Assembly (NCBI RefSeq): GCF_000026545.1
Contig: NC_011601.1
Strand: one strand, 5' to 3'
Length of the DNA: 64,000 nucleotides
Source of the DNA: Escherichia coli O127:H6 str. E2348/69
GTDB lineage: Bacteria; Pseudomonadota; Gammaproteobacteria; Enterobacterales; Enterobacteriaceae
Part shown: positions 1 to 64,000 of the stretch, piece by piece
Layout: every line of letters begins with the position of its first letter
Position numbering within the stretch: position 1 is the stretch's first letter
The notes under the pieces: model-generated
Database searches by the model: none
Told to the model about the DNA's origin: nothing
What the model saw: the letters and a program-made list of their open reading frames with translations, nothing else
Made by a program: the position numbers and the translations under genes

Positions 1-603
1 GCAACGGCACGACCGCTTTCCAGGGTACGGAAAGAGTCACCGTGATCTTTGGCGCTGATGATGCGCATATTCATTTTTTGCTCTTCATTCAGTTTGTTGA
101 GCAAAACTTCAGAGGTGGTGCCGGAAGTGACGACTACGGCTTTGCCTTTCAGGTCGGCAAAATCTTTGATATCGCCGCCCTTTTTGGTCAGCAGGCGCGT
201 ACCGACCACGAAAATAGTGTCAGAGAAAGCCGCCTGTTTTTGGCGTTCGGCATTGTTGGTGGTAGAACCGCATTCAAAATCGAAAGTGCCGTTTTGCAGC
301 AGTGGAATACGGTTTTGTGAGGTGATCGGAATCAATTTCACCTGTAAGTCTGGTTTGTTGAGTTTCTTTTTCACTGCTTCAACAATGGCGTTGGAGTAAT
401 CCTGCGAGTAGCCCACCACTTTTTGCTGATTGTCGTAATAAGAGAAAGGTACTGAAGATTCACGGTGACCGACGACAATCACGCCGTTTTTGGCGATTTT
501 GTCCAGCGTGCTGCCTGCTGCCGGGGCGGCGTCATCTGCCTGTGCCAGTCCTGCGGAAAGCGCCAGGGCCAGGATTGCTGTGGCAGGTTTACGTAATTGC
601 ATA
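1..603 (-). CDS. gltI: Glutamate/aspartate ABC transporter periplasmic binding protein GltI, N-terminal 201 codons (3' end lies beyond the left window edge)
   Basis: Absent from the ORF track because it has no in-window stop. My reverse-complement translation from the ATG at 603..601 reads MQLRKPATAILALALSAGLAQADDAAPAAGSTLDKIAKNGVIVVGHRESSVPFSYYDNQQKVVGYSQDYSNAIVEAVKKKLNKPDLQVKLIPIT, a signal peptide plus solute-binding protein that I recognise as GltI. The + ORFs 42..320 and 49..399 are antisense shadows. Confidence 0.9.
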
Positions 604-1055
604 TCCAACTCCTTTATCTTCTGCGTTAAAAACGCATGGATACCCGTTGTGAGTGTTTGTGTTGTTATCATCTGCGACTTTATTGTGCAGTGTTGTGTTT
701 GTTAGGTAACATTTAGTTTGGATAAATGTAAAGATATTGATGTTTTATTGTTTATTTTTGCGAGGTGCGCCGCACCATTCCGAAGCAAAATTCTTAAACC
801 GCACCTTTTTGGTGCTACCGCTGATTTGTGGTGGTGCAACCCGGTTGCGTTGCGGCTGATTTCATTGCTTACACAGTAAATAAAGCAACTTACATGCCAA
901 AAAATACTTAGGGGTGAATTAATTACGATTGTAATTTCAGTTTGAAAAAGTCATATTTCGGACAGTGTTAACTTTTCGGTGTGGGACGTTTGCCGGGATG
1001 ATAACTACACACGGGAAAATGCTTTTTACTAGTCTTTTCAAGGAAGAATCACCTT

Positions 1056-2933
1056 ATGTCTGCATCTTCGGTTAAGCCGTTAAATGTTCAATTACCCGCA
1101 ATAACCCTGATCCTTTTTGCGCTCTGTGTTGGGATATTTTGTTACCTCGCACAATGGATGAGTTACGAAGAAGTCGATCAATCCGCACTCATCCATCTCG
1201 GCGCTAACGTTGCCTCTCTCACGTTGTCGGGTGAACCCTGGCGCTTATTGAGCAGTGTCTTTCTGCACAGTAGTTTTTCCCATTTGCTGATGAATATGTT
1301 TGCACTCCTGGCGGTGGGGACAGTAGCGGAACGGATACTGGGGAAATGGCGACTCCTGATTATCTGGTTATTCTCCGGCATCTTTGGTGGGCTGATCAGC
1401 GCCTGTTATGCGTTACGCGAAAGTGAGCAGATAGTCATCAGCGTTGGGGCATCCGGGGCAATTATGGGAATAGCGGGCGCTGCGATAGCAACACAGCTTG
1501 CTTCAGGTGCGGGCACACACCATAAAAACCAGCGGCGAGTATTTCCTCTGTTGGGTATGGTGGCGCTGACACTGTTGTATGGTACCCGGCAAACAGGAAT
1601 AGATAACGCTTGCCACATTGGCGGCCTGATTGCGGGGGGCGCGTTGGGTTGGCTGAGTGCGCGTTTAGTTGGGCAAAATCGGCTCGTTACGGAAGGCGGG
1701 ATTATTGTTGCGGTCACTCTTCTTCTGACCGGGACTATCTGGCTTGTGCAGCAGCAGATTGATGAATCAGTTTTACAGGTCAGGCAAAGCCTGCGTGAAG
1801 CGTTTTATCCGCAGGAGATTGAACAAGAGCGACGACAAAAAAAGCAGCAGTTAGTGGAGGAGCGCAACGCCCTCAGGGAAACATTATCCGCTCCGGTAAG
1901 TCGTGAGCAGGCCAGTGGTGATTTACTCGCTGAGATTGCCGATATCCATGATATGGCGATCAGTCGGGATGCTAATACGTTGTATGCCGCAATTGAAAAC
2001 ACGAACAGCATTGTTGTTTTCGACCTCGGACAAAAGAAAATCCTGCATACCTTTACAGCGCCCATAGCGAAAGAAAAGTCAGTCAAACATTGTGGTGGCT
2101 GTAAAGATCAGGGCGTCAGATCGATGGCATTAAGCCTGGATGAAAAGTTGATTTATGCGACTTCATTTGAAGCGAATGCGTTATCGGTCATTAACGTGGC
2201 GACGGGGGAGATTATTCAGTCGATTACCACCGGCGCACATCCTGACAGCCTTATCCTCTCGTGTGATGGCACAAAAGCCTGGGTGATGAATCGCACCAGC
2301 AATAGTGTGTCAGCGATTGATCTGGTGGCTTATCAGCATGTGGCGGATATCCCGCTGGAGAAATACGACGGGACGGGGATGAGCGGTAAACCAGGCGCCT
2401 GGGTTATGGCACTTTCCCCGGATGAAAAAACATTACTGGTTCCGGGAGCAGGCAGAGGTAACATCGTGCGGTTCAATACCATCACGCATCAGAAAGAAGA
2501 CTTTCCCGCAGGTAATGCGCGTGGTGTCGTTTCTGCGATGGGATTCCGACCAAAAAATGGTGAGGTTATTTTTGCCGATAGCCAGGGGATTTCACGTATA
2601 AGAGCAGAGGATCAACAAGCCAGCATTATGACGCAATGGTGTCGCAGGAGCGTTTATTCCGTTGAGGGTATTAGCCCGGACGGTCAGTATTTAGCGTTGG
2701 TGTCATATGGCCTGCAAGGTTATGTCATCCTGCTCAATATTAATGCCGGGCAGATTATTGGCGTTTATCCTGCCAGCTACGTTAATAATCTTCGTTTTTC
2801 AGCGGATGGTAGAAAGATATTTGTTATGGCGAAGAACAGGTTAATCCAAATGGACAGGACGCGCTCGATTGATCCGCAGGCAATTATTCGGCATCCCCAA
2901 TATGGCGATGTGGCTTGTATCCCTGAAACGTAA
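1056..2933 (+). CDS. Rhomboid-family intramembrane serine protease (7 predicted TM segments) fused to a coiled-coil linker and a C-terminal 7-bladed YVTN/YncE-like beta-propeller
   Basis: 625-aa ORF. Rhomboid hallmarks are all visible: L1 WR motif (GEPWRLLSSVFLH), HxxxxHxxxN (LHSSFSHLLMNM), catalytic GxSG (GASGAIMG) and catalytic His helix (ACHIGGLIAGG). An extra hydrophobic segment (IIVAVTLLLTGTIWLV) follows the 6-TM core. Next comes a charged heptad-like stretch (EIEQERRQKKQQLVEERNALRE). Then seven repeats of the type S-x-D-(G/E)-x-hydrophobic ... N-x-V-x-V-I-D, for example MALSLDEKLIYATSFEANALSVINVATGEII. Confidence 0.8.
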   Translation: MSASSVKPLNVQLPAITLILFALCVGIFCYLAQWMSYEEVDQSALIHLGANVASLTLSGEPWRLLSSVFLHSSFSHLLMNMFALLAVGTVAERILGKWRLLIIWLFSGIFGGLISACYALRESEQIVISVGASGAIMGIAGAAIATQLASGAGTHHKNQRRVFPLLGMVALTLLYGTRQTGIDNACHIGGLIAGGALGWLSARLVGQNRLVTEGGIIVAVTLLLTGTIWLVQQQIDESVLQVRQSLREAFYPQEIEQERRQKKQQLVEERNALRETLSAPVSREQASGDLLAEIADIHDMAISRDANTLYAAIENTNSIVVFDLGQKKILHTFTAPIAKEKSVKHCGGCKDQGVRSMALSLDEKLIYATSFEANALSVINVATGEIIQSITTGAHPDSLILSCDGTKAWVMNRTSNSVSAIDLVAYQHVADIPLEKYDGTGMSGKPGAWVMALSPDEKTLLVPGAGRGNIVRFNTITHQKEDFPAGNARGVVSAMGFRPKNGEVIFADSQGISRIRAEDQQASIMTQWCRRSVYSVEGISPDGQYLALVSYGLQGYVILLNINAGQIIGVYPASYVNNLRFSADGRKIFVMAKNRLIQMDRTRSIDPQAIIRHPQYGDVACIPET

Positions 2934-2961
2934 GAAAAAAGGGGCATGATAATCATGCCCC
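2931..2961 (-). terminator. Intrinsic terminator oriented for the minus strand (end of the ybeZ-ybeY-corC-lnt transcription unit)
   Basis: GGGGCATGA/TCATGCCCC stem at 2941..2961. The A-run at 2935..2940 becomes the U-tract on the minus strand (GGGGCATGATTATCATGCCCCTTTTTTCTTA). That U-tract overlaps the TAA stop of the + strand rhomboid ORF. Confidence 0.6.
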
Positions 2962-2993
2962 ACAACTCAATGAGAAAGTATGTTTTGTTGATA

Positions 2994-3049
2994 CCGGATG
3001 CGGTGTGAACGGTTTATCTGGCCTGCAAAATTGATGCAATTTTGCAGGC
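2994..3049. repeat. REP-like palindromic unit plus a 12-bp-stem hairpin downstream of lnt
   Basis: ccggatgcggtgtgaacggtttatctggcctgc resembles the E. coli REP consensus (GCCGGATGCGGCGTGAACGCCTTATCCGGCCTAC). gcctgcaaaatt-gatgc-aattttgcaggc at 3021..3049 is a perfect inverted repeat. Confidence 0.5.
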
Positions 3050-3065
3050 CAGCGCATCATTCACA

Positions 3066-4607
3066 TCAACGTTTACGTCGCTGACGCAGACTCATCAGCA
3101 CAGCTGCAAAACCAAACAGTGCCGTCAGCACCCACAGTGGCCAGTTGCCGGTACGTGCGTACGGGGTGAGTCCGGTGGTCGGCGTTACGTTAGTGGTTAA
3201 CACCTCGCGGGTGAACTGCGGGATCATCGCCTGAATCTCACCCTGCGGGCCAATCACCGCCGTAATGCCGTTGTTGGTGCTGCGCAACAGTGGGCGCGCC
3301 AGCTCCAGCGCACGCATTCGCGCCATCTGGAAGTGCTGCCATGGACCAATAGACTTACCAAACCACGCATCGTTGGAGATAGTCAGCAGATAGTCGGTAT
3401 CCGGGCGGAAGTTATCGCGCACTTGCTCGCCGAGAATGATTTCGTAGCAAATGGCCGCAGTAAGTTGAATGCCATTCAACGACAGCGGTGGCTGAATATA
3501 TGGTCCGCGGCTGAATGACGACATCGGCAAATCAAAGAACGGTGCTAACGGACGCAGAATCGACTCCAGTGGGACAAACTCGCCAAACGGCACCAGATGG
3601 TTTTTGTTATAGCGATCGGCTGATTCGTAGCTGTACGGTGCACCTTTACCCAGTGTGATGATGGTGTTGTAGGTATCGTAGCGGTTCTGCTTATTGAGAC
3701 GCGCGTCGACAATCCCGGTGACCAGCGAGCTACCTTTATCGCGCAACTCACCGTCCAGTGCTTTGAGGAACGGTTGCTGATTAATTTCCAGATCGGTTAT
3801 CGCCGACTCCGGCCAGATAATCAACGATGATTTGCCCATCAGCGGTGCCGTTGCGTTGTAGTAAATCTTCAGCGTATTAAGTAGCTGGTCTCCGTCCCAT
3901 TTCAGCGATTGCGGAATATCGCCCTGAACCATCGAAACCTGAATAGTTTTTTCCGGTTGCGGGGTAAACCACTGGATGTAACGCAGCGGGAAGGGAAGGG
4001 CAAACAGCACGACGGCCACCACCAGCGGACGCCAGTTGCGTTTGACCAACGCCAGTGCCAGCAGGCCGCTAACCATCATCAGCAGGAAGTTAATGGCTTC
4101 CACGCCCATTATCGGTGCCAGCCCTTTTAACGGGCCATCAATCTGGCTATAGCCGAACTGTAACCACGGGAAGCCTGTCAGTACCCAACCGCGCAGAAAC
4201 TCGGTCACTTGCCAGAGAGCAGGGGCGGCAATCGCCACGCGCAGCCAGGTGGTTTTCGGCCACAGACGCGACAGCACGCCAGCAAACAGTCCGGTATACA
4301 GCGACAAATACGCCGCCAGCAGTACCACCAGGAAGATGTTAACCGGGCCAGGCATTCCGCCAAAGGTCGCGATGCTGACATAGACCCAGTTAATACCGCT
4401 GCCAAAGAGGCCAAATCCCCAGCAAAAGCCAATAGCGGCAGACTGGAGTGGACGGCGGTTAAAGGTCAACGCCTGAAGCCCCATCAGCGAAATAATCGCC
4501 GCAGGCCAGACATCGTAAGGAGAGAAGGCCAGCGTTCCGCAGGCACCGAATAATAACGCCAGCAGCAGGCGAATGCGCTGGCGTTCAATTAATGAGGCAA
4601 AAGCCAT
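3066..4607 (-). CDS. lnt: Apolipoprotein N-acyltransferase
   Basis: 513-aa ORF beginning [43 protein letters not shown]. It has a multi-TM N-terminal part and a C-terminal nitrilase-type domain. Recognised as Lnt (CutE); synteny with corC, ybeY and ybeZ. Confidence 0.95.
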
Positions 4608-4631
4608 GTAGTTATCTATCCAGTTTCGGTT

Positions 4632-5510
4632 TTATTCATCCAGCTTCGGCTGGGGTGAGTCATCCGGGATTTTGACATGAACCTGAATAATACGCCGACT
4701 GTCGGCCATCGCCACTTTGAACTGGTAACCGTCGATGTCGATGGTTTCGCCACGCGCCGGAAGATGCCCAAATGCCTGCATCACCAGACCACCGATAGTG
4801 TCAACCTCTTCATCGCTAAAGTGGGTGCCGAACGCTTCGTTGAAGTCTTCAATAGAAGCCAGTGCGCGCACGGTCCAGGTATGACGACTCAGCTGACGGA
4901 AGTCGATATCATCTTCTTCGTCATACTCGTCTTCAATCTCACCAACAATCAGTTCCAGGATGTCTTCAATGGTCACCAGACCGGAAACCCCGCCGAATTC
5001 GTCAATGACGATCGCCATGTGGTAACGCTGAGAGCGAAACTCTTTCAGCATCCGGTCTACGCGCTTACTTTCAGGAACGACAACCGCCTGACGTAACACT
5101 TTGTCCATGCTGAAGGCTTCAGCATCGCTGCGCATAAACGGCAGCAAGTCTTTCGCCATCAGAATCCCTTCAATGTGATCTTTGTCTTCGCTAATCACCG
5201 GGAAACGTGAGTGGGCGGACTCGATGATGACATCAAGGCATTCGTCCAGCGTCTGGTTGCGTTTCAGGGTAATCATCTGGGAGCGGGGGATCATGATGTC
5301 GCGAACGCGTTGGTCTGCGATGTCCATCACCCCTTCGAGCATATCGCGCGTATCTTCGTCGATAAGGTCGTTCTGCCCGGAATCACGGATCAGCGCCAGC
5401 AGTTCGTCACGGTTTTTCGGTTCACCGTGGAAAAGTTGGCTGAGTAACAGGGAGAAAAATCCCTTCTTGTTGCTTATCGTGTCACTACTGTGTGAATTGT
5501 CGTCGCTCAT
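4632..5510 (-). CDS. corC: CBS-pair/CorC_HlyC domain magnesium and cobalt efflux accessory protein CorC (YbeX)
   Basis: 292-aa [46 protein letters not shown], recognised as CorC. Synteny supports the call. Confidence 0.95.
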
Positions 5511-5599
5511 GGCGTCGTATGGGTTCTCATGTTAGTTAATCAAAACGCCGTCGTTAATCACCAACGGCGGGGACGTCTGCCAGTCAAATGCCTGGCAAA

Positions 5600-6067
5600 T
5601 TATTCTTTCTCGGCAATGTACGGATCCTCATAGCCCAGAGCAAGCATAATCTCTGTTTCGATGGCTTCCATTTCTTCTGCTTCGTCATCTTCGATGTGAT
5701 CGTAACCTAACAAATGCAGACTGCCGTGCACCACCATATGCGCCCAGTGCGCCTCCAGTGGTTTGCCTTGCTCCTGAGCTTCCTTCTCAACCACCTGACG
5801 GCAGATAACCAGATCGCCCAGTAGCGACATTTCCATGCCAGGCGGCACTTCAAACGGGAAGGAGAGCACGTTGGTCGGCTTATCCTTACCGCGATAGGTC
5901 AGATTCAGACTGTGGCTTTCGGCGGTATCGACCACGCGAATAGTCACTTCCGATTCTTCCTGAAACTGCGGGATCACCGCATTCAGCCATGTTTGAAACT
6001 GGCTCTCTTCCGGTAACCCGGAATTATCTTCACATGCCAGTTGTAAATCGAGGATCACCTGACTCAT
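5600..6067 (-). CDS. ybeY: Endoribonuclease YbeY (16S rRNA 3'-end maturation metalloprotein)
   Basis: 155-aa ORF with the HGxLHLxGYDH zinc motif ([11 protein letters not shown]). A 4-nt overlap with ybeZ indicates coupling. Confidence 0.95.
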
Positions 6068-7104
6068 TTTTGTTCCTGTTCTTCGCGCTTGCGTTCTGCT
6101 GCCAGCGCCGCTTTACGTTTTTGTTCGGCTTCTTCCCAGGCTTCATAGGCGTTAACGATACGCGCCACCACCGGGTGACGAACCACGTCTTCGCTGTGGA
6201 AGAAGTTAAAGCTGATCTCTTCGACATCAGCCAGCACTTCGATGGCATGACGCAAACCAGACTTGGTATTACGCGGCAGGTCGATCTGTGTGACGTCGCC
6301 GGTGATAACCGCTTTTGAGTTAAAACCGATACGGGTCAGGAACATCTTCATCTGTTCGATGGTAGTGTTCTGGCTCTCATCAAGAATGATAAACGCGTCG
6401 TTCAGCGTACGACCACGCATATAGGCCAGCGGTGCGACTTCAATAACGTTGCGCTCAATCAGTTTCTCGACTTTCTCAAAGCCCAGCATTTCAAACAGCG
6501 CGTCGTACAGCGGGCGCAGATACGGGTCTACTTTCTGGCTTAAATCGCCAGGCAGGAAGCCCAGTTTCTCACCGGCTTCGACCGCCGGACGAGTCAGCAG
6601 AATACGGCGAATTTCCTGACGCTCCAGGGCATCAACTGCCGCAGCCACTGCCAGGTAGGTTTTACCCGTACCCGCCGGGCCAACGCCGAAGGTAATGTCA
6701 TGGTCGAGAATATTGGCGATGTACTGCGCCTGGTTTGGCGTGCGCGGCTTAATTACGCCGCGTTTGGTTTTGATATTGACTGCTTTGCCGTACTCCGGCA
6801 CGCTCTCCGCGCTTTGCTCCAGTACCCGCGCTTCTTTAATCGCAAGGTGGATCTGTTCCGGTTCGATATCCTGAATCTGACCGCGCATCGGGGCAGTATC
6901 GACATACAGGCTACGCAGAATGTCTGCCGCAGCGGTGACGCAAATCGGACGGCCGGTCAGTTTAAAGTGGTTATCGCGGCGATTGATCTCGATGCCGAGA
7001 CGGCGTTCGAGTTGTTTGATGTTGTCATCAAACGGGCCGCACAGGCTCAACAGACGTGCGTTGTCTGCTGGCTCCAGAGTGATTTCGCGAGTGTCTATGT
7101 TCAA
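6064..7104 (-). CDS. ybeZ: PhoH-like ATPase YbeZ
   Basis: The ORF-track entry 6064..7143 is trimmed to the TTG at 7104..7102, which is preceded by AGAGGAA. This gives the 346-aa (M)[18 protein letters not shown] protein. Walker A motif GPAGTGKT is present. Confidence 0.9.
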
Positions 7105-7220
7105 ACCGTTCCTCTTATCTGTATGCCGCCGGAAGCTGAACATTCACCGGCCTATAAGGAAATTATTCGCGCCACAGGAAAAAGGCGCAAGCATTGCGAT
7201 AAAGATGGGGATAAAGAGAG

Positions 7221-7251
7221 AAAAAACAAGGCCCACCGGAACGGCGGGCCT
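7221..7251 (-). terminator. Intrinsic terminator after miaB
   Basis: The minus strand reads AGGCCCGCCGTTCCGGTGGGCCT followed by TGTTTTTTCTC. It starts 6 nt after the miaB stop. Confidence 0.65.
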
Positions 7252-7256
7252 GAGAA

Positions 7257-8681
7257 TTACGGCTGATAATAACCCACGCCAAGGTCGTTTTCTTTGCGGG
7301 TACGGGCAATCACCGATTCCGGTGTTTCTGCCACGCGCAGACCCATTTCATCTTCAGTTCGCACCACTTTACCGCGCAGAGAGTTCGGGTAGACGTCGGT
7401 AATTTCTACATCGACGAATTTACCGATCATATCCGGTGTGCCCTCGAAGTTAACCACGCGGTTATTTTCAGTGCGACCGGAAAGCTCCATGATGCTCTTA
7501 CGTGAAGTCCCTTCTACCAGAATGCGCTGGGTGGTGCCGAGCATCCGGCGGCTCCATGCCATCGCTTGCTGATTAATGCGCTCTTGCAGAATATACAGAC
7601 GCTGCTTCTTCTCTTCTTCCGGAACATCATCAACCATATCGGCGGCTGGTGTACCCGGACGTGCAGAGAAGATAAAGCTGTAGCTCATGTCGAAATTGAC
7701 GTCGGCAATCAGCTTCATCGTTTTCTCGAAGTCGTCGGTGGTTTCGCCAGGGAAGCCAACGATGAAGTCAGAACTGATCTGAATATCCGGACGCGCCGCA
7801 CGCAGTTTACGGATGATCGCTTTGTACTCCAGCGCCGTGTGAGTACGGCCCATCAGGTTCAGAATGCGATCGGAACCGCTCTGTACCGGCAGGTGCAGGA
7901 AGCTCACCAGCTCCGGCGTGTCGCGATACACTTCGATGATATCGTCGGTGAATTCGATCGGATGGCTGGTGGTAAAGCGAATACGATCGATCCCGTCGAT
8001 GGCGGCAACCAGACGCAGCAGATCGGCAAACGTTCCGGTGGTGCCGTCGTAGTTCTCACCACGCCAGGCATTCACATTCTGACCGAGCAGGTTGACTTCA
8101 CGCACGCCCTGAGCCGCAAGCTGGGCGATCTCAAACAGAATATCGTCGGACGGACGGCTTACCTCTTCACCACGGGTGTAAGGCACCACGCAGTAGGTGC
8201 AATATTTATTGCAGCCTTCCATAATGGAGACAAACGCGGTCGGCCCTTCGGCGCGCGGTTCTGGCAGACGGTCAAACTTCTCGATTTCCGGGAAGCTGAT
8301 ATCTACAACCGGGCTGCGGTCGCCGCGCACGGAGTTGATCATCTCCGGCAGGCGGTGCAGCGTTTGCGGCCCAAAAATAATATCGACATAGTGGGCGCGC
8401 TGGCGAATGTGCTCGCCTTCTTGCGATGCCACGCAGCCGCCGACGCCGATAATCAGGTCTGGATTCTTCTCTTTTAACAGTTTCCAGCGACCCAACTGAT
8501 GGAAGACTTTTTCCTGAGCCTTCTCGCGGATTGAGCAGGTGTTCAGCAGCAGCACATCCGCTTCTTCCGCCACGTCGGTCAGTTGATAGCCGTGGGTGGC
8601 ATCCAGCAGATCGGCCATCTTCGATGAATCGTACTCGTTCATCTGACAGCCCCAGGTTTTAATATGGAGTTTTTTGGTCAT
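7257..8681 (-). CDS. miaB: tRNA-i6A37 methylthiotransferase (radical SAM)
   Basis: 474-aa [22 protein letters not shown] with the radical-SAM CxxxCxxC motif (CNKYCTYC). Recognised as MiaB. Confidence 0.95.
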
Positions 8682-8826
8682 CGACTTGCTCTTGCGAAAT
8701 AGTAGCCAGGAATGCAGGGCGCATAGTGTAATGCTTTGCTGCCGTTGTGACCAGTATGAGCGTTATCAGCCCTTGGGGGTAAAAATCCTGTAAACTTAAA
8801 GCATATTGCTAACAGGATGATTGACC

Positions 8827-10002
8827 ATGACAAATCAACCAACGGAAATTGCCATTGTCGGCGGAGGAATGGTCGGCGGCGCACTGGCGCTGGGACTGGC
8901 ACAGCACGGGTTTACGGTAACGGTTATTGAACATGCCCAGCCTGCGCCGTTTGTTGCGGACAGCCAGCCGGACGTGCGGATCTCGGCGATCAGCGCGGCT
9001 TCGGTATCATTGCTTAAAGGGGTAGGGGTCTGGGATGCAGTACAGGCTATGCGTTGCCATCCTTACCGCAGACTGGAAACGTGGGAGTGGGAAACGGCGC
9101 ATGTCGTGTTTGACGCCGCTGAACTTAAGCTACCGTTGCTTGGCTACATGGTGGAAAACACTGTCCTGCAACAGGCGTTGTGGCAGGCGCTGGAAGCGCA
9201 TCCGAAAGTAACGTTACGTGTGCCAGGCTCGCTGATTGCACAGCATCGCCATAATGATCTTCAGGAGCTGGAACTGAAGGGCGGTGAAACGATCCTCGCG
9301 AAGCTGGTGATTGGTGCCGACGGCGCAAATTCGCAGGTGCGACAGATGGCGGGAATTGGCGTTCATGCCTGGCAGTATGCGCAGTCGTGTATGTTGATTA
9401 GCGTACAGTGTGAGAACGATCCCGGCGACAGCACCTGGCAGCAATTTACCCCGGACGGACCGCGTGCGTTTCTGCCGTTGTTTGATAACTGGGCATCGCT
9501 GGTGTGGTATGACTCTCCGGCGCGCATTCGCCAGTTGCAGAATATGAATATGGCGCAGCTACAGGCGGAAATCGCGAAGCATTTCCCGTCGCGTCTGGGT
9601 TACGTGACACCGCTTGCCGCTGGTGCGTTTCCGCTGATACGTCGCCATGCGTTGCAGTATGTGCAACCAGGGCTTGCTCTGGTGGGCGATGCCGCGCATA
9701 CCATCCATCCGCTGGCGGGACAGGGAGTGAATCTTGGTTATCGTGATGTCGATGCCCTGATTGACGTTCTGGTGAACGCCCGCAGCTACGGCGAAGCGTG
9801 GGCCAGTTATCCTGTGCTCAAGCGTTACCAGATGCGGCGTATGGCGGATAACTTCATGATGCAAAGTGGTATGGATCTGTTTTATGCCGGATTCAGCAAT
9901 AATCTGCCACCGCTGCGTTTTGTGCGTAATCTTGGTTTGATGGCGGCGGAGCGTGCTGGCGTGTTGAAACGTAAGGCGCTGAAATATGCGTTAGGGTTGT
10001 AG
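8827..10002 (+). CDS. ubiF: 2-octaprenyl-3-methyl-6-methoxy-1,4-benzoquinol hydroxylase (FAD monooxygenase)
   Basis: The ORF-track start at 8821 is a TTG. The ATG at 8827 gives the 391-aa MTNQPTEIAIVGGGMVGGALALGLAQHGF protein (GxGxxG FAD fold), recognised as UbiF. Confidence 0.93.
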   Translation: MTNQPTEIAIVGGGMVGGALALGLAQHGFTVTVIEHAQPAPFVADSQPDVRISAISAASVSLLKGVGVWDAVQAMRCHPYRRLETWEWETAHVVFDAAELKLPLLGYMVENTVLQQALWQALEAHPKVTLRVPGSLIAQHRHNDLQELELKGGETILAKLVIGADGANSQVRQMAGIGVHAWQYAQSCMLISVQCENDPGDSTWQQFTPDGPRAFLPLFDNWASLVWYDSPARIRQLQNMNMAQLQAEIAKHFPSRLGYVTPLAAGAFPLIRRHALQYVQPGLALVGDAAHTIHPLAGQGVNLGYRDVDALIDVLVNARSYGEAWASYPVLKRYQMRRMADNFMMQSGMDLFYAGFSNNLPPLRFVRNLGLMAAERAGVLKRKALKYALGL

Positions 10003-10032
10003 CCTCACAACATTGCTGGATGCATGCCAACC

Positions 10033-10068
10033 GTAGGTCGGATAAGACGCGGCAGCGTCGCATCCGAC
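10033..10068. repeat. REP element (a second degenerate unit follows to about 10104)
   Basis: gtaggtcggataagacgcggcagcgtcgcatccgac has typical REP palindromic unit structure. It sits directly after the ubiF stop. Confidence 0.55.
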
Positions 10069-10123
10069 TTTGAAGGATAAGACGAGTCAACATCGCATTC
10101 GGCATTGAATATACGCAGAAAAG

Positions 10124-10151
10124 CAAAAAGCTCGCCGAAGCGAGCTTTTTT
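10124..10151. terminator. Bidirectional intrinsic terminator (end of the tRNA operon on the minus strand, and of ubiF on the plus strand)
   Basis: The AGCTCG/CGAGCT stem is flanked by AAAAA on the left and TTTTTT on the right (aaaaagctcgccgaagcgagctttttt). Confidence 0.65.
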
Positions 10152-10155
10152 AATG

Positions 10156-10230
10156 TGGCTGGGGTACGAGGATTCGAACCTCGGAATGCCGGAATCAGAA
10201 TCCGGTGCCTTACCGCTTGGCGATACCCCA
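10156..10230 (-). tRNA. glnX: tRNA-Gln (anticodon CUG)
   Basis: The reverse complement is TGGGGTATCGCCAAGCGGTAAGGCACCGGATTCTGATTCCGGCATTCCGAGGTTCGAATCCTCGTACCCCAGCCA. It is 75 nt with an encoded CCA end. Only one CUG copy is present, so the symbol glnX versus glnV is arbitrary. Confidence 0.97.
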
Positions 10231-10278
10231 ACAAATTGGTTTTTGAATTTGCCGAACATATTCGACACATTCAGAATT

Positions 10279-10355
10279 TGGTGGCTACGACGGGATTCGA
10301 ACCTGTGACCCCATCATTATGAGTGATGTGCTCTAACCAACTGAGCTACGTAGCC
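10279..10355 (-). tRNA. metU: tRNA-Met, elongator (anticodon CAU)
   Basis: The reverse complement is GGCTACGTAGCTCAGTTGGTTAGAGCACATCACTCATAATGATGGGGTCACAGGTTCGAATCCCGTCGTAGCCACCA, 77 nt. Confidence 0.97.
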
Positions 10356-10370
10356 AGATTGTTTCTTCGA

Positions 10371-10445
10371 TGGCTGGGGTACCTGGATTCGAACCAGGGA
10401 ATGCCGGTATCAAAAACCGGTGCCTTACCGCTTGGCGATACCCCA
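10371..10445 (-). tRNA. glnW: tRNA-Gln (anticodon UUG)
   Basis: The reverse complement is TGGGGTATCGCCAAGCGGTAAGGCACCGGTTTTTGATACCGGCATTCCCTGGTTCGAATCCAGGTACCCCAGCCA, 75 nt. Confidence 0.97.
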
Positions 10446-10479
10446 ATAACCGGGCGCTGAACCGCTTATTCGAAGAATA

Positions 10480-10554
10480 TGGCTGGGGTACCTGGATTCG
10501 AACCAGGGAATGCCGGTATCAAAAACCGGTGCCTTACCGCTTGGCGATACCCCA
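10480..10554 (-). tRNA. glnU: tRNA-Gln (anticodon UUG), second identical copy
   Basis: Identical 75-nt sequence to 10371..10445. Confidence 0.97.
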
Positions 10555-10577
10555 TCCGTACAACGCTTTCTGGTGAA

Positions 10578-10662
10578 TGGTGCGGGAGGCGAGACTTGAA
10601 CTCGCACACCTTGCGGCGCCAGAACCTAAATCTGGTGCGTCTACCAATTTCGCCACTCCCGC
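10578..10662 (-). tRNA. leuW: tRNA-Leu (anticodon UAG)
   Basis: The reverse complement is GCGGGAGTGGCGAAATTGGTAGACGCACCAGATTTAGGTTCTGGCGCCGCAAGGTGTGCGAGTTCAAGTCTCGCCTCCCGCACCA. It is 85 nt with a long variable arm. Confidence 0.97.
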
Positions 10663-10672
10663 AAAAAAAAGA

Positions 10673-10749
10673 TGGTGGCTACGACGGGATTCGAACCTGT
10701 GACCCCATCATTATGAGTGATGTGCTCTAACCAACTGAGCTACGTAGCC
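10673..10749 (-). tRNA. metT: tRNA-Met, elongator (anticodon CAU)
   Basis: Identical 77-nt sequence to 10279..10355. It is the first gene of the operon. Confidence 0.97.
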
Positions 10750-10789
10750 ATCTTTTTTTTCGCGATACCTTATCGGCGTTGCGGGGCGC

Positions 10790-10818
10790 ATTATGCGTAT
10801 AGAGCCTTGCAGCGTCAA
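10790..10818 (-). promoter_or_regulatory. Sigma70 promoter of the metT tRNA operon with a GC-rich discriminator
   Basis: The minus strand reads TTGACG, a 17-nt spacer, then CATAAT, then GCGCCCCGC. The near-consensus -35, the 17-bp spacing and the GC-rich discriminator are typical of stringently controlled stable-RNA promoters. Confidence 0.55.
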
Positions 10819-11093
10819 CCTCTTTTTCAAGGAAAATTGCTCGAAAGTGACTGTTTGGTTAGGTTGCGAACAGCATGGCGCTATATTCGTCAATTATTGT
10901 TTACTTTGTGTTTTTTCCCCACCCTACAGCCATTCTTTTGTCATACAGGATGAAATTCGGAATTCAACAATAGTGGTGGGAAATTAATCTATGAAATACT
11001 GGCCTACAGTAATGAGTTGTCAAACAGCGATGTGGCAAACCCGGAACATTTCCTTACTGCATATCAGAATCAACAAGCGCCCCAGTAACTGAA

Positions 11094-11119
11094 ATTGCCC
11101 CGGATTTCTCCGGGGCAAT
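11094..11119 (-). terminator. Hairpin terminator after asnB
   Basis: An 11-bp stem ATTGCCCCGGA/TCCGGGGCAAT with loop tttc lies 10 nt after the asnB stop. The T-run on the minus strand is short (TTTCAGTT). Confidence 0.5.
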
Positions 11120-11129
11120 ATTACACGTC

Positions 11130-12794
11130 TTATTTATATGCCGACTGGTGAACGCCAACCGCGCGACCAGACGGATCGTCCATTTTCTTGAACGCTTCAT
11201 CCCACTCAATCGCTTTAGCGGAAGAACAAGCGACGGAAGGACCGCCCGGCACGCACTCAGCGGCGCTCGGAAGCGGGAACAATTCTTCAAAGATCTCCCG
11301 GTACAGATACGCTTCTTTTGAGGTCGGCGTGTTGAACGGGAAGCGGAAGCGGGCAGTTTCCAGCTGTTGATCAGAAACCTGCTGCGCTGCCACTTCTTTC
11401 AGGGTGTCGATCCAACTGTAACCGACGCCATCGGAGAACTGCTCTTTTTGCCGCCAGGCCACGCTTGCAGGCAGATACGCTTCAAAACATTCACGCAGGA
11501 TGTGTTTTTCCATTTTGCCGTTACCGCACATTTTATCCTGTGGGTTAATGCGCATCGCCACATCAAGGAATTTTTTGTCGAGGAACGGAACGCGTGCTTC
11601 CACGCCCCAGGCTGACATCGCTTTGTTGGCACGCGCGCAGTCATACATATGCAGGGCCAGCAGTTTACGCACCGTCTCTTCATGCAACTCTTTAGCGTTC
11701 GGCGCTTTGTGGAAGTATAGATAACCGCCAAACACTTCGTCAGAACCTTCACCGGACAGCACCATTTTAATGCCCATCGCCTTGATCTTACGCGACATTA
11801 AATACATCGGTGTTGAAGCGCGAATAGTGGTCACATCATAAGTTTCGATGTGGTAAATCACGTCGCGGATGGCATCCAGACCTTCCTGTACAGTGAAGTG
11901 AATTTCGTGATGCACCGTGCCAAGATGGTTTGCCACTTCCTGGGCGGCTTTCAGATCCGGTGAACCCGGCAGACCTACAGCAAAAGAGTGCAACTGCGGC
12001 CACCAGGCTTCAGAGCGTTCCTGATCTTCCACGCGACGGGCGGCGTATTTCTTGGTGATAGCGGAAATAATTGAGGAATCCAGACCACCAGAAAGCAGCA
12101 CACCGTAAGGCACATCAGACATCAGATGGCTTTTAACGGAATCTTCCAGTGCCTGACGCAGCTCGTTTTTGTCGGTCACGTTATCTTTCACCGCATCGTA
12201 GTCGAACCAGTCGCGATGATAATAAGAACGGATTTCGCCGTCCTGACTCCACAAATAGCTCCCCGCCGGAAACTCTTTAATCGTGCGGCAAACTGGCACG
12301 AGGGCTTTCATTTCTGAGGCCACATACAGCTGACCGTGTTCGTCATAGCCCATATACAGTGGGATGATCCCCAGATGGTCGCGACCAATCAGATATGCAT
12401 CTTTTTCGCTGTCGTACAGGGCAAAGGCAAACATGCCCTGCAAGTCGTCGAGAAATTCCGGCCCTTTTTCCTGATACAGCGCGAGGATCACTTCACAGTC
12501 AGACCCGGTCTGGAACTGGTAACGATCGCCATATTCAGCGCGCAATGCCTGGTGGTTGTAGATTTCACCGTTTACTGCCAGCACATGAGTTTTTTGTTGG
12601 TTGTAGAGAGGTTGCGCCCCCGCGTTAACGTCAACAATTGACAGACGTTCGTGGGCGAGGATGGCGTTATCGCTGGCATAAATACCGGACCAGTCCGGGC
12701 CACGATGACGCATCAGGCGTGACAGCTCGAGTGCTTTCTTACGCAGCTCAACTGCGTCTGTTTTGATATCGAATACGCCAAAAATTGAACACAT
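11130..12794 (-). CDS. asnB: Asparagine synthetase B (glutamine-hydrolysing)
   Basis: The track ORF 11130..12875 is trimmed to the ATG at 12794, giving the 554-aa MCSIFGVFDIKTD protein. The N-terminal Cys nucleophile follows Met. Recognised as AsnB. Confidence 0.95.
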   Translation of the reverse strand: MCSIFGVFDIKTDAVELRKKALELSRLMRHRGPDWSGIYASDNAILAHERLSIVDVNAGAQPLYNQQKTHVLAVNGEIYNHQALRAEYGDRYQFQTGSDCEVILALYQEKGPEFLDDLQGMFAFALYDSEKDAYLIGRDHLGIIPLYMGYDEHGQLYVASEMKALVPVCRTIKEFPAGSYLWSQDGEIRSYYHRDWFDYDAVKDNVTDKNELRQALEDSVKSHLMSDVPYGVLLSGGLDSSIISAITKKYAARRVEDQERSEAWWPQLHSFAVGLPGSPDLKAAQEVANHLGTVHHEIHFTVQEGLDAIRDVIYHIETYDVTTIRASTPMYLMSRKIKAMGIKMVLSGEGSDEVFGGYLYFHKAPNAKELHEETVRKLLALHMYDCARANKAMSAWGVEARVPFLDKKFLDVAMRINPQDKMCGNGKMEKHILRECFEAYLPASVAWRQKEQFSDGVGYSWIDTLKEVAAQQVSDQQLETARFRFPFNTPTSKEAYLYREIFEELFPLPSAAECVPGGPSVACSSAKAIEWDEAFKKMDDPSGRAVGVHQSAYK

Positions 12795-13011
12795 AACCTT
12801 CTCCGTTAACCTGGTATTTGTTGCTTGTTGTGTTTGCTTGTTTAAAAAAATGCCGCAAAGCAGCACTGTGCGCAAGCGATTTGGCGGTGGAAAAATAAAA
12901 AACGTAATGGCGATTGCTGATTTGTAAAAAAGGATAGGGTATGGTGGCGTATTTATTGATGGATCGATAATTTTTGACGGGTTTTATTGAATAGGGTGAT
13001 TTTAATGATGG

Positions 13012-13045
13012 GTAAAAATAAGAAACCACGCCTTGAGGCGTGGTT
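13012..13045 (-). terminator. Intrinsic terminator after nagD
   Basis: Stem AACCACGCC/GGCGTGGTT with loop TTGA. The minus strand continues TCTTATTTTT. Confidence 0.6.
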
Positions 13046-13050
13046 GCTAT

Positions 13051-13803
13051 TCAGATAACGTCGATTTCAGCGACCGATGGGTAAATCCAACTTGGGCGGA
13101 ACGGCATACTGTCGATATCGTCGAGCGACGAAACACCAGAAAGCACCAGAATCGTCTCCAGACCGGCCTGGAAGCCCGCCAGAATATCGGTACGCAAGTT
13201 ATCGCCGACAATCACCGTTTCTTCCGAATGCGCCTGCATTTTGTTTAATGCCGCGCGGATGATCCACGGACTCGGCTTTCCAACATAGAACGGTTTGCGC
13301 CCGGAGATTTTCTCGATCCCTGCACACAACGCGCCACAGGCGGGATAAAAACCGCGCCCGTGGGTGTCCGGGTTGGTGGCGATAAAACGTGCACCGTTAG
13401 CGACGAAATAGGCTGCTTTATGCATCATGTCCCAGTTGTAGGAACGCGTTTCGCCAACAATCACAAAATCAGGGTTCACATCGGTAATAGTGAAACCGGC
13501 TTTGTACAGTTCATGAATCAGTGCGCCTTCGCCCACCACATACGCTTTCTTGCCTTCCTGGCGACGCAGGAAATCGGCGGTCGCCATCGCGGAGGTATAA
13601 AACACGCTATCCGGTACATCGACACCAGCAGTGGCAAAGCGGTTCGCCAGATCTTGCCCGGTCTGCGAAGGATAGTTGGTCAGCAACACCAGCGGCAGGC
13701 CTTTATCCATAATCCCGTGCAAAAATTCCGCTGCACCCGGTACGGCGACGTTATCGTGCATCAGCACGCCGTCGATATCGCAAATTACATTTTTAATGGT
13801 CAT
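13051..13803 (-). CDS. nagD: HAD-superfamily UMP phosphatase NagD (UmpH)
   Basis: 250-aa ORF MTIKNVICDIDGVLMHDN with the DxDG HAD motif. It is the last gene of the nagBACD operon. Confidence 0.95.
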   Translation of the reverse strand: MTIKNVICDIDGVLMHDNVAVPGAAEFLHGIMDKGLPLVLLTNYPSQTGQDLANRFATAGVDVPDSVFYTSAMATADFLRRQEGKKAYVVGEGALIHELYKAGFTITDVNPDFVIVGETRSYNWDMMHKAAYFVANGARFIATNPDTHGRGFYPACGALCAGIEKISGRKPFYVGKPSPWIIRAALNKMQAHSEETVIVGDNLRTDILAGFQAGLETILVLSGVSSLDDIDSMPFRPSWIYPSVAEIDVI

Positions 13804-13850
13804 GGACTACCCAGAATATTGACAACAATAAGCGCCACTATAAAAGCACA

Positions 13851-15071
13851 TTAATTTTCCAGCAAATGCTGGAGCAAAATACCGTTGAGCATGGCGCGTT
13901 TTACCAGCGCAAAAGCGCCGATTGCCGAGCGGTGATCCAACTCAGAACGTACCACCGGTAGATTAGTACGAAACGCCTTCAGCGCCTGGGTATTAATGCA
14001 GCTTTCAATAGCAGGGAGCAGCACTTTATCGGCTTCGGTGATTTCTCCAGCAATAACAATTTTTTGCGGATTAAATAAGTTGATAGCAATGGCGATGGTT
14101 TTACCCAGATGACGACCGACATATTCAATCACTTCCGAGGCCAGGCTATCGCCTTTGTTCGCGGCTTTGCAGATAGTTTTGATGGTGCAGTCGTCCAGTG
14201 GCACACGGCTCTGGTAGCCCTGCTTTAACAGATTCAACACCCGTTGTTCAATGGCAGCATTGGCGGCGATAGTTTCCAGGCAGCCAAAGTTGCCGCAGTG
14301 GCAGCGTTCACCCAGCGGTTCGACCTGAATATGGCCAATTTCACCGACGTTGCCGTTGCGCCCGATAAAAATTCGCCCGTTAGAGATAATCCCGGCCCCG
14401 GTTCCGCGATGGACACGCACCAGAATGGAGTCTTCGCAATCCTGACTTGCACCGAAGTAGTGCTCTGCCAGCGCCAGACTGCGGATATCGTGGCCGACAA
14501 AACAGGTCACTTTAAAACGCTCTTCCAGTGCTTCAACCAGCCCCCAGTTTTCTACCTGAATATGCGGCATGTAATGAATTTTGCCGCTGTCCGGGTCTAC
14601 AAGCCCTGGCAGGATCACCGAAATCGCGATCAGCTCGCGTAGCTTGCGCTGGTAGCTATCAATAAACTGAGCAATGGCATTCAGCAGGGCATGTTCCAGC
14701 GTCTGCTGGGTACGTTCCGGCAGCGGGTAATGTTCTTCTGCCAGCACTTTGCTGCTGAGATCAAACAAGGTGATGGTGGCGTCGTGACGACCAAGCCGTA
14801 CGCCGATTGCGTGGAAATTGCGGGTTTCGGTGACGATGGAGATAGCGCGGCGGCCCCCGGTGGAGGCCTGCTGATCAACTTCTTTGATCAGCCCGCGTTC
14901 GATAAGCTGACGCGTAATTTTGGTTACGCTGGCGGGGGCAAGCTGACTTTGCTCGGCAATCTGAATCCGCGAGATTGGCCCGTACTGGTCAATCAGGCGA
15001 TAAACTGCCGCGCTGTTAAGCTGTTTTACGAGATCAACATTACCTATCTGAGCTTGTCCGCCTGGTGTCAT
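13851..15071 (-). CDS. nagC: ROK-family transcriptional repressor NagC
   Basis: 406-aa ORF with an N-terminal wHTH domain and a ROK domain carrying the CxCGxxGC zinc motif (CHCGNFGC). Recognised as NagC. Confidence 0.95.
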   Translation of the reverse strand: MTPGGQAQIGNVDLVKQLNSAAVYRLIDQYGPISRIQIAEQSQLAPASVTKITRQLIERGLIKEVDQQASTGGRRAISIVTETRNFHAIGVRLGRHDATITLFDLSSKVLAEEHYPLPERTQQTLEHALLNAIAQFIDSYQRKLRELIAISVILPGLVDPDSGKIHYMPHIQVENWGLVEALEERFKVTCFVGHDIRSLALAEHYFGASQDCEDSILVRVHRGTGAGIISNGRIFIGRNGNVGEIGHIQVEPLGERCHCGNFGCLETIAANAAIEQRVLNLLKQGYQSRVPLDDCTIKTICKAANKGDSLASEVIEYVGRHLGKTIAIAINLFNPQKIVIAGEITEADKVLLPAIESCINTQALKAFRTNLPVVRSELDHRSAIGAFALVKRAMLNGILLQHLLEN

Positions 15072-15079
15072 ACTTTCTC

Positions 15080-17088
<2,009 letters not shown>

Positions 17089-17180
17089 TATTCACCTCAA
17101 TAAGTAAAATGTAAGCCGTTGGCGGATTAGGCATCTTTAAGCGTAACCTGGATTTGCGCAGACAGGCGTCAATCCGACCT

Positions 17181-17203
17181 GATTTTTTGAATGATAAAAT
17201 AAG
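17181..17203. promoter_or_regulatory. Candidate NagC operator, nagB-proximal
   Basis: AT-rich 23-mer gattttttgaatgataaaataag in the divergent nagB-nagE control region. NagC is known to bind two operators here and loop the DNA. The assignment rests on position and on similarity to the second box. Confidence 0.45.
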
Positions 17204-17244
17204 TTTTCTGGTTTAGCCAGTAAAAGGGAGTGATGATAACGATA

Positions 17245-17266
17245 TTTGGTGACAAAACTCACAAAA
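17245..17266. promoter_or_regulatory. CRP binding site between the nagB and nagE promoters
   Basis: tttGGTGAcaaaacTCACAaaa matches TGTGA-N6-TCACA at 9 of 10 core positions. Confidence 0.65.
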
Positions 17267-17275
17267 GACACGCGT

Positions 17276-17298
17276 TTAATTTGCGATACGAATTAAAT
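17276..17298. promoter_or_regulatory. Candidate NagC operator, nagE-proximal
   Basis: Near-palindrome TTTAATTTGCGATACGAATTAAA. Its centre is about 95 bp from the centre of the 17181..17203 box, with the CRP site between them. Confidence 0.55.
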
Positions 17299-17420
17299 TT
17301 TCACACACTCTGTAGCAGATGATCTAACAATCTGATTACAGAACATCGGCAGTACAATTTGCAGCAAAATAAAAATACGGCTTTAAACGAGCCAAATAGG
17401 GTTCTCGTAGGGGGAATAAG

Positions 17421-19367
17421 ATGAATATTTTAGGTTTTTTCCAGCGACTCGGTAGGGCGTTACAGCTCCCTATCGCGGTGCTGCCGGTGGCGGCGCTGTT
17501 GCTGCGATTCGGTCAGCCAGATTTACTTAACGTTGCGTTTATTGCCCAGGCGGGCGGTGCGATTTTTGATAACCTCGCATTAATCTTCGCCATCGGCGTG
17601 GCATCCAGCTGGTCGAAAGACAGCGCAGGTGCGGCGGCACTGGCGGGTGCGGTAGGTTACTTTGTGTTAACCAAAGCGATGGTGACCATCAACCCAGAAA
17701 TTAACATGGGTGTACTGGCGGGTATCATTACCGGTCTGGTTGGTGGCGCAGCCTATAACCGTTGGTCCGATATTAAACTGCCGGACTTCCTGAGCTTCTT
17801 CGGCGGCAAACGCTTTGTGCCGATCGCCACCGGCTTCTTCTGTCTGGTGCTGGCGGCCATTTTTGGTTACGTCTGGCCACCGGTACAGCACGCTATCCAT
17901 GCAGGCGGCGAGTGGATCGTTTCTGCGGGCGCGCTGGGTTCCGGTATCTTTGGTTTCATCAACCGTCTGCTGATCCCAACCGGTCTGCATCAGGTGCTGA
18001 ACACCATCGCCTGGTTCCAGATTGGTGAATTCACCAACGCGGCGGGAACGGTTTTCCACGGTGATATCAACCGCTTCTATGCCGGTGACGGCACCGCGGG
18101 GATGTTCATGTCCGGCTTCTTCCCGATTATGATGTTCGGTCTGCCGGGTGCGGCGCTGGCGATGTACTTCGCAGCACCGAAAGAGCGTCGTCCGATGGTT
18201 GGCGGTATGCTGCTTTCTGTTGCTGTTACTGCGTTCCTGACCGGTGTGACTGAGCCGCTGGAATTCCTGTTCATGTTCCTTGCGCCGCTGCTGTACCTCC
18301 TGCACGCACTGCTGACCGGTATCAGCCTGTTTGTGGCAACGCTGCTGGGTATCCATGCCGGCTTCTCTTTCTCTGCGGGGGCTATCGACTACGCGTTGAT
18401 GTATAACCTGCCGGCCGCCAGCCAGAACGTCTGGATGCTGCTGGTGATGGGTGTTGTCTTCTTCGCTATCTACTTCGTGGTGTTCAGTTTGGTTATCCGC
18501 ATGTTCAACCTGAAAACGCCGGGTCGTGAAGATAAAGAAGACGAGATCGTTACTGAAGAGGCTAACAGCAATACTGAAGAAGGTCTCAATCAACTGGCAA
18601 CCAACTATATTGCTGCGGTTGGCGGTACTGACAACCTGAAAGCCATTGACGCCTGTATTACTCGTCTGCGCCTTACCGTGGTTGACTCAGCTCGCGTCAA
18701 CGATGCGATGTGTAAACGTCTGGGTGCTTCTGGGGTAGTGAAACTGAACAAACAGACTATTCAGGTGATTGTTGGCGCGAAAGCAGAATCCATCGGCGAT
18801 GCGATGAAGAAAGTCGTTGCCCGTGGTCCGGTAGCCGCTGCGTCAGCTGAAGCAACTCCGGCAACTGCCGCGCCTGTAGCAAAACCGCAGGCTGTACCAA
18901 ACGCGGTATCTATCGCGGAGCTGGTATCGCCGATTACCGGGGATGTTGTGGCACTGGATCAGGTTCCTGACGAGGCATTCGCCAGCAAAGCGGTGGGTGA
19001 CGGTGTGGCGGTGAAACCGACGGATAAAATCGTCGTATCACCAGCCGCAGGGACAATCGTGAAAATCTTCAACACCAACCACGCGTTCTGCCTGGAAACC
19101 GAAAAAGGCGCGGAGATCGTCGTCCATATGGGTATCGACACTGTAGCGCTGGAAGGTAAAGGCTTTAAACGTCTGGTGGAAGAGGGCGCGCAGGTAAGCG
19201 CAGGGCAACCGATTCTGGAAATGGATCTGGATTACCTGAACGCTAACGCCCGTTCGATGATTAGCCCGGTGGTTTGCAGCAATATCGACGATTTCAGTGG
19301 CTTGATCATTAAAGCTCAGGGCCATGTTGTGGCGGGTCAAACACCGCTGTATGAAATCAAAAAGTAA
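17421..19367 (+). CDS. nagE: PTS N-acetylglucosamine-specific EIICBA component
   Basis: 648-aa ORF MNILGFFQRLGRALQLPIAVLPVAALLLRFGQPDLL with EIIC, EIIB (CITRLR) and EIIA domains. Recognised as NagE. Confidence 0.95.
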   Translation: MNILGFFQRLGRALQLPIAVLPVAALLLRFGQPDLLNVAFIAQAGGAIFDNLALIFAIGVASSWSKDSAGAAALAGAVGYFVLTKAMVTINPEINMGVLAGIITGLVGGAAYNRWSDIKLPDFLSFFGGKRFVPIATGFFCLVLAAIFGYVWPPVQHAIHAGGEWIVSAGALGSGIFGFINRLLIPTGLHQVLNTIAWFQIGEFTNAAGTVFHGDINRFYAGDGTAGMFMSGFFPIMMFGLPGAALAMYFAAPKERRPMVGGMLLSVAVTAFLTGVTEPLEFLFMFLAPLLYLLHALLTGISLFVATLLGIHAGFSFSAGAIDYALMYNLPAASQNVWMLLVMGVVFFAIYFVVFSLVIRMFNLKTPGREDKEDEIVTEEANSNTEEGLNQLATNYIAAVGGTDNLKAIDACITRLRLTVVDSARVNDAMCKRLGASGVVKLNKQTIQVIVGAKAESIGDAMKKVVARGPVAAASAEATPATAAPVAKPQAVPNAVSIAELVSPITGDVVALDQVPDEAFASKAVGDGVAVKPTDKIVVSPAAGTIVKIFNTNHAFCLETEKGAEIVVHMGIDTVALEGKGFKRLVEEGAQVSAGQPILEMDLDYLNANARSMISPVVCSNIDDFSGLIIKAQGHVVAGQTPLYEIKK

Positions 19368-19377
19368 TCTGCTTTAT

Positions 19378-19406
19378 GCCTGATGCGACGCGGCAGCGTC
19401 GCATCC
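19378..19406. repeat. REP-like palindromic unit after nagE
   Basis: gcctgatgcgacgcggcagcgtcgcatcc, with inverted repeat GATGCGACGC/GCGTCGCATC. Confidence 0.5.
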
Positions 19407-19412
19407 AACAAT

Positions 19413-19447
19413 AAAAAGCGGCAGGGATATTCTCTGCCGCTTTTTTT
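19413..19447. terminator. Bidirectional intrinsic terminator shared by nagE (+) and the island permease gene (-)
   Basis: aaaaaGCGGCAGggatattctCTGCCGCttttttt. A 7-bp GC stem has an A-run on the left and a 7-T run on the right. The permease stop is 9 nt further on. Confidence 0.75.
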
Positions 19448-19455
19448 GTCTGAGA

Positions 19456-20736
19456 TTACATTGGGAAGATAAAAACAGCGCCTGCACAAAGCGCCAGAAT
19501 GCGGATGAGATACATTGGTACAGAGAACACCCAGAATTCGGGAAGTTTGTATTTCCCCATTCCGAGGATCATGGCTGGCATTCCGTCAATAGGCATATAG
19601 CCGCCGTTCCAGCCTGAAATCACCACCGCAATCGCTGCAGCGGTCGGGTTAAGCCCAAGGCTGGTACAGGCGGCAATGGCGATGGGGGCAAAAATATAAA
19701 CAGACCCCATATTCGAACCCGTGAAGGTGGCGCAGGTACTGGTAAGCAAAGCAAAGGCGACAATAAATACAAATGGTGAGACGCCAGAACCGAGCACACC
19801 TGCAACGGCATCGCCAACCATCGCCGTAAAGCCGGTGCCCGCCAGTGCATCAGCTACACCGATCACCCCCGCCATCATTAAAATGACCGGCGCTCCCATA
19901 TGATCGCGAACTTCTTTAAAGTCCAGTACATCGATCATCAGAACAAACGCACCCGCAAGACCCGGAATAACGAAGGCGATATTTCCCAGAATGTTCATTA
20001 GCATCATGCCGATAACGCTGACAGCGAATGCGGCAATAGTGCAATATTCTTTCCAGGCAGGAAGGGCGTTAAACGTTTCCTCGCGTGCCGCCAGCGCATC
20101 CTCGGAAGCATCCGCAATGGGATGATCCGGAAGAAAACGGTAGGCAATAAGACTCCATGCGAGGAACGCCGCTGACATGATGAGATTCACCAGCGCAAAG
20201 CGCCCCATCGAAATCTCCTGATGAAAACCCGCGGTTTCGAGTACGGTCGCCGTAACGCCAAAGAGAAGCGCGAGATTGATAGGAAGAAGCGGGTGGTTGG
20301 TGGCAAATCCCAGGGGCATCATTAATTTCGATGTTGGTAGCTTTTTACTGTACGGAATGGTGGATACCAGCGACAGAATCAGCACGTAATAACCGGTCGC
20401 GCCGGTGCCTGCAAGACTGGCACCCAGCATAACAATGACTAACAACAGCCCGTAGCTGCGGTAACTGCCTTTATTGACCAGGCTTATCATCGCAGATTTA
20501 ACGTTGCTGATAAGCCGGGTTTTTTGTAGCGCTGCCATGACCACCATAAACCCTGCAATCATCACCACGCTTGGATTGACGAATCCGGCAAAAGCCTGTT
20601 GAACGGTCGAAAGTCCCGAGACAACCAGCAATAAACACGCAAGCAGTGGCGGTGCGCCAAATGGCATTTTGTCCGACATGATCAGCACGATCATCAGGAC
20701 CAGTATTCCTAATGCCAGGATCATTTCCATTGTCAT
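19456..20736 (-). CDS. Ion-transporter (IT) superfamily anion permease (ArsB/NhaD/SLC13-like), last gene of the island's leftward operon
   Basis: The track ORF 19456..20982 is trimmed to the ATG at 20736 (MTMEMILALGILVLMIVLIMSDK), which is preceded by AAAGGAGAGA. The extension would overlap the upstream gene. The 426-aa protein is hydrophobic throughout, with a central hydrophilic loop (PDHPIADASEDALAAREETFNALPAWKE) separating two halves. That layout is typical of IT-superfamily carboxylate/anion carriers. Family assignment is by composition and pattern only. Confidence 0.7.
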   Translation of the reverse strand: MTMEMILALGILVLMIVLIMSDKMPFGAPPLLACLLLVVSGLSTVQQAFAGFVNPSVVMIAGFMVVMAALQKTRLISNVKSAMISLVNKGSYRSYGLLLVIVMLGASLAGTGATGYYVLILSLVSTIPYSKKLPTSKLMMPLGFATNHPLLPINLALLFGVTATVLETAGFHQEISMGRFALVNLIMSAAFLAWSLIAYRFLPDHPIADASEDALAAREETFNALPAWKEYCTIAAFAVSVIGMMLMNILGNIAFVIPGLAGAFVLMIDVLDFKEVRDHMGAPVILMMAGVIGVADALAGTGFTAMVGDAVAGVLGSGVSPFVFIVAFALLTSTCATFTGSNMGSVYIFAPIAIAACTSLGLNPTAAAIAVVISGWNGGYMPIDGMPAMILGMGKYKLPEFWVFSVPMYLIRILALCAGAVFIFPM

Positions 20737-20749
20737 TTTTTCTCTCCTT

Positions 20750-21220
20750 TTAGGCTTCCAGCATGTCGCGCGGTACCTTAAAGACCGCTTTGCGTACTGA
20801 CGTAGCCGCGCCAATCGCGCACAGCGCCTGGTGAGGTTCCTCAGGCATAAAGACGGCGAAATCACCGGGGTGTAGAGTGATGGCGACACTGTTTTCAGGG
20901 GATGGGGCGATAAACAGATCGGGCTTACGTTCTTCATCGTTTTCGCGAGCGATGGGCCGCGTTCCCGCATTAATGCCCTCACAACCAGTAATCACCACCT
21001 GGATATCGGCCCACAGATGGTGATACTCCGTATGGCGGAGTTCGGCGGGTTGCGTGTCTGAAGTTCCCAGCGTGCAGAACCACCGACATCCTTCAGGTTG
21101 CCAGCGACCGTCCTCTCTGGCGGATAACGCCGATAACGAACACTCCGGGCACAGCAGAATATTTCTCACCCAGGCGGGAAGCCCCGCCAGCGACAAATGG
21201 TTGAGATTACCGATAATCAT
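20750..21220 (-). CDS. YhcH/YjgK/YiaL (DUF386) family protein, NanQ-like putative ulosonic-acid anomerase
   Basis: 156 aa. The N-terminus MIIGNLNHLSLAGLPAWVRNIL and the C-terminus GDFAVFMPEEPHQALCAIG...KAVFKVPRDMLEA parallel E. coli YhcH (MMMGEVQSLPSAGLHPAL ... GMFAVFMPGEPHKPGCVVG...KVVVKVKADLMA, from memory). An ATGA overlap with the upstream BNR gene indicates coupling. Confidence 0.75.
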   Translation of the reverse strand: MIIGNLNHLSLAGLPAWVRNILLCPECSLSALSAREDGRWQPEGCRWFCTLGTSDTQPAELRHTEYHHLWADIQVVITGCEGINAGTRPIARENDEERKPDLFIAPSPENSVAITLHPGDFAVFMPEEPHQALCAIGAATSVRKAVFKVPRDMLEA

Positions 21221-22386
21221 GATGCCTGCCCCTTAACCCACTCGGGGGAGATGCGCACGTACTTGATGGCCTGACGCCACCAGGTGTAAGCGATATGTAG
21301 CGTACCGTCCGGGCTTTGTTTGATGCTGGGGTAGGAGAACTCACGATTTAGCTTTTCCAGGGAATTGTTGGTCATGCAGTTGCCGTCGCCTTCATCGAGA
21401 TTGCGCCGCCACGGCCAGCTTTTCCCACCATCGGCAGAAATCGCTACCGTCATCGGCGCGCGTGGGGCCCCCCAGAAAGCGGAGCGTCCGACGGCTGTCG
21501 GTTCTTTGCGGCTGTCGTCGCCATCGTCGATTTCGTCATAAAGCGACGCGCGACGTTCTACTGCGCCTGCCGCACTCATCGCGTTGTACACCAGCGCCAG
21601 TTCGCCGCTGGCAAGCGTCGTTACCTGAATAGACGAATTGTTGTTGGGCAATTCGGTAGCTTGCGGCACCGACCAACTCTCGCCGTTGTCCACTGAATGG
21701 CTGATATAGATGTTGTCTGCCCAACGGCTGCGAAAGAGAGCAACCAACGTACCGTCGTGCAGCATTGTGATATTCATATGAACGCAGCCGAGACTTTGCG
21801 GCACCTCGACATCGCGCCATGAGTGACCACCGTCAGCGGAAATTTTCACTGCGCTGATATCATCATTGCCGACCCATTTTTCGCCGGGTTGGGTACGGCA
21901 ATAAAAGACGGGAAGCAGCCAGTTACCGTTATCAAGCACCGTGATCGGCTGGCGAATGAACGTGCCGGGTTTATCGAGCAGGGTGGCAATCTCGCCCCAG
22001 GTTTGCCCAAGGTCGTCAGACTTACGGTAGCGGACGATGGCCGTGTCCTGATTACCGGATATTTGTGCGGTCCATAGCAGCCACAGCACGTTATCCGGCG
22101 CGAGAAACAGCACCGGGTTTTGCTCTGAACGCGTGTCATCGTGGGAAAGTTTGACCGCATCGCTCCACTGCGTTCTGCCAGCGGGCAATCGTGATCCCCA
22201 GACAGAAATATCGGCAATACCTTCCTGTGTTCCCGCAAACCAGACGCACATTAATGCGCCATCCGGCATTGGCAGAATATTCGCCGCGTGGTTTTGCGGG
22301 CAGGACGAGGGCAGCATGGCGGTAAGCACATGCGAATCGTTTTCGGATGGACGGATGACGCCGTCACGAATAAGGGCTACAGACAT
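21217..22386 (-). CDS. BNR/Asp-box repeat beta-propeller protein, sialidase (exo-alpha-sialidase)-like, no signal peptide
   Basis: 389 aa with four S-x-D-x-G-x-(S/T)-W Asp boxes: SDDLGQTW (aa 123-130), SADGGHSW (183-190), SVDNGESW (231-238) and SADGGKSW (317-324). The N-terminus MSVALIRDGVIRPSEND has no hydrophobic signal sequence. GGAG Shine-Dalgarno before the ATG. Confidence 0.75.
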   Translation of the reverse strand: MSVALIRDGVIRPSENDSHVLTAMLPSSCPQNHAANILPMPDGALMCVWFAGTQEGIADISVWGSRLPAGRTQWSDAVKLSHDDTRSEQNPVLFLAPDNVLWLLWTAQISGNQDTAIVRYRKSDDLGQTWGEIATLLDKPGTFIRQPITVLDNGNWLLPVFYCRTQPGEKWVGNDDISAVKISADGGHSWRDVEVPQSLGCVHMNITMLHDGTLVALFRSRWADNIYISHSVDNGESWSVPQATELPNNNSSIQVTTLASGELALVYNAMSAAGAVERRASLYDEIDDGDDSRKEPTAVGRSAFWGAPRAPMTVAISADGGKSWPWRRNLDEGDGNCMTNNSLEKLNREFSYPSIKQSPDGTLHIAYTWWRQAIKYVRISPEWVKGQAS

Positions 22387-22421
22387 AGTTAGACTCCATC
22401 TTAAAGTTGGTAATAGATTTA

Positions 22422-23180
22422 TTAATGCGAGTGCGATTCATGCGTTTCGATCAATGTCGAAACTTTTTTATTTCTTCTTTCACGGATAATATTGAGTGTC
22501 TCAACACTTAATGAGAAAAATATCGCGAAGTAGAGATACTCTTTGGCAATATGAATGTTGAGACTATCGGCAACCAGCAATACACCGACAAACAATAAAA
22601 AGGTTAACGCCAGTATTTTTATTGACGGCGTGGCGTTAACGAAATCACCAATTGTTTTCGCCGCAAACATCATGACACCGACGGCAATCATTACGGCGGC
22701 AATCATGATAAATATATGCTGAGAAAGGCCGACGGCGGTGATCACCGAATCCAGGCTAAACACGATATCGAGCAGCATTATCTGTACAATGGCACCGCAC
22801 AACGACAGTTGCCGCGATCCGCTGCCATGTTCGTCTTCCTGCGCGGGCGACAGCTCTTCGCGTATCTCCTGTATCGCTTTATAAATCAGGAACAGCCCGC
22901 CCCCGAGCAGAATCAACGTGCGGAACGAAATCTCCAGCGTCAGCACGGTAAAAAGCGGCTGGGTAATATGTGAAAGCCACGCAATGGATATCAGCAATAA
23001 TATCCGCATAATCATCGCGCAGCTTAAACCCAGTTTACGCGCCATATTTTGTTGTGATAACGGAAGTTTTGCCACCACCAGTGAAAGAAAAATAATATTA
23101 TCCACCCCAAGAATAATTTCCAGAAAGGTGAGGGTAATTAAAGTGAGCCAGATATCTGGCTGCATAAACCACAAAAACAT
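22422..23180 (-). CDS. TerC-family integral membrane protein (resembles the TerC domain of YoaE/YegH, without a CBS/CorC tail)
   Basis: 252 aa. MFLWFMQPDIWLTLITLTFLEIILGVDNIIFLSLVVAKLP closely parallels the YoaE N-terminus (...[27 protein letters not shown], from memory). The second DxxxS motif region is LLDIVFSLDSVITAVG. Confidence 0.75.
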   Translation of the reverse strand: MFLWFMQPDIWLTLITLTFLEIILGVDNIIFLSLVVAKLPLSQQNMARKLGLSCAMIMRILLLISIAWLSHITQPLFTVLTLEISFRTLILLGGGLFLIYKAIQEIREELSPAQEDEHGSGSRQLSLCGAIVQIMLLDIVFSLDSVITAVGLSQHIFIMIAAVMIAVGVMMFAAKTIGDFVNATPSIKILALTFLLFVGVLLVADSLNIHIAKEYLYFAIFFSLSVETLNIIRERRNKKVSTLIETHESHSH

Positions 23181-23239
23181 GGGGTAATCCTTTATTCTCT
23201 TTATCTAAACTTTATAGCGGGCTGGATAATAGAGTTAAT

Positions 23240-24127
23240 TTAATTAATGTTATAATGACGAATAATTTGTTGAATCTCGCTGATCTGTTCAGGCGTGAAA
23301 TTAACCGCGTAGCGGCTATCACCAACATCATGCCCCATAAGCTGCAACGCTTTTTTCACCGCAGCCGGGGAGAATGCTACTTTATAAAGATCGGTACGCA
23401 GGCCCGTTACACTCTCCTGTGCTTCATAAGACCCTTCAATATCACCGGCATGGAAGCGAGACCAGATGGCATTGATTTCTCGCGGCGCGATGTTGGCGAG
23501 CCCAGAGATACAGGCTGAACATCCCTCGACAAACCCTTTATGGATCAGCGAATCCGGGCCGTTGAGCACATTAAAGCCGTCAATGTCGCGCACCGCATCG
23601 AGAAAACCCTTCAGGCTTTCGTCGCTTCCGGCGCTGTCTTTAATCCCAATGATATTGGGGTGCGACGCCAGAGCACGCGCGGTTTCTGGCTGGATCGTAT
23701 TGCCAGTGCGGGCCGGGATGTTATAGAGAAACATCGGAATGCTCAGTGCGTCGGCAATTGCGCTGTAATGCGCAATCAACTCTTCCTGTTTCAGCGGTAC
23801 GAAGTAAGGGGCAATGACCGACACGGCATCTACGCCAAGTTTTTCAATCTGCTGACCCAGACGAATCGTTTCGCGCGTAGAGATCTCGCCAATGTGTGCC
23901 ACGACCGGCGCACGACCAGCCACTTCATCCACGCAGGTTTGCGTAACGCTGAGCTTCTCCTGTTCATTCAACACAAAAAATTCGCCGTTGGTGCCGCCGC
24001 AAAAAATCGCGTTACCCGCTTCCAGTTGACGATTCACCTGCACTTTTAACGCCGGGATATTCAGACTGCCGGTCGCGGTAAACGGGGTGACGATAGCGGT
24101 TAATACACCTTCAATGGTTTTCGGCAT
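23240..24127 (-). CDS. DHDPS/N-acetylneuraminate-lyase family class I (Schiff-base) pyruvate aldolase
   Basis: 295 aa with the family signatures GGTNGEF (GxxGE), LYNIP (catalytic Tyr) and IIGIKDSAGS (Schiff-base Lys). It starts 3 nt after the upstream ADH stop. Confidence 0.8.
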   Translation of the reverse strand: MPKTIEGVLTAIVTPFTATGSLNIPALKVQVNRQLEAGNAIFCGGTNGEFFVLNEQEKLSVTQTCVDEVAGRAPVVAHIGEISTRETIRLGQQIEKLGVDAVSVIAPYFVPLKQEELIAHYSAIADALSIPMFLYNIPARTGNTIQPETARALASHPNIIGIKDSAGSDESLKGFLDAVRDIDGFNVLNGPDSLIHKGFVEGCSACISGLANIAPREINAIWSRFHAGDIEGSYEAQESVTGLRTDLYKVAFSPAAVKKALQLMGHDVGDSRYAVNFTPEQISEIQQIIRHYNIN

Positions 24128-24130
24128 GAT

Positions 24131-25288
24131 TTATTCCTTAAATTGATGTTGCGGAAACAGTGTTTGGTAAATGGCCTGTACGTCCTGTAGATCAAGCTGG
24201 CACGGCACATTGTTCATAAGGCGCTTCACGTTCAGTGCCGCCTCGCTAAGAGAGGCAATATCCTCTGGCGGTACGCCGAGATCTGCGAGATTGTTGGGTA
24301 GCTTGAGTTGATTGACTAATGCCTGTAACCAGGTCACCAGGGCATGAGATTTTTCTTCCGCGCTCAGGGCGGTTTCCGCATCGGGAATGCAATCCCAGAC
24401 CCGGGCAAATTTCTCGACCGCCCAGGGGCGAACAAACGCCATGCACGGCGCCAGCAAGATGGCATTCGCGACGCCATGCGGCAGATGATATTTGCCACCT
24501 AACGGGTAGGAGAGCGCATGAACGAGATGCGTGCCCGCATGGGTTATCGCTACGCCGCCATAGTAAGACGCCCACAGCATTTCCAGTTTTGCGCGCAGAT
24601 CCTGAGGATCGTTCACGGCGGGTTGAATGTGCCGGAAAAGTTTACTTAACCCAGTCAGCGCCGCGTTATCGCTGACCGGATTTGCCACGGTCGCGGTAAA
24701 ACACTCCAGTAAGTGGCAAAGAGCATCAATGCCCGTGGACGCCGCAATATGCGCAGGCATGCTGGTGGTCAGTTCCGGGAAAAGCGCCACATAGTCTGGT
24801 AACAGCATCTGGGAAATAATACCCACCTTCGTGCTTTGCTCAGGGATTGCCAGAATCGCATTCGGCGTGGCTTCTGAGCCGGTTCCGGCGGTTGTAGGAA
24901 TCAACCATGATTGCACCCGCTGAGTTGGTTTTTCACCCGCAAGCAGCGCATCCAGCCCCGGAGATTGTGGATGGCAAAGCACCGATAGCAGCTTTGCCAC
25001 ATCCAACACGCTGCCACCGCCGATCCCGACCACCACATCAAAAGAGGCATCGCCAAGGACATCCATTAGCTGGCGCACATCATGATGCGTGGGCTCTGCG
25101 GGCACATTATCGATAACGTTAACCTGCGGGCAGTGCTGTTCCAGTAAGGCGCGAATCTGCTGCACACCGTCGAGCTGCGCAATATTACGGTCAGTGACCA
25201 GCAGCATTTTTCTGATGTCGGGTAAGAGCGACGTCAGGGAAGGGATAGCGCCTGCGCCGCTCAGTATCGTGCTATTGATAATTACCAC
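24131..25288 (-). CDS. Iron-containing (group III) alcohol dehydrogenase family oxidoreductase, first gene of the leftward operon
   Basis: 385 aa with a GTG start preceded by AGAGAGGT. GIGGGSVLDVAKL is the NAD(P)-binding motif. His-rich metal motifs are IDALCHLLE and HAGTHLVHALSYPLGGKYHLPHG. Confidence 0.8.
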   Translation of the reverse strand: MVIINSTILSGAGAIPSLTSLLPDIRKMLLVTDRNIAQLDGVQQIRALLEQHCPQVNVIDNVPAEPTHHDVRQLMDVLGDASFDVVVGIGGGSVLDVAKLLSVLCHPQSPGLDALLAGEKPTQRVQSWLIPTTAGTGSEATPNAILAIPEQSTKVGIISQMLLPDYVALFPELTTSMPAHIAASTGIDALCHLLECFTATVANPVSDNAALTGLSKLFRHIQPAVNDPQDLRAKLEMLWASYYGGVAITHAGTHLVHALSYPLGGKYHLPHGVANAILLAPCMAFVRPWAVEKFARVWDCIPDAETALSAEEKSHALVTWLQALVNQLKLPNNLADLGVPPEDIASLSEAALNVKRLMNNVPCQLDLQDVQAIYQTLFPQHQFKE

Positions 25289-25306
25289 AAATAACCTCTC
25301 TTCTGG

Positions 25307-25322
25307 TGATTGAATTCAATCA
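25307..25322. promoter_or_regulatory. Perfect 16-bp palindrome, candidate operator (O1) for the island DeoR regulator
   Basis: TGATTGAATTCAATCA lies 19 nt upstream of the ADH GTG start, within the likely 5' UTR of the leftward operon. Confidence 0.5.
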
Positions 25323-25412
25323 TTCAAAATGCCGTAGCCTACGTAACATGGTCTAATTTTATAATTTATTCGAGTGATTAATAACTTGAGCTTGCTCACA
25401 TTTAATCAATTG

Positions 25413-25428
25413 TGATTGAATATAATCA
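25413..25428. promoter_or_regulatory. Imperfect palindrome with the same half-sites, candidate operator (O2) overlapping a TATAAT hexamer for the rightward operon
   Basis: TGATTGAATATAATCA has the same outer half-sites TGATT/AATCA as O1. The TATAAT at 25421..25426 lies inside it. Its centre is 106 bp from the O1 centre. A third GTGATTAAT copy sits at 25374..25382. Confidence 0.45.
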
Positions 25429-25454
25429 TTATTATCATAAAACAACCTGGAGTG

Positions 25455-26693
25455 ATGATGGAAAAGGGAATCACTAAGCCGAGCATTCTCGTCGTTGCCG
25501 ATGATTTCACGGGAGCCAACGACGCGGGGGTAAGCCTGGCGCAGGTGGGGCATACAGTTGATGTGGCCTTTGAAATGCCTTATCACGGTGATGCCAGCGT
25601 ATGGGTGATTAACAGCGACAGCCGGGCGATGGATCCTAAGCTGGCGGCGATGAAAATAACCTCGCTGATGAGTCATCTCCCTCTGGCGAATAACCCGCCG
25701 CTCGTGATTAAAAAGATAGATTCCACGCTTCGAGGCAATATCGGCGCAGAAATTGAAGCCCTGATGAAGGCATGCGGTATAACGGGCGCAGTGATTGCCC
25801 CCGCATTTCCTCAGGCGGGAAGGACCACAGTGGCCGGTGAGTGTTGGGTAAACGGTGTGCGGATAACGGAAACCGAGTTTGCCAGCGATCCGAAAACCCC
25901 GGTATTGAGCGCCCGAATTGCGGACATCATCCGGTTGCAGACGGCCATTCCATGCCAGCCCGTTACGGTTTCTCAGCTCAGCCATTTGTCTTATGAGCAA
26001 CCGTGGATTGGCGTGATAGATGCGCAGACGGACAGCGACCTGGATCGCATCGCTGCCGCTGTGATGCAGGCTAAACAACCGCTACTGCTGGTCGGCTCCG
26101 CTGGTATTTGTGATGCCGTTGCCCGGCGCTCCGCGATTATGCCGCCACCCACCGTGCTGGCCATTATTGGTTCAATGAGCGAAATCGCTCAACGGCAGAT
26201 CGCCACACTGCATTCACACCCACGTATCACACAGATATACGTCGATGTTGAACACATTCTGGCAGGCAATGCCAGTGACTATGACGCGCGTATTGTGCAG
26301 GCCTTGCAGAAAGGCGACCACTGCATTGTCCACACCTGTAACGATTCTGTAGCAAGGCATCAGATCGACACCCTTTGCCAGCGTTGGCAGATGAGTCGCG
26401 CTGCACTTGGGGAAAAAATTTGTCGGTTTCTTGGCGAACTTACCCGGCAAGTTCTGCTTCGCACAATGCCCGATGCGCTTTATCTCTCTGGTGGCGATGT
26501 CGCAATGGCAACAGCCAGTGCGTTAGGCGCGACCGGGTTTCGTATTACGGGGAAGGTGGCGCAATGCGTTCCATATGGTCACTTTCTGGGCGGCGTCTGG
26601 TCCCGTTCGGTGATGACGAAAGCCGGTGGGTTTGGCGATGAGACCACGTTGCATCAGGTTCTGAATTTTATCGAGGAGAAGCGTAGTGAATAA
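25455..26693 (+). CDS. DUF1537-family four-carbon acid-sugar kinase (DtnK/OtnK-like)
   Basis: The track ORF starts at a TTG (25416) within the operator region. ATG 25455 or 25458 follows GGAG at 25448..25451. The N-terminus ILVVADDFTGANDAG is the hallmark ADDFTGA motif of this kinase family. The product is about 412 aa. Confidence 0.75.
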   Translation: MMEKGITKPSILVVADDFTGANDAGVSLAQVGHTVDVAFEMPYHGDASVWVINSDSRAMDPKLAAMKITSLMSHLPLANNPPLVIKKIDSTLRGNIGAEIEALMKACGITGAVIAPAFPQAGRTTVAGECWVNGVRITETEFASDPKTPVLSARIADIIRLQTAIPCQPVTVSQLSHLSYEQPWIGVIDAQTDSDLDRIAAAVMQAKQPLLLVGSAGICDAVARRSAIMPPPTVLAIIGSMSEIAQRQIATLHSHPRITQIYVDVEHILAGNASDYDARIVQALQKGDHCIVHTCNDSVARHQIDTLCQRWQMSRAALGEKICRFLGELTRQVLLRTMPDALYLSGGDVAMATASALGATGFRITGKVAQCVPYGHFLGGVWSRSVMTKAGGFGDETTLHQVLNFIEEKRSE

Positions 26694-27672
26694 CATTATT
26701 GCGGTAACGATGGGCGATCCGGCGGGTATTGGCCCGGAGATCATTATTAAATCCCTGAGCGAAGCCGGGCTTGCTGGTACCCCGGTGGTGGTGGTGGGCT
26801 GTGTGCGCACGCTGCGACGTATTATGGCGATGAATATCACGCCGCAGGCAGAGTTACGCGTCATTCAAAAGGTGTGCGACGCCCACTTTGCTCCCGGCGT
26901 GATTAACGTGATGGATGAGCCTCTGGCTAACCCCGATGCGCTGACACCTGGTGTGGTACAGGCTGCGGCAGGCGATTTAGCGTATCGCTGTATCAAACGT
27001 GCAACGGCCCTGGCCTTATCAGGCGAGGTGAAAGCCATAGCCACTGCGCCGTTGAATAAAGAAGCGCTGCATCTTGGCGGGCATAACTATCCGGGGCATA
27101 CGGAATTGCTGGCCCATCTTACCGGCAGCAAAGAGTACGCGATGGTGCTCTATACCGATAAGCTCAAGGTTATCCATATTTCGACTCACATCTCACTGCG
27201 TAAATTCCTGGATACTTTGAATGGTGAAAGGGTCAAAACGGTTATTCGAGTTGCGAACCACTTCCTGAAACGTGTCGGCATTGAGCGTCCGCGTATTGCC
27301 GTGGCGGGTGTAAATCCACATGCAGGGGAACACGGTTTATTCGGCACTGAGGAAATCGAGATTATCGCACCTGCGATTGAAGCAATGCAGGCCGAAGATA
27401 TTGATGTTACTGGCCCGTGCCCGCCAGATACCGTGTTCATGCAGTGCCATGAAGGGCTATTCGATATGGTGGTGGCTATGTACCATGATCAGGGGCATAT
27501 CCCTTTAAAACTGCTTGGATTTTATGATGGGGTGAATATCACCGCCGGGTTGCCATTTATTCGCACTTCTGCCGACCACGGCACCGCGTTTGATATTGCC
27601 TGGACAGGAAAAGCCAAGTCTGAGAGCATGGCAGTTTCCATCCAGTTAGCAATGCAGATTTCGCGAGAATAA
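26686..27672 (+). CDS. PdxA-family NAD-dependent dehydrogenase (PdxA2-type, 4-phospho-D-threonate/4-hydroxythreonine-4-phosphate dehydrogenase family)
   Basis: 328 aa. The GTG start overlaps the kinase stop by 8 nt and is preceded by GAGGAG. Visible motifs are [15 protein letters not shown], the HTELLA and NPHAGE metal-ligand regions, and YHDQGHIP. Confidence 0.8.
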
Positions 27673-27673
27673 A

Positions 27674-28435
27674 ATGAAGGGATATAACCGGTTAGAGCAG
27701 ATCATGGATTACCTGAAAAGCCATAATCTGGTCACCGTTGATGAGCTGGTGGCGGTAACCAATGCGTCGCCGGCTACGATTCGTCGAGACCTGATAAAAC
27801 TCGATGAGCAGGGTGTTATCAGCCGTACACACGGCGGTGTGACCCTCAACCGGTTTATTCCTACCCAACCGACTACCCATGAGAAAATGCAGCGCAGCCT
27901 GGCGGAAAAACATGCTATCGCCAGCGCAGCGGCGTCAATGGTCAAAGCGGGGGATTCCGTCGTCCTTGATGCCGGTACGACAATGATTGAACTTGCGCGG
28001 CAGATTACACATTTACCGCTTCGCGTGATCACCAGCGACCTGCATATCGCGCTTTTTTTGGCTGAATTCAAGCAAATTGAAGTGACGATTATCGGCGGAC
28101 GTATCGACGACTCCAGCCAGTCCTGCATTGGCGAACATGGTCGTAAATTGCTGCAAAATACCTGGCCGGACGTGGCATTTTTAAGCTGTAACAGCTGGGA
28201 TCTTGAAAAGGGTATTACAGCACCCACGGAAGAGAAAGCCGCACTAAAACGCGATCTTATCGCGCATGCTTCGCGCAAAATTCTCCTGGCTGACAGCTCA
28301 AAATACGGTTCATGGTCGCTGTTTAATATCGCGCATCTTAATGAACTGACAGAGATTATTACGGATAGTCAGCTTGATGGGCAGACGCGTAGAACGCTTG
28401 CGTCCTTGTCGACGCGTTTAATCATAGCCGACTAA
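27674..28435 (+). CDS. DeoR-family transcriptional regulator
   Basis: 253 aa with an N-terminal HTH ([50 protein letters not shown]) and a C-terminal DeoR sugar-phosphate sensor domain. It starts 1 nt after the PdxA-family stop. Confidence 0.85.
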
Positions 28436-28654
28436 TCTATGACTCTGCGGCCAGCTCATCCGGCAATTTAATAAATGCGTCAGGCTGGCGACGTTTGGCC
28501 TTACGTTTCCAGCGCGAGGATCTGCTGGCAGTAGCGCAGAAAACGCCCCAATATCTTACGCAAAACCATTTTTTCGCTAACTAACAGTTGTCAGCCTGTC
28601 CCGCTTATAAGATCATACGCCGTTATACGTTGTTTACGCTTTGAGGAATCCACG

Positions 28655-30319
28655 ATGAGTGAGGCAGAAGCCCGCCCGACTAACTTTATCCGTCAGATCA
28701 TCGATGAAGATCTGGCCAGTGGTAAGCACACCACAGTACACACCCGTTTCCCGCCGGAGCCGAATGGCTATCTGCATATTGGCCATGCGAAATCTATCTG
28801 CCTGAACTTCGGGATCGCCCAGGACTATAAAGGCCAGTGCAACCTGCGTTTCGACGACACTAACCCGGTAAAAGAAGATATCGAGTATGTCGATTCGATC
28901 AAAAACGACGTAGAGTGGTTAGGTTTTCACTGGTCTGGTAACGTCCGTTACTCCTCCGATTATTTTGATCAGCTCCACGCCTATGCGATCGAACTGATCA
29001 ATAAAGGCCTGGCGTACGTTGATGAACTGACGCCGGAACAGATCCGCGAATACCGCGGCACCTTGACGCAGCCGGGTAAAAACAGCCCGTACCGCGATCG
29101 CAGCGTTGAAGAGAACCTGGCGCTGTTCGAGAAAATGCGTACCGGCGGTTTTGAAGAAGGTAAAGCCTGCCTGCGTGCGAAGATCGACATGGCTTCGCCG
29201 TTTATCGTGATGCGCGATCCGGTGCTGTACCGCATTAAGTTTGCTGAACACCACCAGACTGGCAACAAGTGGTGCATCTACCCGATGTACGACTTCACCC
29301 ACTGCATCAGCGATGCGCTGGAAGGTATTACGCACTCTCTGTGTACGCTTGAGTTCCAGGACAACCGCCGTCTGTACGACTGGGTACTGGACAATATCAC
29401 CATTCCTGTTCACCCGCGCCAGTACGAATTCTCGCGCCTGAATCTGGAATACACTGTGATGTCCAAGCGTAAGCTGAACCTGCTGGTGACCGATAAGCAC
29501 GTTGAAGGCTGGGATGACCCACGTATGCCGACCATTTCTGGTCTGCGTCGTCGTGGTTACACTGCGGCTTCTATTCGTGAGTTCTGCAAACGCATTGGTG
29601 TGACCAAGCAGGACAACACCATTGAGATGGCGTCACTGGAATCCTGCATCCGTGAAGATCTCAACGAAAATGCGCCGCGCGCAATGGCGGTTATCGATCC
29701 GGTGAAACTGGTTATCGAAAACTACCAGGGCGAAGGCGAAATGGTTACCATGCCGAACCATCCGAATAAACCGGAAATGGGCAGCCGCCAGGTGCCATTT
29801 AGCGGTGAGATTTGGATCGATCGCGCCGATTTCCGCGAAGAAGCTAACAAGCAGTACAAACGTCTGGTGCTGGGTAAAGAAGTGCGTCTGCGTAATGCTT
29901 ACGTCATTAAGGCAGAACGCGTCGAGAAAGATGCCGAAGGCAATATCACCACCATCTTCTGTACTTATGACGCCGACACCTTAAGCAAAGATCCGGCAGA
30001 TGGTCGTAAAGTCAAAGGTGTTATTCACTGGGTGAGCGCGGCACATGCGCTGCCGGTTGAAATCCGTTTGTATGACCGTCTGTTCAGCGTGCCGAACCCT
30101 GGTGCTGCGGATGATTTCCTGTCGGTGATTAACCCGGAATCGCTGGTGATCAAACAGGGCTTTGCTGAACCGTCGCTGAAAGATGCGGTTGCGGGTAAAG
30201 CATTCCAGTTTGAGCGTGAAGGTTACTTCTGCCTCGACAGCCGCCATTCTACGGCGGAAAAACCGGTATTTAACCGCACCGTTGGGCTGCGTGATACCTG
30301 GGCGAAAGTAGGCGAGTAA
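28655..30319 (+). CDS. glnS: Glutaminyl-tRNA synthetase
   Basis: 554-aa [50 protein letters not shown] with the HIGH and VMSKR class I signatures. Recognised as GlnS. Confidence 0.96.
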
Positions 30320-30329
30320 GTTTACGTTG

Positions 30330-30359
30330 TCGGATAGAGCGTTTACGCCGCATCCGGCA
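30330..30359. repeat. REP-like unit after glnS
   Basis: tcggatagagcgtttacgccgcatccggca resembles the REP consensus. Confidence 0.45.
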
Positions 30360-30380
30360 AGAAATATGCAAATTATCCCA

Positions 30381-30406
30381 AACGCCGCGCTCTGCGGCGT
30401 TTTTTT
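30381..30406 (+). terminator. Intrinsic terminator of glnS
   Basis: AACGCCGC-gctct-GCGGCGTT followed by TTTTTT. Confidence 0.75.
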
Positions 30407-30628
30407 CTGCTTTTCTTCGCGAATTAATTCCGCTTCGCAATTTATCCATAAAATAAATTTAAAATCACAAAACATAATTAAATAAAATGTAACCGCTTTC
30501 ATCTTGCTGGAATTTCACGTTTTTATTCTTCTGCAAGCCTTTCAACTGCAAACTTAAGCCTTGTAACAAAAATCATCAAAATATGTGCGGTTGCTCATGT
30601 TCTTACATTCTGGTTACAGAAAGAGATT

Positions 30629-30651
30629 GATAATTCGCGTCGCGAAAAATA
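30629..30651. promoter_or_regulatory. Candidate NagC operator upstream of chiP
   Basis: tgatAATTCGCGTCGCGAAaaat is a near-palindrome, similar in layout to the nagE-proximal box (AATTTGCG...CGAATT). chiP is reported to be NagC-repressed. Confidence 0.4.
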
Positions 30652-30741
30652 GTCTGTTCCTGTAGTCAGCGAGACTTTTCTCAACGCTACTTTTTTAATT
30701 TTTATTTTTTTCGCTGTTCACCTTTGGTGCAGCAATTTATA

Positions 30742-30752
30742 CGTCAAAGAGG
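30742..30752 (+). promoter_or_regulatory. ChiX (MicM) sRNA pairing site over the chiP Shine-Dalgarno
   Basis: CGTCAAAGAGG, 9 nt upstream of the chiP ATG, is complementary to the CCUCUUUGACG segment of ChiX as I remember that sRNA. Confidence 0.55.
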
Positions 30753-30760
30753 ATTAACCC

Positions 30761-32167
30761 ATGCGTGCGTTTAGTGGCAAACGTAGTACGCTGGCGCTGG
30801 CTATCGCCGGTGTTACAGCTATGTCGGGCTTTATGGCAATTCCGGAGGCTCGCGCCGAAGGATTCATCGACGATTCAACCTTAACCGGCGGTATCTATTA
30901 CTGGCAGCGTGAACGCGACCGTAAAGATGTTACCGACGGCGATAAATACAAAACTAACCTTTCTCACTCCACCTGGAACGCCAACCTCGATTTTCAGTCT
31001 GGTTATGCTGCTGATATGTTCGGCCTTGATATTGCCGCGTTTACGGCGATTGAAATGGCGGAAAACGGCGACAGCTCTCACCCGAACGAAATCGCGTTTT
31101 CAAAAAGTAATAAAGCCTATGACGAAGACTGGTCCGGCGATAAAAGCGGTATAAGCCTGTATAAAGCAGCGGCCAAATTTAAATACGGTCCGGTTTGGGC
31201 GAGGGCAGGTTATATTCAGCCAACCGGTCAGACGCTGTTAGTGCCACACTGGAGCTTTATGCCGGGTACTTATCAGGGGGCGGAGGCCGGGGCGAATTTT
31301 GATTACGGCGATGCTGGTGCGTTGAGTTTCTCCTACATGTGGACCAACGAATACAAAGCACCGTGGCATCTGGAAATGGATGAGTTTTATCAGAATGATA
31401 AAACCACCAAAGTTGATTATCTACACTCCCTTGGGGCGAAGTACGACTTCAAAAATAACTTCGTACTGGAAGCGGCGTTTGGTCAGGCCGAAGGGTATAT
31501 CGATCAATATTTTGCCAAAGCAAGCTACAAATTTGATATCGCCGGTAGCCCGTTAACCACCAGCTACCAGTTCTATGGTACGCGCGATAAAGTTGACGAT
31601 CGCAGCGTCAACGATCTTTATGACGGCACCGCCTGGCTGCAGGCGTTGACCTTTGGTTACCGGGCGGCTGACGTAGTGGATTTGCGCCTCGAAGGTACCT
31701 GGGTTAAGGCTGACGGTCAGCAGGGATACTTCCTGCAACGTATGACTCCAACCTACGCTTCCTCGAACGGTCGCCTGGATATCTGGTGGGATAACCGTTC
31801 TGACTTCAACGCCAACGGCGAAAAAGCGGTCTTCTTCGGTGCGATGTATGACCTGAAAAACTGGAATCTTCCAGGCTTCGCCATCGGCGCTTCCTACGTT
31901 TACGCATGGGATGCTAAACCTGCGACCTGGCAGAGCAATCCGGATGCGTACTACGACAAAAACCGGACTATTGAAGAGTCTGCCTACAGCCTGGATGCGG
32001 TGTACACCATTCAGGACGGTCGCGCCAAAGGCACGATGTTCAAACTGCACTTCACCGAATATGACAACCACTCCGACATCCCAAGCTGGGGCGGCGGTTA
32101 CGGTAACATCTTCCAGGATGAGCGCGACGTGAAATTTATGGTAATCGCACCATTCACCATCTTCTGA
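30761..32167 (+). CDS. chiP: Chitooligosaccharide-specific outer-membrane porin ChiP (YbfM)
   Basis: 468-aa ORF with signal peptide [32 protein letters not shown] and a C-terminal aromatic residue (...VIAPFTIF). OprD-like family. Recognised as ChiP. Confidence 0.93.
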
Positions 32168-32216
32168 TGCCCGACGCGGCAGGTTTTGTGCCTGCCGCAC
32201 GTTTGAGGAATTTGCT

Positions 32217-32543
32217 ATGAAAAAACTGATTCTCATCGCCATGATGGCATCGGGGCTGGTAGCTTGTGCGCAATCAACCGCACCGCAGGAAGACAGTCGT
32301 CTGAAAGAGGCTTACAGCGCCTGTATCAACACCGCGCAAGGTTCGCCGGAAAAAATTGAAGCCTGCCAGAGCGTGTTAAACGTGCTGAAGAAAGAGAAAC
32401 AACATCAGCAGTTTGCCGAGCAGGAAAGTGTCCGCGTACTGGATTATCAGCAGTGTATTCAGGCAACGCAAACCGGAAATGATCAGGCGGTGAAAGCCGA
32501 TTGTGATAAGGTCTGGCAGGAAATTCGCAGTAATAACAAATAA
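32217..32543 (+). CDS. chiQ: Lipoprotein ChiQ (YbfN)
   Basis: 108 aa with lipobox MKKLILIAMMASGLVAC. It lies directly downstream of chiP. Confidence 0.9.
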   Translation: MKKLILIAMMASGLVACAQSTAPQEDSRLKEAYSACINTAQGSPEKIEACQSVLNVLKKEKQHQQFAEQESVRVLDYQQCIQATQTGNDQAVKADCDKVWQEIRSNNK

Positions 32544-32570
32544 GTGAGAGCTGTAACTCTCGCTTTTCTT
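32544..32570 (+). terminator. Intrinsic terminator of chiPQ
   Basis: A 7-bp stem GTGAGAG/CTCTCGC with one G-U pair, followed by TTTTCTT. Confidence 0.55.
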
Positions 32571-32583
32571 ATTTCCCTTATAT

Positions 32584-32611
32584 AAAAAAGCCAACCCGTA
32601 GGTTGGCTTTT
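32584..32611 (-). terminator. Intrinsic terminator of fur
   Basis: AGCCAACC-cgta-GGTTGGCT. The minus strand follows with TTTTTT. Confidence 0.7.
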
Positions 32612-32626
32612 CTCGTTCAGGCTGGC

Positions 32627-33073
32627 TTATTTGCCTTCGTGCGCGTGCTCATCTTCGCGGCAATCGCCTTCGGCACAGTGACCGTAAAGATAGAGACTGT
32701 GGTTAGTCAGGCGAATGCCATGTTTTGCGGCAATTTCACGCTGACGCGCTTCGATGGAATCATCACTAAATTCGATAACCTTACCGCAGTCGAGGCAGAT
32801 CAGGTGATCGTGGTGATGTTGCTGTGTCAGTTCAAATACGGATTTACCGCCTTCAAAATTGTGGCGGGTGACGATACCAGCGTCGTCAAACTGGTTCAGT
32901 ACGCGATATACCGTAGCCAGACCAATTTCTTCACCCATATCGATCAGACGTTTGTATAAATCTTCCGCACTGACGTGATGGTTGTCCGGCTCCTGAAGAA
33001 CTTCCAGGATTTTCAAGCGAGGAAGCGTTACTTTCAGGCCAGCTTTCTTTAGGGCGGTATTGTTATCAGTCAT
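32627..33073 (-). CDS. fur: Ferric uptake regulator
   Basis: 148-aa ORF MTDNNTALKKAGLKVTLPRLKILEVLQEPDNHHVSAEDLYKRL. Recognised as Fur. Confidence 0.97.
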   Translation of the reverse strand: MTDNNTALKKAGLKVTLPRLKILEVLQEPDNHHVSAEDLYKRLIDMGEEIGLATVYRVLNQFDDAGIVTRHNFEGGKSVFELTQQHHHDHLICLDCGKVIEFSDDSIEARQREIAAKHGIRLTNHSLYLYGHCAEGDCREDEHAHEGK

Positions 33074-33152
33074 GCGGAATCTGTCCTGTTACTAAGCGGT
33101 TCACTTCATTAGAAGAAGTGACAGAATTTGCTCTTGAGATAATGCGTATCAT
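33066..33152 (-). CDS. uof: uof, the 28-codon upstream ORF translationally coupled to fur
   Basis: MIRIISRANSVTSSNEVNRLVTGQIPHD. Its TGA (33068..33066) overlaps the fur ATG region (ATGACTGA arrangement). It is the C-terminal part of track ORF 33066..33302. Confidence 0.75.
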   Translation of the reverse strand: MIRIISRANSVTSSNEVNRLVTGQIPHD

Positions 33153-33156
33153 TATA
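33138..33156. promoter_or_regulatory. Fur box in the fur/uof leader-promoter region
   Basis: GATAATGCGTATCATTATA matches the 19-bp Fur consensus GATAATGATAATCATTATC at 15 of 19 positions. It overlaps the uof start codon. Confidence 0.6.
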
Positions 33157-33321
33157 GAATTGCCACGCCTAAATGAAAACCACAAGTCCCTGGCAAATAT
33201 TGTTAATAAAAACGTGGCACAGCTTACATTTACAACGGCAAGGCCACTTGAACACCGGGACATTGTACAGGTACAACAGCAAAAGTTACAAATTTGTAGC
33301 AATTATTTTGATTGGCATTAT

Positions 33322-33354
33322 CTATTAATACGGCGTAGACATGAGTCTACGCCG
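33322..33354 (-). terminator. Hairpin (partial terminator/attenuator) between fldA and uof-fur
   Basis: A 10-bp stem CGGCGTAGAC/GTCTACGCCG with loop atga lies 8 nt after the fldA stop. Only a weak T-rich tail (TATTAAT) follows, consistent with the known fldA-fur read-through. Confidence 0.45.
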
Positions 33355-33361
33355 CATCACA

Positions 33362-33892
33362 TCAGGCATTGAGAATTTCGTCGAGATGCAGCTCTTCAGA
33401 AATCTGTTTAACCCATTTTTCTACACGTTCAGCGGTCAGTTCCGGCTGACGGTCTTCGTCGATAGCCAGACCGACAAAGTGGTCATCATCAGCCAGACCT
33501 TTTGATGCTTCGAAGTGGTAGCCCGCGGTTGGCCAGTGACCAACGATAGTTGCGCCGCGCGGTTCAATGATGTCGCGGATGGTGCCCAATGCATCGCAGA
33601 AGTATTCTGCGTAATCTTCCTGGTCGCCACAACCAAACAGCGCAACCAGTTTGCCATTAAAATCAATCTCTTCGAGAGTCGGGAAGAAGTCATCCCAGTC
33701 ACACTGCGCTTCGCCGTAATACCAGGTTGGGATGCCCAGCAGCAGAATGTCATATGCTTCCAGATCTTCTTTGCTGCTTTTTGCAATGTCATGGACATCG
33801 GCAACGTCTTTACCAAGCTGTTTTTGAATCATTTTTGCGATATTTTCGGTATTACCGGTGTCGCTGCCGAAAAAGATGCCAGTGATAGCCAT
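33362..33892 (-). CDS. fldA: Flavodoxin 1
   Basis: The track ORF is trimmed to the ATG at 33892, giving the 176-aa [27 protein letters not shown] protein. Recognised as FldA. Confidence 0.96.
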
Positions 33893-34031
33893 GAGTGAAA
33901 TAACCTCTTGAAACTTATTGAAATGGGGGTGGAAAATTGCCCACGGATAAAGGCAATCATAGCAGAACAGGCAGTCTTGCGGAATCAGCAAACGAGCAGG
34001 ACTGCACACTGTGCTACATGAAAGTGGAAAT

Positions 34032-34325
34032 TTAAACGATGCCCTGACTACGCAGCGCCGCCAGTTGCTGCATTAACATCTCTTCGATCAGCTCGCTACG
34101 GCTCATATTGCGCGATTCCGCCAGCTCGTTCAGTGCCTCGACAGCTTCCGCGTTCAGCTTCAGTTCGACACGCTTAAGGCCACGTACTTTGTCGCGTTTT
34201 AGTTGGTTGCGTTTATTTATACGCAGCTGTTCATCGCGCGAAAGCGGATTAGTTTTCGGTCGTCCCGGTCGACGCTCGTGCGCGAACAGATCTAATGTCG
34301 TACGGTCCGTTTGTTCTTTGGCCAT
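34032..34325 (-). CDS. ybfE: LexA-regulated CopG/RHH-like protein YbfE
   Basis: The track ORF is trimmed to the ATG at 34325, giving the 97-aa [41 protein letters not shown] protein. Confidence 0.85.
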
Positions 34326-34443
34326 GATCTTGGTGACTTCGGGGGAAACAATCAGCCAGGCGCCTGCCCGGATGGATAGCGCGCCATAATACATCAGCGC
34401 GATGAGTCACGCCAACGTCCACGCGCGGAAAGCGACGCGGACG

Positions 34444-34459
34444 CTGGGTTTTTAATCAG
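34444..34459. promoter_or_regulatory. LexA (SOS) box upstream of ybfE
   Basis: The minus strand reads CTGATTAAAAACCCAG, which fits CTG-N10-CAG. ybfE is a reported SOS gene. The box ends 5 nt from the ybfF stop codon. Confidence 0.55.
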
Positions 34460-34464
34460 TTGCG

Positions 34465-35229
34465 TTAATCATTGAGATAGCGACGGATAGCGCGTAATAC
34501 CGCATCCGGTTTTTCAGCATGGACCCAGTGACCCGCGCCAGCAATCACATGCGCCCGTGCCTGTGGAAATTGTGCCAGTAAATCATCGCGGTACTGCTCG
34601 CTAACATACGGAGAATTGCCGCCTGGGATAAACAGGGCAGGGTGATCCCATGCCGGGATTTTCTCCCAACCCACAATATGCGGATACTGATCCCACAATA
34701 CCGGCACGTTAAAGCGCCACTCCCCGTCAACAAAAGATTTCAGCAGAAACTGAATCACCCCTTCTTCATTAAGATGCTGGTGCATTATTGCTGCTGCTTG
34801 CTGGCGAGTTTGTGCGTCCGATTCACTGACTGCGTTGATGGCCGCGAAAATCTCATCATGCCGGCGAACGTGATAATCGACCGGCGCAATATCAATTGCC
34901 ACCAGCTTGTCAATCCGATCGGGGGCCAGTGCAGTAAGTGCCATTACCGCTTTACCGCCCATGGAGTGACCGATAAATGTTGCTTTGTCGATCTGCAGTG
35001 CATCCAGGGTATCAACAAGATCCTGGGCCATCGCCGGGTAATTCATTACCGGATCTCTCGGTGAAAGACCGTGGTTACGCATATCAACCTGGATGATATT
35101 GTGATCGTTTACCAGATCGCGAGCCAGTACGCCAAGGTTGTCGAGGCTACCAAACAGACCATGGACAAGAACGATGGGAGAATTATTGTGCTGGTTTTGT
35201 GCAGTTTGCGCGCGGATATTCAATTTCAT
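34465..35229 (-). CDS. ybfF: Alpha/beta-hydrolase esterase YbfF
   Basis: 254-aa ORF with the GHSMGG nucleophile elbow. Recognised as YbfF. Confidence 0.92.
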   Translation of the reverse strand: MKLNIRAQTAQNQHNNSPIVLVHGLFGSLDNLGVLARDLVNDHNIIQVDMRNHGLSPRDPVMNYPAMAQDLVDTLDALQIDKATFIGHSMGGKAVMALTALAPDRIDKLVAIDIAPVDYHVRRHDEIFAAINAVSESDAQTRQQAAAIMHQHLNEEGVIQFLLKSFVDGEWRFNVPVLWDQYPHIVGWEKIPAWDHPALFIPGGNSPYVSEQYRDDLLAQFPQARAHVIAGAGHWVHAEKPDAVLRAIRRYLND

Positions 35230-35413
35230 GGCAAAGTTCTTTTTTTCGCGTTGTCGGGTTAGGGTATTATGTTGACCATTGTGCCACAGGGCTGCAACAA
35301 ATAAGGTTTATTCCGAGTTTTTCTGCAAGCCAGGCTTGACGCTATCCGCTGCCGGGATTTATTCATATACTCCTGGCGACTTGTATTCAGCTAAGACACT
35401 GCACTGGATTAAG

Positions 35414-35959
35414 ATGAAAACGATTGAAGTTGATGATGAACTCTACAGCTATATTGCCAGCCACACTAAGCATATCGGCGAGAGCGCATCCGACATTTTA
35501 CGGCGTATGTTGAAATTTTCCGCCGCATCACAGCCTGCTGCTCCGGTGACGAAAGAGGTTCGCGTTGCGTCACCTGCTATCGTCGAAGCGAAGCCGGTCA
35601 AAACGATTAAAGACAAGGTTCGCGCAATGCGTGAACTTCTGCTTTCGGATGAATACGCAGAGCAAAAGCGAGCGGTCAATCGCTTTATGCTGCTGTTGTC
35701 TACACTATATTCTCTTGACGCCCAGGCGTTTGCCGAAGCAACGGAATCGTTGCACGGTCGTACACGCGTTTACTTTGCGGCAGATGAACAAACGCTGCTG
35801 AAAAATGGTAATCAGACCAAGCCGAAACATGTGCCTGGTACGCCGTATTGGGTGATCACCAACACCAACACCGGCCGTAAATGCAGCATGATCGAACACA
35901 TCATGCAGTCGATGCAATTCCCGGCGGAATTGATTGAGAAGGTTTGCGGAACTATCTAA
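35414..35959 (+). CDS. seqA: Replication-initiation negative modulator SeqA (hemimethylated GATC binding)
   Basis: The track ORF is trimmed to the ATG at 35414, giving the 181-aa [33 protein letters not shown] protein. Confidence 0.95.
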
Positions 35960-35984
35960 AACGTTGCAGACAAAGGACAAAGCA

Positions 35985-37625
35985 ATGGCAATCCACAATC
36001 GTGCAGGCCAACCTGCACAACAGAGTGATTTGATTAACGTCGCCCAACTGACGGCGCAATATTATGTACTGAAACCAGAAGCAGGGAATGCGGAGCACGC
36101 GGTGAAATTCGGTACTTCCGGTCACCGTGGCAGTGCAGCGCGCCACAGCTTTAACGAGCCGCACATTCTGGCGATCGCTCAGGCAATTGCTGAAGAACGT
36201 GCGAAAAACGGCATCACTGGCCCTTGCTATGTGGGTAAAGATACTCACGCCCTGTCCGAGCCTGCGTTCATTTCCGTACTGGAAGTGCTGGCAGCGAACG
36301 GTGTTGATGTCATTGTGCAGGAAAACAATGGCTTCACTCCGACACCTGCCATTTCCAATGCCATTCTGGTTCACAATAAAAAAGGTGGCCCGCTGGCAGA
36401 CGGTATCGTGATTACACCGTCTCATAACCCGCCGGAAGATGGTGGTATCAAGTACAATCCGCCAAATGGTGGCCCGGCTGATACCAACGTCACTAAAGTG
36501 GTGGAAGACAAGGCCAACGCACTGATGGCTGATGGCCTGAAAGGCGTGAAGCGTATCTCCCTCGACGAAGCGATGGCATCCGGTCATGTGAAAGAGCAGG
36601 ATCTGGTGCAGCCGTTCGTGGAAGGGCTGGCCGATATCGTTGATATGGCAGCGATTCAGAAAGCGGGCCTGACGCTGGGTGTCGATCCGCTGGGCGGTTC
36701 TGGTATCGAATACTGGAAGCGTATTGGCGAGTATTACAACCTCAACCTGACCATCGTTAACGATCAGGTCGATCAAACCTTCCGCTTTATGCACCTAGAT
36801 AAAGACGGTGCGATCCGTATGGACTGCTCCTCCGAGTGTGCGATGGCGGGCCTGCTGGCACTGCGTGATAAGTTCGATCTGGCGTTTGCTAACGACCCGG
36901 ATTATGACCGTCACGGTATCGTCACTCCGGCAGGTTTGATGAATCCGAACCACTACCTGGCGGTGGCGATCAACTACCTGTTCCAGCATCGTCCGCAGTG
37001 GGGCAAAGATGTTGCTGTCGGTAAAACGCTGGTTTCATCTGCGATGATCGACCGTGTGGTCAATGATTTGGGCCGTAAGCTGGTAGAAGTACCGGTAGGT
37101 TTCAAATGGTTTGTTGATGGTTTGTTCGATGGCAGCTTCGGCTTTGGCGGCGAAGAGAGTGCAGGCGCTTCCTTCCTGCGTTTCGACGGCACGCCGTGGT
37201 CCACCGATAAAGACGGCATCATTATGTGTCTGCTGGCGGCGGAAATCACCGCTGTCACCGGTAAGAACCCGCAGGAACACTATAACGAACTGGCAAAACG
37301 CTTTGGTGCGCCGAGCTATAACCGTTTGCAGGCAGCAGCGACTTCCGCACAAAAAGCGGCGTTGTCTAAGCTGTCTCCGGAAATGGTGAGCGCCAGCACC
37401 CTGGCAGGTGACCCGATCACCGCGCGTCTGACGGTGGCACCGGGTAATGGCGCTTCTATCGGCGGTCTGAAAGTGATGACTGACAACGGCTGGTTCGCCG
37501 CGCGTCCGTCAGGCACGGAAGACGCATATAAGATCTACTGCGAAAGCTTCCTTGGTGAAGAACATCGCAAGCAGATTGAGAAAGAAGCGGTTGAGATTGT
37601 TAGCGAAGTTCTGAAAAACGCGTAA
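35985..37625 (+). CDS. pgm: Phosphoglucomutase
   Basis: The track ORF is trimmed to the ATG at 35985, giving the 546-aa [22 protein letters not shown] protein. The active-site TSGHRGS/TPSHNP motifs are present. Confidence 0.96.
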
Positions 37626-37637
37626 ACATATCAAATA

Positions 37638-37670
37638 AGAAAAAGGGCGGTCGGAAGATCGCCCTTTTTT
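37638..37670. terminator. Bidirectional terminator between convergent pgm and potE
   Basis: aaaaAGGGCGgtcggaagatCGCCCTttttt. Confidence 0.7.
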
Positions 37671-37681
37671 GCTTTGCTTAA

Positions 37682-39001
37682 TTAACCGTGTTTATTTTTC
37701 AGTTCAAAGCGTGGTGAGACCAGACCATACAGTGTCCAACCGAGGAAGGTCACGATGGAACCGTATAGCATGGCTTCTTCCCCGGATGAGTACAGCGCAT
37801 AAAAGCTGTACATCGCGCCAACAAAAGCAACAAAGTTTGCAACTTTCGCTTTTGAGGGGGGCACATTAGCGACCTTCTGAATAATGACTAATGCCGCCAT
37901 TGACAGAATATACGGAATGATATTGGTCACCACGGCCAGGTTAACCAGCACGTTGAACTGACTGTTTAGCGACGGGCTAATCGTCATCAGCGCCAACCCG
38001 CTCTGGATAATCACAATGGTCAACATTCCCTGCACCGGTGCATCCACTTTGGTTACACGGGAGAAAATTTTAGGGAAGTAGCCTTCATCAGATGAAGATT
38101 TAAACACCTGGGCAATGGTGAACTGCCAGCCAAGCAGCGAACCGCAGCAGGACATCACCATCAGCGCCATAATGACTTTACCCACTTCCGGCGTGAACAT
38201 CTGCGCGAAGGCCAGACCAAATGGTGCCGTTGAATTTGCCAGCTCCATATTTGGCACAATCCCGGCAATCACGTTGGTGGAGACGATATAAATCACCGCC
38301 GCACCTAACGTACCGCCGAGTACCGCGATTGGCACATTACGTTCCGGGTTTTCCACTACATCAGTATTCGCACACGCAGACTCCAGACCAAGAAAAGCCC
38401 ACAGCGTCATAGCGATGGAAGAACCTACCGCACTGAAGAAGGGTGCATGATGCGGATTCCAGGAATCAACGTAAAGCGTCGGGCTAAACCAGAACCAGCC
38501 GATAATGCACAGGCCTACCACCGGAATAATGACCCCCCACACGGTAATGCTACTGATTTGCCCGGTAATGCGCGCACCACCAAAGTTAGCCACGGTACAA
38601 ATCCACAGCACCCCGATGGTCGCAAGACCAATCTGCACTGGCGACAAACTCGCGCCGAGCAGTTCGGTGCCGTAACCAACCGCCGAAATAGCAATCGCGA
38701 CGTTAGCAATCAGCAGCGAGACGCCGTAGGTATAGTTCGCCATAAAGTTACCGGATTTACCGAAAGCATACTCGGCATAACCGCCCATACCTCCTGATTT
38801 ACGGCTGAACATACCGCATTTTGCGAATGCCCATGCCAGTGCCATTGAGCCTACGGCTGTCACCAACCAGGAGATTATTGAGATTGTCCCAACTTCGGCA
38901 AGCTTTGTCGGCAGCATGATGATGCCGGAGCCCATCATGTTGACCATCGTCAGTATGGTTAACTGAACGACGCCCATCTTGTTCGATTTAGCCTGACTCA
39001 T
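37682..39001 (-). CDS. potE: Putrescine:ornithine antiporter
   Basis: 439-aa APC-family ORF MSQAKSNKMGVVQLTILTMVNMMGSGIIMLP. A 4-nt overlap with speF indicates coupling. Confidence 0.95.
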   Translation of the reverse strand: MSQAKSNKMGVVQLTILTMVNMMGSGIIMLPTKLAEVGTISIISWLVTAVGSMALAWAFAKCGMFSRKSGGMGGYAEYAFGKSGNFMANYTYGVSLLIANVAIAISAVGYGTELLGASLSPVQIGLATIGVLWICTVANFGGARITGQISSITVWGVIIPVVGLCIIGWFWFSPTLYVDSWNPHHAPFFSAVGSSIAMTLWAFLGLESACANTDVVENPERNVPIAVLGGTLGAAVIYIVSTNVIAGIVPNMELANSTAPFGLAFAQMFTPEVGKVIMALMVMSCCGSLLGWQFTIAQVFKSSSDEGYFPKIFSRVTKVDAPVQGMLTIVIIQSGLALMTISPSLNSQFNVLVNLAVVTNIIPYILSMAALVIIQKVANVPPSKAKVANFVAFVGAMYSFYALYSSGEEAMLYGSIVTFLGWTLYGLVSPRFELKNKHG

Positions 39002-41196
39002 AATTTTTCCCCTTTCAGCAGGGTGCTTTGCGCATCACGAGGCTTGATGACATAGCACCAAACTTGCTTACGACCATCATGTTCTTCGATATAGACACCC
39101 TGCAGCTCCGGTGCAAAACCTGGCAGCAGGTTGATGCCTTCTTCCAGAGCGCTGAAGTAACGCAGAACAGCACCACCCCAGATTTCACCAGGAACAACAC
39201 ACAGCACACCCGGAGGATAAGGAAGCGCACCTTCGGCAGCGATACGGCCTTCTGCATCCGGCAGACGAACCAGCTCCACTTCACCGCGTAAGTAGGCGTA
39301 GTTGGCTTCTTGCGGATTCATGCTGACGCGTGGGAAGTGTTCCTTACGGAACATCTCTTTTTGCAGTTGTTTCACGTTGTGGCGGGCATACAAATCATGC
39401 ATTTCCTGGCACAACTGACGAAGGGTATAACCGGCGTAGCGCTCTTCATGCTGTTTGTAGATGGAAGGCAGTACTTCTGATAATGGCGCGTCGGACTCAA
39501 GCAGTTTTTCGAAGCGTACCAGCAGAGCAGCAAGTTGCTGAAGTTTGGCCATATCTTCTGCCGGAGTCAGCAGAAAGAGGATGGAGTTAAGATCGCATTT
39601 TTCCGGCACTACGCCATTTTCGCGCAGGAAGTTAGTAAGAATCGTCGCGGGTACACCGAACGCTTCATATTCGCCGTTACGTGCATCAATACCTGGGGTT
39701 GTCAGCAACAGTTTGCACGGATCGACAAAGTATTGATTCTCTGCATAGCCTTCAAAAGAATGCCAGTGCTCACCTGGTACAAACTGGAAGAAGCGCAGAT
39801 CAACCGCAATTTGCGCTGTTTCATACGACTGCCAGGGTTTACCATCCACCAGTTCAGGTACGAATGGACGAATATGCTGACAGTTATCGAGGATCAGTTT
39901 GCGGGCATTAATGCCATTTACCACACAATCCATCCACATATTACGACCGCTGACACCTTCATGCATTTTGGCGTTGATATCCAGTGCGGCAAACAGCGGA
40001 TAGAACGGGCTGGTGGAGGCATGCATCATAAAGGCGTTGTTCATGCGTTTGTGCGATACATAACGCTGTTGCCCTTTGATATGGCTGTCTTTTTTATGGA
40101 TTTGTGAAGTCTGGGAAAAACCAGCCTGCTGTTTATGCACAGATTGCGTAACCAGAATACCCGGATCGTTCTCATTAAGATCCAGCAACAGTGGTGAACA
40201 GTCCGCCATCATCGGGATAAACTGCTCATAGCCGACCCATGCGGAGTCAAAGAGGATGTAGTCACACAGATGACCAATTTTATCCACCACCTGACGGGCG
40301 TTATAAATCGTACCGTCGTAAGTGCCTAGCTGAATAACGGCGAGGCGGAAAGGACGCGCCTCTTTTGCCCGCTGCGGTGCGACTTCCGCGATCAGTTCAC
40401 GCAGGTAACTTTCTTCAAAACAGTGAGCGTCAATACCACCGATAAAACCATACGGGTTACGTGCGGTTTCCAGATAAACCGGTGTCGCGCCAGCCTGTAG
40501 CAACGCTCCGTGGTGGTTAGATTTGTGGTTATTGCGGTCAAACAGCACCAGATCACCCGGTGTCAGCAGGGCGTTTAAAACCACTTTGTTAGAAGATGAA
40601 GTGCCATTTAGAACGAAGTATGTTTTATCGGCATTAAACACTTTTGCCGCATGTTGCTGTGCAATGCATGGCGCGCCTTCGTGAATCAGCAGATCGCCCA
40701 TTGCCACATCCGCGTTGCACAAGTCAGCACGGAACAGCGCCTCACCAAAGTATTCCACAAACTGATTCCCCGCCGGATGGCGACGGAAAAATTCGCCGCC
40801 CTGATGACCGGGGCAATCAAACGCGCTGTTACCCTGATTGACATAATCGACCAGTGCGCGGAAGAAGGGCGGGCGCAGTTGAGTTTCATAATGGCTGGCT
40901 GCGGTTTCTAACTGACGACCATAAAATTCTCGTCGCGATTCGCAATTCTCAAAGACACCCGAAATACGGGGCAAATACTCTGCGGGTACACGTTCTTGAT
41001 TTTCAGTAGCAATAAATACCGGGATGCCATAACCCGTGGCATCGATTTCATCGAGTTTTCCGCGTGTAACATCGTTGAGCGATAAAACTATTGCCGCCAC
41101 ATCGATATTACTGTTTTCATTAATATCGATACATTTTCGCTGCGTGGTAAAACAGTCCGGGCAAGAATCACTAACCGCAATTTTTAATTTTGACAT
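38998..41196 (-). CDS. speF: Inducible (biodegradative) ornithine decarboxylase
   Basis: The track ORF is trimmed to the ATG at 41196, giving the 732-aa MSKLKIAVSDSCPDCFTTQRK protein of the PLP fold-I Orn/Lys/Arg decarboxylase family. Confidence 0.95.
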   Translation of the reverse strand: MSKLKIAVSDSCPDCFTTQRKCIDINENSNIDVAAIVLSLNDVTRGKLDEIDATGYGIPVFIATENQERVPAEYLPRISGVFENCESRREFYGRQLETAASHYETQLRPPFFRALVDYVNQGNSAFDCPGHQGGEFFRRHPAGNQFVEYFGEALFRADLCNADVAMGDLLIHEGAPCIAQQHAAKVFNADKTYFVLNGTSSSNKVVLNALLTPGDLVLFDRNNHKSNHHGALLQAGATPVYLETARNPYGFIGGIDAHCFEESYLRELIAEVAPQRAKEARPFRLAVIQLGTYDGTIYNARQVVDKIGHLCDYILFDSAWVGYEQFIPMMADCSPLLLDLNENDPGILVTQSVHKQQAGFSQTSQIHKKDSHIKGQQRYVSHKRMNNAFMMHASTSPFYPLFAALDINAKMHEGVSGRNMWMDCVVNGINARKLILDNCQHIRPFVPELVDGKPWQSYETAQIAVDLRFFQFVPGEHWHSFEGYAENQYFVDPCKLLLTTPGIDARNGEYEAFGVPATILTNFLRENGVVPEKCDLNSILFLLTPAEDMAKLQQLAALLVRFEKLLESDAPLSEVLPSIYKQHEERYAGYTLRQLCQEMHDLYARHNVKQLQKEMFRKEHFPRVSMNPQEANYAYLRGEVELVRLPDAEGRIAAEGALPYPPGVLCVVPGEIWGGAVLRYFSALEEGINLLPGFAPELQGVYIEEHDGRKQVWCYVIKPRDAQSTLLKGEKL

Positions 41197-41453
41197 TTTC
41201 CAACTCTTTATTTTTGGTAATAGCAGGTCCTCAATTTCTCGAATGAGAAATTGATCGTGCCGGAAAAAAAGCAAAGTTGCCCCGCTGATAAATTAATCAG
41301 AAGTTTGCTTTTTTCAGAATGCAGAAACCCTTATCAGTCTGGTGGCTGATAATACAAGGGTTAACAGAGAATGAGCACTGCGGAATACAGGCATATGCCT
41401 GTAATACAGAGAGTCAGGAAGACCTGTACGCTGAAGTGCCCTTAGTCGGTAGA

Positions 41454-41558
41454 CTAACGGGCATTGAAGAAGTGAAAGTCGAAGCTATTGCGATGAGCAA
41501 ACTTCATAATATGAGTTGTCCGCCTTATATGGGGCATAGTGCGGCTGTTATTTTCCAT
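41454..41558 (-). CDS. speFL: speFL, ornithine-sensing arrest leader peptide of the speF-potE operon
   Basis: Below the ORF-track size cut-off. My translation of the minus strand gives MENNSRTMPHIRRTTHIMKFAHRNSFDFHFFNAR followed by TAG. This matches the SpeFL arrest peptide as I remember it. The stop codon sits in a TTAGTC-GGTA-GACTAA hairpin. Confidence 0.8.
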   Translation of the reverse strand: MENNSRTMPHIRRTTHIMKFAHRNSFDFHFFNAR

Positions 41559-41723
41559 TTAATTTACCTTTCCTGATGTGAATGAAGGTGAAGGTATTCT
41601 ATCCAGGAAATACGGTTGAACTGTGAAGGTGATCAATAAAAAATGATCAATCTTAATTTATTTAATGATGAGCTTTTTACTCAGTAATATAAAATATTGA
41701 ATTGTTATTTTTGTGTGTTATTT

Positions 41724-41756
41724 AAGATAAAAAGCCGTATTTATTATTACGGCTTT
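41724..41756 (-). terminator. Intrinsic terminator after kdpE
   Basis: The minus strand reads AAAGCCGTA-ATAATAAA-TACGGCTTT followed by TTATCTT. Confidence 0.65.
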
Positions 41757-41791
41757 AATTAATAAAAGGCAGGATGTATTAAAATTAATAT

Positions 41792-42469
41792 TCAAAGCAT
41801 AAACCGATACCCAATACCGGTTTCAGTAATGAAATGGCGGGGGCGGGCGGGATCTTGCTCCAGTTTTTGTCGCAGATGCCCCATATAAATACGCAAATAA
41901 TGACTGTGTTCGACCGCGTTTGGTCCCCACACCTGGTTGAGGAGCTGGCGCTGGGTGAGCACTTTTCCCGCATTATTAAGCAACACTGCCAGCAGGCGGA
42001 ACTCAATCGGGGTGAGATGCACCTCTTCCTCGCCCCGATGGATCACACGAGCTGCTAAATCGACGGTAACATCGGAAAATTTCACCAGCGGATCGGGCGC
42101 GGCGGTGGCGGAGTGGCGACGTAAAGCGACGCGCAGACGGGCCTGCAATTCGCCAATGCCAAACGGCTTACTCAGATAATCATCCGCTCCGGCATCCAGC
42201 GCGGCGATTTTGTCGCTCTCTTCGCTACGTGCGGAAAGCACAATCACCGGCACCGCGCTCCACTGGCGCAGGTCGCGGATAAACTCAATCCCATCACCAT
42301 CGGGCAGGCCGAGATCGAGAATAATCAAATCTGGCTTACGGGTAGCCGCTTCCAGCAAGCCGCGTTGCAGCGTTTCGGCCTCAAAGACGCGCATCCCATC
42401 GCCCTCCAGCGCCGTGCGCAGAAAGCGACGAATAGCCTGTTCATCTTCAACAATCAGAACGTTTGTCAC
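41792..42469 (-). CDS. kdpE: OmpR-family response regulator KdpE
   Basis: 225-aa [37 protein letters not shown] 4-nt overlap with kdpD indicates coupling. Confidence 0.96.
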   Translation of the reverse strand: MTNVLIVEDEQAIRRFLRTALEGDGMRVFEAETLQRGLLEAATRKPDLIILDLGLPDGDGIEFIRDLRQWSAVPVIVLSARSEESDKIAALDAGADDYLSKPFGIGELQARLRVALRRHSATAAPDPLVKFSDVTVDLAARVIHRGEEEVHLTPIEFRLLAVLLNNAGKVLTQRQLLNQVWGPNAVEHSHYLRIYMGHLRQKLEQDPARPRHFITETGIGYRFML

Positions 42470-45150
42470 ATATCCTCATGAAATTCTTCAAGTTCAGGGG
42501 CTGTTTGCTGGGGAAGTGTAACACGAAAACAGGCACCACCTTCCGGTCGGTTGAATGCGGTAATGGTGCCGCCGTGTACATCCACTATCGCCCGACAAAT
42601 TGCCAACCCAAGCCCTACACCCGGTACCGCCGACTCTTTATTCCCGCGAGCAAACTTATCAAATATCGTCTGCTCCTGGCCTGGTGGAAGACCGGGGCCG
42701 TTATCCCAGACATCCAGTTGTAGATTTTCGCCCTCAACGTGGGCATTGATACCAATTTCGGCCTGCGCCCCCGCATATTTCACCGCGTTCTCCAGCAGGT
42801 TAATCAGCACCCGTTCAAAGAGTGGCCCGTCAACGTGGATTAAGGTCAGCGGCTCTGGCAGAGAAAGATTGATGGGCGACGATAAACCCGGTTCCAGCAT
42901 TTGCAGCGCGCTGCCGACCACTTCTTCCAGCGTTAACCACTCTTTCTTCAAATTAAAGCCGCCGGACTGAATTCGCGCCATATCCAGTAGATTATTCACC
43001 AGTCGGGTGGTGTTCAGCACATGCTGACGAATCTCGCTGGCCTGGCGGGCGTGGGGCGATCCTTCGCTTGCCAGATCGAGCGTTAAGATTTCTGCCTGAC
43101 CGAACAGCACCGTAAGCGGCGTGCGTAAATCATGCGAAAGCGCCGCCAGCAGGGCGTTGCGGATCTGTTCACGTTCGCTTGCCATCCGCGCCTGTTCTTC
43201 GCTGGCGGTCAGTGTCAGTCGCTCAAGGGCATTGGCGACTAACAGCGTAAACGTCTCCAGCAGGCGCTGCTGTTCCGGGATCATCAACTGGCGCAGATTC
43301 CCCGGTTCCACCACCACCAGTCCGTAGGTTTTCTCGCCGCTTTTTAGCGGCAAAATCTGGTACGGTACACCGGGTAACGTGTCGGTGCCCGCGCCCGCAG
43401 GCAGGCCTTTATCAAAACTCCACTGCGCGATGGCATCGTCCCACGGCGTCATTCCTTGCGGATGTGTTAAAGGCTGCAATTTACCGTTGTCATCAGGCAG
43501 CAACACCTGGCTACGGGCATGAAACGTGGAGGCAATAAACTGTTCGCTGGTGGCGGCGATATCCTGCGAACTACGGCCCACAGCCAGAGCTTTGGACATT
43601 TCATATAAGTGCCGTGTGCGTTGTTCGCGGTAACGGGCTACCCGCGCCTGATAACGCACGCCAGCAGTAAGGTTCCCGATCACCAGCCCGACGGTTAACA
43701 TCACCGCGAAGGTCAGCAGATATTGCACATCAGAGACGGCGAGCGTGCCGCGTGGGGCGATAAAAAAGAGATCGAAACTCACCACATTAATGACGGTGGC
43801 AACCACCGAAGGCCAGCGTCCGTAAAATAGTGCCACCACCACGACGCCAAGCAGATACAGCATCACCAGGTTGGCGGCATCAAACGCCATCAGCCACTGC
43901 ATGGCAATTAAGGTGATAACGGCGCATAACGCGGCGGCAACCACGCATCCCTGAATCTGTACCCGCCACTTGTCTTTAAAAGAGCGGCTATCCGGCGCGT
44001 TGTTAATCGTGCGGGCGGGTGGTTCATCAAGCGCGACCAGCACCTGATCGAGATCGGGGGCGATGCGTGCCAGCCGGTCAGCAAATGTTTCCCGACGCCA
44101 CCAGCGGCGCGAAGCCGGGCGACCGAGAATAATCTTGCCGAGATTATGTTCACGGGCATAACGCACTACCGCTTTCTCTTCCGCTGGATCAGAAAGTGTT
44201 GCCGTCTCCGCGCCCAGCTCCTGCGCCAGACGTAAGGCGCTGAGAATTGCCCGACGTTTTTTCTCCGGTAAGCGATGCAGGGCAGGGGTTTCAACATACA
44301 CCGCGTGCCAGACACTGCCCAGGCGCGAGGCCAACCGCGCCGCCGCGCGGACCAGTTTCTCACTGCCGGTGTTATGCCCGATGCATAATAGGATCGCGTC
44401 GCGTGTGTGCCAGACTTTCTCTTCGCCAGGATGCCCCCGCCAGGCGCGCATTTGCTCATCTACGCGATCGGCAGTACGGCGCAGTGCCAGTTCGCGCAGG
44501 GCGATCAGATTGCCTTTGCGAAAAAAATGTTCAATGGCGCGCTCCGCTTGCCCGGCAATATAGACTTTGCCTTCTTTCAGCCGCTGGCGCAGATCGTCCG
44601 GGGGCAAGTCCACCAGTACTACGTCGTCGGCGGCATCAAAAAAAGGATCGGGCACGGTCTCCCGTACCTGAATTCCGGTGACGCCGCTGACCACATCATT
44701 CAGACTTTCCAGATGCTGAACGTTGACGGTAGTGAAAACATCAATGCCAGCTTCCAGCAGCTCTTCGATGTCCTGCCAGCGTTTAGGATGACGTGAACCT
44801 GGCGCATTACTGTGCGCCAGTTCGTCCATTAAGATCAGTGCCGGACGGCGGGCGAGGGCGGCATCGAGATCAAACTCGCTGATGTGCCGCCCACGGTACG
44901 CCTGGCGTTTTAACGGCAGAACAGCCAGACCTTTCAGCATGGCGGCGGTATCTTTCCGACCGTGGGTTTCTACCACGCCAACCACAATATCCAGCCCTTG
45001 CGCCCGCAGTCGCTGGGCTTCCGCCAGCATCGCCCAAGTCTTCCCGACGCCTGCGCAGGCACCGAAGAATACTTTCAGCTTCCCCCGATGCGGCGCGGCA
45101 GCTTGTTCCAGCAGACGATCGGGGTCGGGACGTAAGGGTTCGTTATTCAT
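42466..45150 (-). CDS. kdpD: Sensor histidine kinase KdpD
   Basis: The track ORF is trimmed to the ATG at 45150, giving the 894-aa [16 protein letters not shown] protein with KdpD N-terminal, Usp, 4-TM, GAF and HisKA/HATPase domains. Its start overlaps the kdpC stop by 8 nt. Confidence 0.95.
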
Positions 45151-45715
45151 CAAGCTTATCCAGTGCCAGATTGAGTTCGACAATGTTGACGACCGGCTGG
45201 CCGATATATTTCACCAGCGGTTGTTGGCTGTATTTTGCGATCAGTTGCGTGAGCTGTTCAACGCTGAGATTACGCGCTTTCGCCACGCGTGGGATCTGCC
45301 AGGCCGCCGCTTGCGGGGTGATGTTATTGTCCAGCCCGCTTGCTGACGCCGTCACCAGTTCAACCGGAACGTTCGTGCTGGCATCCGGGTTAGCAGCCCG
45401 TAATTCAGCAACGCGTGCGGCTATCTGTTTATCCAGCTCCGGGTTACTGACCGCCAGGTTGCTCCCGCCAGAAGCCTGTGGATTATAGGGCATTTCTGCT
45501 GTTGCCGACGGGCGACCATGAAAATAGCCGTTGCCGGTAAAATTTTGCCCGATTAATGCCGAACCGCGCACCGTATCACCTTCACGAATCAATGAACCGT
45601 TGGCCTGCCAGGGAAACCACCATTGCCCCAGTGCGGTGGTCAGCAGCGGGTAAACGCCGCCAGTAATCAATAACAGAAAGAGAAATGTCGATAATGCCGG
45701 ACGTAATCCACGCAT
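45143..45715 (-). CDS. kdpC: K+-transporting ATPase subunit C
   Basis: The track ORF is trimmed to the ATG at 45715, giving the 190-aa [25 protein letters not shown] protein. Confidence 0.93.
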
Positions 45716-45723
45716 GGTAAACC

Positions 45724-47772
45724 TCACACCAGACCGCAAACGGTTAGCAGTAAATCAATGACTTTGATACCAATAAACGGCACCAGCAGCCCACCCAGAC
45801 CGTAAATCCATAAGTTACGGCGCAACATGGCAGAAGCGGTAAGCGGTTTATAACTCACGCCTTTTAACGCCAGGGGAATCAAAAAGACGATAATCAAGGC
45901 GTTGAAAATGACCGCACTGAGAATGGCGGAGTCGGGCGAATGCAGGCGCATGATGTTCAGCGCATTTAACTGCGGATACGTTGCCGCGAACGCCGCTGGA
46001 ATAATGGCGAAGTATTTCGCCACATCGTTGGCAATGCTGAAGGTGGTCAACGAGCCACGGGTCATCAGCATCTGTTTGCCAATGTGCACTACCTCGATCA
46101 ACTTGGTCGGGTTGGAGTCGAGATCCACCATATTGCCCGCTTCTTTCGCCGCCTGGGTGCCGGAGTTCATCGCCACCGCAACATCGGCCTGTGCCAGCGC
46201 CGGAGCATCGTTGGTGCCATCGCCGGTCATCGCCACTAAACGGCCTTCCGCCTGATACTGACGAATCAGTGCCAGCTTGGCCTCCGGTGTTGCTTCGGCG
46301 AGAAAATCATCGACACCCGCTTCCGCAGCTATCGCGGCGGCAGTCAGGCGGTTATCGCCGGTAATCATCACCGTTTTAATGCCCATTTTACGCAGCTGCG
46401 CGAAGCGCTCTTTAATACCGCCTTTGACGATATCTTTCAGCGCAATAACGCCCAGCACACGAGAACCTTCCACCACCACCAGCGGCGTGGCTCCCTGACG
46501 CGCAACCTGATCGACTTTTTGATCAACATCGGCAGGGAAGTGACCGCCGTTAGCCTCAACATGGCGGCGAATGGCATCGACAGAACCTTTACGGATCATG
46601 CGGTTGTCGATGTTGATCCCGCTCATCCGGCTTTGTGCAGTAAAAGGTACAAAGGTGGCATGGAGCGACTGCACATCGCGCTCGCGCAGGTTAAAACGCT
46701 GCTTGGCGAGGATCACAATACTGCGGCCTTCCGGCGTTTCATCAGCCAGCGAAGCCAGTTGTGCGGCGTCGGCCAGCGCTTTTTCCTCCACGCCTTGTGC
46801 GGGGATAAACTCTGACGCCTGACGGTTACCGAGGGTGATGGTGCCGGTTTTATCCAGCAGCAGAACGTCAACATCACCCGCTGCTTCAACTGCTCGCCCG
46901 CTGGTGGCAATCACATTCGCGCCCAGCATCCGACTCATCCCGGCGACGCCAATCGCTGACAACAGGCCGCCAATAGTGGTTGGGATCAGACAGACCAGCA
47001 GTGCCACCAGTACCGTTACGCTGACTGCATTACCGCCCCACGCGGAAAACGGCCACAGCGTGGCGGTTGCCAGTAAAAAGACGATAGTCAGGGCAATCAG
47101 GAGAATGGTCAGGGCAATCTCGTTCGGCGTTTTACGTCGCTGCGCACCTTCCACCATCGCGATCATCCGATCCAGAAATGTCTCGCCGGGGTTAACGCTG
47201 CACTCAATCACCAGCCAGTCAGAAAGAATACGCGTGCCGCCAGTGACGGAGGCAAAATCACCGCCGGATTCACGGATCACCGGAGCCGATTCCCCGGTGA
47301 TGGCGCTTTCATCGACCGATGCGCCGCCTTCAATGACTTCACCATCGCAGGGGATAATATCGCCAGCTTCTACCAGTACGATATCGCCTTTACGCAGTTG
47401 ATCGGCAGGAACTTTGTCTGCCGCAGCGCCATATTTCGGTTCGCGCAGCTTGCGAGCAAAAGCGGTTTTTTTCACCCCTTTCAGACTGTTGGCCTGCGCT
47501 TTACTGCGGCCTTCTGCCAACGCCTCGGCGAAATTAGCGAACAGTACGGTGACCCACAGCCAGCCGCTAATTGCCGCGCTAAACAGCGCATTGCCAGGCA
47601 TCACACCGCTTGCCATCGCGATGCTAATACAGGTGGTCAGCAGACTGCCGATCCAGACGATAAACATCACCGGATTGCGCCATTGCGCCTGCGGGTTTAA
47701 TTTTTTCACCGCTTCTTTCAGCGCCTGAACGACAAGTGTTGGTTCGAATAGCGCCAGTTGTTTACGACTCAT
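45724..47772 (-). CDS. kdpB: K+-transporting P-type ATPase catalytic subunit B
   Basis: 682-aa ORF with the DKTGT phosphorylation motif and TGDN/GDGTND motifs. Confidence 0.96.
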
Positions 47773-47794
47773 ATTCAGTGCTCACTCAATATCA

Positions 47795-49468
47795 TCAGGA
47801 GAGATATTCCGCCACCGGACCAAGCGCCAGGGCAGGGATAAAGGTCAGTGCGCCAACCAGCAACACGGTGCCGATTAACAGGCCAACAAACAGCGGGCCG
47901 TGCGTTGGCAATGTGCCGGAGCTGGCGGGTTGGCTCTTTTTACTCACCAGCGAACCGGCAATTGCCATCACCGGGATAATCACCCCGAAGCGCCCGACAA
48001 ACATGCACAACGCCAGTAAACAGTTCCAGAATGGAGAGTTGGCGCTTAATCCGGCAAAGGCGCTGCCGTTGTTGTTAGCGGCGGATGACACGGCATACAG
48101 CACTTCGCTAAAACCATGCGGGCCAGGGTTGAGCATGGCGCTACGTCCGGCGTCGGTCATCATTGCCAGCGCCGCGCCCATCAGCACCAGCGTCGGGGTG
48201 ACCAGAATCGCCAGTGCAGTCAGTTTCATCTCGCGTACGTCGATTTTTTTACCCAGATATTCCGGTGTACGACCAATCATCAGCCCGGCAATAAACACCG
48301 CCAGCAGGACAAACAGCATCATGCCGTAAAGGCCTGAACCGACGCCGCCGAATACCACTTCACCAATTTGCATCAACCACATCGGCACCATGCCACCAAG
48401 AGCGGTAAACGAATCATGCATCGCAATCACCGCGCCGCAGGAAGCCGCCGTAGTCACGACCGCAAACAGGCTACTGACCAGCACGCCGAAACGGCTCTCT
48501 TTACCTTCCATATTGATGCTGCTGTCCGCGCCGAGCGCCAGCAGATGAGGATTACCCTGAACTTCTGCCCACATCACTACGCCTACGCAGATGACAAAAA
48601 TCACTGACATCGCCCACAGCAACATGCGCCCCTGGCGACGATCGCCCGCCACTTCACCAAAGGCAAAGCACAGCGCTGTTGGGATCAAGAAGATCGCCAG
48701 CATTTGCACGAAGTTGGTCAGTGCGGTTGGGTTTTCAAACGGATGCGACGAGTTGGCATTAAAAAAGCCACCGCCGTTAGTTCCGAGCATTTTGATCGCT
48801 TCCTGAGAAGCTACTGGCCCCATTGGTAATAGCTGTTGCGCTCCTTCAATGGTCGTCACAGCCTGATAAGGCAAAAAGTTTTGCAGCACACCTTGTTGTA
48901 TAAAAAACAGTGCGATCAGCAATGCTACGGGGGTTAACACCCATAACGTAATCCGCAACAGGTCTACCCACGCATTACCCAGCGTGTTCATGCTCTGGCG
49001 GGTAAACGCGCGAATAAGCGCAAAAATCACCGCAATCCCGCTGGCGGCAGAAAGAAAGTTTTGCACCGTTAAGCCCGCCATCTGGCTGAAATAGCTCAAC
49101 GTGGTTTCACCGCTATAAGATTGCCAGTTGGTATTCGTGACAAAGCTGACGGCGGTATTGAGCGCCAGATCCCACGACAGCCCCGGCAACTGCTGTGGAT
49201 TAAGCGGCAGATAGTGCTGACCGAGCAACATAAAAAACAGCACCGCCAGCCCCAGTATATTCAGGCCAAGAATGGCTGAGAGATACTGCTTCCAGTTCAT
49301 CTCGCGGTCAGAGACGCCAAGCGTGCTAAAGAGTACGCGTTCAACGCCCGTCGTACCAGGAAGAGGTATATCATTAATCAGCCGCGCCAGCCCGCTACCT
49401 AAGGGACGCGCCAGCACCATTAATACCAGTAAAAACGTGGCAATCAGTAAGAACCCTTGCGCAGCCAT
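47795..49468 (-). CDS. kdpA: K+-transporting ATPase channel-like subunit A
   Basis: The track ORF is trimmed to the ATG at 49468, giving the 557-aa [24 protein letters not shown] protein. The ATG overlaps the kdpF TGA by 1 nt. Confidence 0.95.
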
Positions 49469-49557
49469 CAGAACGCCTCCGCATTGATCAGGGCATAAAC
49501 CAGATAACCCAGTAATAAAAACACCAGCAACACGCCGGTTATCACGCCTGCACTCAC
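49468..49557 (-). CDS. kdpF: K+-transporting ATPase small subunit F
   Basis: A GTG start at 49557 gives the 29-aa (M)[28 protein letters not shown]. It is the C-terminal part of track ORF 49468..49671. Confidence 0.85.
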
Positions 49558-49639
49558 AGTGCACCTCCAGTGGCCTAAAAGTGATACCGGAAGGGTAGAG
49601 TTCTGGCTGCAAAGATTTCGCAAAAATCTGCGGGCGTGG

Positions 49640-49656
49640 TGTAAAAAAAGTATAAA
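49640..49656 (-). promoter_or_regulatory. KdpE binding site upstream of the kdpFABC promoter
   Basis: The minus strand reads TTTATActttttTTTACA, the direct-repeat half-sites TTTATA and TTTACA known for KdpE. Confidence 0.6.
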
Positions 49657-49869
49657 AATGGCAAAAGCCATGGTTTAACTAATGTTTAGTATTAATTTAA
49701 CTTTTATGTAACTTAATTACACGGTGAATGTAAATAAACCATCAATAAGCAAAAATAAGTGGTCGGATGAGTAGTAAAATTACACAAACAGCGGTACTAT
49801 TTTCATCAGATAAACGAATTCATTTTTCCGGTGCTATTCACCGGGTAGATACAAAAGGGGGAGAAAAGT

Positions 49870-50076
49870 ATGGAACTCTACAAAGAATATCCTGCATGGC
49901 TTATCTTTTTACGCCGTACTTGTGCGGTTGCAGCGGGCGTTCTGGCGCTGCCTTTCATGCTTTTCTGGAAAGACCGCGCCCGCTTTTATAGCTACCTGCA
50001 CCGCGTCTGGTCGAAAACCAGCGATAAACCGGTGTGGATGGATCAGGCCGAAAAGGCAACCGGTGATTTTTATTGA
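49870..50076 (+). CDS. ybfA: Small membrane protein YbfA (DUF2517)
   Basis: 68-aa [33 protein letters not shown]. Recognised as YbfA. Confidence 0.85.
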
Positions 50077-50103
50077 TTGCTAAACATGACGTTCAAAGAA
50101 AAC

Positions 50104-50136
50104 CGCCAGCGGAGACGCTGGCGATTTTCTTTTTTC
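50104..50136 (+). terminator. Intrinsic terminator after ybfA
   Basis: CGCCAGCG-gaga-CGCTGGCG followed by ATTTTCTTTTTT. Confidence 0.75.
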
Positions 50137-50176
50137 GGCGTCTACACTTACTCCTGTAAACCGTTCAGGAGCAGTA

Positions 50177-50686
50177 ATGAATCAACAACTTTTTGATGAC
50201 AGCACCCTTATCCGCATTTTTGCTTTGCATGAGTTACACAATCTCAAAGATCGAGGACTAACGCGCGGGGCGCTTCTCGATTATCACAGCCGCTATAAAC
50301 TCGTCTTTCTGGCGCATTCTCAGCCGGAGTACCGCAAACTTGGCCCGTTTGTGGCTGATATTCACCGGTGGCAAAGTCTGGATGACTATTACAACCAGTA
50401 CCGCCAACGCGTAATTGTTTTGCTTTCTCACCCTGCCAACCGGCGTGATCATACTAACGTTTTGATGCACGTTCAGGGATATTTTCGCCCACATATTGAT
50501 TCCACAGAACGCCAGCAGCTGGCAGCGCTTATCGACAGTTATCGCCGTGGCGAGCAACCGCTTCTTGCGCCGCTGATGCGTATCAAACACTATATGGCGC
50601 TTTATCCTGACGCCTGGCTTTCAGGGCAGCGTTATTTCGAACTTTGGCCGCGTGTGATTAACTTGCGCCATGCAGGAGTTTTATGA
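50177..50686 (+). CDS. ybgA: DUF1722 protein YbgA
   Basis: 169-aa ORF. A 4-nt overlap with phr indicates an operon. Confidence 0.9.
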   Translation: MNQQLFDDSTLIRIFALHELHNLKDRGLTRGALLDYHSRYKLVFLAHSQPEYRKLGPFVADIHRWQSLDDYYNQYRQRVIVLLSHPANRRDHTNVLMHVQGYFRPHIDSTERQQLAALIDSYRRGEQPLLAPLMRIKHYMALYPDAWLSGQRYFELWPRVINLRHAGVL

Positions 50687-52101
50687 CTACCCATCTGGTC
50701 TGGTTTCGCCAGGATTTACGTCAGCACGATAATCTCGCGCTGGCTGCCGCCTGCCGCAATTCGTCTGCGCGCGTGCTGGCGTTGTATATCGCTACACCAC
50801 GCCAGTGGGCGGTGCATAATGTGTCGCCGCGTCAGGCTGAACTTATCAATACACAACTTAATGCGCTGCAAAACGCGCTGGCGGAAAAAGGCATTCCTTT
50901 ATTGTTCCGCGAAGTGGATGACTTTGCCGCCAGCGTCGAAATAGTTAAACAGGTGTGCGCGGAAAATCGTGTTACCCATCTGTTTTATAACTATCAGTAT
51001 GAGGTGAATGAGCGGGCGCGGGATGTGCAGGCTGAGAGGGCGCTGCGTAACGTGGTGTGTGAAGGATTTGACGACGGCGTGATCCTGCCGCCGGGGGCGG
51101 TGATGACTGGCAATCATGAGATGTACAAAGTCTTTACGCCATTTAAAAACGCCTGGCTTAAACGGCTGCGAGAAGGGATGCCGGAGTGCGTCGCTGCGCC
51201 AAAAGTACGTAGTAGCGGATCGATAGATCCCGCGCCATCCATTACGCTGAATTATCCTCGTCAGCCTTTCGATACTGCGCATTTCCCGGTGGAAGAGAAA
51301 GCGGCGATTGCGCAATTACGCCAGTTTTGCCAGAACGGTGCCGGAGAGTATGAGCAACAGCGAGATTTCCCTGCGGTAGAAGGCACCAGCCGTTTGTCCG
51401 CCAGCCTGGCAACGGGCGGGTTATCGCCTCGCCAGTGTTTGCATCGCCTGTTGGCGGAACAGCCGCAGGCGCTGGACGGTGGGGCCGGTAGTATCTGGCT
51501 TAATGAGCTGATCTGGCGCGAGTTTTACCGTCATCTGATAACGTATTACCCCTCGCTGTGTAAACATCGTCCGTTTATTGTCTGGACCGACCGCGTGCAG
51601 TGGCAGAGCAATTCCGCGCATTTAAAGGCCTGGCAGGAAGGCAAAACGGGATACCCGATTGTTGATGCTGCCATGCGTCAGCTTAACAGCACCGGCTGGA
51701 TGCATAACCGGCTACGGATGATTACAGCCAGTTTTTTGGTGAAAGATTTATTGATCGACTGGCGCGAAGGTGAGCGATATTTCATGTCGCAGCTGATTGA
51801 TGGTGATTTGGCAGCCAATAACGGTGGCTGGCAGTGGGCCGCTTCAACCGGAACCGATGCAGCGCCGTATTTTCGTATTTTTAACCCGACAACCCAGGGC
51901 GAGAAATTTGACCGTGAGGGCGAGTTTATCCGCCAGTGGCTACCGGAACTGCGCGATGTGCCAGGGAAAGTGGTGCATGAGCCGTGGAAGTGGGCGCAGA
52001 AAGCAGGTGTGACGCTGGATTATCCGCAACCGATAGTTGATCACAAAGAGGCAAGGCTGCGAACGCTGGCAGCGTACGAAGAAGCGAGGAAAGGAGCCTG
52101 A
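50683..52101 (+). CDS. phr: Deoxyribodipyrimidine photolyase
   Basis: 472-aa MTTHLVWFRQDLRQHDNLALAAA with the FAD-binding C-terminal domain (TGYPIVDAAMRQL...WMHNRLRM). Confidence 0.95.
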   Translation: MTTHLVWFRQDLRQHDNLALAAACRNSSARVLALYIATPRQWAVHNVSPRQAELINTQLNALQNALAEKGIPLLFREVDDFAASVEIVKQVCAENRVTHLFYNYQYEVNERARDVQAERALRNVVCEGFDDGVILPPGAVMTGNHEMYKVFTPFKNAWLKRLREGMPECVAAPKVRSSGSIDPAPSITLNYPRQPFDTAHFPVEEKAAIAQLRQFCQNGAGEYEQQRDFPAVEGTSRLSASLATGGLSPRQCLHRLLAEQPQALDGGAGSIWLNELIWREFYRHLITYYPSLCKHRPFIVWTDRVQWQSNSAHLKAWQEGKTGYPIVDAAMRQLNSTGWMHNRLRMITASFLVKDLLIDWREGERYFMSQLIDGDLAANNGGWQWAASTGTDAAPYFRIFNPTTQGEKFDREGEFIRQWLPELRDVPGKVVHEPWKWAQKAGVTLDYPQPIVDHKEARLRTLAAYEEARKGA

Positions 52102-52128
52102 TAAAACGCAGCGAGCGTTTTATCAGGC
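52096..52128. terminator. 14-bp-stem hairpin between convergent phr and dtpD (no U-tract)
   Basis: GCCTGATAAAACGC-agcga-GCGTTTTATCAGGC. It overlaps the phr stop codon. Confidence 0.45.
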
Positions 52129-52142
52129 ATGGTGCTGGCTTA

Positions 52143-53807
<1,665 letters not shown>

Positions 53808-53894
53808 TTAATATGTCAAAAGATTGGCTATCGACGAACAGGCGAGGTAACGCTATGTTAACGGTGTAGCTATCAGAATACGGAAGGCGCGAAG

Positions 53895-54638
53895 ATGAAA
53901 AACACCGAACTGGAACAACTGATTAACGAAAAACTGAACAGCGCGGCGATTAGTGATTACGCGCCGAATGGTTTGCAGGTGGAAGGCAAAGAGACAGTGC
54001 AAAAAATTGTTACCGGTGTCACTGCCAGCCAGGCTTTGCTCGATGAGGCAGTGCGTTTGGGCGCGGATGCGGTCATTGTACATCATGGCTACTTCTGGAA
54101 AGGTGAATCTCCGGTCATTCGCGGAATGAAGCGTAACCGTTTAAAAACGTTGCTGGCGAATGATATCAACCTGTATGGCTGGCATTTGCCGCTTGACGCA
54201 CATCCTGAGCTGGGCAATAACGCACAGCTGGCGGCGTTACTGGGGATCACGGTCATGGGCGAAATTGAGCCGTTGGTGCCGTGGGGCGAACTGACCATGC
54301 CTGTGCCGGGACTGGAACTGGCCTCCTGGATTGAAGCGCGTCTGGGACGTAAGCCGTTATGGTGTGGCGATACCGGGCCTGAGGTGGTTCAGCGCGTCGC
54401 CTGGTGCACGGGGGGCGGGCAAAGTTTTATCGATAGCGCCGCGCGTTTTGGCGTGGATGCTTTTATTACTGGCGAAGTTTCTGAACAGACCATTCATTCA
54501 GCCCGCGAGCAGGGATTGCATTTTTATGCTGCGGGTCACCATGCCACTGAACGCGGTGGTATTCGCGCATTGAGCGAGTGGCTGAATGAAAATACCGATC
54601 TTGATGTGACCTTTATTGATATTCCTAATCCTGCATAA
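53895..54638 (+). CDS. ybgI: NIF3-family dinuclear-metal protein YbgI
   Basis: 247-aa MKNTELEQLINEKLNSAAISDYAPNGLQVEG. Recognised as YbgI. Confidence 0.93.
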   Translation: MKNTELEQLINEKLNSAAISDYAPNGLQVEGKETVQKIVTGVTASQALLDEAVRLGADAVIVHHGYFWKGESPVIRGMKRNRLKTLLANDINLYGWHLPLDAHPELGNNAQLAALLGITVMGEIEPLVPWGELTMPVPGLELASWIEARLGRKPLWCGDTGPEVVQRVAWCTGGGQSFIDSAARFGVDAFITGEVSEQTIHSAREQGLHFYAAGHHATERGGIRALSEWLNENTDLDVTFIDIPNPA

Positions 54639-54660
54639 CGAATAATCAGAGGGATCGAAA

Positions 54661-55317
54661 GTGCAACGAGCGCGTTGTTATCTGATAGGTGAAACGGCGG
54701 TAGTACTGGAACTGGAACCGCCGGTGACGCTGGCCAGCCAGAAACGGATCTGGCGACTGGCACAGCGTCTGGTGGATATGCCGAATGTGGTTGAAGCCAT
54801 TCCTGGCATGAACAATATCACGGTGATTTTGCGTAATCCTGAGTCGCTGGCGCTGGATGCCATAGAGCGTTTGCAACGCTGGTGGGAGGAGAGTGAGGCG
54901 CTGGAGCCGGAGTCTCGCTTTATTGAAATTCCGGTAGTTTACGGTGGCGCAGCCGGACCGGATTTGGCGGTGGTCGCGGCGCATTGTGGATTGAGCGAAA
55001 AACAGGTTGTTGAATTGCACTCCTCCGTGGAATACGTGGTCTGGTTTTTAGGCTTTCAACCGGGCTTCCCGTATCTCGGGAGTTTGCCGGAACAACTACA
55101 CACGCCACGGCGCGCTGAACCGCGCTTGCACGTTCCGGCAGGTTCTGTCGGGATCGGCGGGCCGCAGACCGGTGTTTATCCGCTGGCAACGCCGGGTGGC
55201 TGGCAGTTGATTGGTCATACCTCACTCAGCCTGTTTGATCCGGCGTGTGACGAACCCATCTTATTACGTCCGGGAGACAGCGTGCGCTTTGTACCCCAGA
55301 AGGAGGGAGTATGCTGA
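54661..55317 (+). CDS. pxpB: 5-oxoprolinase (ATP-hydrolysing) subunit B
   Basis: 218 aa with a GTG start. Formerly YbgJ. It overlaps pxpC. Confidence 0.9.
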
Positions 55318-56243
55318 AGATTATTCGTGCGGGCATGTATACCACTGTGCAGGATGGCAGTCGTCACGGTTTTCGCCAGTCGGGTATCAGCCACTGCGGC
55401 GCACTGGATATGCCTGCGCTGCGCATTGCTAACCTGCTGGTGGGTAATGACGCCAACGCCCCCGCGCTGGAGATCACGCTCGGTCAGTTAACGGTTGAGT
55501 TCGAAACTGATGGGTGGTTTGCCCTGACGGGGGCTGGTTGCGAAGCGCGGCTGGATGATAACGCCGTCTGGACCGGCTGGCGATTGCCAATGAGAGCAGG
55601 CCAGCGTTTAACGCTTAAACGCCCGCAGCACGGGATGCGCAGTTATCTGGCGGTCGCGGGTGGTATTGATGTTCCGCCGGTAATGGGATCATGCAGCACC
55701 GATCTCAAAGTGGGGATTGGCGGGTTGGAAGGCCGTTTACTGAGGGATGGTGACCGACTCCCGATTGGCAAAGCGAAGCGTGATTTTATGGAAGCGCAGG
55801 GCGTTAAACAGCTGCTGTGGGGCAACCGCATTCGCGCCTTGCCGGGGCCGGAATATCATGAGTTCGATCGCGCCTCGCAGGATGCATTCTGGCGTTCGCC
55901 CTGGCAGCTTAGCTCGCAAAGTAACCGGATGGGCTATCGCTTACAGGGGCAAATTTTAAAACGCACCACCGATCGCGAACTGTTATCTCACGGTTTGTTA
56001 CCAGGTGTGGTGCAGGTGCCGCATAACGGGCAGCCCATTGTGTTGATGAACGATGCGCAAACCACCGGTGGTTACCCGCGTATTGCCTGTATCATTGAGG
56101 CTGATATGTACCATCTGGCGCAAATTCCGCTCGGTCAGCCGATTCATTTTGTCCAGTGTTCACTGGAAGAGGCACTGAAAGCACGGCAAGATCAACAACG
56201 TTATTTCGAACAATTAGCGTGGCGGCTGCACAATGAAAATTGA
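55311..56243 (+). CDS. pxpC: 5-oxoprolinase subunit C
   Basis: 310 aa. Formerly YbgK. It overlaps pxpA by 11 nt. Confidence 0.9.
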
Positions 56244-56967
56244 CCTGAACGCCGATCTGGGCGAAGGCTGCGCCAGCGACGCAGAGCTATTAACGCTGGT
56301 TTCCTCTGCCAATATTGCCTGTGGATTTCATGCAGGCGATGCGCAAACCATGCAGGCTTGCGTGCGTGAAGCAATAAAAAACGGTGTCGCGATTGGCGCG
56401 CACCCGAGTTTTCCCGACAGGGAAAATTTTGGTCGCAGCGCCATGCAGCTGCCGCCAGAAACCGTTTTCGCCCAGACGCTGTATCAAATTGGCGCGCTGG
56501 CAGCGATTACCCGTGCGCAAGGCGGCGTAATGTGTCATGTCAAACCGCACGGCATGTTATACAACCAGGCGGCGAAAGAGGCACAACTGGCAGACGCCAT
56601 CGCCAGAGCGGTATACGCTTGCGATCCGGCATTGATTCTCGTCGGGCTGGCAGGAAGCGAGCTGATTCGTGCAGGCGAACGATATGGCCTGGTAACGCGC
56701 GAGGAAGTGTTTGCCGATCGCGGTTATCAGGCAGACGGTTCGCTGGTGCCGCGAAGCCAGCCAGGCGCGTTGATTGAAAACGAAGAACAGGCGCTGGCGC
56801 AAACGTTGGAGATGGTGCAATACGGCAGAGTCAAAAGTATCACCGGCGAATGGGCAATGGTCACGGCGCAAACGGTCTGCCTACATGGCGATGGCGAGCA
56901 CGCACTGGCGTTCGCCCGCCGATTACGAGCTACATTTGCTGAAAAGGGGATTGTTGTCGCAGCATAA
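56233..56967 (+). CDS. pxpA: 5-oxoprolinase subunit A (LamB/YcsF family)
   Basis: 244-aa [36 protein letters not shown]. Formerly YbgL. Confidence 0.92.
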
Positions 56968-57002
56968 CCCCGCTTAATAAAGAATGAAAAAAGGATATCA
57001 CC

Positions 57003-57794
57003 ATGCCTGAAGGCCCGGAGATCCGCCGTGCAGCGGATAACCTGGAGGCGGCGATCAAAGGCAAACCACTAACTGATGTCTGGTTTGCCTTCCCGCAGTT
57101 AAAATCTTATCAATCACGACTTATCGGTCAACACGTTACCCATGTGGAAACGCGTGGTAAGGCGTTGTTAACTCATTTTTCCAACGACTTAACGCTCTAC
57201 AGCCATAATCAGCTTTACGGCGTCTGGCGCGTGGTTGATACCGGCGAAGAGCCGCAGACCACGCGAGTACTGCGGGTAAAACTGCAAACGGCTGACAAAA
57301 CCATTCTGCTTTATAGCGCCTCGGATATTGAGATGTTGACCCCGGAACAATTGACCACGCATCCGTTTTTACAACGCGTTGGTCACGATGTGCTGGATCC
57401 GAATCTGACGCCGGAGGTGGTAAAGGAACGATTATTGTCGCCGCGCTTTCGTAACCGTCAGTTTGCTGGATTACTGCTCGATCAGGCGTTTCTGGCAGGA
57501 CTTGGCAATTATTTGCGGGTGGAGATCCTCTGGCAGGTTGGGTTGACCGGAAATCATAAAGCGAAAGATCTCAATGCGGCGCAACTGGATGCACTCGCAC
57601 ACGCGTTACTGGATATTCCGCGACTTTCTTACGCTACGCGGGGCCAGGTGGATGAAAACAAATATCATGGGGCGCTGTTTCGCTTTAAGGTTTTTCATCG
57701 TGATGGCGAACCGTGCGAACGCTGTGGCGGCATCATTGAGAAAACCACGCTGTCATCGCGCCCGTTTTACTGGTGCCCTGGCTGCCAGCACTAG
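57003..57794 (+). CDS. nei: Endonuclease VIII (Fpg/Nei DNA glycosylase)
   Basis: 263-aa [21 protein letters not shown] with an N-terminal Pro nucleophile and a C-terminal zinc finger CERCGG...WCPGCQ. Confidence 0.95.
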
Positions 57795-58837
57795 GCCGAA
57801 CGCTTCGGCGCATAGGTTGAAATAAACCGTGCGATGGCAGGCCCCGTCAGCAAAATACTGAACAGGCGCAGGGTTTGCATCGCCATTATGAGCGCCATAT
57901 CGGCATTGCTCCCTGCGGCGATGACCGCCACGGTATCAAGCCCGCCGGGGCTGGTGGCGAGGTAGGCGGTCATAAAATCAATATGCATAAACCGGGTCAG
58001 CCCCCACGCCATACCCGCACAAATAGCCAGCAGAGCAAAAATCGACAGCAGGATTTGCGGTAGCGGGCGCAATGCCCGCAGTAATATTTGCTTATCGAAA
58101 CCAAGACCAATCCGCCAGCCAATTGCCATATATGCCATCGCCAGCAGCCATTCCGGGAGTTCGATGGTGATGAGCTGACCAGACTGGAGCACTGCGCCCG
58201 CCAGCATCGGGATGAGCATCGTGCCGGAAGGAAGACGTAGCAAGCATCCCGCCGTACCGGCAACGACCGCGAGCAAAATCGTAAGCAGGAGATTAATGCT
58301 CACTGGCGGGAACCAGACGATCTGCTGGTTAACCGCTTCAGCGTTATCGCCCAGCATCATGCGGGTGACCAGAACAGCGGCCCCCGCGACGAACAGCACT
58401 CGCAGATATTGCATAAACGCCACCAGGCGAATATCTGCGCCGTAATCTTGCGCCATAGCGACCATTGCCGCCGCGCCGCCAGGAGAAGAACCCCAGGCAC
58501 CGGTATTTCCAGGCAGTGAGCTATAGCGCACCAATAACCAACCCACGATGGCGCTGGAAAGCAGCGTCACCAGTAAAATCGCAAGCACGATCGGCCAGTT
58601 GACGGCCAGCGTGGTGAGAATCGAACCAGTGAGGTTTTGTGCAATCATGCAGCCAAGAATGGCTTGGGCAGCGAGAAAAGCGGAGCGGGGAAGTTGCAGA
58701 GTGACTCCGCGCATACTGAAGATGATCCCCGCGATCATCGGGCCAAGCAGGAGTGCCGCCGGGAGATGTAAAGCGAGGAAGCCAATAGAAAGGAGAAGTG
58801 ACAGAACACATAACATTCCCCACTGCAATACAGGCAT
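57791..58837 (-). CDS. abrB: AbrB (AidB regulator-like) membrane protein
   Basis: The track ORF is trimmed to the ATG at 58837, giving the 348-aa [25 protein letters not shown] protein. It is a duplicated multi-TM protein. Confidence 0.88.
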
Positions 58838-58988
58838 TCTTCGCTTCCTCATTATTTTATCTTTGGTGTATCGATACAGCATAAAGAAAGCTGGGTCTGG
58901 AAAAAATAACGGTAATCAAGGAAAAGGGGAAAATCAGCAATAATCTGAATACGTTGCCCTTTCCGGCTGAAAAGGGCGTCGTGTTAAA

Positions 58989-59387
58989 TCAGTTATAGTT
59001 AATCTTAAAAAGTACCACTGTATCGAAGGGACCCACCGCGATGGGAGTGCCAGGTGTGGACGATAATTCAGCCGTATAGATTTTTTCGTAGATCAGCATA
59101 TCACTGGTGAAATCGGCGTATTAAGCATATTTATTGAATGTATAAGGCGAGGCGTTTTCATCCAGTATACGTAGCTTCAGACCATTACCAATCAACAATG
59201 CTTTATCTTCTTCAACCAACGTTTTTTCGGTATAAAACGAGGAGCTGACCTTAAATCCGTCGGTACACTGGTCATTTTGCGATTTTGTTGTCTTGATACT
59301 GAATGTTTTCGACATTGTGTGGCGGCGAATATCCAGTAAGTTAAATTTACCCAAATCAATCACCAGTGTTTCCGGTGAAATATTTTT
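58989..59387 (-). pseudogene. 3' remnant of a chaperone-usher fimbrial subunit/adhesin gene (probably ybgO-like), 5'-truncated and carrying an in-frame TAA
   Basis: A single minus-strand frame reads KNISPETLVIDLGKF...ASPYTFNKYA, then TAA, then YADFTSDMLIYEKIYTAELSSTPGTPIAVGPFDTVVLFKINYN, then stop. The C-terminal F-x-I-x-Y motif is typical of pilin-domain donor-strand acceptors. No start, signal peptide, chaperone gene or usher gene is present. Confidence 0.55.
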
Positions 59388-59451
59388 TCACCATTATTAA
59401 TGGGTATTTGCATCTGGTTTAATTTTTACAATTTTTTATGTTCAGCCATAT

Positions 59452-59482
59452 AAAAAGAACCCGCTCTATTAAAGGCGGGTCC
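59452..59482 (-). terminator. Intrinsic terminator of gltA
   Basis: The minus strand reads ACCCGC-ctttaataga-GCGGGT followed by TCTTTTTATAT. Confidence 0.65.
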
Positions 59483-59510
59483 GGAAAGTGAACGGCTTAG
59501 CAATCAACCA

Positions 59511-60794
59511 TTAACGCTTGATATCGCTTTTAAAGTCGCGTTTTTCATATCCTGTATACAGCTGACGCGGACGGGCAATCTTCATACCGTCACTGTGCAT
59601 TTCGCTCCAGTGGGCGATCCAGCCAACCGTACGTGCCATAGCGAAGATCACGGTGAACATAGAAGACGGAATACCCATCGCTTTCAGGATGATACCAGAG
59701 TAGAAATCGACGTTCGGGTACAGTTTTTTCTCGATAAAGTACGGGTCGTTCAGCGCGATGTTTTCCAGCTCCATAGCCACTTCCAGCAGGTCATCTTTGG
59801 TGCCCAGCTCTTTCAGCACTTCATGGCAGGTTTCACGCATTACGGTGGCGCGCGGGTCGTAGTTTTTGTACACGCGATGACCGAAGCCCATCAGGCGGAA
59901 AGAATCATTTTTGTCTTTCGCACGACGAACAAATTCCGGAATGTGTTTAACGGAGCTGATTTCTTCCAGCATTTTCAGCGCCGCTTCGTTAGCACCACCG
60001 TGCGCAGGTCCCCACAGTGAAGCAATACCTGCTGCGATACAGGCAAACGGGTTCGCACCCGAAGAGCCAGCGGTACGCACGGTGGAGGTGGAGGCGTTCT
60101 GTTCATGGTCAGCGTGCAGGATCAGAATACGGTCCATAGCACGTTCCAGAATCGGATTAACTTCATACGGTTCGCACGGCGTGGAGAACATCATATTCAG
60201 GAAGTTACCGGCGTAGGAGAGATCGTTGCGCGGGTAAACAAATGGCTGACCAATGGAATACTTGTAACACATCGCGGCCATGGTCGGCATTTTTGACAGC
60301 AGGCGGAACGCGGCAATTTCACGATGACGAGGATTGTTAACATCCAGCGAGTCGTGATAGAACGCTGCCAGCGCGCCGGTAATACCACACATGACTGCCA
60401 TTGGATGCGAGTCGCGACGGAAAGCATGGAACAGACGGGTAATCTGCTCGTGGATCATAGTATGGCGGGTCACCGTAGTTTTAAATTCGTCATACTGTTC
60501 CTGAGTCGGTTTTTCACCATTCAGCAGGATGTAACAAACTTCCAGGTAGTTAGAATCGGTCGCCAGCTGATCGATCGGGAAACCGCGGTGCAGCAAAATA
60601 CCTTCATCACCATCAATAAAAGTAATTTTAGATTCGCAGGATGCGGTTGAAGTGAAGCCTGGGTCAAAGGTGAACACACCTTTTGAACCGAGAGTACGGA
60701 TATCAATAACATCTTGACCCAGCGTGCCTTTCAGCACATCCAGTTCAACAGCTGTGTCCCCGTTGAGGGTGAGTTTTGCTTTTGTATCAGCCAT
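59511..60794 (-). CDS. gltA: Citrate synthase (type II)
   Basis: 427-aa [36 protein letters not shown]. Recognised as GltA. Confidence 0.97.
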
Positions 60795-61245
60795 TTAAGG
60801 TCTCCTTAGCGCCTTATTGCGTAAGACTGCCGGAACTTAAATTTGCCTTCGCACATCAACCTGGCTTTACCCGTTTGTTATTTGGCTCGCCGCTCTGTGA
60901 AAGAGGGGAAAACCTGGGTACAGAGCTCTGGGCGCTTGCAGGTAAAGGATTTATTGATGACGAATAAATGGCGAATCAAGTACTTAGCAATCCGAATTAT
61001 TAAACTTGTCTACCACTAATAACTGTCCCGAATGAATTGGTCAATACTTCCACACTGTTACATAAGTTAATCTTAGGTGAAATACCGACTTCATAACTTT
61101 TACGCATTATATGCTTTTCCTGGTAATGTTTGTAACAACTTTGTTGAATGATTGTCAAATTAGATGATTAAAAATTAAATAAATGTTGTTATCGTGACGC
61201 AGATCACTGTTCGGGATAAAAACCGACAAACTATATGTAGGTTAA

Positions 61246-61274
61246 TTGTAATGATTTTGTGAACAGCCTATACT
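61246..61274 (+). promoter_or_regulatory. Candidate sdhCDAB promoter
   Basis: TTGTAA, a 17-nt spacer, then TATACT. This would give a leader of about 220 nt to the sdhC ATG, consistent with the long sdhC 5' UTR I remember. Confidence 0.5.
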
Positions 61275-61502
61275 GCCGCCAGGTCTCCGGAACACCCTGC
61301 AATCCCGAGCCACCCAGCGTTGTAACGTGTCGTTTTCGCATCTGGAAGCAGTGTTTTGCATGACGCGCAGTTATAGAAAGGACGCTGTCTGACCCGCAAG
61401 CAGACCGGAGGAAGGAAATCCCGACGTCTCCTGGTAACAGAAAGTTAACCTCTGTGCCCGTAGTCCCCAGGGAATAATAAGAACAGCATGTGGGCGTTAT
61501 TC

Positions 61503-61892
61503 ATGATAAGAAATGTGAAAAAACAAAGACCTGTTAATCTGGACCTACAGACCATCCGGTTCCCCGTCACGGCGATAGCGTCCATTCTCCATCGCGTTTC
61601 CGGTGTGATCACCTTTGTTGCAGTGGGCATCCTGCTGTGGCTTCTGGGTACCAGCCTCTCTTCCCCTGAAGGTTTCGAGCAAGCTTCCGCGATTATGGGC
61701 AGCTTCTTCGTCAAATTTATCATGTGGGGCATCCTTACCGCTCTGGCATATCACGTCGTCGTAGGTATTCGCCACATGATGATGGATTTTGGCTATCTGG
61801 AAGAAACATTCGAAGCGGGTAAACGCTCCGCCAAAATCTCCTTTGTTATTACTGTCGTGTTTTCACTTCTCGCAGGAGTCCTCGTATGGTAA
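61503..61892 (+). CDS. sdhC: Succinate dehydrogenase cytochrome b556 large membrane subunit
   Basis: The track ORF is trimmed to the ATG at 61503, giving the 129-aa [21 protein letters not shown] protein. Confidence 0.95.
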
Positions 61893-62233
61893 GCAACGCC
61901 TCCGCATTAGGACGCAATGGCGTACATGATTTCATCCTCGTTCGTGCTACCGCTATCGTCCTGACGCTCTACATCATTTATATGGTCGGTTTTTTCGCTA
62001 CCAGTGGCGAACTGACATATGAAGTCTGGATTGGTTTCTTCGCCTCTGCGTTCACCAAAGTGTTCACCCTGCTGGCGCTGTTTTCTATCTTGATCCATGC
62101 CTGGATCGGCATGTGGCAGGTGTTGACCGACTACGTTAAACCGCTGGCCTTGCGCCTGATGCTGCAACTGGTGATTGTCGTTGCACTGGTGGTTTACGTG
62201 ATTTATGGATTCGTTGTGGTGTGGGGTGTGTGA
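61886..62233 (+). CDS. sdhD: Succinate dehydrogenase hydrophobic membrane anchor subunit
   Basis: 115-aa [37 protein letters not shown]. It overlaps sdhC by 7 nt. Confidence 0.95.
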
Positions 62234-63999
62234 TGAAATTGCCAGTCAGAGAATTTGATGCAGTTGTGATTGGTGCTGGCGGCGCAGGTATGCGCGCGGC
62301 GCTGCAAATTTCCCAGAGTGGCCAGACCTGTGCGCTGCTCTCTAAAGTCTTCCCGACCCGTTCCCATACCGTTTCTGCGCAAGGTGGTATTACCGTTGCG
62401 CTGGGTAATACCCATGAAGATAACTGGGAATGGCATATGTACGACACCGTAAAAGGGTCGGACTATATCGGTGACCAGGACGCGATTGAATATATGTGTA
62501 AAACCGGGCCGGAAGCGATTCTGGAACTGGAACATATGGGCCTGCCGTTCTCGCGTCTTGATGATGGTCGTATCTATCAACGTCCGTTTGGCGGCCAGTC
62601 GAAAAACTTCGGCGGCGAGCAGGCGGCACGTACTGCTGCGGCTGCCGACCGTACCGGTCACGCACTGCTGCACACGCTTTATCAGCAGAACCTGAAAAAC
62701 CACACCACTATTTTCTCCGAGTGGTATGCGTTGGATCTGGTGAAAAACCAGGATGGCGCAGTGGTCGGTTGTACCGCACTGTGCATCGAAACTGGTGAAG
62801 TGGTTTACTTTAAAGCTCGCGCGACAGTGCTGGCGACTGGCGGGGCAGGGCGTATTTATCAGTCCACCACCAACGCCCACATTAACACTGGCGACGGTGT
62901 CGGCATGGCTATCCGTGCAGGCGTACCGGTACAGGATATGGAAATGTGGCAGTTCCACCCGACCGGTATTGCCGGTGCGGGCGTACTGGTCACCGAAGGT
63001 TGCCGTGGTGAAGGCGGTTATCTGCTGAACAAACATGGCGAACGCTTTATGGAGCGTTATGCGCCGAACGCCAAAGACCTGGCGGGCCGTGACGTGGTGG
63101 CGCGTTCCATCATGATCGAAATCCGTGAAGGCCGCGGCTGTGATGGTCCGTGGGGGCCACACGCAAAACTGAAACTTGACCATCTGGGGAAAGAAGTTCT
63201 CGAATCCCGTCTGCCGGGTATTCTGGAACTCTCCCGCACCTTCGCTCACGTTGATCCGGTGAAAGAGCCGATTCCGGTAATTCCAACCTGTCACTACATG
63301 ATGGGCGGTATTCCGACCAAAGTGACCGGTCAGGCGCTGACTGTGAATGAGAAAGGCGAAGATGTGGTTGTTCCGGGGCTGTTTGCCGTTGGTGAAATCG
63401 CTTGTGTATCGGTACACGGCGCTAACCGTCTGGGCGGCAACTCGCTGCTGGACCTGGTCGTATTTGGTCGAGCGGCAGGTCTGCATCTGCAAGAATCCAT
63501 CGCCGAGCAGGGCGCACTGCGCGATGCCAGCGAGTCTGATGTAGAAGCGTCTCTGGATCGCCTGAACCGCTGGAACAGTAACCGTAACGGTGAAGATCCG
63601 GTGGCGATCCGTAAAGCACTGCAAGAATGTATGCAGCATAACTTCTCGGTCTTCCGTGAAGGTGATGCGATGGCGAAAGGGCTTGAGCAGTTGAAAGTTA
63701 TCCGCGAGCGTTTGAAAAATGCCCGTCTGGATGACACTTCCAGTGAGTTCAATACCCAGCGCGTTGAGTGCCTGGAACTGGATAACCTGATGGAAACGGC
63801 GTATGCAACGGCTGTTTCTGCCAACTTCCGTACCGAAAGCCGTGGCGCGCATAGCCGCTTCGACTTCCCGGATCGCGATGATGAAAACTGGCTGTGCCAC
63901 TCCCTGTATCTGCCAGAGTCGGAATCCATGACGCGCCGAAGCGTCAACATGGAACCGAAACTGCGCCCGGCATTCCCGCCGAAGATTCGTACTTACTAA
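62233..63999 (+). CDS. sdhA: Succinate dehydrogenase flavoprotein subunit
   Basis: The track ORF is trimmed to the ATG at 62233, which overlaps the sdhD TGA. This gives the 588-aa [25 protein letters not shown] protein. Confidence 0.97.
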
Positions 64000-64000
64000 T

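Follow-up and report, generated by a model that had tools for sequence, protein, structure and literature searches.

The open reading frame (ORF) at 1056..2933 (+) encodes, in all likelihood, the Escherichia coli orthologue of Rhom7, a 6+1-TM rhomboid protease whose periplasmic beta-propeller probably serves as a binding platform and whose gene is dispensable and has been lost repeatedly. Positions refer throughout to the window, the 64,000-nucleotide stretch of DNA analysed here, which matches E. coli E2348/69 at 100%, an EPEC strain of phylogroup B2. The gene is already known: a 2020 study characterised Rhom7, which has a C-terminal domain, and showed it to be an active rhomboid of 7 TMDs (Liu et al., EMBO J 2020, PMC7232013). 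A preliminary description of this DNA, made from its letters alone, had correctly set the architecture apart from those of GlpG and AarA, whereas the novelty it implied did not stand, S. sonnei Rhom7 having been overlooked.

To establish the identity of the gene, we compared its sequence and position with those of its Shigella counterpart. The ORF runs exactly as first delimited, from an ATG start through 625 codons and a stop, yielding a 625-aa protein that bears the annotation "rhomboid family protease" (WP_001276764.1), its gene being flanked by gltI and lnt. A putative Shine-Dalgarno sequence, AAGGAAG, may be read 9 nt 5' of the ATG (1040..1046, +), and a scan for sigma-70-like promoters 5' of rhom7 returned no consensus site. 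Comparison with S. sonnei P0005 revealed 92% identity across 624 aa (full length), the gltI–rhomboid–lnt order recurs in S. sonnei assembly GCA_040670895.1, and Ser133 and His187 carry the same numbers in the window protein as in published Rhom7; in the S. sonnei variant that was compared, a 1-residue deletion places the His at 186. Only two rhomboid homologues are reported for S. sonnei, GlpG and SSON_0610/Rhom7 (PMC7232013). Orthology rests on identity, locus and numbering, and on these grounds the ORF is the E. coli orthologue of S. sonnei Rhom7 (SSON_0610, UniProt Q3Z4D6), with 1056..2933 (+) as the complete rhom7 CDS. The 90%-identity cluster that contains the window protein holds 8814 members, including entries from E. 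coli, E. fergusonii and S. flexneri.

The six-TM catalytic core spans aa 1-205 (1056..1670, +), as delimited by Pfam, motifs, alignment to GlpG, AF2 and an alignment of 45 family sequences. Pfam Rhomboid PF01694 covers residues 59-201 (E=1.2e-28; 100.6 bits vs a cutoff of 22.6), and the core carries W62-R63, H71xxxxH76xxxN80, G131-A-S133-G134, H187-I-G-G and G190xxxG194. These motifs align residue for residue with H. influenzae GlpG (2NR9), such that WR and HxxxxHxxxN coincide, GLSG corresponds to GASG and HISG to HIGG, and R63, H71, H76, G131, S133, H187, G189, G190 and G194 are invariant in the 45 family representatives. AF2 predicts the core helices at 15-32 (TM1), 74-95 (TM2), 97-121 (TM3), 131-149 (TM4), 152-178 (TM5) and 184-203 (TM6). 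The protein thus shows what defines the rhomboid family (PF01694 / MEROPS S54), namely the domain score, the Ser-His dyad, the WR/HxxxxHxxxN/GxxxG motifs and a predicted six-helix core. The catalytic codons, placed by motif and by the 2NR9 alignment, lie at 1452..1454 (+) for Ser133 in GASG and at 1614..1616 (+) for His187 in HIGG, and Shigella Rhom7 is active while S133A and H187A each abolish its activity (PMC7232013). The earlier view that this is a catalytically intact rhomboid with every motif at its canonical place was therefore borne out, and the "AHxGG" given there reads literally A-C-H-I-G-G. Two more specific identities were tried and rejected: the GlpG equivalogs NCBIfam TIGR04239 and NF008155 scored 42.1 vs 250 bits and 36.4 vs 335 bits, and rhombosortase TIGR03902 scored 45.3 bits vs a cutoff of 84. 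With GlpG equivalog scores so far under their cutoffs, E. coli Rhom7 is a paralogue and not GlpG itself.

Past the core, the seventh hydrophobic helix that had been noticed from the letters is placed by hydropathy at residues 210-235 and by AF2 at 209-233 (1680..1754, +), and it is predicted to run from cytoplasm to periplasm with R203 and R209 before it and Q-Q-Q-I-D-E-S after it. The segment that follows, aa 234-290 (1755..1925, +), fared differently. It had been described as a heptad coiled coil of about 60 aa, and we reject a continuous coiled coil since AF2 breaks the segment near Y251-P252 into helices at 237-250 and 253-272, since hydrophobic core residues fill just 44% of a/d positions in the best register (a crude heptad test), and since residues 253-272 are nearly all charged or polar (15/20 are E/D/K/R/Q). 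On the AF2 model, charge analysis and conservation, the segment looks like a charged helical spacer of roughly 55 residues that ends in a conserved motif, PxPVSxxxAxG (V281, A286, G288). Within it, codons 261-263 form an A7 homopolymer (1837..1843, +) that became apparent from allele comparison and is A6 in frameshifted HS-type alleles and A8 in an O111 allele.

The remainder of the protein, aa 289-625 (1920..2930, +), is predicted to form a closed, seven-bladed propeller of the YVTN type. The AF2 model of the whole protein (pLDDT 84.3) shows seven TM helices and seven blades, with 27 strands between 299 and 600 that arrange into four-stranded blades at approximately 299-334, 357-391, 396-433, 452-487, 494-528, 534-572 and 576-600; strand 289-292 probably completes blade 7, judging from strand order in the model. 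The YVTN repeat TIGR02276 scores 49.6 bits vs a cutoff of 27.85 over two stretches, and together with the predicted blade closure this agrees with the seven YVTN/YncE-like blades of the preliminary description. Orthology with YncE itself was rejected (PF21783, 23.2 vs 27.1 bits; NF052280, 30.9 vs 400 bits), the fold class being the same. The other similarities that Pfam and NCBIfam gave, to propellers of the lactonase, PQQ-associated and hydrazine-synthase kinds, are all weak and far below family cutoffs (Lactonase, 18.4 vs 21.7), and comparison with ligand-binding families gave no specific similarity, only generic seven-blade matches.

The periplasmic placement of the propeller, proposed earlier from topology, is likewise favoured here as a prediction. 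A count by eye, based on the sequence and on the limits of the AF2 helices, puts ~9 K+R residues on the predicted cytoplasmic side vs 3 on the periplasmic side, and they cluster in the N-terminus and in the TM2-3, TM4-5 and TM6-7 loops. Four propeller cysteines, C346, C349, C529 and C621, are each kept in at least 41 of the 45 family sequences. The positive-inside rule and these family-conserved Cys suggest that the propeller is periplasmic, where it is predicted to bear disulfides, C346-C349 and C529-C621 being the pairs presumed from sequence position.

Evaluating the family more broadly, an exhaustive search of representatives revealed at least 42 clusters at 50% identity in which the rhomboid-propeller fusion is 600-690 aa long and matches the query end to end. 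A profile search of genome contigs with the family alignment found, among the matches listed, full-length relatives in Paraburkholderia bannensis and one betaproteobacterial MAG, and ten distant members that were looked up are almost all metagenomic proteins, with one from an Oxalobacteraceae bacterium. Closer to E. coli, rhom7 occupies the same gltI/lnt position in K. aerogenes and another enterobacterium, where the orthologues share 48-52% identity with the window protein vs 83-95% for the flanking proteins, and the gene is probably ancestral at this locus. It had been called a stand-alone gene with no adjacent partner, which agrees with our search beside distant homologues (Pseudoduganella and two metagenomic contexts), where no conserved neighbour or partner gene was found. 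Rfam gave no match in window positions 1-3200. Downstream, a GC-rich hairpin followed by a T-run (2941..2961, -) is kept in all alleles examined and looks like an intrinsic terminator for the lnt operon, which is convergent with rhom7; read on the + strand, this hairpin lies 3' of the rhom7 stop and has no T-run after it.

Within E. coli, rhom7 is a presence/absence polymorphism, as had been suspected on the ground that K-12 has IS5 there and lacks the gene. A 2224-bp segment (848..3071; junctions 847 and 3072) is replaced in gene-less strains (K-12, O157:H7 and others) by an unrelated 154-bp filler, which showed no homology to the gene segment in a sensitive BLAST search. The 208 bp that precede the ORF (848-1055) occur specifically in strains with the gene. 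K-12 MG1655 carries the gene-less allele, and IS5 sits between gltI and lnt in one laboratory strain. Across 5426 complete E. coli genomes, rhom7 is present in 3237 and the filler allele in 2186, such that the gene is absent from 40%, while more than 3200 complete genomes hold the 1878-nt single ORF at 93-100% identity. Decay has also occurred where the gene is present: two independent frameshift alleles account for hundreds of distinct member sequences, and other strains carry an IS1 insertion or an internal deletion. Compared with the full-length ORF, the split versions have lost 1 nt. The propeller is still called as a separate ORF in frameshift alleles, and split fragments bear the NCBI name "beta-propeller fold lactonase family protein". 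Among six full-length alleles, the catalytic residues and all four Cys are intact save for G134E (GASG to GASE) in one. The dN/dS of rhom7 is 0.245 vs 0.035 and 0.036 for gltI and lnt, about seven times higher, and at ~0.25 it is well under 1 in all three domains. In E. coli, rhom7 is dispensable, fast-evolving, under relaxed constraint, and repeatedly deleted or inactivated; weak constraint and losses this common would also fit a gene that does little or nothing in this species.

What the protein may do can be approached through its Shigella orthologue, from which all biochemistry is carried over to E. coli Rhom7. When overexpressed, Rhom7 cuts the TM segments of orphan HybA and FdnH, as well as the HybO TMD, in a manner that depends on a helix-breaking proline, and the cut opens the way for respiratory-complex subunits that are unassembled to be degraded further (PMC7232013). 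HybA and FdnH are candidate substrates only, because they are cleaved only upon overexpression; native expression is very low, cleavage at the native level is undetectable, and Shigella mutated in both rhomboids shows no growth phenotype (PMC7232013). TM7 and the C-terminal domain are both unnecessary for cutting an artificial model substrate, the names of the deletion constructs being given in the supplement without residue boundaries (PMC7232013). The preliminary description had suggested a built-in module for recruiting substrates or sensing ligands, and the result with the model substrate speaks neither for nor against such a part where natural substrates are concerned. That paper includes a topology cartoon and never names the fold of the C-terminal domain (PMC7232013), and our literature search returned no account of what the domain is or does; searches pairing rhomboid with beta-propeller/YVTN or with gltI/lnt returned nothing relevant.

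Drawing these observations together, we infer that the propeller is most probably a substrate-binding platform. TM7 would carry the chain across the membrane, the charged spacer would keep the propeller over the active site at a set height, and the propeller would act as a protein-binding platform that selects natural substrates' periplasmic domains, or positions them, and takes no part in catalysis. A more specific version, which we consider unlikely, is that the propeller confers selectivity for orphan subunits by binding the partner-free face of folded, Tat-exported periplasmic domains, for example those of HybA and FdnH, and bringing the TM anchors of such proteins to the Ser-His dyad. If this were true, the A7-tract frameshift alleles, which split protease from propeller, would leave an enzyme that has lost its propeller and acts on another range of substrates. 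Both the orphan-selectivity reading and its frameshift corollary are undescribed so far, the 2020 paper leaving the role of the C-terminal domain open.

Other explanations deserve weighing against the binding platform. One would make rhom7 in E. coli an almost neutral relic near loss, still an ORF in E2348/69 but adding nothing measurable, with its redundant part in quality control covered by GlpG and FtsH. The deletion allele in 40% of complete genomes fits such a relic, as do the two frameshift alleles, the IS1 insertion, the internal deletion and the GASG to GASE allele, and so do a dN/dS sevenfold that of gltI and lnt, orthologues ~50% identical where neighbours stand at 83-95%, and the very low native expression and missing mutant phenotype in Shigella (PMC7232013). 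We nonetheless find this unlikely: against it stand a dN/dS of 0.25, well under 1 in all three domains, catalytic residues and four Cys intact in six full-length alleles bar the one G134E, a fusion kept across distant lineages, and a locus kept since before the Escherichia–Klebsiella divergence. It is also possible, and in our judgement quite unlikely, that the propeller is a periplasmic sensor gating the protease, such that a small molecule or envelope signal triggers cleavage of one dedicated single-pass regulator, which is the regulated cleavage that the preliminary description had proposed. B. subtilis YqgP would be a parallel, its extramembrane domain linking the sensing of metal to the cleavage of MgtE. 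Reviews do describe regulated rhomboid cleavage of this kind, and at least 42 distant clusters retain both the propeller and an intact protease; the propeller is joined to the protease by the conserved V281, A286, G288 linker motif and evolves at a dN/dS of 0.25, below 1. A gating domain sits poorly, however, with C-terminal-domain deletion having neither raised nor abolished activity on the model substrate (PMC7232013), with the lack of a conserved adjoining partner, anti-sigma-type or regulator gene in six contexts, and with a propeller that matches generic seven-blade proteins and no specific ligand-binding family.

We give still less credence to a propeller that works on its own, as a lactonase-like enzyme, periplasmic scaffold or chaperone, with the rhomboid mainly a membrane anchor; this appears very improbable. 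The weak lactonase, PQQ-associated and hydrazine-synthase similarities, the lactonase-family name on split fragments and the separate propeller ORF of frameshift alleles are what might suggest it. Yet the matches all fall far below cutoffs (Lactonase 18.4 vs 21.7; YncE equivalog 30.9 vs 400), the rhomboid catalytic residues, needless in a mere anchor, are invariant family-wide, and the propeller ORF freed by a frameshift presumably could not reach the periplasm because it lacks both a signal peptide and a TM segment. Finally, it is barely conceivable that the protein is an artefact, either two genes that were fused through a mistake in assembly or a frameshift error, or a C-terminal domain whose true place is the cytoplasm. 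The split versions in some strains might recall such an error, with no positive support found, but they derive from a single ORF by 1-nt deletions, and we reject an assembly fusion given that the 1878-nt ORF is single in more than 3200 complete genomes and has distant homologues of 600-690 aa; charge distribution and conserved Cys favour the periplasm. The preliminary description had itself raised the joining of two genes, and its single-gene reading held.

Dozens of distant lineages conserve the C-terminal domain beside a protease that is intact. The predicted disulfide-bearing periplasmic propeller, the natural propeller-less alleles and the 60/40 polymorphism together frame direct experiments on how a bacterial rhomboid picks its substrates. 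As K-12 is without Rhom7, conclusions drawn there from GlpG alone miss most pathogenic E. coli.

Among known systems, propellers of the YVTN/YncE type (1L0Q, 3VGZ and hydrazine synthase beta 5C2V_B) share just 14-20% identity with that of Rhom7 and are secreted alone, whereas the Rhom7 propeller is tethered to a protease. Providencia stuartii AarA is likewise a rhomboid of enterobacteria that possesses an additional TM helix, and both AarA and Rhom7 cut the TatA TM segment; AarA differs in being without a propeller and in having TatA as a dedicated substrate and a role in quorum sensing. The extra helix of AarA is N-terminal (1+6). Identity between AarA and Rhom7 is ~30% (PMC7232013). GlpG of E. 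coli and H. influenzae (PDB 2IC8, 2NR9) shares the six-TM core, the WR loop, HxxxxHxxxN, GxSG, and the TM6 His with GxxxG, and in Shigella it has HybA as a substrate in common with Rhom7, but it possesses an N-terminal cytoplasmic domain and neither a seventh TM helix nor a periplasmic domain. Bacillus subtilis YqgP (GluP) and the rhomboid-TPR fusions, which are the next-best sequence matches to the rhomboid part, resemble Rhom7 in their core, extra TM helix, extracytoplasmic repeat domain and involvement in membrane-protein quality control; YqgP departs from it in that the extracytoplasmic repeats are TPR rather than propeller, in its cytosolic metal-sensing domain, and in acting with FtsH on MgtE. 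S. sonnei Rhom7 has the gltI/lnt locus, Ser133/His187, a prediction of seven TM helices and a C-terminal domain of large size in common with the window protein, and the two differ in host and by ~8% amino-acid divergence.

A six-frame scan showed 1056..2933 on the plus strand to be one long ORF, which opens with ATG and encodes 625 aa, and the first 4.7 kb of the window match E. coli E2348/69 NZ_CP059840.2 at 100%, where it is annotated as CDS WP_001276764.1, "rhomboid family intramembrane serine protease". Its neighbours in the window, both on the minus strand, are the 5' part of gltI at the left edge and lnt (3066..4607) on the right, and the E2348/69 annotation likewise has gltI on one side and lnt-corC-ybeY-ybeZ on the other. 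The ORF and its coordinates are therefore real, as the preliminary description had it, and so is the stand-alone placement (divergent/convergent) of the gene. Upstream of the gene (rhom7) we saw no sigma-70 consensus promoter, and a search of the locus for Rfam elements found none. Directly after the stop lies a hairpin (2941-2961) that, because its T-run is on the minus strand, resembles the terminator of lnt. This hairpin is kept in all gene-bearing strains compared, and the spacer between the rhom7 and lnt stops varies among such strains (77 nt vs 126-132 nt; window 2934-3071, comparison contigs L088-L093 ~3879-4010), with differing REP-like palindromic elements.

Evaluating the rhomboid part, we found Pfam Rhomboid PF01694 at residues 59-201 well above its gathering score (100.6 vs 22.6 bits), and every rhomboid motif named earlier can be read in the protein, namely W62-R63, the TM2 motif H71xxxxH76xxxN80, the serine motif G131-A-S133-G134, and H187-I-G-G followed by G190xxxG194. 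In a search against sequences of solved structures, each of these fell opposite its counterpart in H. influenzae GlpG (2NR9), where the motifs read WR, HxxxxHxxxN, GLSG and HISG, and the Ser and His therefore occupy the canonical positions. Assignment as GlpG or a rhombosortase was rejected, with NCBIfam equivalogs giving 42 vs 250, 36 vs 335 and 45 vs 84 bits.

The closest studied protein comes from Shigella sonnei, where GlpG is accompanied by one other rhomboid homologue, SSON_0610, named Rhom7 for its seven predicted TMDs (Liu et al., EMBO J 2020, PMC7232013). Rhom7 uses Ser133 and His187 for catalysis, and the S133A and H187A mutants no longer cleave a TatA-based model substrate; enzyme lacking the seventh TMD, the C-terminal domain or both still cleaves it (PMC7232013). 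Plasmid-expressed Rhom7 cuts the TMDs of HybA, HybO and FdnH, with selectivity for orphan HybA and FdnH and a requirement for a TM proline (PMC7232013). The window protein carries Ser133 and His187 in exactly this numbering, and over 624 residues it shares 92% identity with an S. sonnei protein whose gene sits between gltI and lnt (the compared variant has a one-residue deletion that moves its His to 186). Because identity, locus and numbering coincide, the sequence evidence is sufficient for us to regard the window protein as the E. coli orthologue of Rhom7; its 90%-identity cluster holds 8814 members, E. coli, E. fergusonii and S. flexneri among them.

An AlphaFold2 model run on a 37-sequence alignment (mean pLDDT 84.3; 289 residues ≥90) places the six core helices at residues 15-32, 74-95, 97-121, 131-149, 152-178 and 184-203, and the seventh hydrophobic helix described previously at 209-233. 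The proposed coiled coil of ~60 aa with heptads could not be confirmed, as the linker is modelled as helices 237-250 and 253-272 with a break at ~Y251-P252, the best heptad register puts core hydrophobics at only 44% of a/d positions (a crude test with no dedicated predictor), and 15 of the 20 residues at 253-272 are E/D/K/R/Q. This linker looks like a charged helical spacer and ends in the motif PxPVSxxxAxG, of which V281, A286 and G288 reach 90% conservation or more within the family. Beyond it, the modelled strands of the C-terminal domain, 27 of them within residues 299-600, group as seven four-stranded blades, with blades 1-6 at approximately 299-334, 357-391, 396-433, 452-487, 494-528 and 534-572 and blade 7 made of 576-600 plus an N-terminal strand at 289-292 that, from the strand order, would close the propeller ring. 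Foldseek against the PDB returned the archaeal YVTN propeller 1L0Q on top, then G-beta, TLE1 and hydrazine synthase beta, and the YVTN repeat model TIGR02276 scored 49.6 vs a cutoff of 27.85, in agreement with the seven YVTN-like blades first read from the sequence. The YncE and lactonase family models of Pfam/NCBIfam both stayed under cutoff. Together, these results identify the modelled domain as a YVTN-type seven-bladed propeller that is the orthologue of no named propeller family.

The preliminary description had placed this propeller in the periplasm, and two indirect lines of evidence support that placement. Counted by eye from the sequence using the AlphaFold2 helix boundaries, K/R residues number ~9 in predicted cytoplasmic segments (K7 at the N-terminus; R93/K97/R99 in the TM2-3 loop; K157/R160/R161 in TM4-5; R203/R209 in TM6-7) vs ~3 in predicted periplasmic loops, and the residues after TM7 are Q-Q-Q-I-D-E-S. 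Independently, C346, C349, C529 and C621 are each kept in at least 41 of 45 family representatives (22-52% identical), which is how disulfide-forming residues of an oxidising compartment would be expected to behave.

We next turn to the wider family. A word-indexed search recovered few full-length relatives (Escherichia/Shigella at 88-97%, four sequences at 52-56%, Klebsiella aerogenes at 49% and a few at 24-32% including Pseudoduganella); the remaining rhomboid matches were GluP-type proteins in which the rhomboid is fused to TPR. When 1.84 billion cluster representatives were searched exhaustively with HMMER, the fusion proved to recur: at least 42 of them, 600-690 aa long, align end to end in one stretch at 26-35% identity, and ~16 more align through the rhomboid and first blades. 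Named members belong to Enterobacteriaceae and Burkholderiales (Oxalobacteraceae, Paraburkholderia), and most others are metagenomic. Given these full-length relatives, and the invariance of every catalytic residue in a 45-sequence alignment, rhomboid-TM7-propeller proteins are an established family, small and without a name, of enzymes with intact catalytic sites. Separately, many giant proteins of 1100-4700 aa (e.g., P0178, P0180, P0188 and P0233) match the blade 2-3 region (~aa 352-480) 6-21 times each; these are long YVTN repeat arrays unrelated to rhomboids.

At the locus level, K. aerogenes and another enterobacterium hold the gene at the same site in the order gltL-K-J-I, rhom7, lnt-corC-ybeY-ybeZ, and rhom7 is therefore probably ancestral there. 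Rhom7 is only 48-52% identical at that locus vs 83-95% for GltI, GltJ, Lnt, CorC and YbeY. Distant homologues (Pseudoduganella and two metagenomic contigs) share no common neighbour gene, which agrees with the earlier remark that no partner gene is adjacent. The gene had also been called strain-variable, and across 5426 complete E. coli genomes it is present in 3237 (93-100% nucleotide identity) and replaced by a 154-bp filler in 2186, the two states covering 5423. The filler (1348-1501 in the gene-less contig L002, vs window 848-3071) shares no homology with the gene segment in our comparison, and an O157:H7 strain and the laboratory strain L003 both have their junctions at window 847 and 3072. 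One filler at all empty sites, with the same junctions in these two strains, suggests a single ancient deletion/replacement allele and not many separate losses. The earlier statement that K-12 has an IS5 copy and not this gene is confirmed; MG1655 carries the empty allele, and laboratory strain L003, besides lacking rhom7, has IS5 (L003 1207-2400) upstream of gltI, between gltI and lnt, where flanks overlapping by ~5 bp (window ~702-706) are consistent with a target-site duplication.

Where present, the gene evolves under loose constraint, with dN/dS among six intact alleles of 0.245 vs 0.035 for gltI and 0.036 for lnt at similar dS (core 0.22, TM7 and linker 0.31, propeller 0.25). Rhom7 is faster than its neighbours both within E. 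coli and against K. aerogenes (48% vs 83-95%), and the elevation is alike in the three domains. Several alleles are broken. An A7 tract at window 1837-1843 (codons 261-263) has lost one nucleotide (A6) in the HS strain of E. coli and in a cluster of ORFs with 555 distinct member sequences. The gene is thereby broken into a 265-aa rhomboid-TM7 ORF and a 336-aa ORF for the propeller, which amounts to a naturally occurring C-terminal-domain deletion; in an O111 allele the tract is A8. A second, independent 1-nt deletion at codon 193 (GGGTGGC to GGGTGC; window ~1634), in a Logan SRR25553748 contig (L097), cuts the rhomboid short in TM6 and gives 199-aa and 440-aa ORFs, the latter with a cluster of 640 distinct member sequences. 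IS1 splits the gene in E. coli O15_8X (NZ_CM182542.1), the pieces being annotated apart as a rhomboid family intramembrane serine protease and a "beta-propeller fold lactonase family protein". E. coli BS-01 has an internal deletion (window 1128-2790) that leaves the first 72 nt and last ~143 nt; its lnt is an annotated partial pseudogene. The one O111:H8 genome checked, 08-4347, has an otherwise intact allele with G134E (GASG to GASE; window 1455-1457), and as Gly134 adjoins the catalytic Ser and is invariant in 45/45 family members, this may be an inactivating missense mutation. In S. sonnei, native Rhom7 expression was too low for cleavage detection, and growth, Biolog, oxidative-stress and T3SS assays all failed to show a phenotype for a double rhomboid mutant (PMC7232013). 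Taken together, dN/dS, presence/absence, inactivating events and absent expression signals point to weak but real purifying selection on a gene that E. coli readily does without.

By homology to the studied orthologue, the protein would be a Ser-His intramembrane protease that cleaves type I/III TM anchors with helix-destabilising residues and would target unassembled HybA- and FdnH-type subunits. TM7 would export the C-terminal part, and the charged helices would hold a disulfide-bonded propeller over the active site on its periplasmic side, where it would bind periplasmic domains of natural substrates. We favour this substrate-binding role because protease and propeller are co-conserved, because the propeller is dispensable for catalysis itself, and because the known substrates all carry folded domains on the periplasmic side. 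A ligand-gated sensor and a propeller with an autonomous function are the rival readings of the domain, and the lack of any ligand-binding or enzymatic family signature weighs towards protein binding over both. A third rival, that the gene is a near-neutral relic in E. coli, is compatible with a substrate-binding propeller.

As the E. coli orthologue of a protein published in 2020, rhom7 is already known, so the novelty implied at the outset falls away; otherwise that observation was right except for the coiled coil. Rhom7 is entered in a 2025 review under UniProt Q3Z4D6, its substrates being given as FdnH, HybA and HybO and its function as "protein quality control". The word "propeller" is absent from the Rhom7 paper (PMC7232013), and we found no literature linking a bacterial rhomboid to a YVTN/beta-propeller domain, so that, as far as we searched, the C-terminal fold is visible from public domain models yet undiscussed. 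Relative to the known Rhom7, what is new here is descriptive: the C-terminal fold with its blade count and conserved Cys residues, the wider family, and the pattern of presence/absence and decay in E. coli.

Follow-up and report, generated by a model that had tools for sequence, protein, structure and literature searches.

A Non-Mobile Nine-Gene Cluster between nagE and glnS of Escherichia coli E2348/69 That May Feed a Sialic-Acid-Like Sugar Acid into the D-Threonate Route

In Escherichia coli O127:H6 str. E2348/69, nagE and glnS are separated by a nine-gene island that is probably non-mobile and a single regulon, with the D-threonate route as its final part. As the best explanation overall, to which we give roughly even weight, we propose that this cluster feeds a sialic-acid-like sugar acid into that route. 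The island itself is already catalogued, as "GR 6 nagE..glnS" with uncharacterized ORFs (PMC12928451, 2026). Our junction analysis, distribution count, and pathway proposal go beyond that treatment of GR 6, and the junction microhomology and the lysR pseudogene described below are new relative to the catalog entry.

Location and Gene Content

The window (the whole 64,000-nucleotide stretch analyzed) matches the E2348/69 record NZ_CP059840.2 at 100%. In its RefSeq annotation, 9,287 bp lie between nagE and glnS, whereas the same spacer is 202 bp in the K-12-like NBRC 3301, O157, BL21, and REL606, in agreement with the original prediction that the two genes are neighbors in K-12 and about 9.3 kb apart here. 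In some strains the spacer is 267 bp owing to one additional REP. The foreign DNA extends from about 19448 to 28548-28576 (9.1 kb).

RefSeq and our own HMM scans both give nine intact genes in two divergent operons (Table 1), including the six genes predicted earlier for the leftward operon (24131..25288 down to 19456..20736), where neighboring genes overlap by 4 bp at one extreme and lie 59 bp apart at the other. The rightward operon likewise has the predicted three genes, but its start had been placed at 25455, and RefSeq starts dtnK at 25458, the second of two adjacent ATGs. Beside the nine genes, only 88, 169, and 219 bp are non-coding.

Table 1. Features of the island and its flanks (window coordinates).
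Feature	Coordinates	Strand	Basis
nagE, left-flank core gene	17421..19367	+	RefSeq; strains 1105 and STEC299, which lack the island, have an identical protein
nagE REP-like palindrome and bidirectional terminator hairpin, resident DNA	19376..19447		inverted repeat I6
Left junction, within terminator T-run	19438..19448		homology to L008/L009 starts at 19438
SLC13/DASS (CitMHS) permease, predicted di-/tricarboxylate importer	19456..20736	-	family scans
YhcH/YjgK/YiaL (DUF386), NanQ-like, predicted anomerase/ring-opening enzyme	20750..21220	-	TIGR00022 97.3
BNR_2/sialidase-fold six-bladed propeller, cytoplasmic, predicted ulosonic/ulosaric acid glycosidase	21217..22386	-	PF13088 3.5e-65
TerC-family membrane protein	22422..23180	-	PF03741 4e-46
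DHDPS/NAL-family class I pyruvate lyase	23240..24127	-	family scores, motifs
Iron-containing (group III) alcohol dehydrogenase (Fe-ADH), predicted acid-aldehyde reductase	24131..25288	-	family scans
Divergent control region, two operator-like palindromes	25289..25457		repeat family D5
dtnK, D-threonate kinase (DUF1537 family)	25458..26693	+	NF047819 equivalog
pdxA2, D-threonate 4-phosphate dehydrogenase	26686..27672	+	NF002891 equivalog
DeoR/GlpR-family regulator, presumed repressor for both operons	27674..28435	+	PF00455, PF08220
lysR pseudogene remnant, two pieces, donor-derived	28443..28548	-	match to intact LysR gene in L008
Right junction zone	28549..28577		comparison with L007 and island-free alleles
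glnS promoter-like site (28588-28616), then glnS (28655-30319), right flank	28588..30319	+	RefSeq for glnS

Junctions and Insertion

At the left edge, the terminator hairpin is formed by inverted repeat I6 (arms 19413-19427/19431-19445). The REP/terminator sequence is identical in the island-free ST2747 and differs by one loop base in strain 1105. Since island-free strains have both, the REP and the bidirectional hairpin belong to nagE and not to the island, consistent with the left edge that had been described. Island-free alleles part from the island allele after GCCGCTTTTTTT, and the junction carries a CGCTTTT microhomology common to two donor-like loci (L008 and L009).

The right junction has a CCCC microhomology (28546-28549). 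The next ~28 bp are shared with the locus of another Escherichia species (L007) and only ~50% like island-free alleles, while from CTAACTAACAG on the sequence is identical to that of island-free strains, and the glnS promoter-like site lies within this common DNA. The right edge thus does run into the glnS promoter region as first described, but its 219 bp also hold a lysR remnant. In L008, an intact 288-aa LysR gene follows deoR; positions 28443-28512 correspond to nt 794-863 of this gene and 28509-28548 to nt 180-223, the two pieces being joined at a CTGG microhomology. The empty allele in turn has 12-45 bp (TTCATCAATCAT...) that are absent from the island allele.

From the twice-truncated lysR and the junction microhomology, we infer that the island was once part of a larger enterobacterial locus. 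Illegitimate, microhomology-mediated recombination would have placed this piece in the spacer DNA that separates the nagE terminator from the glnS promoter, replacing ~12-45 bp of spacer, probably with no mobile element taking part.

Among the genes between nagE and glnS there is no integrase or transposase. Our searches found no phage-type integration or structural proteins, no direct or inverted repeats flanking the island, and no tRNA closer than 8.7 kb; the sole 16-nt repeat at the left junction has its partner copy within deoR. These protein, tRNA, and repeat searches bear out the earlier description of an island free of mobility genes, tRNA site, and flanking repeats, and the junctions hold none of the att-like repeats that would make it a degraded mobile element. 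Its composition, too, is not grossly unlike the flanks: GC is 52.2%, against 51.8% elsewhere in the window, and the dinucleotide distance (37) does not exceed the 10-37 seen within the window itself.

It is very improbable, in our estimate, that the island is a decayed integrative element that has lost its integrase and att sites. A phage-type integrase does lie ~0.5 kb past the end of the homologous cluster of Pseudomonas sp. EpS/L25 (L081:13146-14546), and Pantoea carries the cluster on megaplasmids. However, the little non-coding DNA of the island contains a lysR remnant rather than an integrase remnant, flanking repeats, a tRNA, and phage-type integration proteins were not found, as stated above, and the island is chromosomal and single-copy in 1,048/1,048 carriers, with every inspected copy between nagE and glnS.

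Distribution and Age

The island is present in 1,048 of the 5,426 complete E. coli genomes (~19%) and near full length in all but one of these (1,047/1,048); the site is empty in 4,375. It is therefore strain-variable, as had been supposed, and not universal in E. coli with a loss confined to K-12. The carriers that we recognized (ST131, UM146, NC101, APEC O2:K1:H7, and E2348/69) all belong to phylogroup B2. CFT073 and LF82, which also carry the island (PMC12928451), are counted among them. GR 19, GR 21, and others, which are B2/ExPEC-associated chromosomal regions for sugar metabolism common to ExPEC and AIEC strains, are likewise small sets of metabolic genes that interrupt the core genome and lack mobility genes (PMC12928451).

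Purifying selection acts on each of the nine genes (dN/dS 0.03-0.20). The other Escherichia species has the island at identical junctions, with a synonymous divergence (dS) of 0.09-0.37 for the island as compared to 0.20 for nagE and 0.21 for glnS. The shared junctions and the flank-like dS indicate an old insertion and, together with purifying selection and the lack of mobility genes, favor the earlier view of an old metabolic module over a recent mobile element. The permease gene is a mosaic allele, with a nucleotide identity of 72.8% to this copy and 84.5% to the Pseudocitrobacter copy; outside it, the island and this copy agree at 93-95%.

The same data give some credence to a different history, a real though lesser possibility, in which the common ancestor of E. 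coli had the island, all non-B2 lineages lost it, and the K-12 state is derived. Besides the identical junctions and flank-like dS, the flanks of the other Escherichia species are farther from those of B2 and K-12 than the latter are from each other. On the other hand, a simple deletion of the island cannot give an empty allele with 12-45 bp of its own, the lysR fragment is what a derived island allele is expected to contain, and Salmonella, in which we take nagE and glnS to be adjacent, fits an ancestral empty site. Moreover, among the 80 loci kept, just one came from a representative of an Escherichia species, and recombination of the flanks can wipe out history.

Conservation and Regulation of the Cluster

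In ~60 Enterobacterales species, the BNR, YhcH, DHDPS-family, and Fe-ADH genes are located head-to-head with dtnK, pdxA2, and deoR. Homologous genes for the BNR protein, DHDPS-family lyase, Fe-ADH, DUF1537 kinase, and PdxA are also linked in Pseudomonas (41-64% identity), and in Propionivibrio and one Rhizobiales genome (26-58% identity); gene orders and regulators differ in all of these. A core set of sialidase-fold protein, DHDPS-family lyase, Fe-ADH, DtnK, and PdxA2 is thus linked across Alpha-, Beta-, and Gamma-proteobacteria. The DeoR regulator is kept together with the cluster, and a TerC gene is linked to it in Propionivibrio also. The transporters vary (DASS here, TctABC in Propionivibrio, and elsewhere an SSF symporter, MFS, or ABC system), the commonest variant having an SSF symporter and an additional short-chain dehydrogenase (SDR). 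The cluster occurs mainly in plant-associated or pectinolytic hosts (Pectobacterium, Dickeya, Erwinia, Pantoea, Kosakonia, and rhizobia).

Two TGATT-N6-AATCA palindromes, one per promoter (25306-25324 and 25412-25430), occupy the divergent control region. The pair is conserved with a spacing of 104-124 bp in ~60 orthologous loci of Enterobacterales as far apart as Klebsiella and Pectobacterium, and these operator-like sites are candidate targets of DeoR. The segment is a fixed chromosomal catabolic cluster, probably one regulon of two divergent operons, presumably controlled by the DeoR-family repressor whose gene lies at its end.

Alternatively, two unrelated modules may have become neighbors, i.e., a D-threonate operon (dtnK-pdxA2-deoR) and a separate operon for a sialic-acid-like sugar whose products stay outside the D-threonate route. 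Curated functional assignments are limited to dtnK and pdxA2, and Salmonella reportedly has this pair without the other cluster genes (Zhang et al. 2016; Thiaville et al. 2016). We nonetheless regard this as unlikely: the linkage of BNR, lyase, and Fe-ADH genes to the kinase and PdxA outlasts rearrangement in three proteobacterial classes, with lyase, Fe-ADH, kinase, and PdxA genes consecutive on one strand in Pseudomonas and Azorhizobium, the two promoters have matching palindromes, and the rightward operon contains no transporter gene.

Individual Proteins

DtnK passes the NF047819 equivalog (533.4 vs. cutoff 450) even though it is only 43-47% identical to its Pectobacterium, Dickeya, and Erwinia orthologs; its nearest PDB relatives are the DUF1537 structures 4xfm/4xgj (E 8e-95). 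PdxA2 passes NF002891 (680.3 vs. cutoff 583).

The lyase retains the catalytic Tyr and Schiff-base Lys, with the motifs GTNGEF, YNIPARTG, and GIKDSA. Its top family scores, all under cutoff, are DapA, a DHDPS-type 2,4-dihydroxyhept-2-ene-1,7-dioate aldolase, NanA, and KdgD, and assignment as DapA or NanA was rejected on this ground. At the position of E. coli DapA R138/NanA L142 it has Arg (Lys in Pseudomonas), and Arg or Lys is found there in 68/70 orthologs. R138 of DapA binds the carboxylate of its C4 acid-aldehyde substrate, and the residue hints that the substrate of the lyase likewise bears a carboxylate at its far end. The top sub-threshold families of the Fe-ADH include lactaldehyde reductase and 4-hydroxybutyrate dehydrogenase.

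The YhcH-like protein is over the TIGR00022 cutoff and under that of the NanQ equivalog (91.5 vs. 160). The BNR protein has four Asp-boxes and no signal peptide; the top folds matching its AF2 model (pLDDT 84) are GH33 sialidases (TM 0.71), at only 11-16% identity to solved sialidases. In a weak profile alignment, an invariant His lies opposite a NanB Glu which, from its numbering, we take to be the catalytic one, and the protein may consequently not be a hydrolase.

Proposed Pathway

In the proposed scheme, the DASS permease would import a sialic-acid-like 2-keto-3-deoxy sugar acid, the cytoplasmic sialidase-fold protein would free the ulosaric acid, and the NanQ-like YhcH protein would carry out anomerization or ring opening. 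The lyase would then cleave it by retro-aldol reaction to pyruvate and the C4 acid-aldehyde D-threuronate, which the Fe-ADH would reduce with NAD(P)H to D-threonate. By their curated models, DtnK would phosphorylate D-threonate to 4-phospho-D-threonate, and PdxA2 would convert this to DHAP and CO2 by oxidative decarboxylation. The net reaction would be redox-neutral (substrate + ATP to pyruvate + DHAP + CO2), with the TerC protein outside the scheme. The SDR of the commonest cluster variant is superfluous to this scheme. 4-Hydroxybutyrate dehydrogenase, itself an Fe-ADH, catalyzes the deoxy version of the reduction step.

A second carboxylate in the substrate is suggested by the DapA-type Arg of the lyase and the DASS/TctABC transporters, and we put at about one in two the chance that a C7 ulosaric acid enters the pathway and yields a C4 acid-aldehyde on cleavage. 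As derived here, retro-aldol cleavage of a D-lyxo C7 diacid gives the D-threo C4 acid-aldehyde, and its reduction gives D-threonate, the very isomer for which DtnK is named. That the input is specifically the pectin sugar Dha is a tentative suggestion, about a one-third prospect. Among plant sugars Dha is very minor, and we assume that gut B2 E. coli meet it in free form. DASS and TctABC usually move small acids rather than glycosides, so a cytoplasmic glycosidase is a poor fit to the transporters of the cluster. In gut Bacteroides, GH143 releases Dha from RG-II (PMC6811678). We found no catabolic route for Dha in the searchable literature.

The same logic may serve another substrate, either a monocarboxylic 2-keto-3-deoxy-heptonate or other ulosonic acid of bacterial or host origin, whose C4 product D-threose would be oxidized to D-threonate, or a different C7 diacid. 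The trio of BNR, NanQ-like, and lyase proteins alone does not dictate a diacid, the SSF symporter of the commonest variant resembles sialic-acid transporters, and the SDR could be a sugar 1-dehydrogenase. We consider this rather unlikely, as the variant of E. coli, Klebsiella, and Kluyvera has no SDR and yet is under purifying selection, Fe-ADHs to our knowledge do not oxidize aldehydes to acids, and the lyase Arg and the transporters point to the second carboxylate.

A role outside carbon catabolism, in vitamin B6 (PLP) synthesis or 4-hydroxy-L-threonine detoxification, was suggested for the island by PMC12928451, which links its ORFs 6 and 7 to PLP synthesis, citing Thiaville et al. (2016) on DUF1537/PdxA2 pairs. 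PdxA2 does score 370 bits with the PdxA model; however, both DtnK and PdxA2 exceed D-threonate-specific cutoffs, and their genes share regulation with those for a transporter, a lyase, and a reductase. E. coli, moreover, already has pdxA and pdxB, and we hold this role to be highly unlikely.

Comparison with Known Systems

Our preferred reading, a sugar-acid pathway ending in D-threonate, shares features with several systems. The sialidase-fold protein, the YhcH/NanQ-family protein, the NanA-superfamily lyase, and the SSF symporter of most homologous clusters resemble nan systems. In contrast to these, the island proteins are under the NanA and NanQ equivalog cutoffs, NanK and NanE are absent, the lyase has Arg in place of NanA L142, and the sialidase-like protein is cytoplasmic. 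GH33 and GH143 (the N-terminal domain of B. thetaiotaomicron BT1020) belong to the propeller glycosidases and have 2-keto-3-deoxy acid sugars as their targets; the BNR protein, with its best structural matches in GH33, looks like a six-bladed GH33 type without secretion signal, unlike GH143, which is described as five-fold (PMC6811678).

The proposed logic, from 2-keto-3-deoxy diacid to pyruvate and acid-aldehyde, then hydroxy-acid, then phosphorylation, is that of GarL/GarR/GarK. In E. coli, GarL (aldolase), GarR (tartronate semialdehyde reductase), and GarK (glycerate kinase) act on a C6 diacid, whereas the island would handle a C7 compound with unrelated enzyme families (DHDPS-family class I lyase, Fe-ADH, and DUF1537 kinase) and an extra decarboxylating step by PdxA2. 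The resemblance is functional and does not imply membership.

A D-threonate catabolic pathway of DtnK, from the DUF1537 kinase family, and PdxA2 has reportedly been described by Zhang et al. (2016, PNAS; see PMC10971088). The dtnK/pdxA2 pair of the island is like it in passing the curated equivalogs, in its 8-bp overlap, and in being followed by deoR, and differs in lying within a larger conserved regulon. We know of no described natural source of D-threonate. If the proposal is true, the island would make D-threonate available by breaking down a larger sugar acid.

Gene Content of the Interval Between nagE and glnS

The approximately 13 kb around the island are 100% identical to E. coli E2348/69, NZ_CP059840.2. 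The RefSeq annotation, our own ORF list and HMM scans agree with the original prediction that nine genes separate nagE from glnS, which in K-12-like, O157 and B strains are separated by only 202 bp and, in some strains with an extra REP, by 267 bp. The leftward operon consists of six genes encoding an iron-containing alcohol dehydrogenase (Fe-ADH), a DHDPS-family lyase, a TerC family protein, a BNR/sialidase-family protein (BNR protein), a YhcH/NanQ-like protein and an SLC13/DASS permease, with spacing from a 4-bp overlap to 59 bp. The rightward operon consists of dtnK, pdxA2 (D-threonate-4-phosphate dehydrogenase) and a DeoR regulator gene, in which neighbors overlap by 8 bp (the adjacent dtnK and pdxA2) or are 1 bp apart. 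The start of dtnK is corrected to the second of two adjacent ATGs in RefSeq. Non-coding DNA outside the nine genes is limited to 88, 169 and 219 bp.

Both predicted edges required revision. The REP and bidirectional hairpin at the left edge are present, but they are resident nagE sequence, since island-free strains carry both; a glnS promoter-like site, as expected at the right edge, is also present, but the 219 bp before glnS include the remnant of a lysR gene as well. A promoter and terminator scan performed at chance level and served only to place the glnS promoter-like site. No RNA families were found with Rfam in 17000-31000, and hence no riboswitch precedes the TerC gene.

Coordinates of features in and around the island (window positions unless another locus is named)
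Feature	Position	Strand	Remark
Six tRNA genes (Gln, Met, Gln, Gln, Leu, Met)	10156-10749	-	8.7 kb upstream of the island, unrelated to it; nearest tRNA at 10749
nagE, end	19367		
Homology to L008 (bacterium G50) and L009 (Pseudocitrobacter)	from 19438; to 28499 in L008		begins within a T-run (CGCTTTT...)
Divergent patch in DASS gene	start between ~19480 and 19520, end near 20640		
BNR protein gene	21217-22386	-	
TerC family membrane protein gene	22422-23180		
Palindromes in divergent region	25306-25324; 25412-25430		19 nt each
dtnK, start	25458 (RefSeq); 25455 (as predicted)		
lysR pseudogene remnant	28443-28548	-	two fragments, joined at CTGG microhomology
lysR fragment	28509-28548		nt 180-223 of L008 lysR
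lysR fragment	28443-28512		nt 794-863 of L008 lysR
Segment shared with plasmid NZ_CP196102.1 (91012-92020)	~28587-29595		~96% identical
glnS, start	28655		
Extra REP-like unit after nagE, island-free strains 600055 and MLI104K2	L004:2160-2440; L006:2160-2440		
TerC gene in Propionivibrio cluster	L076:12385-13122		
Phage-type integrase gene, Pseudomonas sp. EpS/L25	L081:13146-14546		~0.5 kb past DeoR end of homologous cluster

Junctions and Mode of Insertion

The empty site (the nagE-glnS spacer without the island) was compared with the island allele of the window, using among others three island-free strains with near-identical flanks, 1105, STEC299 and ST2747; the NagE and GlnS proteins of 1105 and STEC299 are identical to those of E2348/69. 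The empty allele reads ...GCCGCTTTTTTTTT-CATCAATCAT-CCCCATAATC...CTAACTAACAG..., with TTCATCAATCAT included in its spacer, and the island allele reads ...GCCGCTTTTTTT / GTCTGAG...island...GAAAACG-CCCC / AATATC...CTAACTAACAG. Because the empty allele holds spacer bases that are absent from the island allele, the latter is probably the derived one. The island lies downstream of the nagE terminator and upstream of the glnS -35, leaving the latter intact, and 12-45 bp of the target were lost. A search of the junctions for repeats, proposed with the original prediction, found no flanking repeats; the comparison yielded just 4-7 bp microhomologies together with the lost target bases and the lysR scar. 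A 16-nt direct repeat at the left junction was considered as an island boundary repeat and dismissed as chance, because its partner sits inside deoR. On the right-hand side, homology to the empty site could be followed further through CCCCAATATC... at only ~50% identity, and this stretch is therefore kept as a junction zone.

Close copies of the cluster are found in two other Enterobacteriaceae, L008 and L009, with 88% and 86% nucleotide identity respectively. The gene after deoR in L008 is an intact, convergent one for a 288-aa LysR, and an aldehyde dehydrogenase gene comes next. The lysR remnant of the window lacks ~570 bp internally and is truncated at its 5′ end by the island junction, and its outer end adjoins the CCCC common to the empty site. 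The copy of Escherichia sp. MOD1-EC7003 (L007) shares this scar. Based on the lysR pieces, the limits of homology to L008 and L009 and the empty-site comparison, the island segment appears to be a fragment cut from a larger enterobacterial locus and joined into the spacer via short microhomologies, which by its sequence signature would be illegitimate recombination and not site-specific integration.

The spacer is hypervariable even without the island, as an extra REP-like unit follows nagE in the island-free strains 600055 and MLI104K2 (267- vs 202-bp spacer) and the 25 bp upstream of the glnS -35 occur in at least two very different versions, a K-12 type and an O157 type.

Absence of Mobile-Element Features

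The original prediction of a segment without mobility genes, a tRNA site or flanking repeats, and with a composition like that of its flanks, was confirmed by family scans, PHROGs, repeat search, tRNA scan and compositional comparison. No integrase, transposase or recombinase gene or remnant was found among the nine ORFs, which all belong to metabolic, transport or regulatory families; the sole pseudogene in the island is the lysR, and PHROGs gave no matches to integration or structural proteins. No tRNA or tmRNA insertion site is present at the island, the nearest tRNA being 8.7 kb off, and neither direct nor inverted repeats flank the segment. The GC content is 52.2% in the island vs 51.8% in the rest of the window, and the dinucleotide signature distance reaches the upper end of the range of equal-length pieces of the window without leaving it. 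All 1,048 carrier genomes (see below) have one chromosomal copy and none on a plasmid, and all inspected copies sit between nagE and glnS. On none of the criteria tested does the segment qualify as an integrative genomic island.

The plasmid search found no close plasmid vehicle for the E. coli version, only clusters ~70% identical at the nucleotide level with an SSF symporter gene, mainly on Pantoea megaplasmids (P. ananatis and P. allii; L030, L040, hits H133-H145). Separately, about 80 E. coli plasmid records contain ~1 kb from the promoter and 5′ region of glnS, of which one listed example is NZ_CP196102.1. In Pseudomonas sp. EpS/L25 a phage-type integrase gene is located close to the homologous cluster, which may lie at the edge of an integrative island in Pseudomonas.

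Distribution and Age of the Island

With an island-only query, carriers amount to 1,048 of the 5,426 complete E. coli genomes, and 1,047 copies are near full length, almost all of them ~98.3-98.7% identical to E2348/69. A synthetic empty-site query detected the empty site in 4,375 genomes, none of which reaches 99% flank identity to E2348/69. These counts agree with the predicted strain-variable metabolic module. The recognized carriers, which we take to be phylogroup B2, are ST131, ST95-type strains, UM146, NC101, APEC O2:K1:H7 and E2348/69. The island itself is already known, as it is catalogued as “GR 6 nagE..glnS” of APEC BEN2908, with its ORFs tabulated as uncharacterised, and is complete in APEC O1, IMT5155, RS218, IHE3034, 78-Pyelo, CFT073 and LF82 (PMC12928451).

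Outside E. coli, a scan with one genome per species, in which 80 loci were kept, found the island at the same site and with the same junctions in L007. All nine genes are under purifying selection (dN/dS 0.03-0.20). Compared with L007, dS is 0.09-0.37 for eight of the genes, and 0.20 and 0.21 for nagE and glnS respectively; because these values are comparable, the insertion probably dates from around the time these Escherichia lineages diverged, in line with the prediction that it is old rather than recent. The B2 flanks are nearer to those of K-12 and O157 than to those of L007 all the way to the two junctions; the flanks follow the species tree, and the island does not. Two histories are possible: ancient presence followed by loss in non-B2 lineages, or an old polymorphism or early transfer, with recombination later erasing the flanks linked to it.

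The ninth gene, encoding the DASS permease, is only 72.8% identical at the nucleotide level (dS 1.55) to the L007 copy, whereas the remainder of the island is 93-95% identical. The gene is most similar to the Pseudocitrobacter copy (84.5% nucleotide and 98% amino acid identity), and the DASS genes of L007 and L008 share 97% identity. The bounded patch of divergence suggests an allelic replacement inside the island after its insertion.

A Conserved Gene Cluster With Putative DeoR Operators

The 80 loci of the one-genome-per-species scan were retrieved with the BNR protein, and the nine proteins were tabulated against them. In ~60 species, including the Klebsiella oxytoca group, Kluyvera, Enterobacter, Leclercia, Kosakonia, Phytobacter, Pantoea, Erwinia, Dickeya and ~15 Pectobacterium, the BNR, YhcH, DHDPS-family and Fe-ADH genes are head-to-head with dtnK, pdxA2 and deoR. 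The form with TerC and DASS occurs in E. coli, Klebsiella, Kluyvera and Pseudocitrobacter; in the commoner form, an SSF symporter replaces TerC and a short-chain dehydrogenase (SDR) replaces DASS. The TerC gene of the window is thus found within a sugar-acid operon, in the slot usual for the SSF symporter.

Homologs of the BNR, DHDPS-family, Fe-ADH, DUF1537-kinase and PdxA proteins are also linked in three further groups, in different gene arrangements and with other transporters and regulators: a Pseudomonas version with an MFS transporter, a 2-hydroxyacid dehydrogenase and an SDR; a Propionivibrio version with a TctABC transporter and TerC; and a version in a Rhizobiales genome with a NitT-type ABC transporter, an SDR and an IclR regulator. 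Pectinolytic and plant-associated bacteria predominate among the hosts.

The 169-bp divergent region contains two 19-nt palindromes, TGATTGAAT(T/A)(C/T)AATCA, which are near-identical (written GTGATTGAAT-TC/AT-AATCATT) and 106 bp apart in the window. Both are kept as TGATT-N6-AATCA, 104-124 bp apart, in ~60 orthologous Enterobacterales loci, and are candidate DeoR operators. As a rival reading, the two operons could be two unrelated modules side by side; the gene linkage across groups and the conserved palindromes are good evidence that they form one pathway under one regulator. We consider it likely that the island is a single non-mobile regulon feeding a D-threonate route.

Predicted Enzymes and a Proposed Pathway

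The cluster contains what is, by prediction, a bona fide DtnK/PdxA2 module. DtnK has SBD_N and NBD_C domains and scores 533.4 bits against the D-threonate kinase equivalog NF047819 (cutoff 450), its closest solved relatives being the DUF1537 structures 4xfm and 4xgj, and PdxA2 scores 680.3 bits against the D-threonate 4-phosphate dehydrogenase equivalog NF002891 (cutoff 583). As both pass curated models, the predicted end of the pathway is D-threonate to 4-phospho-D-threonate to DHAP and CO2. These scores also bear on the rival suggestion of a PLP-salvage role (PMC12928451), since it is the D-threonate models that the two proteins pass. The remaining six proteins are all below equivalog cutoffs, and we therefore infer the rest of the pathway.

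The lyase belongs to the DHDPS/NAL class I pyruvate-lyase superfamily (PF00701, 3.5e-61), with the catalytic Tyr and Schiff-base Lys intact and the motifs YNIP and GIKDSA conserved in 68-70 orthologs. It is below the cutoff of the DapA equivalog TIGR00674 (189.9 vs 206.15 bits), with GTNGEF and not GTTGE, and of the NanA equivalogs NF003164 (144.9 vs 281) and TIGR00683 (110.6 vs 382). The best sub-threshold families are DapA, the DHDPS-type 2,4-dihydroxyhept-2-ene-1,7-dioate aldolase, NanA and KdgD, and three of these four have C6 or C7 dicarboxylates as substrates. The Arg of YNIPARTG (Lys in Pseudomonas), present in 68 of 70 orthologs, is at the position of E. coli DapA R138 and NanA L142; in DapA, R138 binds the C4 acid-aldehyde aspartate semialdehyde by its carboxylate. 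Fe-ADH family members reduce aldehydes, and the best Fe-ADH matches include 4-hydroxybutyrate dehydrogenase, an enzyme that converts succinic semialdehyde to 4-hydroxybutyrate and back.

In parts the island resembles the nan system. The BNR protein has no signal peptide and contains four Asp-boxes (S-x-D-x-G-x-x-W). Its AF2 model (pLDDT 84, pTM 0.88) is a six-bladed beta-propeller, and the best Foldseek matches in the PDB are GH33 sialidases (E 3e-15, TM 0.71, 11-16% identity), so that both the propeller and the Asp-boxes of the GH33 fold are present. A sequence search against the PDB gave no match, and a profile search gave only Asp-box-level matches to solved sialidases. In the one usable alignment, to NanB, BNR R219 is opposite an Arg and the invariant H203 opposite a Glu that, by the NanB numbering we assume, would be the catalytic one; given this His, the BNR protein may not be a canonical hydrolase. 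The YhcH protein is a YhcH/YjgK/YiaL family member (TIGR00022, 97.3 vs 45.5) that falls short of the NanQ equivalog NF040884 (91.5 bits, cutoff 160), as the lyase does of NanA.

We propose that a C7 2-keto-3-deoxy diacid would be split by the DHDPS-family lyase into pyruvate and a C4 acid-aldehyde, which Fe-ADH would reduce to 2,3,4-trihydroxybutanoate. By stereochemistry derived by hand, the product would be D-threonate, for which the kinase model is specific and which DtnK and PdxA2 would convert via 4-phospho-D-threonate to DHAP and CO2. The overall conversion would be redox-neutral, because the PdxA2 step makes up for the NAD(P)H that Fe-ADH consumes. The proposed chain is one carbon longer than the E. 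coli glucarate route (GarL, GarR, GarK), which it resembles in logic only.

Several substrates do not fit this scheme: Kdo would give D-arabinose and no C4 unit, KDN and Neu5Ac hexose products, and glucarate-type C6 diacids a C3 unit, while for D-apiose/apionate routes the OiaK model scores just 29 bits. A monocarboxylic ulosonic acid, degraded via D-threose, is a rival input that would also deliver a C4 unit; two of the alternative transporters (DASS and TctABC) are of di-/tricarboxylate families. For a C7 ulosaric acid as the input we see roughly even chances. Dha, a rare sugar of pectin RG-II described as a “seven-carbon sialic acid analogue,” is a possible specific substrate, named here with distinctly less confidence than the C7 class. 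Against the proposal, a cytoplasmic glycosidase, as the BNR protein would be, is an odd partner of small-acid transporters, the scheme leaves the SDR of the commoner variant and the TerC found here without a function, and Dha is scarce.

Implications

The island as such is an ordinary lineage-specific small metabolic insertion, already on record as GR 6. New here are the junction scar and mechanism, the distribution count and age estimate, the conserved operator-like sites, the synteny across classes and a specific pathway hypothesis. It also offers an apparently clean case in which illegitimate recombination fixed a 9-kb cluster between two core genes, with no mobile-element machinery and with a pseudogene scar that can be dated.

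We regard the pathway hypothesis as of moderate interest. The searchable literature contained no report of Dha catabolism or threuronate metabolism, and literature on D-threonate kinase with sialidase or COG4692 held nothing relevant beyond PMC12928451. According to a 2026 preprint, B. thetaiotaomicron secretes several RG-II sugars for which pathways in other gut microbes are unconfirmed. That the island and its homologs in pectinolytic and plant-associated proteobacteria encode the first described Dha catabolic pathway is a speculative proposition, which we think less likely than not. If the pathway is right, it would give a function to nine genes in all recognized B2-type carriers (ST131, ST95-type, CFT073, LF82 and E2348/69) and in many plant pathogens, and would fill a gap in pectin RG-II turnover. 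If Dha catabolism is true, a natural source of D-threonate for the DtnK/PdxA2 route would be identified, and B2 E. coli (ExPEC, AIEC and EPEC E2348/69) would gain a diet-linked cross-feeding niche on sugars freed by gut Bacteroides.

Follow-up and report, generated by a model that had tools for sequence, protein, structure and literature searches.

Between nagE and glnS, Escherichia coli E2348/69 carries an island of nine genes in two divergent operons, which we read, with a probability of about 0.55, as one DeoR-controlled regulon by which a small glycoside is broken down whose sugar is a seven-carbon 3-deoxy-2-ulosaric acid. Every substrate, the order of the first five steps and the identity of the sugar are matters that we infer from sequence; the literature that we searched yielded neither a paper describing the pathway nor biochemical or genetic data on any of the cluster genes.

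For the island genes, the open reading frame listing, Pfam, NCBIfam and RefSeq, which annotates an identical region of E2348/69, were concordant, and all nine genes lie in the window (the whole stretch of DNA that was analysed, 64,000 nucleotides) in the order and on the strands given in an earlier note on this DNA:

19456..20736, minus strand: SLC13/CitMHS (ion-transporter superfamily) anion permease (Pfam, NCBIfam, RefSeq)
20750..21220, minus strand: YhcH/YjgK/YiaL (DUF386) protein (Pfam)
21217..22386, minus strand: BNR_2 'sialidase family' protein with a six-bladed sialidase fold
22422..23180, minus strand: TerC-family integral membrane protein (Pfam)
23240..24127, minus strand: DapA/DHDPS-family class I (Schiff-base) pyruvate aldolase (Pfam, NCBIfam)
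24131..25288, minus strand: Fe-ADH, an iron-containing alcohol dehydrogenase (Pfam)
25307..25322: perfect 16-bp palindrome TGATTGAATTCAATCA, candidate DeoR operator, just upstream of the Fe-ADH gene
25413..25428: second operator-like copy TGATTGAATATAATCA, before dtnK, overlapping a promoter-like site
25458..26693, plus strand: DUF1537 four-carbon acid-sugar kinase, DtnK type (NCBIfam NF047819)
26686..27672, plus strand: PdxA2, D-threonate 4-phosphate dehydrogenase (decarboxylating) (NCBIfam NF002891)
27674..28435, plus strand: DeoR/GlpR-family repressor (Pfam)

The motifs that had been quoted for the aldolase (GGTNGEF, LYNIP, GIKDS) and the kinase (ADDFTGAND) are present in the translations, and neither nanK nor nanE was found within the island, as had been claimed. 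The island, which belongs to pathogenic (B2) E. coli, is present in about 19% of the complete genomes of the species.

Conservation of the gene set and a common operator-like site

The earlier note had called for a search of genome neighbourhoods, and this recovered the enzyme set in mostly plant-associated taxa, both in about 60 Enterobacterales species and in distant groups. In roughly 60 of the 79 Enterobacterales species loci, deoR-pdxA2-dtnK is transcribed away from FeADH-dapA-like-(transporter)-BNR-yhcH. The genes that travel together encode BNR, pyruvate aldolase, aldehyde reductase, DUF1537 kinase and PdxA2, and this set is also found in Rhizobium, Sinorhizobium, Agrobacterium, Ralstonia and Amycolatopsis, with five transporter types across the clusters. 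It is accompanied by an ABC transporter on pAt of A. fabrum C58, on pSymB of S. meliloti and on a metagenome contig. Two further metagenome contigs have TRAP transporters, and one of these holds a single operon, kinase-FeADH-PdxA-DHDPS-SDR-BNR-TRAP. The R. solanacearum megaplasmid likewise has a single operon, with a DUF1537::PdxA fusion (dapA-ADH-kinase::PdxA-SSF-BNR). Besides, a fungal-looking contig, on which a gene for a DUF1537 kinase was not seen, encodes BNR, DHDPS and PdxA along with an aldo-keto reductase and a transporter of the MFS type.

In Amycolatopsis solani, genes for BNR, DeoR, PdxA and the kinase are followed by those for an aldo-keto reductase and an HpcH/HpaI aldolase, whose best models were GarL (157 bits) and HpaI (141 bits). 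GarL and HpaI are enzymes that cleave 2-keto-3-deoxy dicarboxylic acids. As aldolase and reductase are here swapped for members of other families, it appears to be the reactions that are conserved, not the families, and this non-orthologous displacement supports the predicted steps of aldol cleavage and aldehyde reduction.

The DeoR protein (Pfam HTH_DeoR and DeoRC), whose gene is kept at the same position in 60 of the 79 loci, is presumably the regulator of both operons, and its effector is probably a phosphorylated intermediate. The pattern TGATTGAAWWYAATCA has three matches in the 64 kb, with 0.01 expected. Of the loci fetched, 57 match it exactly, counting that of the window itself, and the site falls in the dtnK/Fe-ADH intergenic region wherever a locus has both genes; in four Pantoea loci without the dtnK half, it precedes an SSF-BNR-YhcH-SDR module. 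The promoter-like match lies at 25410-25438, and promoter-like sites in the region are no commoner than chance.

The synteny, the occurrence of single operons and a gene fusion in other phyla, and the common palindrome support our reading of the two divergent operons as one functional unit. That they might instead be independent neighbours, i.e. a D-threonate operon (dtnK-pdxA2-deoR, with the SLC13 permease as its possible importer) next to a sialic-acid- or Kdo-like operon yielding a C5 or C6 aldehyde, strikes us as very unlikely. DtnK and PdxA2 alone are enough for D-threonate catabolism in Salmonella, according to the account given in PMC10971088 (Zhang et al. 2016), and some Pantoea have SSF-BNR-SDR without the remaining genes at the locus. 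However, the genes are interleaved in single operons (in the TRAP-type contig and in Ralstonia), the operator is common to both parts, even before the detached Pantoea modules, the set co-occurs across phyla, and nanK, nanE and pentose genes are absent.

The D-threonate-type final steps

The kinase scored 533.5 bits with the D-threonate kinase model NF047819 (cut-off 450) as against 106.7 bits with that for 3-oxo-tetronate kinase (OtnK), and RefSeq names its gene dtnK. For the PdxA homolog, NF002891 (PdxA2) gave 680 bits (cut-off 583). The D-threonate-type back end that had been proposed is hence backed by two equivalog cut-offs, with the kinase not an OtnK, and the assignment of these proteins as the final two enzymes is supported at that level. 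DtnK would convert D-threonate into 4-phospho-D-threonate (step six), which PdxA2 would turn into DHAP and CO2 by oxidative decarboxylation (step seven). Identity to Salmonella PdxA2 (P58718) is 75%, and to Salmonella DtnK 40% (PMC12928451). The latter value, measured against a characterised enzyme, counts against the D-threonate assignment. Kinases of distant clusters score under the DtnK cut-off.

The S. enterica pair (Zhang et al. 2016) has the same final two steps and an adjacent deoR, but the island pair belongs to a larger regulon, in which D-threonate would arise intracellularly from a larger sugar acid.

Aldol cleavage and aldehyde reduction

The aldolase matched Pfam DHDPS with 207 bits and stayed below both NCBIfam cut-offs, with 189.9 bits for dapA, where 206 is required, and 145 bits for NanA, where 281 is. 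Among its solved relatives, DHDPS enzymes were best and YagE was weaker. Orthology to a characterised KDG, KDX or KDGal aldolase, which the earlier note had named as evidence against its reading, was looked for and not found; DHDPS is nearest. It has the equivalents of DHDPS Lys161 (Schiff base), Tyr133 (catalytic) and Arg138, without variation across 62 orthologs; in E. coli NanA, Leu takes the place of this Arg. The Arg138 equivalent is also kept in the aldolase partners of Rhizobiaceae-type clusters; Ralstonia has Lys there, and two divergent partners of 26% identity lack it, which weighs against our reading. In DHDPS, Arg138 binds aspartate semialdehyde, itself a C4 aldehyde-acid, by its carboxylate. 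We propose that the DapA-family enzyme cleaves a C7 keto-deoxy diacid, in open-chain form, into pyruvate and the four-carbon aldehyde-acid 2,3-dihydroxy-4-oxobutanoate (step four).

Fe-ADH has Pfam Fe-ADH and ADH_Fe_C matches and lies below every NCBIfam equivalog, with lactaldehyde reductase and 4-hydroxybutyrate dehydrogenase models at about 215 bits. Its gene adjoins the aldolase gene in all clusters having both; Amycolatopsis has the aldo-keto reductase instead. The enzyme may reduce 2,3-dihydroxy-4-oxobutanoate to D-threonate with NAD(P)H (step five). In Fischer projection, the hydroxyl of DHA points left at C5 and right at C6; after cleavage, reduction and renumbering from C7, that of C2 is left and that of C3 right, as in D-threonate. 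This independent check arrived at the product that had been derived before.

The resemblance of the aldolase to DHDPS, close to the dapA cut-off (189.9 vs 206), would also suit an amino compound, in which a 3-hydroxy-aspartate-semialdehyde-like aldehyde would give 4-hydroxy-L-threonine, to be phosphorylated and passed to PdxA2 for PLP synthesis or 4-hydroxythreonine detoxification. As recounted in PMC10971088, the DUF1537 kinase STM0162 phosphorylates 4-hydroxythreonine (Thiaville 2016), and PdxA2 is, by the account of a citing paper, capable of the PdxA reaction (Thiaville 2016). Yet the route would not end in a central metabolite, the cluster has no nitrogen-handling gene, and a sialidase-fold enzyme together with acid transporters indicates a sugar acid, so that we consider the amino compound very improbable. 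Thiaville et al. reportedly came to a view that we count against it as well.

The sialidase-fold protein, transport and accessory genes

At its N-terminus, the BNR protein has five charged residues and no hydrophobic core within 30 residues (MSVALIRDGVIRPSENDSHVLTAMLPSSCP), and thus no signal peptide, as the description 'signal-less' had implied. Mapped by profile alignment rather than on superposed coordinates, the protein is without two GH33 hallmarks, the RIP arginine and the catalytic Glu (both His), and retains two triad arginines and the nucleophile Tyr. With these two residues replaced, its designation as a glycosidase is based on fold and partial residue conservation. The best solved-structure match of the family profile was Amuc_1547 (E about 3e-12), with 6e-14 for the related chain 9eob. 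We propose that this cytoplasmic BNR_2 protein is a hydrolase that would free the 3-deoxy-2-ulosaric acid from a small glycoside (step two). As such a glycosidase would be cytoplasmic, the imported compound would be a DHA glycoside and not free DHA. We know of no DHA glycoside demonstrated free in gut or soil, which counts against the proposed route.

The two His replacements could also mean that BNR is no glycosidase and acts on an imported monosaccharide acid, for example opening its lactone or anhydro form or adding water to a 2,3-unsaturated derivative. Sialidases can hydrate Neu5Ac2en, SSF, SLC13 and TRAP carriers mostly serve small molecules, and the frequent SDR partner recalls redox-assisted conversions of the NanOx type. 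On the other hand, the nucleophile Tyr and two triad arginines are retained, the Opp-type ABC systems found elsewhere suit an oligomeric substrate, and sialidase-like ketosidases acting on Kdo or DHA are known, namely KdhAB and, in the RG-II system of Bacteroides thetaiotaomicron, BT1020 (GH143 DHA hydrolase) and the C-terminal part of BT1013 (Kdo hydrolase). On balance, we regard a non-glycosidase as unlikely and retain hydrolysis as the proposed reaction.

The permease, which matched Pfam CitMHS (87 bits) and Na_sulph_symp (49 bits), reached 56.7 bits with NCBIfam DASS, under the model cut-off, and is labelled 'SLC13 family permease' in RefSeq. Its length of 426 aa is backed by RefSeq and the orthologs; a 508-aa frame with a GTG start inside yhcH was discarded as an over-extension. 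DASS (SLC13) and TRAP families are organic-anion carriers. We propose that the permease imports the acidic substrate (step one). It is restricted to the cluster form of Escherichia, Klebsiella, Kluyvera and Pseudocitrobacter (11 of 79 loci).

The YhcH protein, recognised as such in the earlier note, belongs to the DUF386 family (93 bits); its likeness to NanQ does not extend to orthology, since the equivalog model gave 91.5 bits with a cut-off of 160. Its gene lies immediately 3' of that of BNR in 66 of the 79 Enterobacterales loci, and none was found in the clusters examined outside this order. The protein is proposed to be an anomerase or ring-opening helper, which would accelerate anomer and open-chain interconversion of the released keto-acid sugar (step three).

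TerC (Pfam, 157 bits) is 73-98% identical among the 11 E. coli-type loci, with gaps of 59 and 35 bp to the neighbouring genes and no Rfam match, riboswitches included, at this position. It sits where most other species have the SSF transporter. An SDR gene lies beside that of BNR in 67 of the 79 Enterobacterales loci and in the Ralstonia and TRAP-type clusters, and is missing in E. coli. The architecture, back end and stereochemistry of the pathway first put forward are supported by the analysis, but its statement that every enzyme has a role does not, as TerC fits no step and the SDR of most other species is left unused. None of the computationally accessible observations that the earlier note had listed against its own reading was made.

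Relation to known systems and identity of the sugar

The island resembles the nan pathway of sialidase, NanT or SiaT, NanQ and NanA in combining a sialidase-fold enzyme, a YhcH-family protein, a DapA-family class I pyruvate lyase and a dedicated carrier. In most species with island-type clusters, this carrier is of the SSF family, to which SiaT, a transporter of sialic acid, also belongs. In contrast to nan, the island has no nanK or nanE, its aldolase is nearer to DHDPS than to NanA, its YhcH lies under the NanQ cut-off, its BNR is cytoplasmic and devoid of the RIP Arg and catalytic Glu, and the aldehyde, which is not ManNAc, would be reduced, phosphorylated and decarboxylated. The GarL-GarR-GarK route of D-glucarate and galactarate, in which a 2-keto-3-deoxy-aldarate gives pyruvate and tartronate semialdehyde, then glycerate, which is phosphorylated, is a parallel one carbon shorter, and the Amycolatopsis aldolase is itself GarL/HpaI-like. 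However, the island enzymes are of other families (DapA type vs HpcH, Fe-ADH vs beta-hydroxyacid dehydrogenase, DUF1537 vs glycerate kinase), and the product would be C4 rather than C3, so that a final oxidative decarboxylation is needed.

Among sialidase-like proteins, KdhAB/KdoH1-H2 of Francisella and Helicobacter cleave the ketoside of a non-sialic 3-deoxy-2-ulosonic acid, the catalytic protein working with a membrane protein encoded alongside; they remodel the cell's own LPS rather than serve catabolism, and we liken them by description, not by sequence. GH181 Amuc_1547 of Akkermansia shares the six-bladed propeller, a non-canonical active site and the two retained triad arginines. Yet it lacks the Tyr nucleophile and keeps the Glu, the reverse of the island BNR, in which the Tyr is present and His replaces the Glu, and it is a three-domain mucin sialidase (catalytic, linker, CBM-like).

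Hosts of the cluster are overwhelmingly plant-associated, some Pantoea and Erwinia copies of the module have GH28 pectinase-family genes as neighbours, and some copies in Erwinia, Kalamiella and Mixta have KdgT genes, from which we infer that the sugar is probably DHA of pectin RG-II. Less likely, the same architecture serves a different substrate that yields a C4 acid, such as a 3-deoxy-heptulosaric acid of algae or of bacterial LPS or capsule, the D-xylo isomer or some plant or microbial acid glycoside, with DHA of RG-II not physiological. The architecture is silent on the origin of the sugar, the aldolase erases the C4 stereochemistry, and Rhizobiaceae and Amycolatopsis have family-5 (Opp-type) solute-binding proteins, which suggests something larger than a monosaccharide; the hosts and the GH28 and KdgT neighbours, however, indicate pectin. 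To our knowledge, DHA is the sole widely distributed natural 3-deoxy-heptulosaric acid, which weighs against another substrate. Another C7 diacid, or C4-yielding compound, would suit the same data.

With DHA as the probable sugar, the island would most likely provide its hosts with a previously undescribed route from a rare acidic sugar of the plant cell wall to pyruvate, DHAP and CO2.

A probable sugar-acid catabolic regulon between nagE and glnS

Known protein families make up the nine-gene island, which is probably a regulon for sugar-acid catabolism. It forms a 9-kb insertion, with nagE (17421-19367) on one side and glnS (28655-30319) on the other. Its genes are called consistently by ORF listing, Pfam, NCBIfam and RefSeq, which confirms the gene content given in the earlier note from the sequence alone, and all motifs quoted there were recovered in the translations.

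Leftward operon
24131-25288 (-), Fe-ADH
23240-24127 (-), DapA/DHDPS-family protein (the aldolase)
22422-23180, TerC
21217-22386 (-), BNR_2 'sialidase family' protein (the BNR protein)
YhcH/DUF386 protein
19456-20736, CitMHS/SLC13 permease
Rightward operon
25458-26693, DUF1537 kinase
PdxA homolog
DeoR regulator

A place with at least 80% query coverage is contained in 1047 of the 5426 complete E. coli genomes. A comparative genomics study lists the island as 'GR 6, nagE..glnS', describes it as common to B2 ExPEC strains and AIEC LF82, and calls it functionally uncharacterised (PMC12928451, 2026). The island is also mosaic. Its permease shows 98% identity to the Pseudocitrobacter vendiensis copy and only 74-75% to its counterparts in Escherichia sp. 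MOD1-EC7003 and Enterobacteriaceae bacterium G50 (fetched loci L002, L003 and L004 compared), while the kinase shows the reverse, with 78% identity to P. vendiensis and 90-94% to MOD1-EC7003 and G50. These opposite patterns suggest recombination inside the island after its acquisition.

From these families, the earlier note had assembled a route with a sialic-acid-style front end, in which the aldolase, the Fe-ADH, a D-threonate kinase (DtnK) and PdxA2 would yield pyruvate, DHAP and CO2, with DHA (the D-lyxo form of 3-deoxy-heptulosaric acid, a sugar of pectin RG-II) as the proposed substrate. Judged by comparative genomics, this architecture is well supported, and DHA is a plausible substrate.

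The D-threonate-type back end

The kinase scored 533.5 bits on the NCBIfam D-threonate kinase equivalog NF047819 (cut-off 450), compared with 106.7 bits for OtnK (3-oxo-tetronate kinase) and 29.7 bits for OiaK. It is therefore of the D-threonate type and does not group with the Otn kinases; grouping with them was the outcome that the earlier note had named as speaking against its route. ATP-dependent phosphorylation of D-threonate at O4 is the predicted reaction. The PdxA homolog likewise reached 680.3 bits on the D-threonate-4-phosphate dehydrogenase model NF002891 (cut-off 583) and 369.9 bits on the best PdxA model, which places it with PdxA2. Identities of 40% to Salmonella DtnK and of 75% to the characterised Salmonella PdxA2 (P58718) have been given for the two proteins (PMC12928451). 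In the distant clusters described below, the kinases fall under the DtnK cut-off, yet are nearer to DtnK than to OtnK.

The aldolase

Against the NCBIfam equivalogs, the aldolase reached no cut-off. Its nearest model was dapA (TIGR00674; 189.9 bits against a cut-off of 206.15), and the NanA models scored far below theirs (NF003164, 144.9 bits against 281; TIGR00683, 110.6 bits against 382), so that it belongs to neither DapA nor NanA as these are defined there. Among solved structures, the best relatives are DHDPS enzymes, with YagE and NanA weaker. Orthology to a characterised KDG, KDX or KDGal enzyme, a further finding that would have counted against the route, was thus not observed.

We aligned 62 aldolase orthologs with E. 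coli DapA and NanA, both references being identical to PDB chains. None of the 62 orthologs departs from the Schiff-base lysine (GIKD), the catalytic tyrosine (LYNIP) or the GGTNGEF motif, and the lysine and tyrosine align to K161 and Y133 of DapA and to K165 and Y137 of NanA. The protein thus carries the lysine, the tyrosine and the GxxGE carboxylate-binding motif of class I pyruvate aldolases of the DapA/NAL superfamily. The DapA catalytic triad Thr44-Tyr107-Tyr133 is incomplete, with a phenylalanine at the Tyr107 position. Equally invariant is the arginine of YNIPxRTG, which aligns to DHDPS Arg138, likewise in an alignment with S. aureus DHDPS; E. coli NanA has a leucine there. In DHDPS, Arg138 holds aspartate semialdehyde, which is a four-carbon aldehyde-acid, by its carboxylate, and the equivalent residue would match the aldehyde shape that the proposed scheme requires. 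This is a supportive feature but not a universal one: clusters of the Rhizobiaceae type and two metagenomic ones retain the arginine, Ralstonia has lysine instead, and two DapA-family partners with just 26% identity lack it.

Conservation of the gene set across lineages

A scan for BNR relatives with one genome per species returned 80 loci, all from Enterobacterales and most from plant-associated genera (Pantoea, Erwinia, Pectobacterium, Kosakonia, Phytobacter, Leclercia, Enterobacter and the Klebsiella oxytoca group). When the nine island proteins were mapped onto these loci and all ORFs clustered, with genes counted over 79 loci, BNR was present in all 79, an SDR in 67, YhcH and an SSF transporter in 66 each, DtnK, Fe-ADH, the DapA-like protein and PdxA2 in 62 each, DeoR in 60, and TerC plus SLC13 in 11. 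By Pfam, the usual order is deoR-pdxA2-dtnK divergent from FeADH-dapA-like-SSF-BNR-yhcH-SDR; in the form found in Escherichia, Klebsiella, Kluyvera and Pseudocitrobacter, TerC lies at the SSF position and the SLC13 permease at the SDR position.

Distant BNR homologs (39-61% identity) are accompanied by the same enzyme set in other lineages. The clusters on pAt of A. fabrum C58 and on pSymB of S. meliloti have an Opp-type ABC transporter and a GntR regulator. An ISME J paper reports GWAS hits on pSymB that include a 'four-carbon acid sugar kinase' and genes of the DapA family, which may or may not belong to the present cluster. The R. solanacearum megaplasmid carries a single operon, dapA-ADH-(DUF1537::PdxA fusion)-SSF-BNR-DeoR-SDR, with a fusion protein of 766 aa (fetched locus L094, 5115-7415). 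TRAP transporters occur on two metagenome contigs, one of which is a single operon (kinase-FeADH-PdxA-DHDPS-SDR-BNR-DctPQM), and a further metagenome contig has an ABC transporter beside BNR-FeADH-DHDPS, plus a GntR regulator, kinase and PdxA.

Besides, fungal BNR homologs at 48-49% identity were seen in Gaeumannomyces avenae, of a genus of cereal root pathogens (locus L086), and on L090, a fungal-looking contig with fungal-type transcription factors. The latter encodes BNR, DHDPS, PdxA, an aldo-keto reductase, a flavocytochrome b2-like protein and an MFS transporter; a DUF1537 kinase was not seen on it. Since fungi normally make PLP by a DXP-independent route, the PdxA homolog on this contig hints at horizontal transfer of the pathway.

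The order of steps is best illustrated by Amycolatopsis solani (ABC transporter-BNR, DeoR-PdxA-kinase, aldo-keto reductase, HpcH/HpaI aldolase), where an aldolase and a reductase of unrelated families, with the same reaction type, take the place of the DapA-type protein and the Fe-ADH. The best models for this aldolase are GarL (2-dehydro-3-deoxyglucarate aldolase; 157 bits) and HpaI (4-hydroxy-2-oxoheptanedioate aldolase; 141 bits), both of which cleave 2-keto-3-deoxy dicarboxylic acids, the HpaI substrate being the 5,6-dideoxy analogue of DHA. This replacement is strong comparative evidence for the succession of pyruvate aldolase, aldehyde reductase, kinase and PdxA2.

The BNR protein

The AlphaFold model of the BNR protein is a six-bladed sialidase propeller (pLDDT 81, pTM 0.85), which, as we read it, bears out the statement in the earlier note that DHA release involves a sialidase-like propeller. 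The lack of a signal peptide was also described correctly. The six-bladed beta-propeller and Asp-box (S-x-D-x-G-x-x-W) repeats of GH33 are both present. To map the active site, a family profile of 32 diverse BNR homologs was searched against PDB sequences, with the best alignments to Amuc_1547, a sialidase of GH181, and to members of GH33.

Table. Active-site positions of the BNR protein, from profile alignments read against published catalytic residues and not from structural superposition
R219, aligned with the second arginine of the triad
R309, aligned with the third arginine of the triad
Y352, at the position of the nucleophile tyrosine
H203, at the position of the catalytic glutamate
H33, at the position of the RIP-motif arginine; at least 90% conserved in the family

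By profile alignment only, the GH33 arginine triad is thus incomplete, its RIP arginine being replaced. E55, R221, W238 and N248 are invariant across the family, and the nearly invariant R371 lies two residues from the position that replaces the first arginine in GH181, so it might compensate for the lost RIP arginine. With R219, R309 and Y352 kept and H203 and H33 substituted, the protein looks like a carboxylate-sugar-binding, Tyr-dependent enzyme rather than a canonical GH33 member. Precedents for sialidase-like enzymes that act on non-sialic 3-deoxy-2-ulosonic acids are the Kdo hydrolase KdhAB as well as BT1013 and BT1020. Sialic acid itself, despite the fold, is an unlikely substrate, as the absence of nanK and nanE and the C4 back end argue against it.

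If the hydrolase works in the cytoplasm, what the cell imports should be a small glycoside and not free DHA. Heat alone is reported to free side chain D (Araf-DHA) from an RG-II oligosaccharide bearing it, obtained with a B. thetaiotaomicron ΔBT1020 mutant (bioRxiv 2026.03.13.711244), which makes it plausible that such fragments occur in food and soil. The BNR protein may alternatively be a beta-L-arabinofuranosidase that takes the Araf cap off Araf-(1->5)-DHA, a variant that still falls under a hydrolase freeing DHA from a small glycoside.

Identity of the sugar

Taken together, the enzymes would require a 4-hydroxy-2-oxo acid that leaves, besides pyruvate, a C4 aldehyde-acid reducible to D-threonate. 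In our own Fischer derivation, DHA (D-lyxo) has its C4 and C5 hydroxyls on the left and that of C6 on the right; after cleavage and reduction, renumbering from C7 amounts to a 180-degree turn and gives C2 OH left and C3 OH right, that is, D-threonate. The stereochemical argument of the earlier note is therefore correct by this bookkeeping. The D-xylo isomer gives the same product. Kdo, KDN and 3-deoxy-heptulosonate were set aside: the aldehydes expected from them are C5, C6 or C4 without an acid group, so that the Fe-ADH or the DtnK/PdxA2 pair would have nothing to act on.

Circumstantial evidence for a pectic origin comes from the plant-associated hosts, the neighbouring genes and the transporters. 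Plasmid hits numbered 128 in Rhizobium, 78 in Sinorhizobium, 27 in Pantoea, 21 in Ralstonia and 17 in Agrobacterium. GH28 genes (rhamnogalacturonidase or galacturonidase-like) adjoin the module in Pantoea and Erwinia, and KdgT genes do so in Erwinia, Kalamiella and Mixta. Anion carriers are found among the transporter families employed (DASS, TRAP, SSF, ABC).

A separate neighbour, paired with a divergent LysR gene, is a tartrate dehydrogenase (574 bits on TIGR02089), which lies directly upstream of the SSF-BNR-SDR module at L049 (6256-8316) and similar Pantoea loci, from which the aldolase and kinase genes are absent. It may hint that the C4 aldehyde-acid is oxidised to tartrate. We set this route aside, since the genes form a typical LysR-ttuC pair at loci without the aldolase; the enzyme is maybe a coincidental neighbour.

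Regulation

Between the divergent operons lie a perfect palindrome of 16 bp at 25307-25322, TGATTGAATTCAATCA, and, at 25413-25428, a second copy, TGATTGAATATAATCA, which overlaps a promoter-like site before dtnK; promoter-like and terminator-like sites in this region are no more numerous than in shuffled sequence. Across the 64-kb window the palindrome pattern occurs three times (0.01 expected), and exact matches are present at 57 fetched loci, among them L001, which is the window's own copy. At four Pantoea loci where the dtnK half is missing, the detached SSF-BNR-YhcH-SDR module has a copy just upstream, which places both halves in one regulon. We infer that DeoR binds these candidate operators and that a phosphorylated intermediate lifts repression.

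Accessory genes

The YhcH protein belongs to the broader YhcH/YjgK/YiaL family (97 bits, cut-off 45.5) and falls short of the NanQ model NF040884 (91.5 bits, cut-off 160). For the permease, the longest ORF (19456-20982) has a GTG start inside yhcH and 82 extra residues; orthologs and RefSeq back a 426-aa protein starting at 20736.

TerC fits nowhere in the proposed scheme. In clusters of the E. coli/Klebsiella form it stands where others have the SSF transporter, and an unrelated metagenome contig has a further TerC gene at a distance of about 6 kb from its cluster (L082, 2645-3688). An Rfam scan of the island gave no match, and no riboswitch was found ahead of TerC.

The SDR accompanies the BNR gene in SSF-type and TRAP-type clusters (e.g. 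L013 11633-12310; L081 11856-12569; L094 11040-11699; L089 9216-9977; L092 7109-7855), measuring about 220-235 aa in the former and about 250 aa in the latter, and is absent from ABC-type and SLC13-type clusters, including that of E. coli. The Enterobacter SDR reached no equivalog cut-off in the NCBIfam scan. In these clusters, the SDR looks like an accessory enzyme linked to the imported form of the substrate.

Conclusions

In the literature searched, we found no description of DHA catabolism or of the function of this cluster. The reviews and the 2026 preprint consulted give no catabolic fate for DHA, and pathways for the related sugar Kdo in other gut microbes are called unconfirmed. The cluster is not new as a genomic region or as a neighbourhood of DUF1537 and PdxA2, both of which had been noted before, but the route proposed here appears to be undescribed. 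Our most far-reaching reading, to which we give a probability of about 40%, is that the island is the missing DHA route: cytoplasmic sialidase-fold enzymes of a hitherto unassigned family (COG4692/BNR_2) would free DHA from small RG-II fragments, and the aldolase would split it into pyruvate and a C4 aldehyde-acid destined for D-threonate, in a pathway common to plant pathogens and symbionts and gained by B2 E. coli. Its hosts would be Ralstonia, Pectobacterium, Erwinia, Pantoea, Agrobacterium and rhizobia, perhaps joined by fungi that infect roots, for example Gaeumannomyces, in which a BNR homolog occurs; B2 E. coli could possibly cross-feed on pectin fragments freed by Bacteroides or by cooking.

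If true, this would fill a gap in pectin metabolism, assign a function to a widespread sialidase-fold family, and provide a physiological source for D-threonate and thus for the DtnK/PdxA2 pair. A conserved regulon would be identified in important plant pathogens and symbionts. It would also explain the metabolic island that sets B2 pathogenic E. coli (EPEC, ExPEC, AIEC LF82) apart from K-12-like strains, and would suggest a diet-dependent cross-feeding niche for B2 E. coli.
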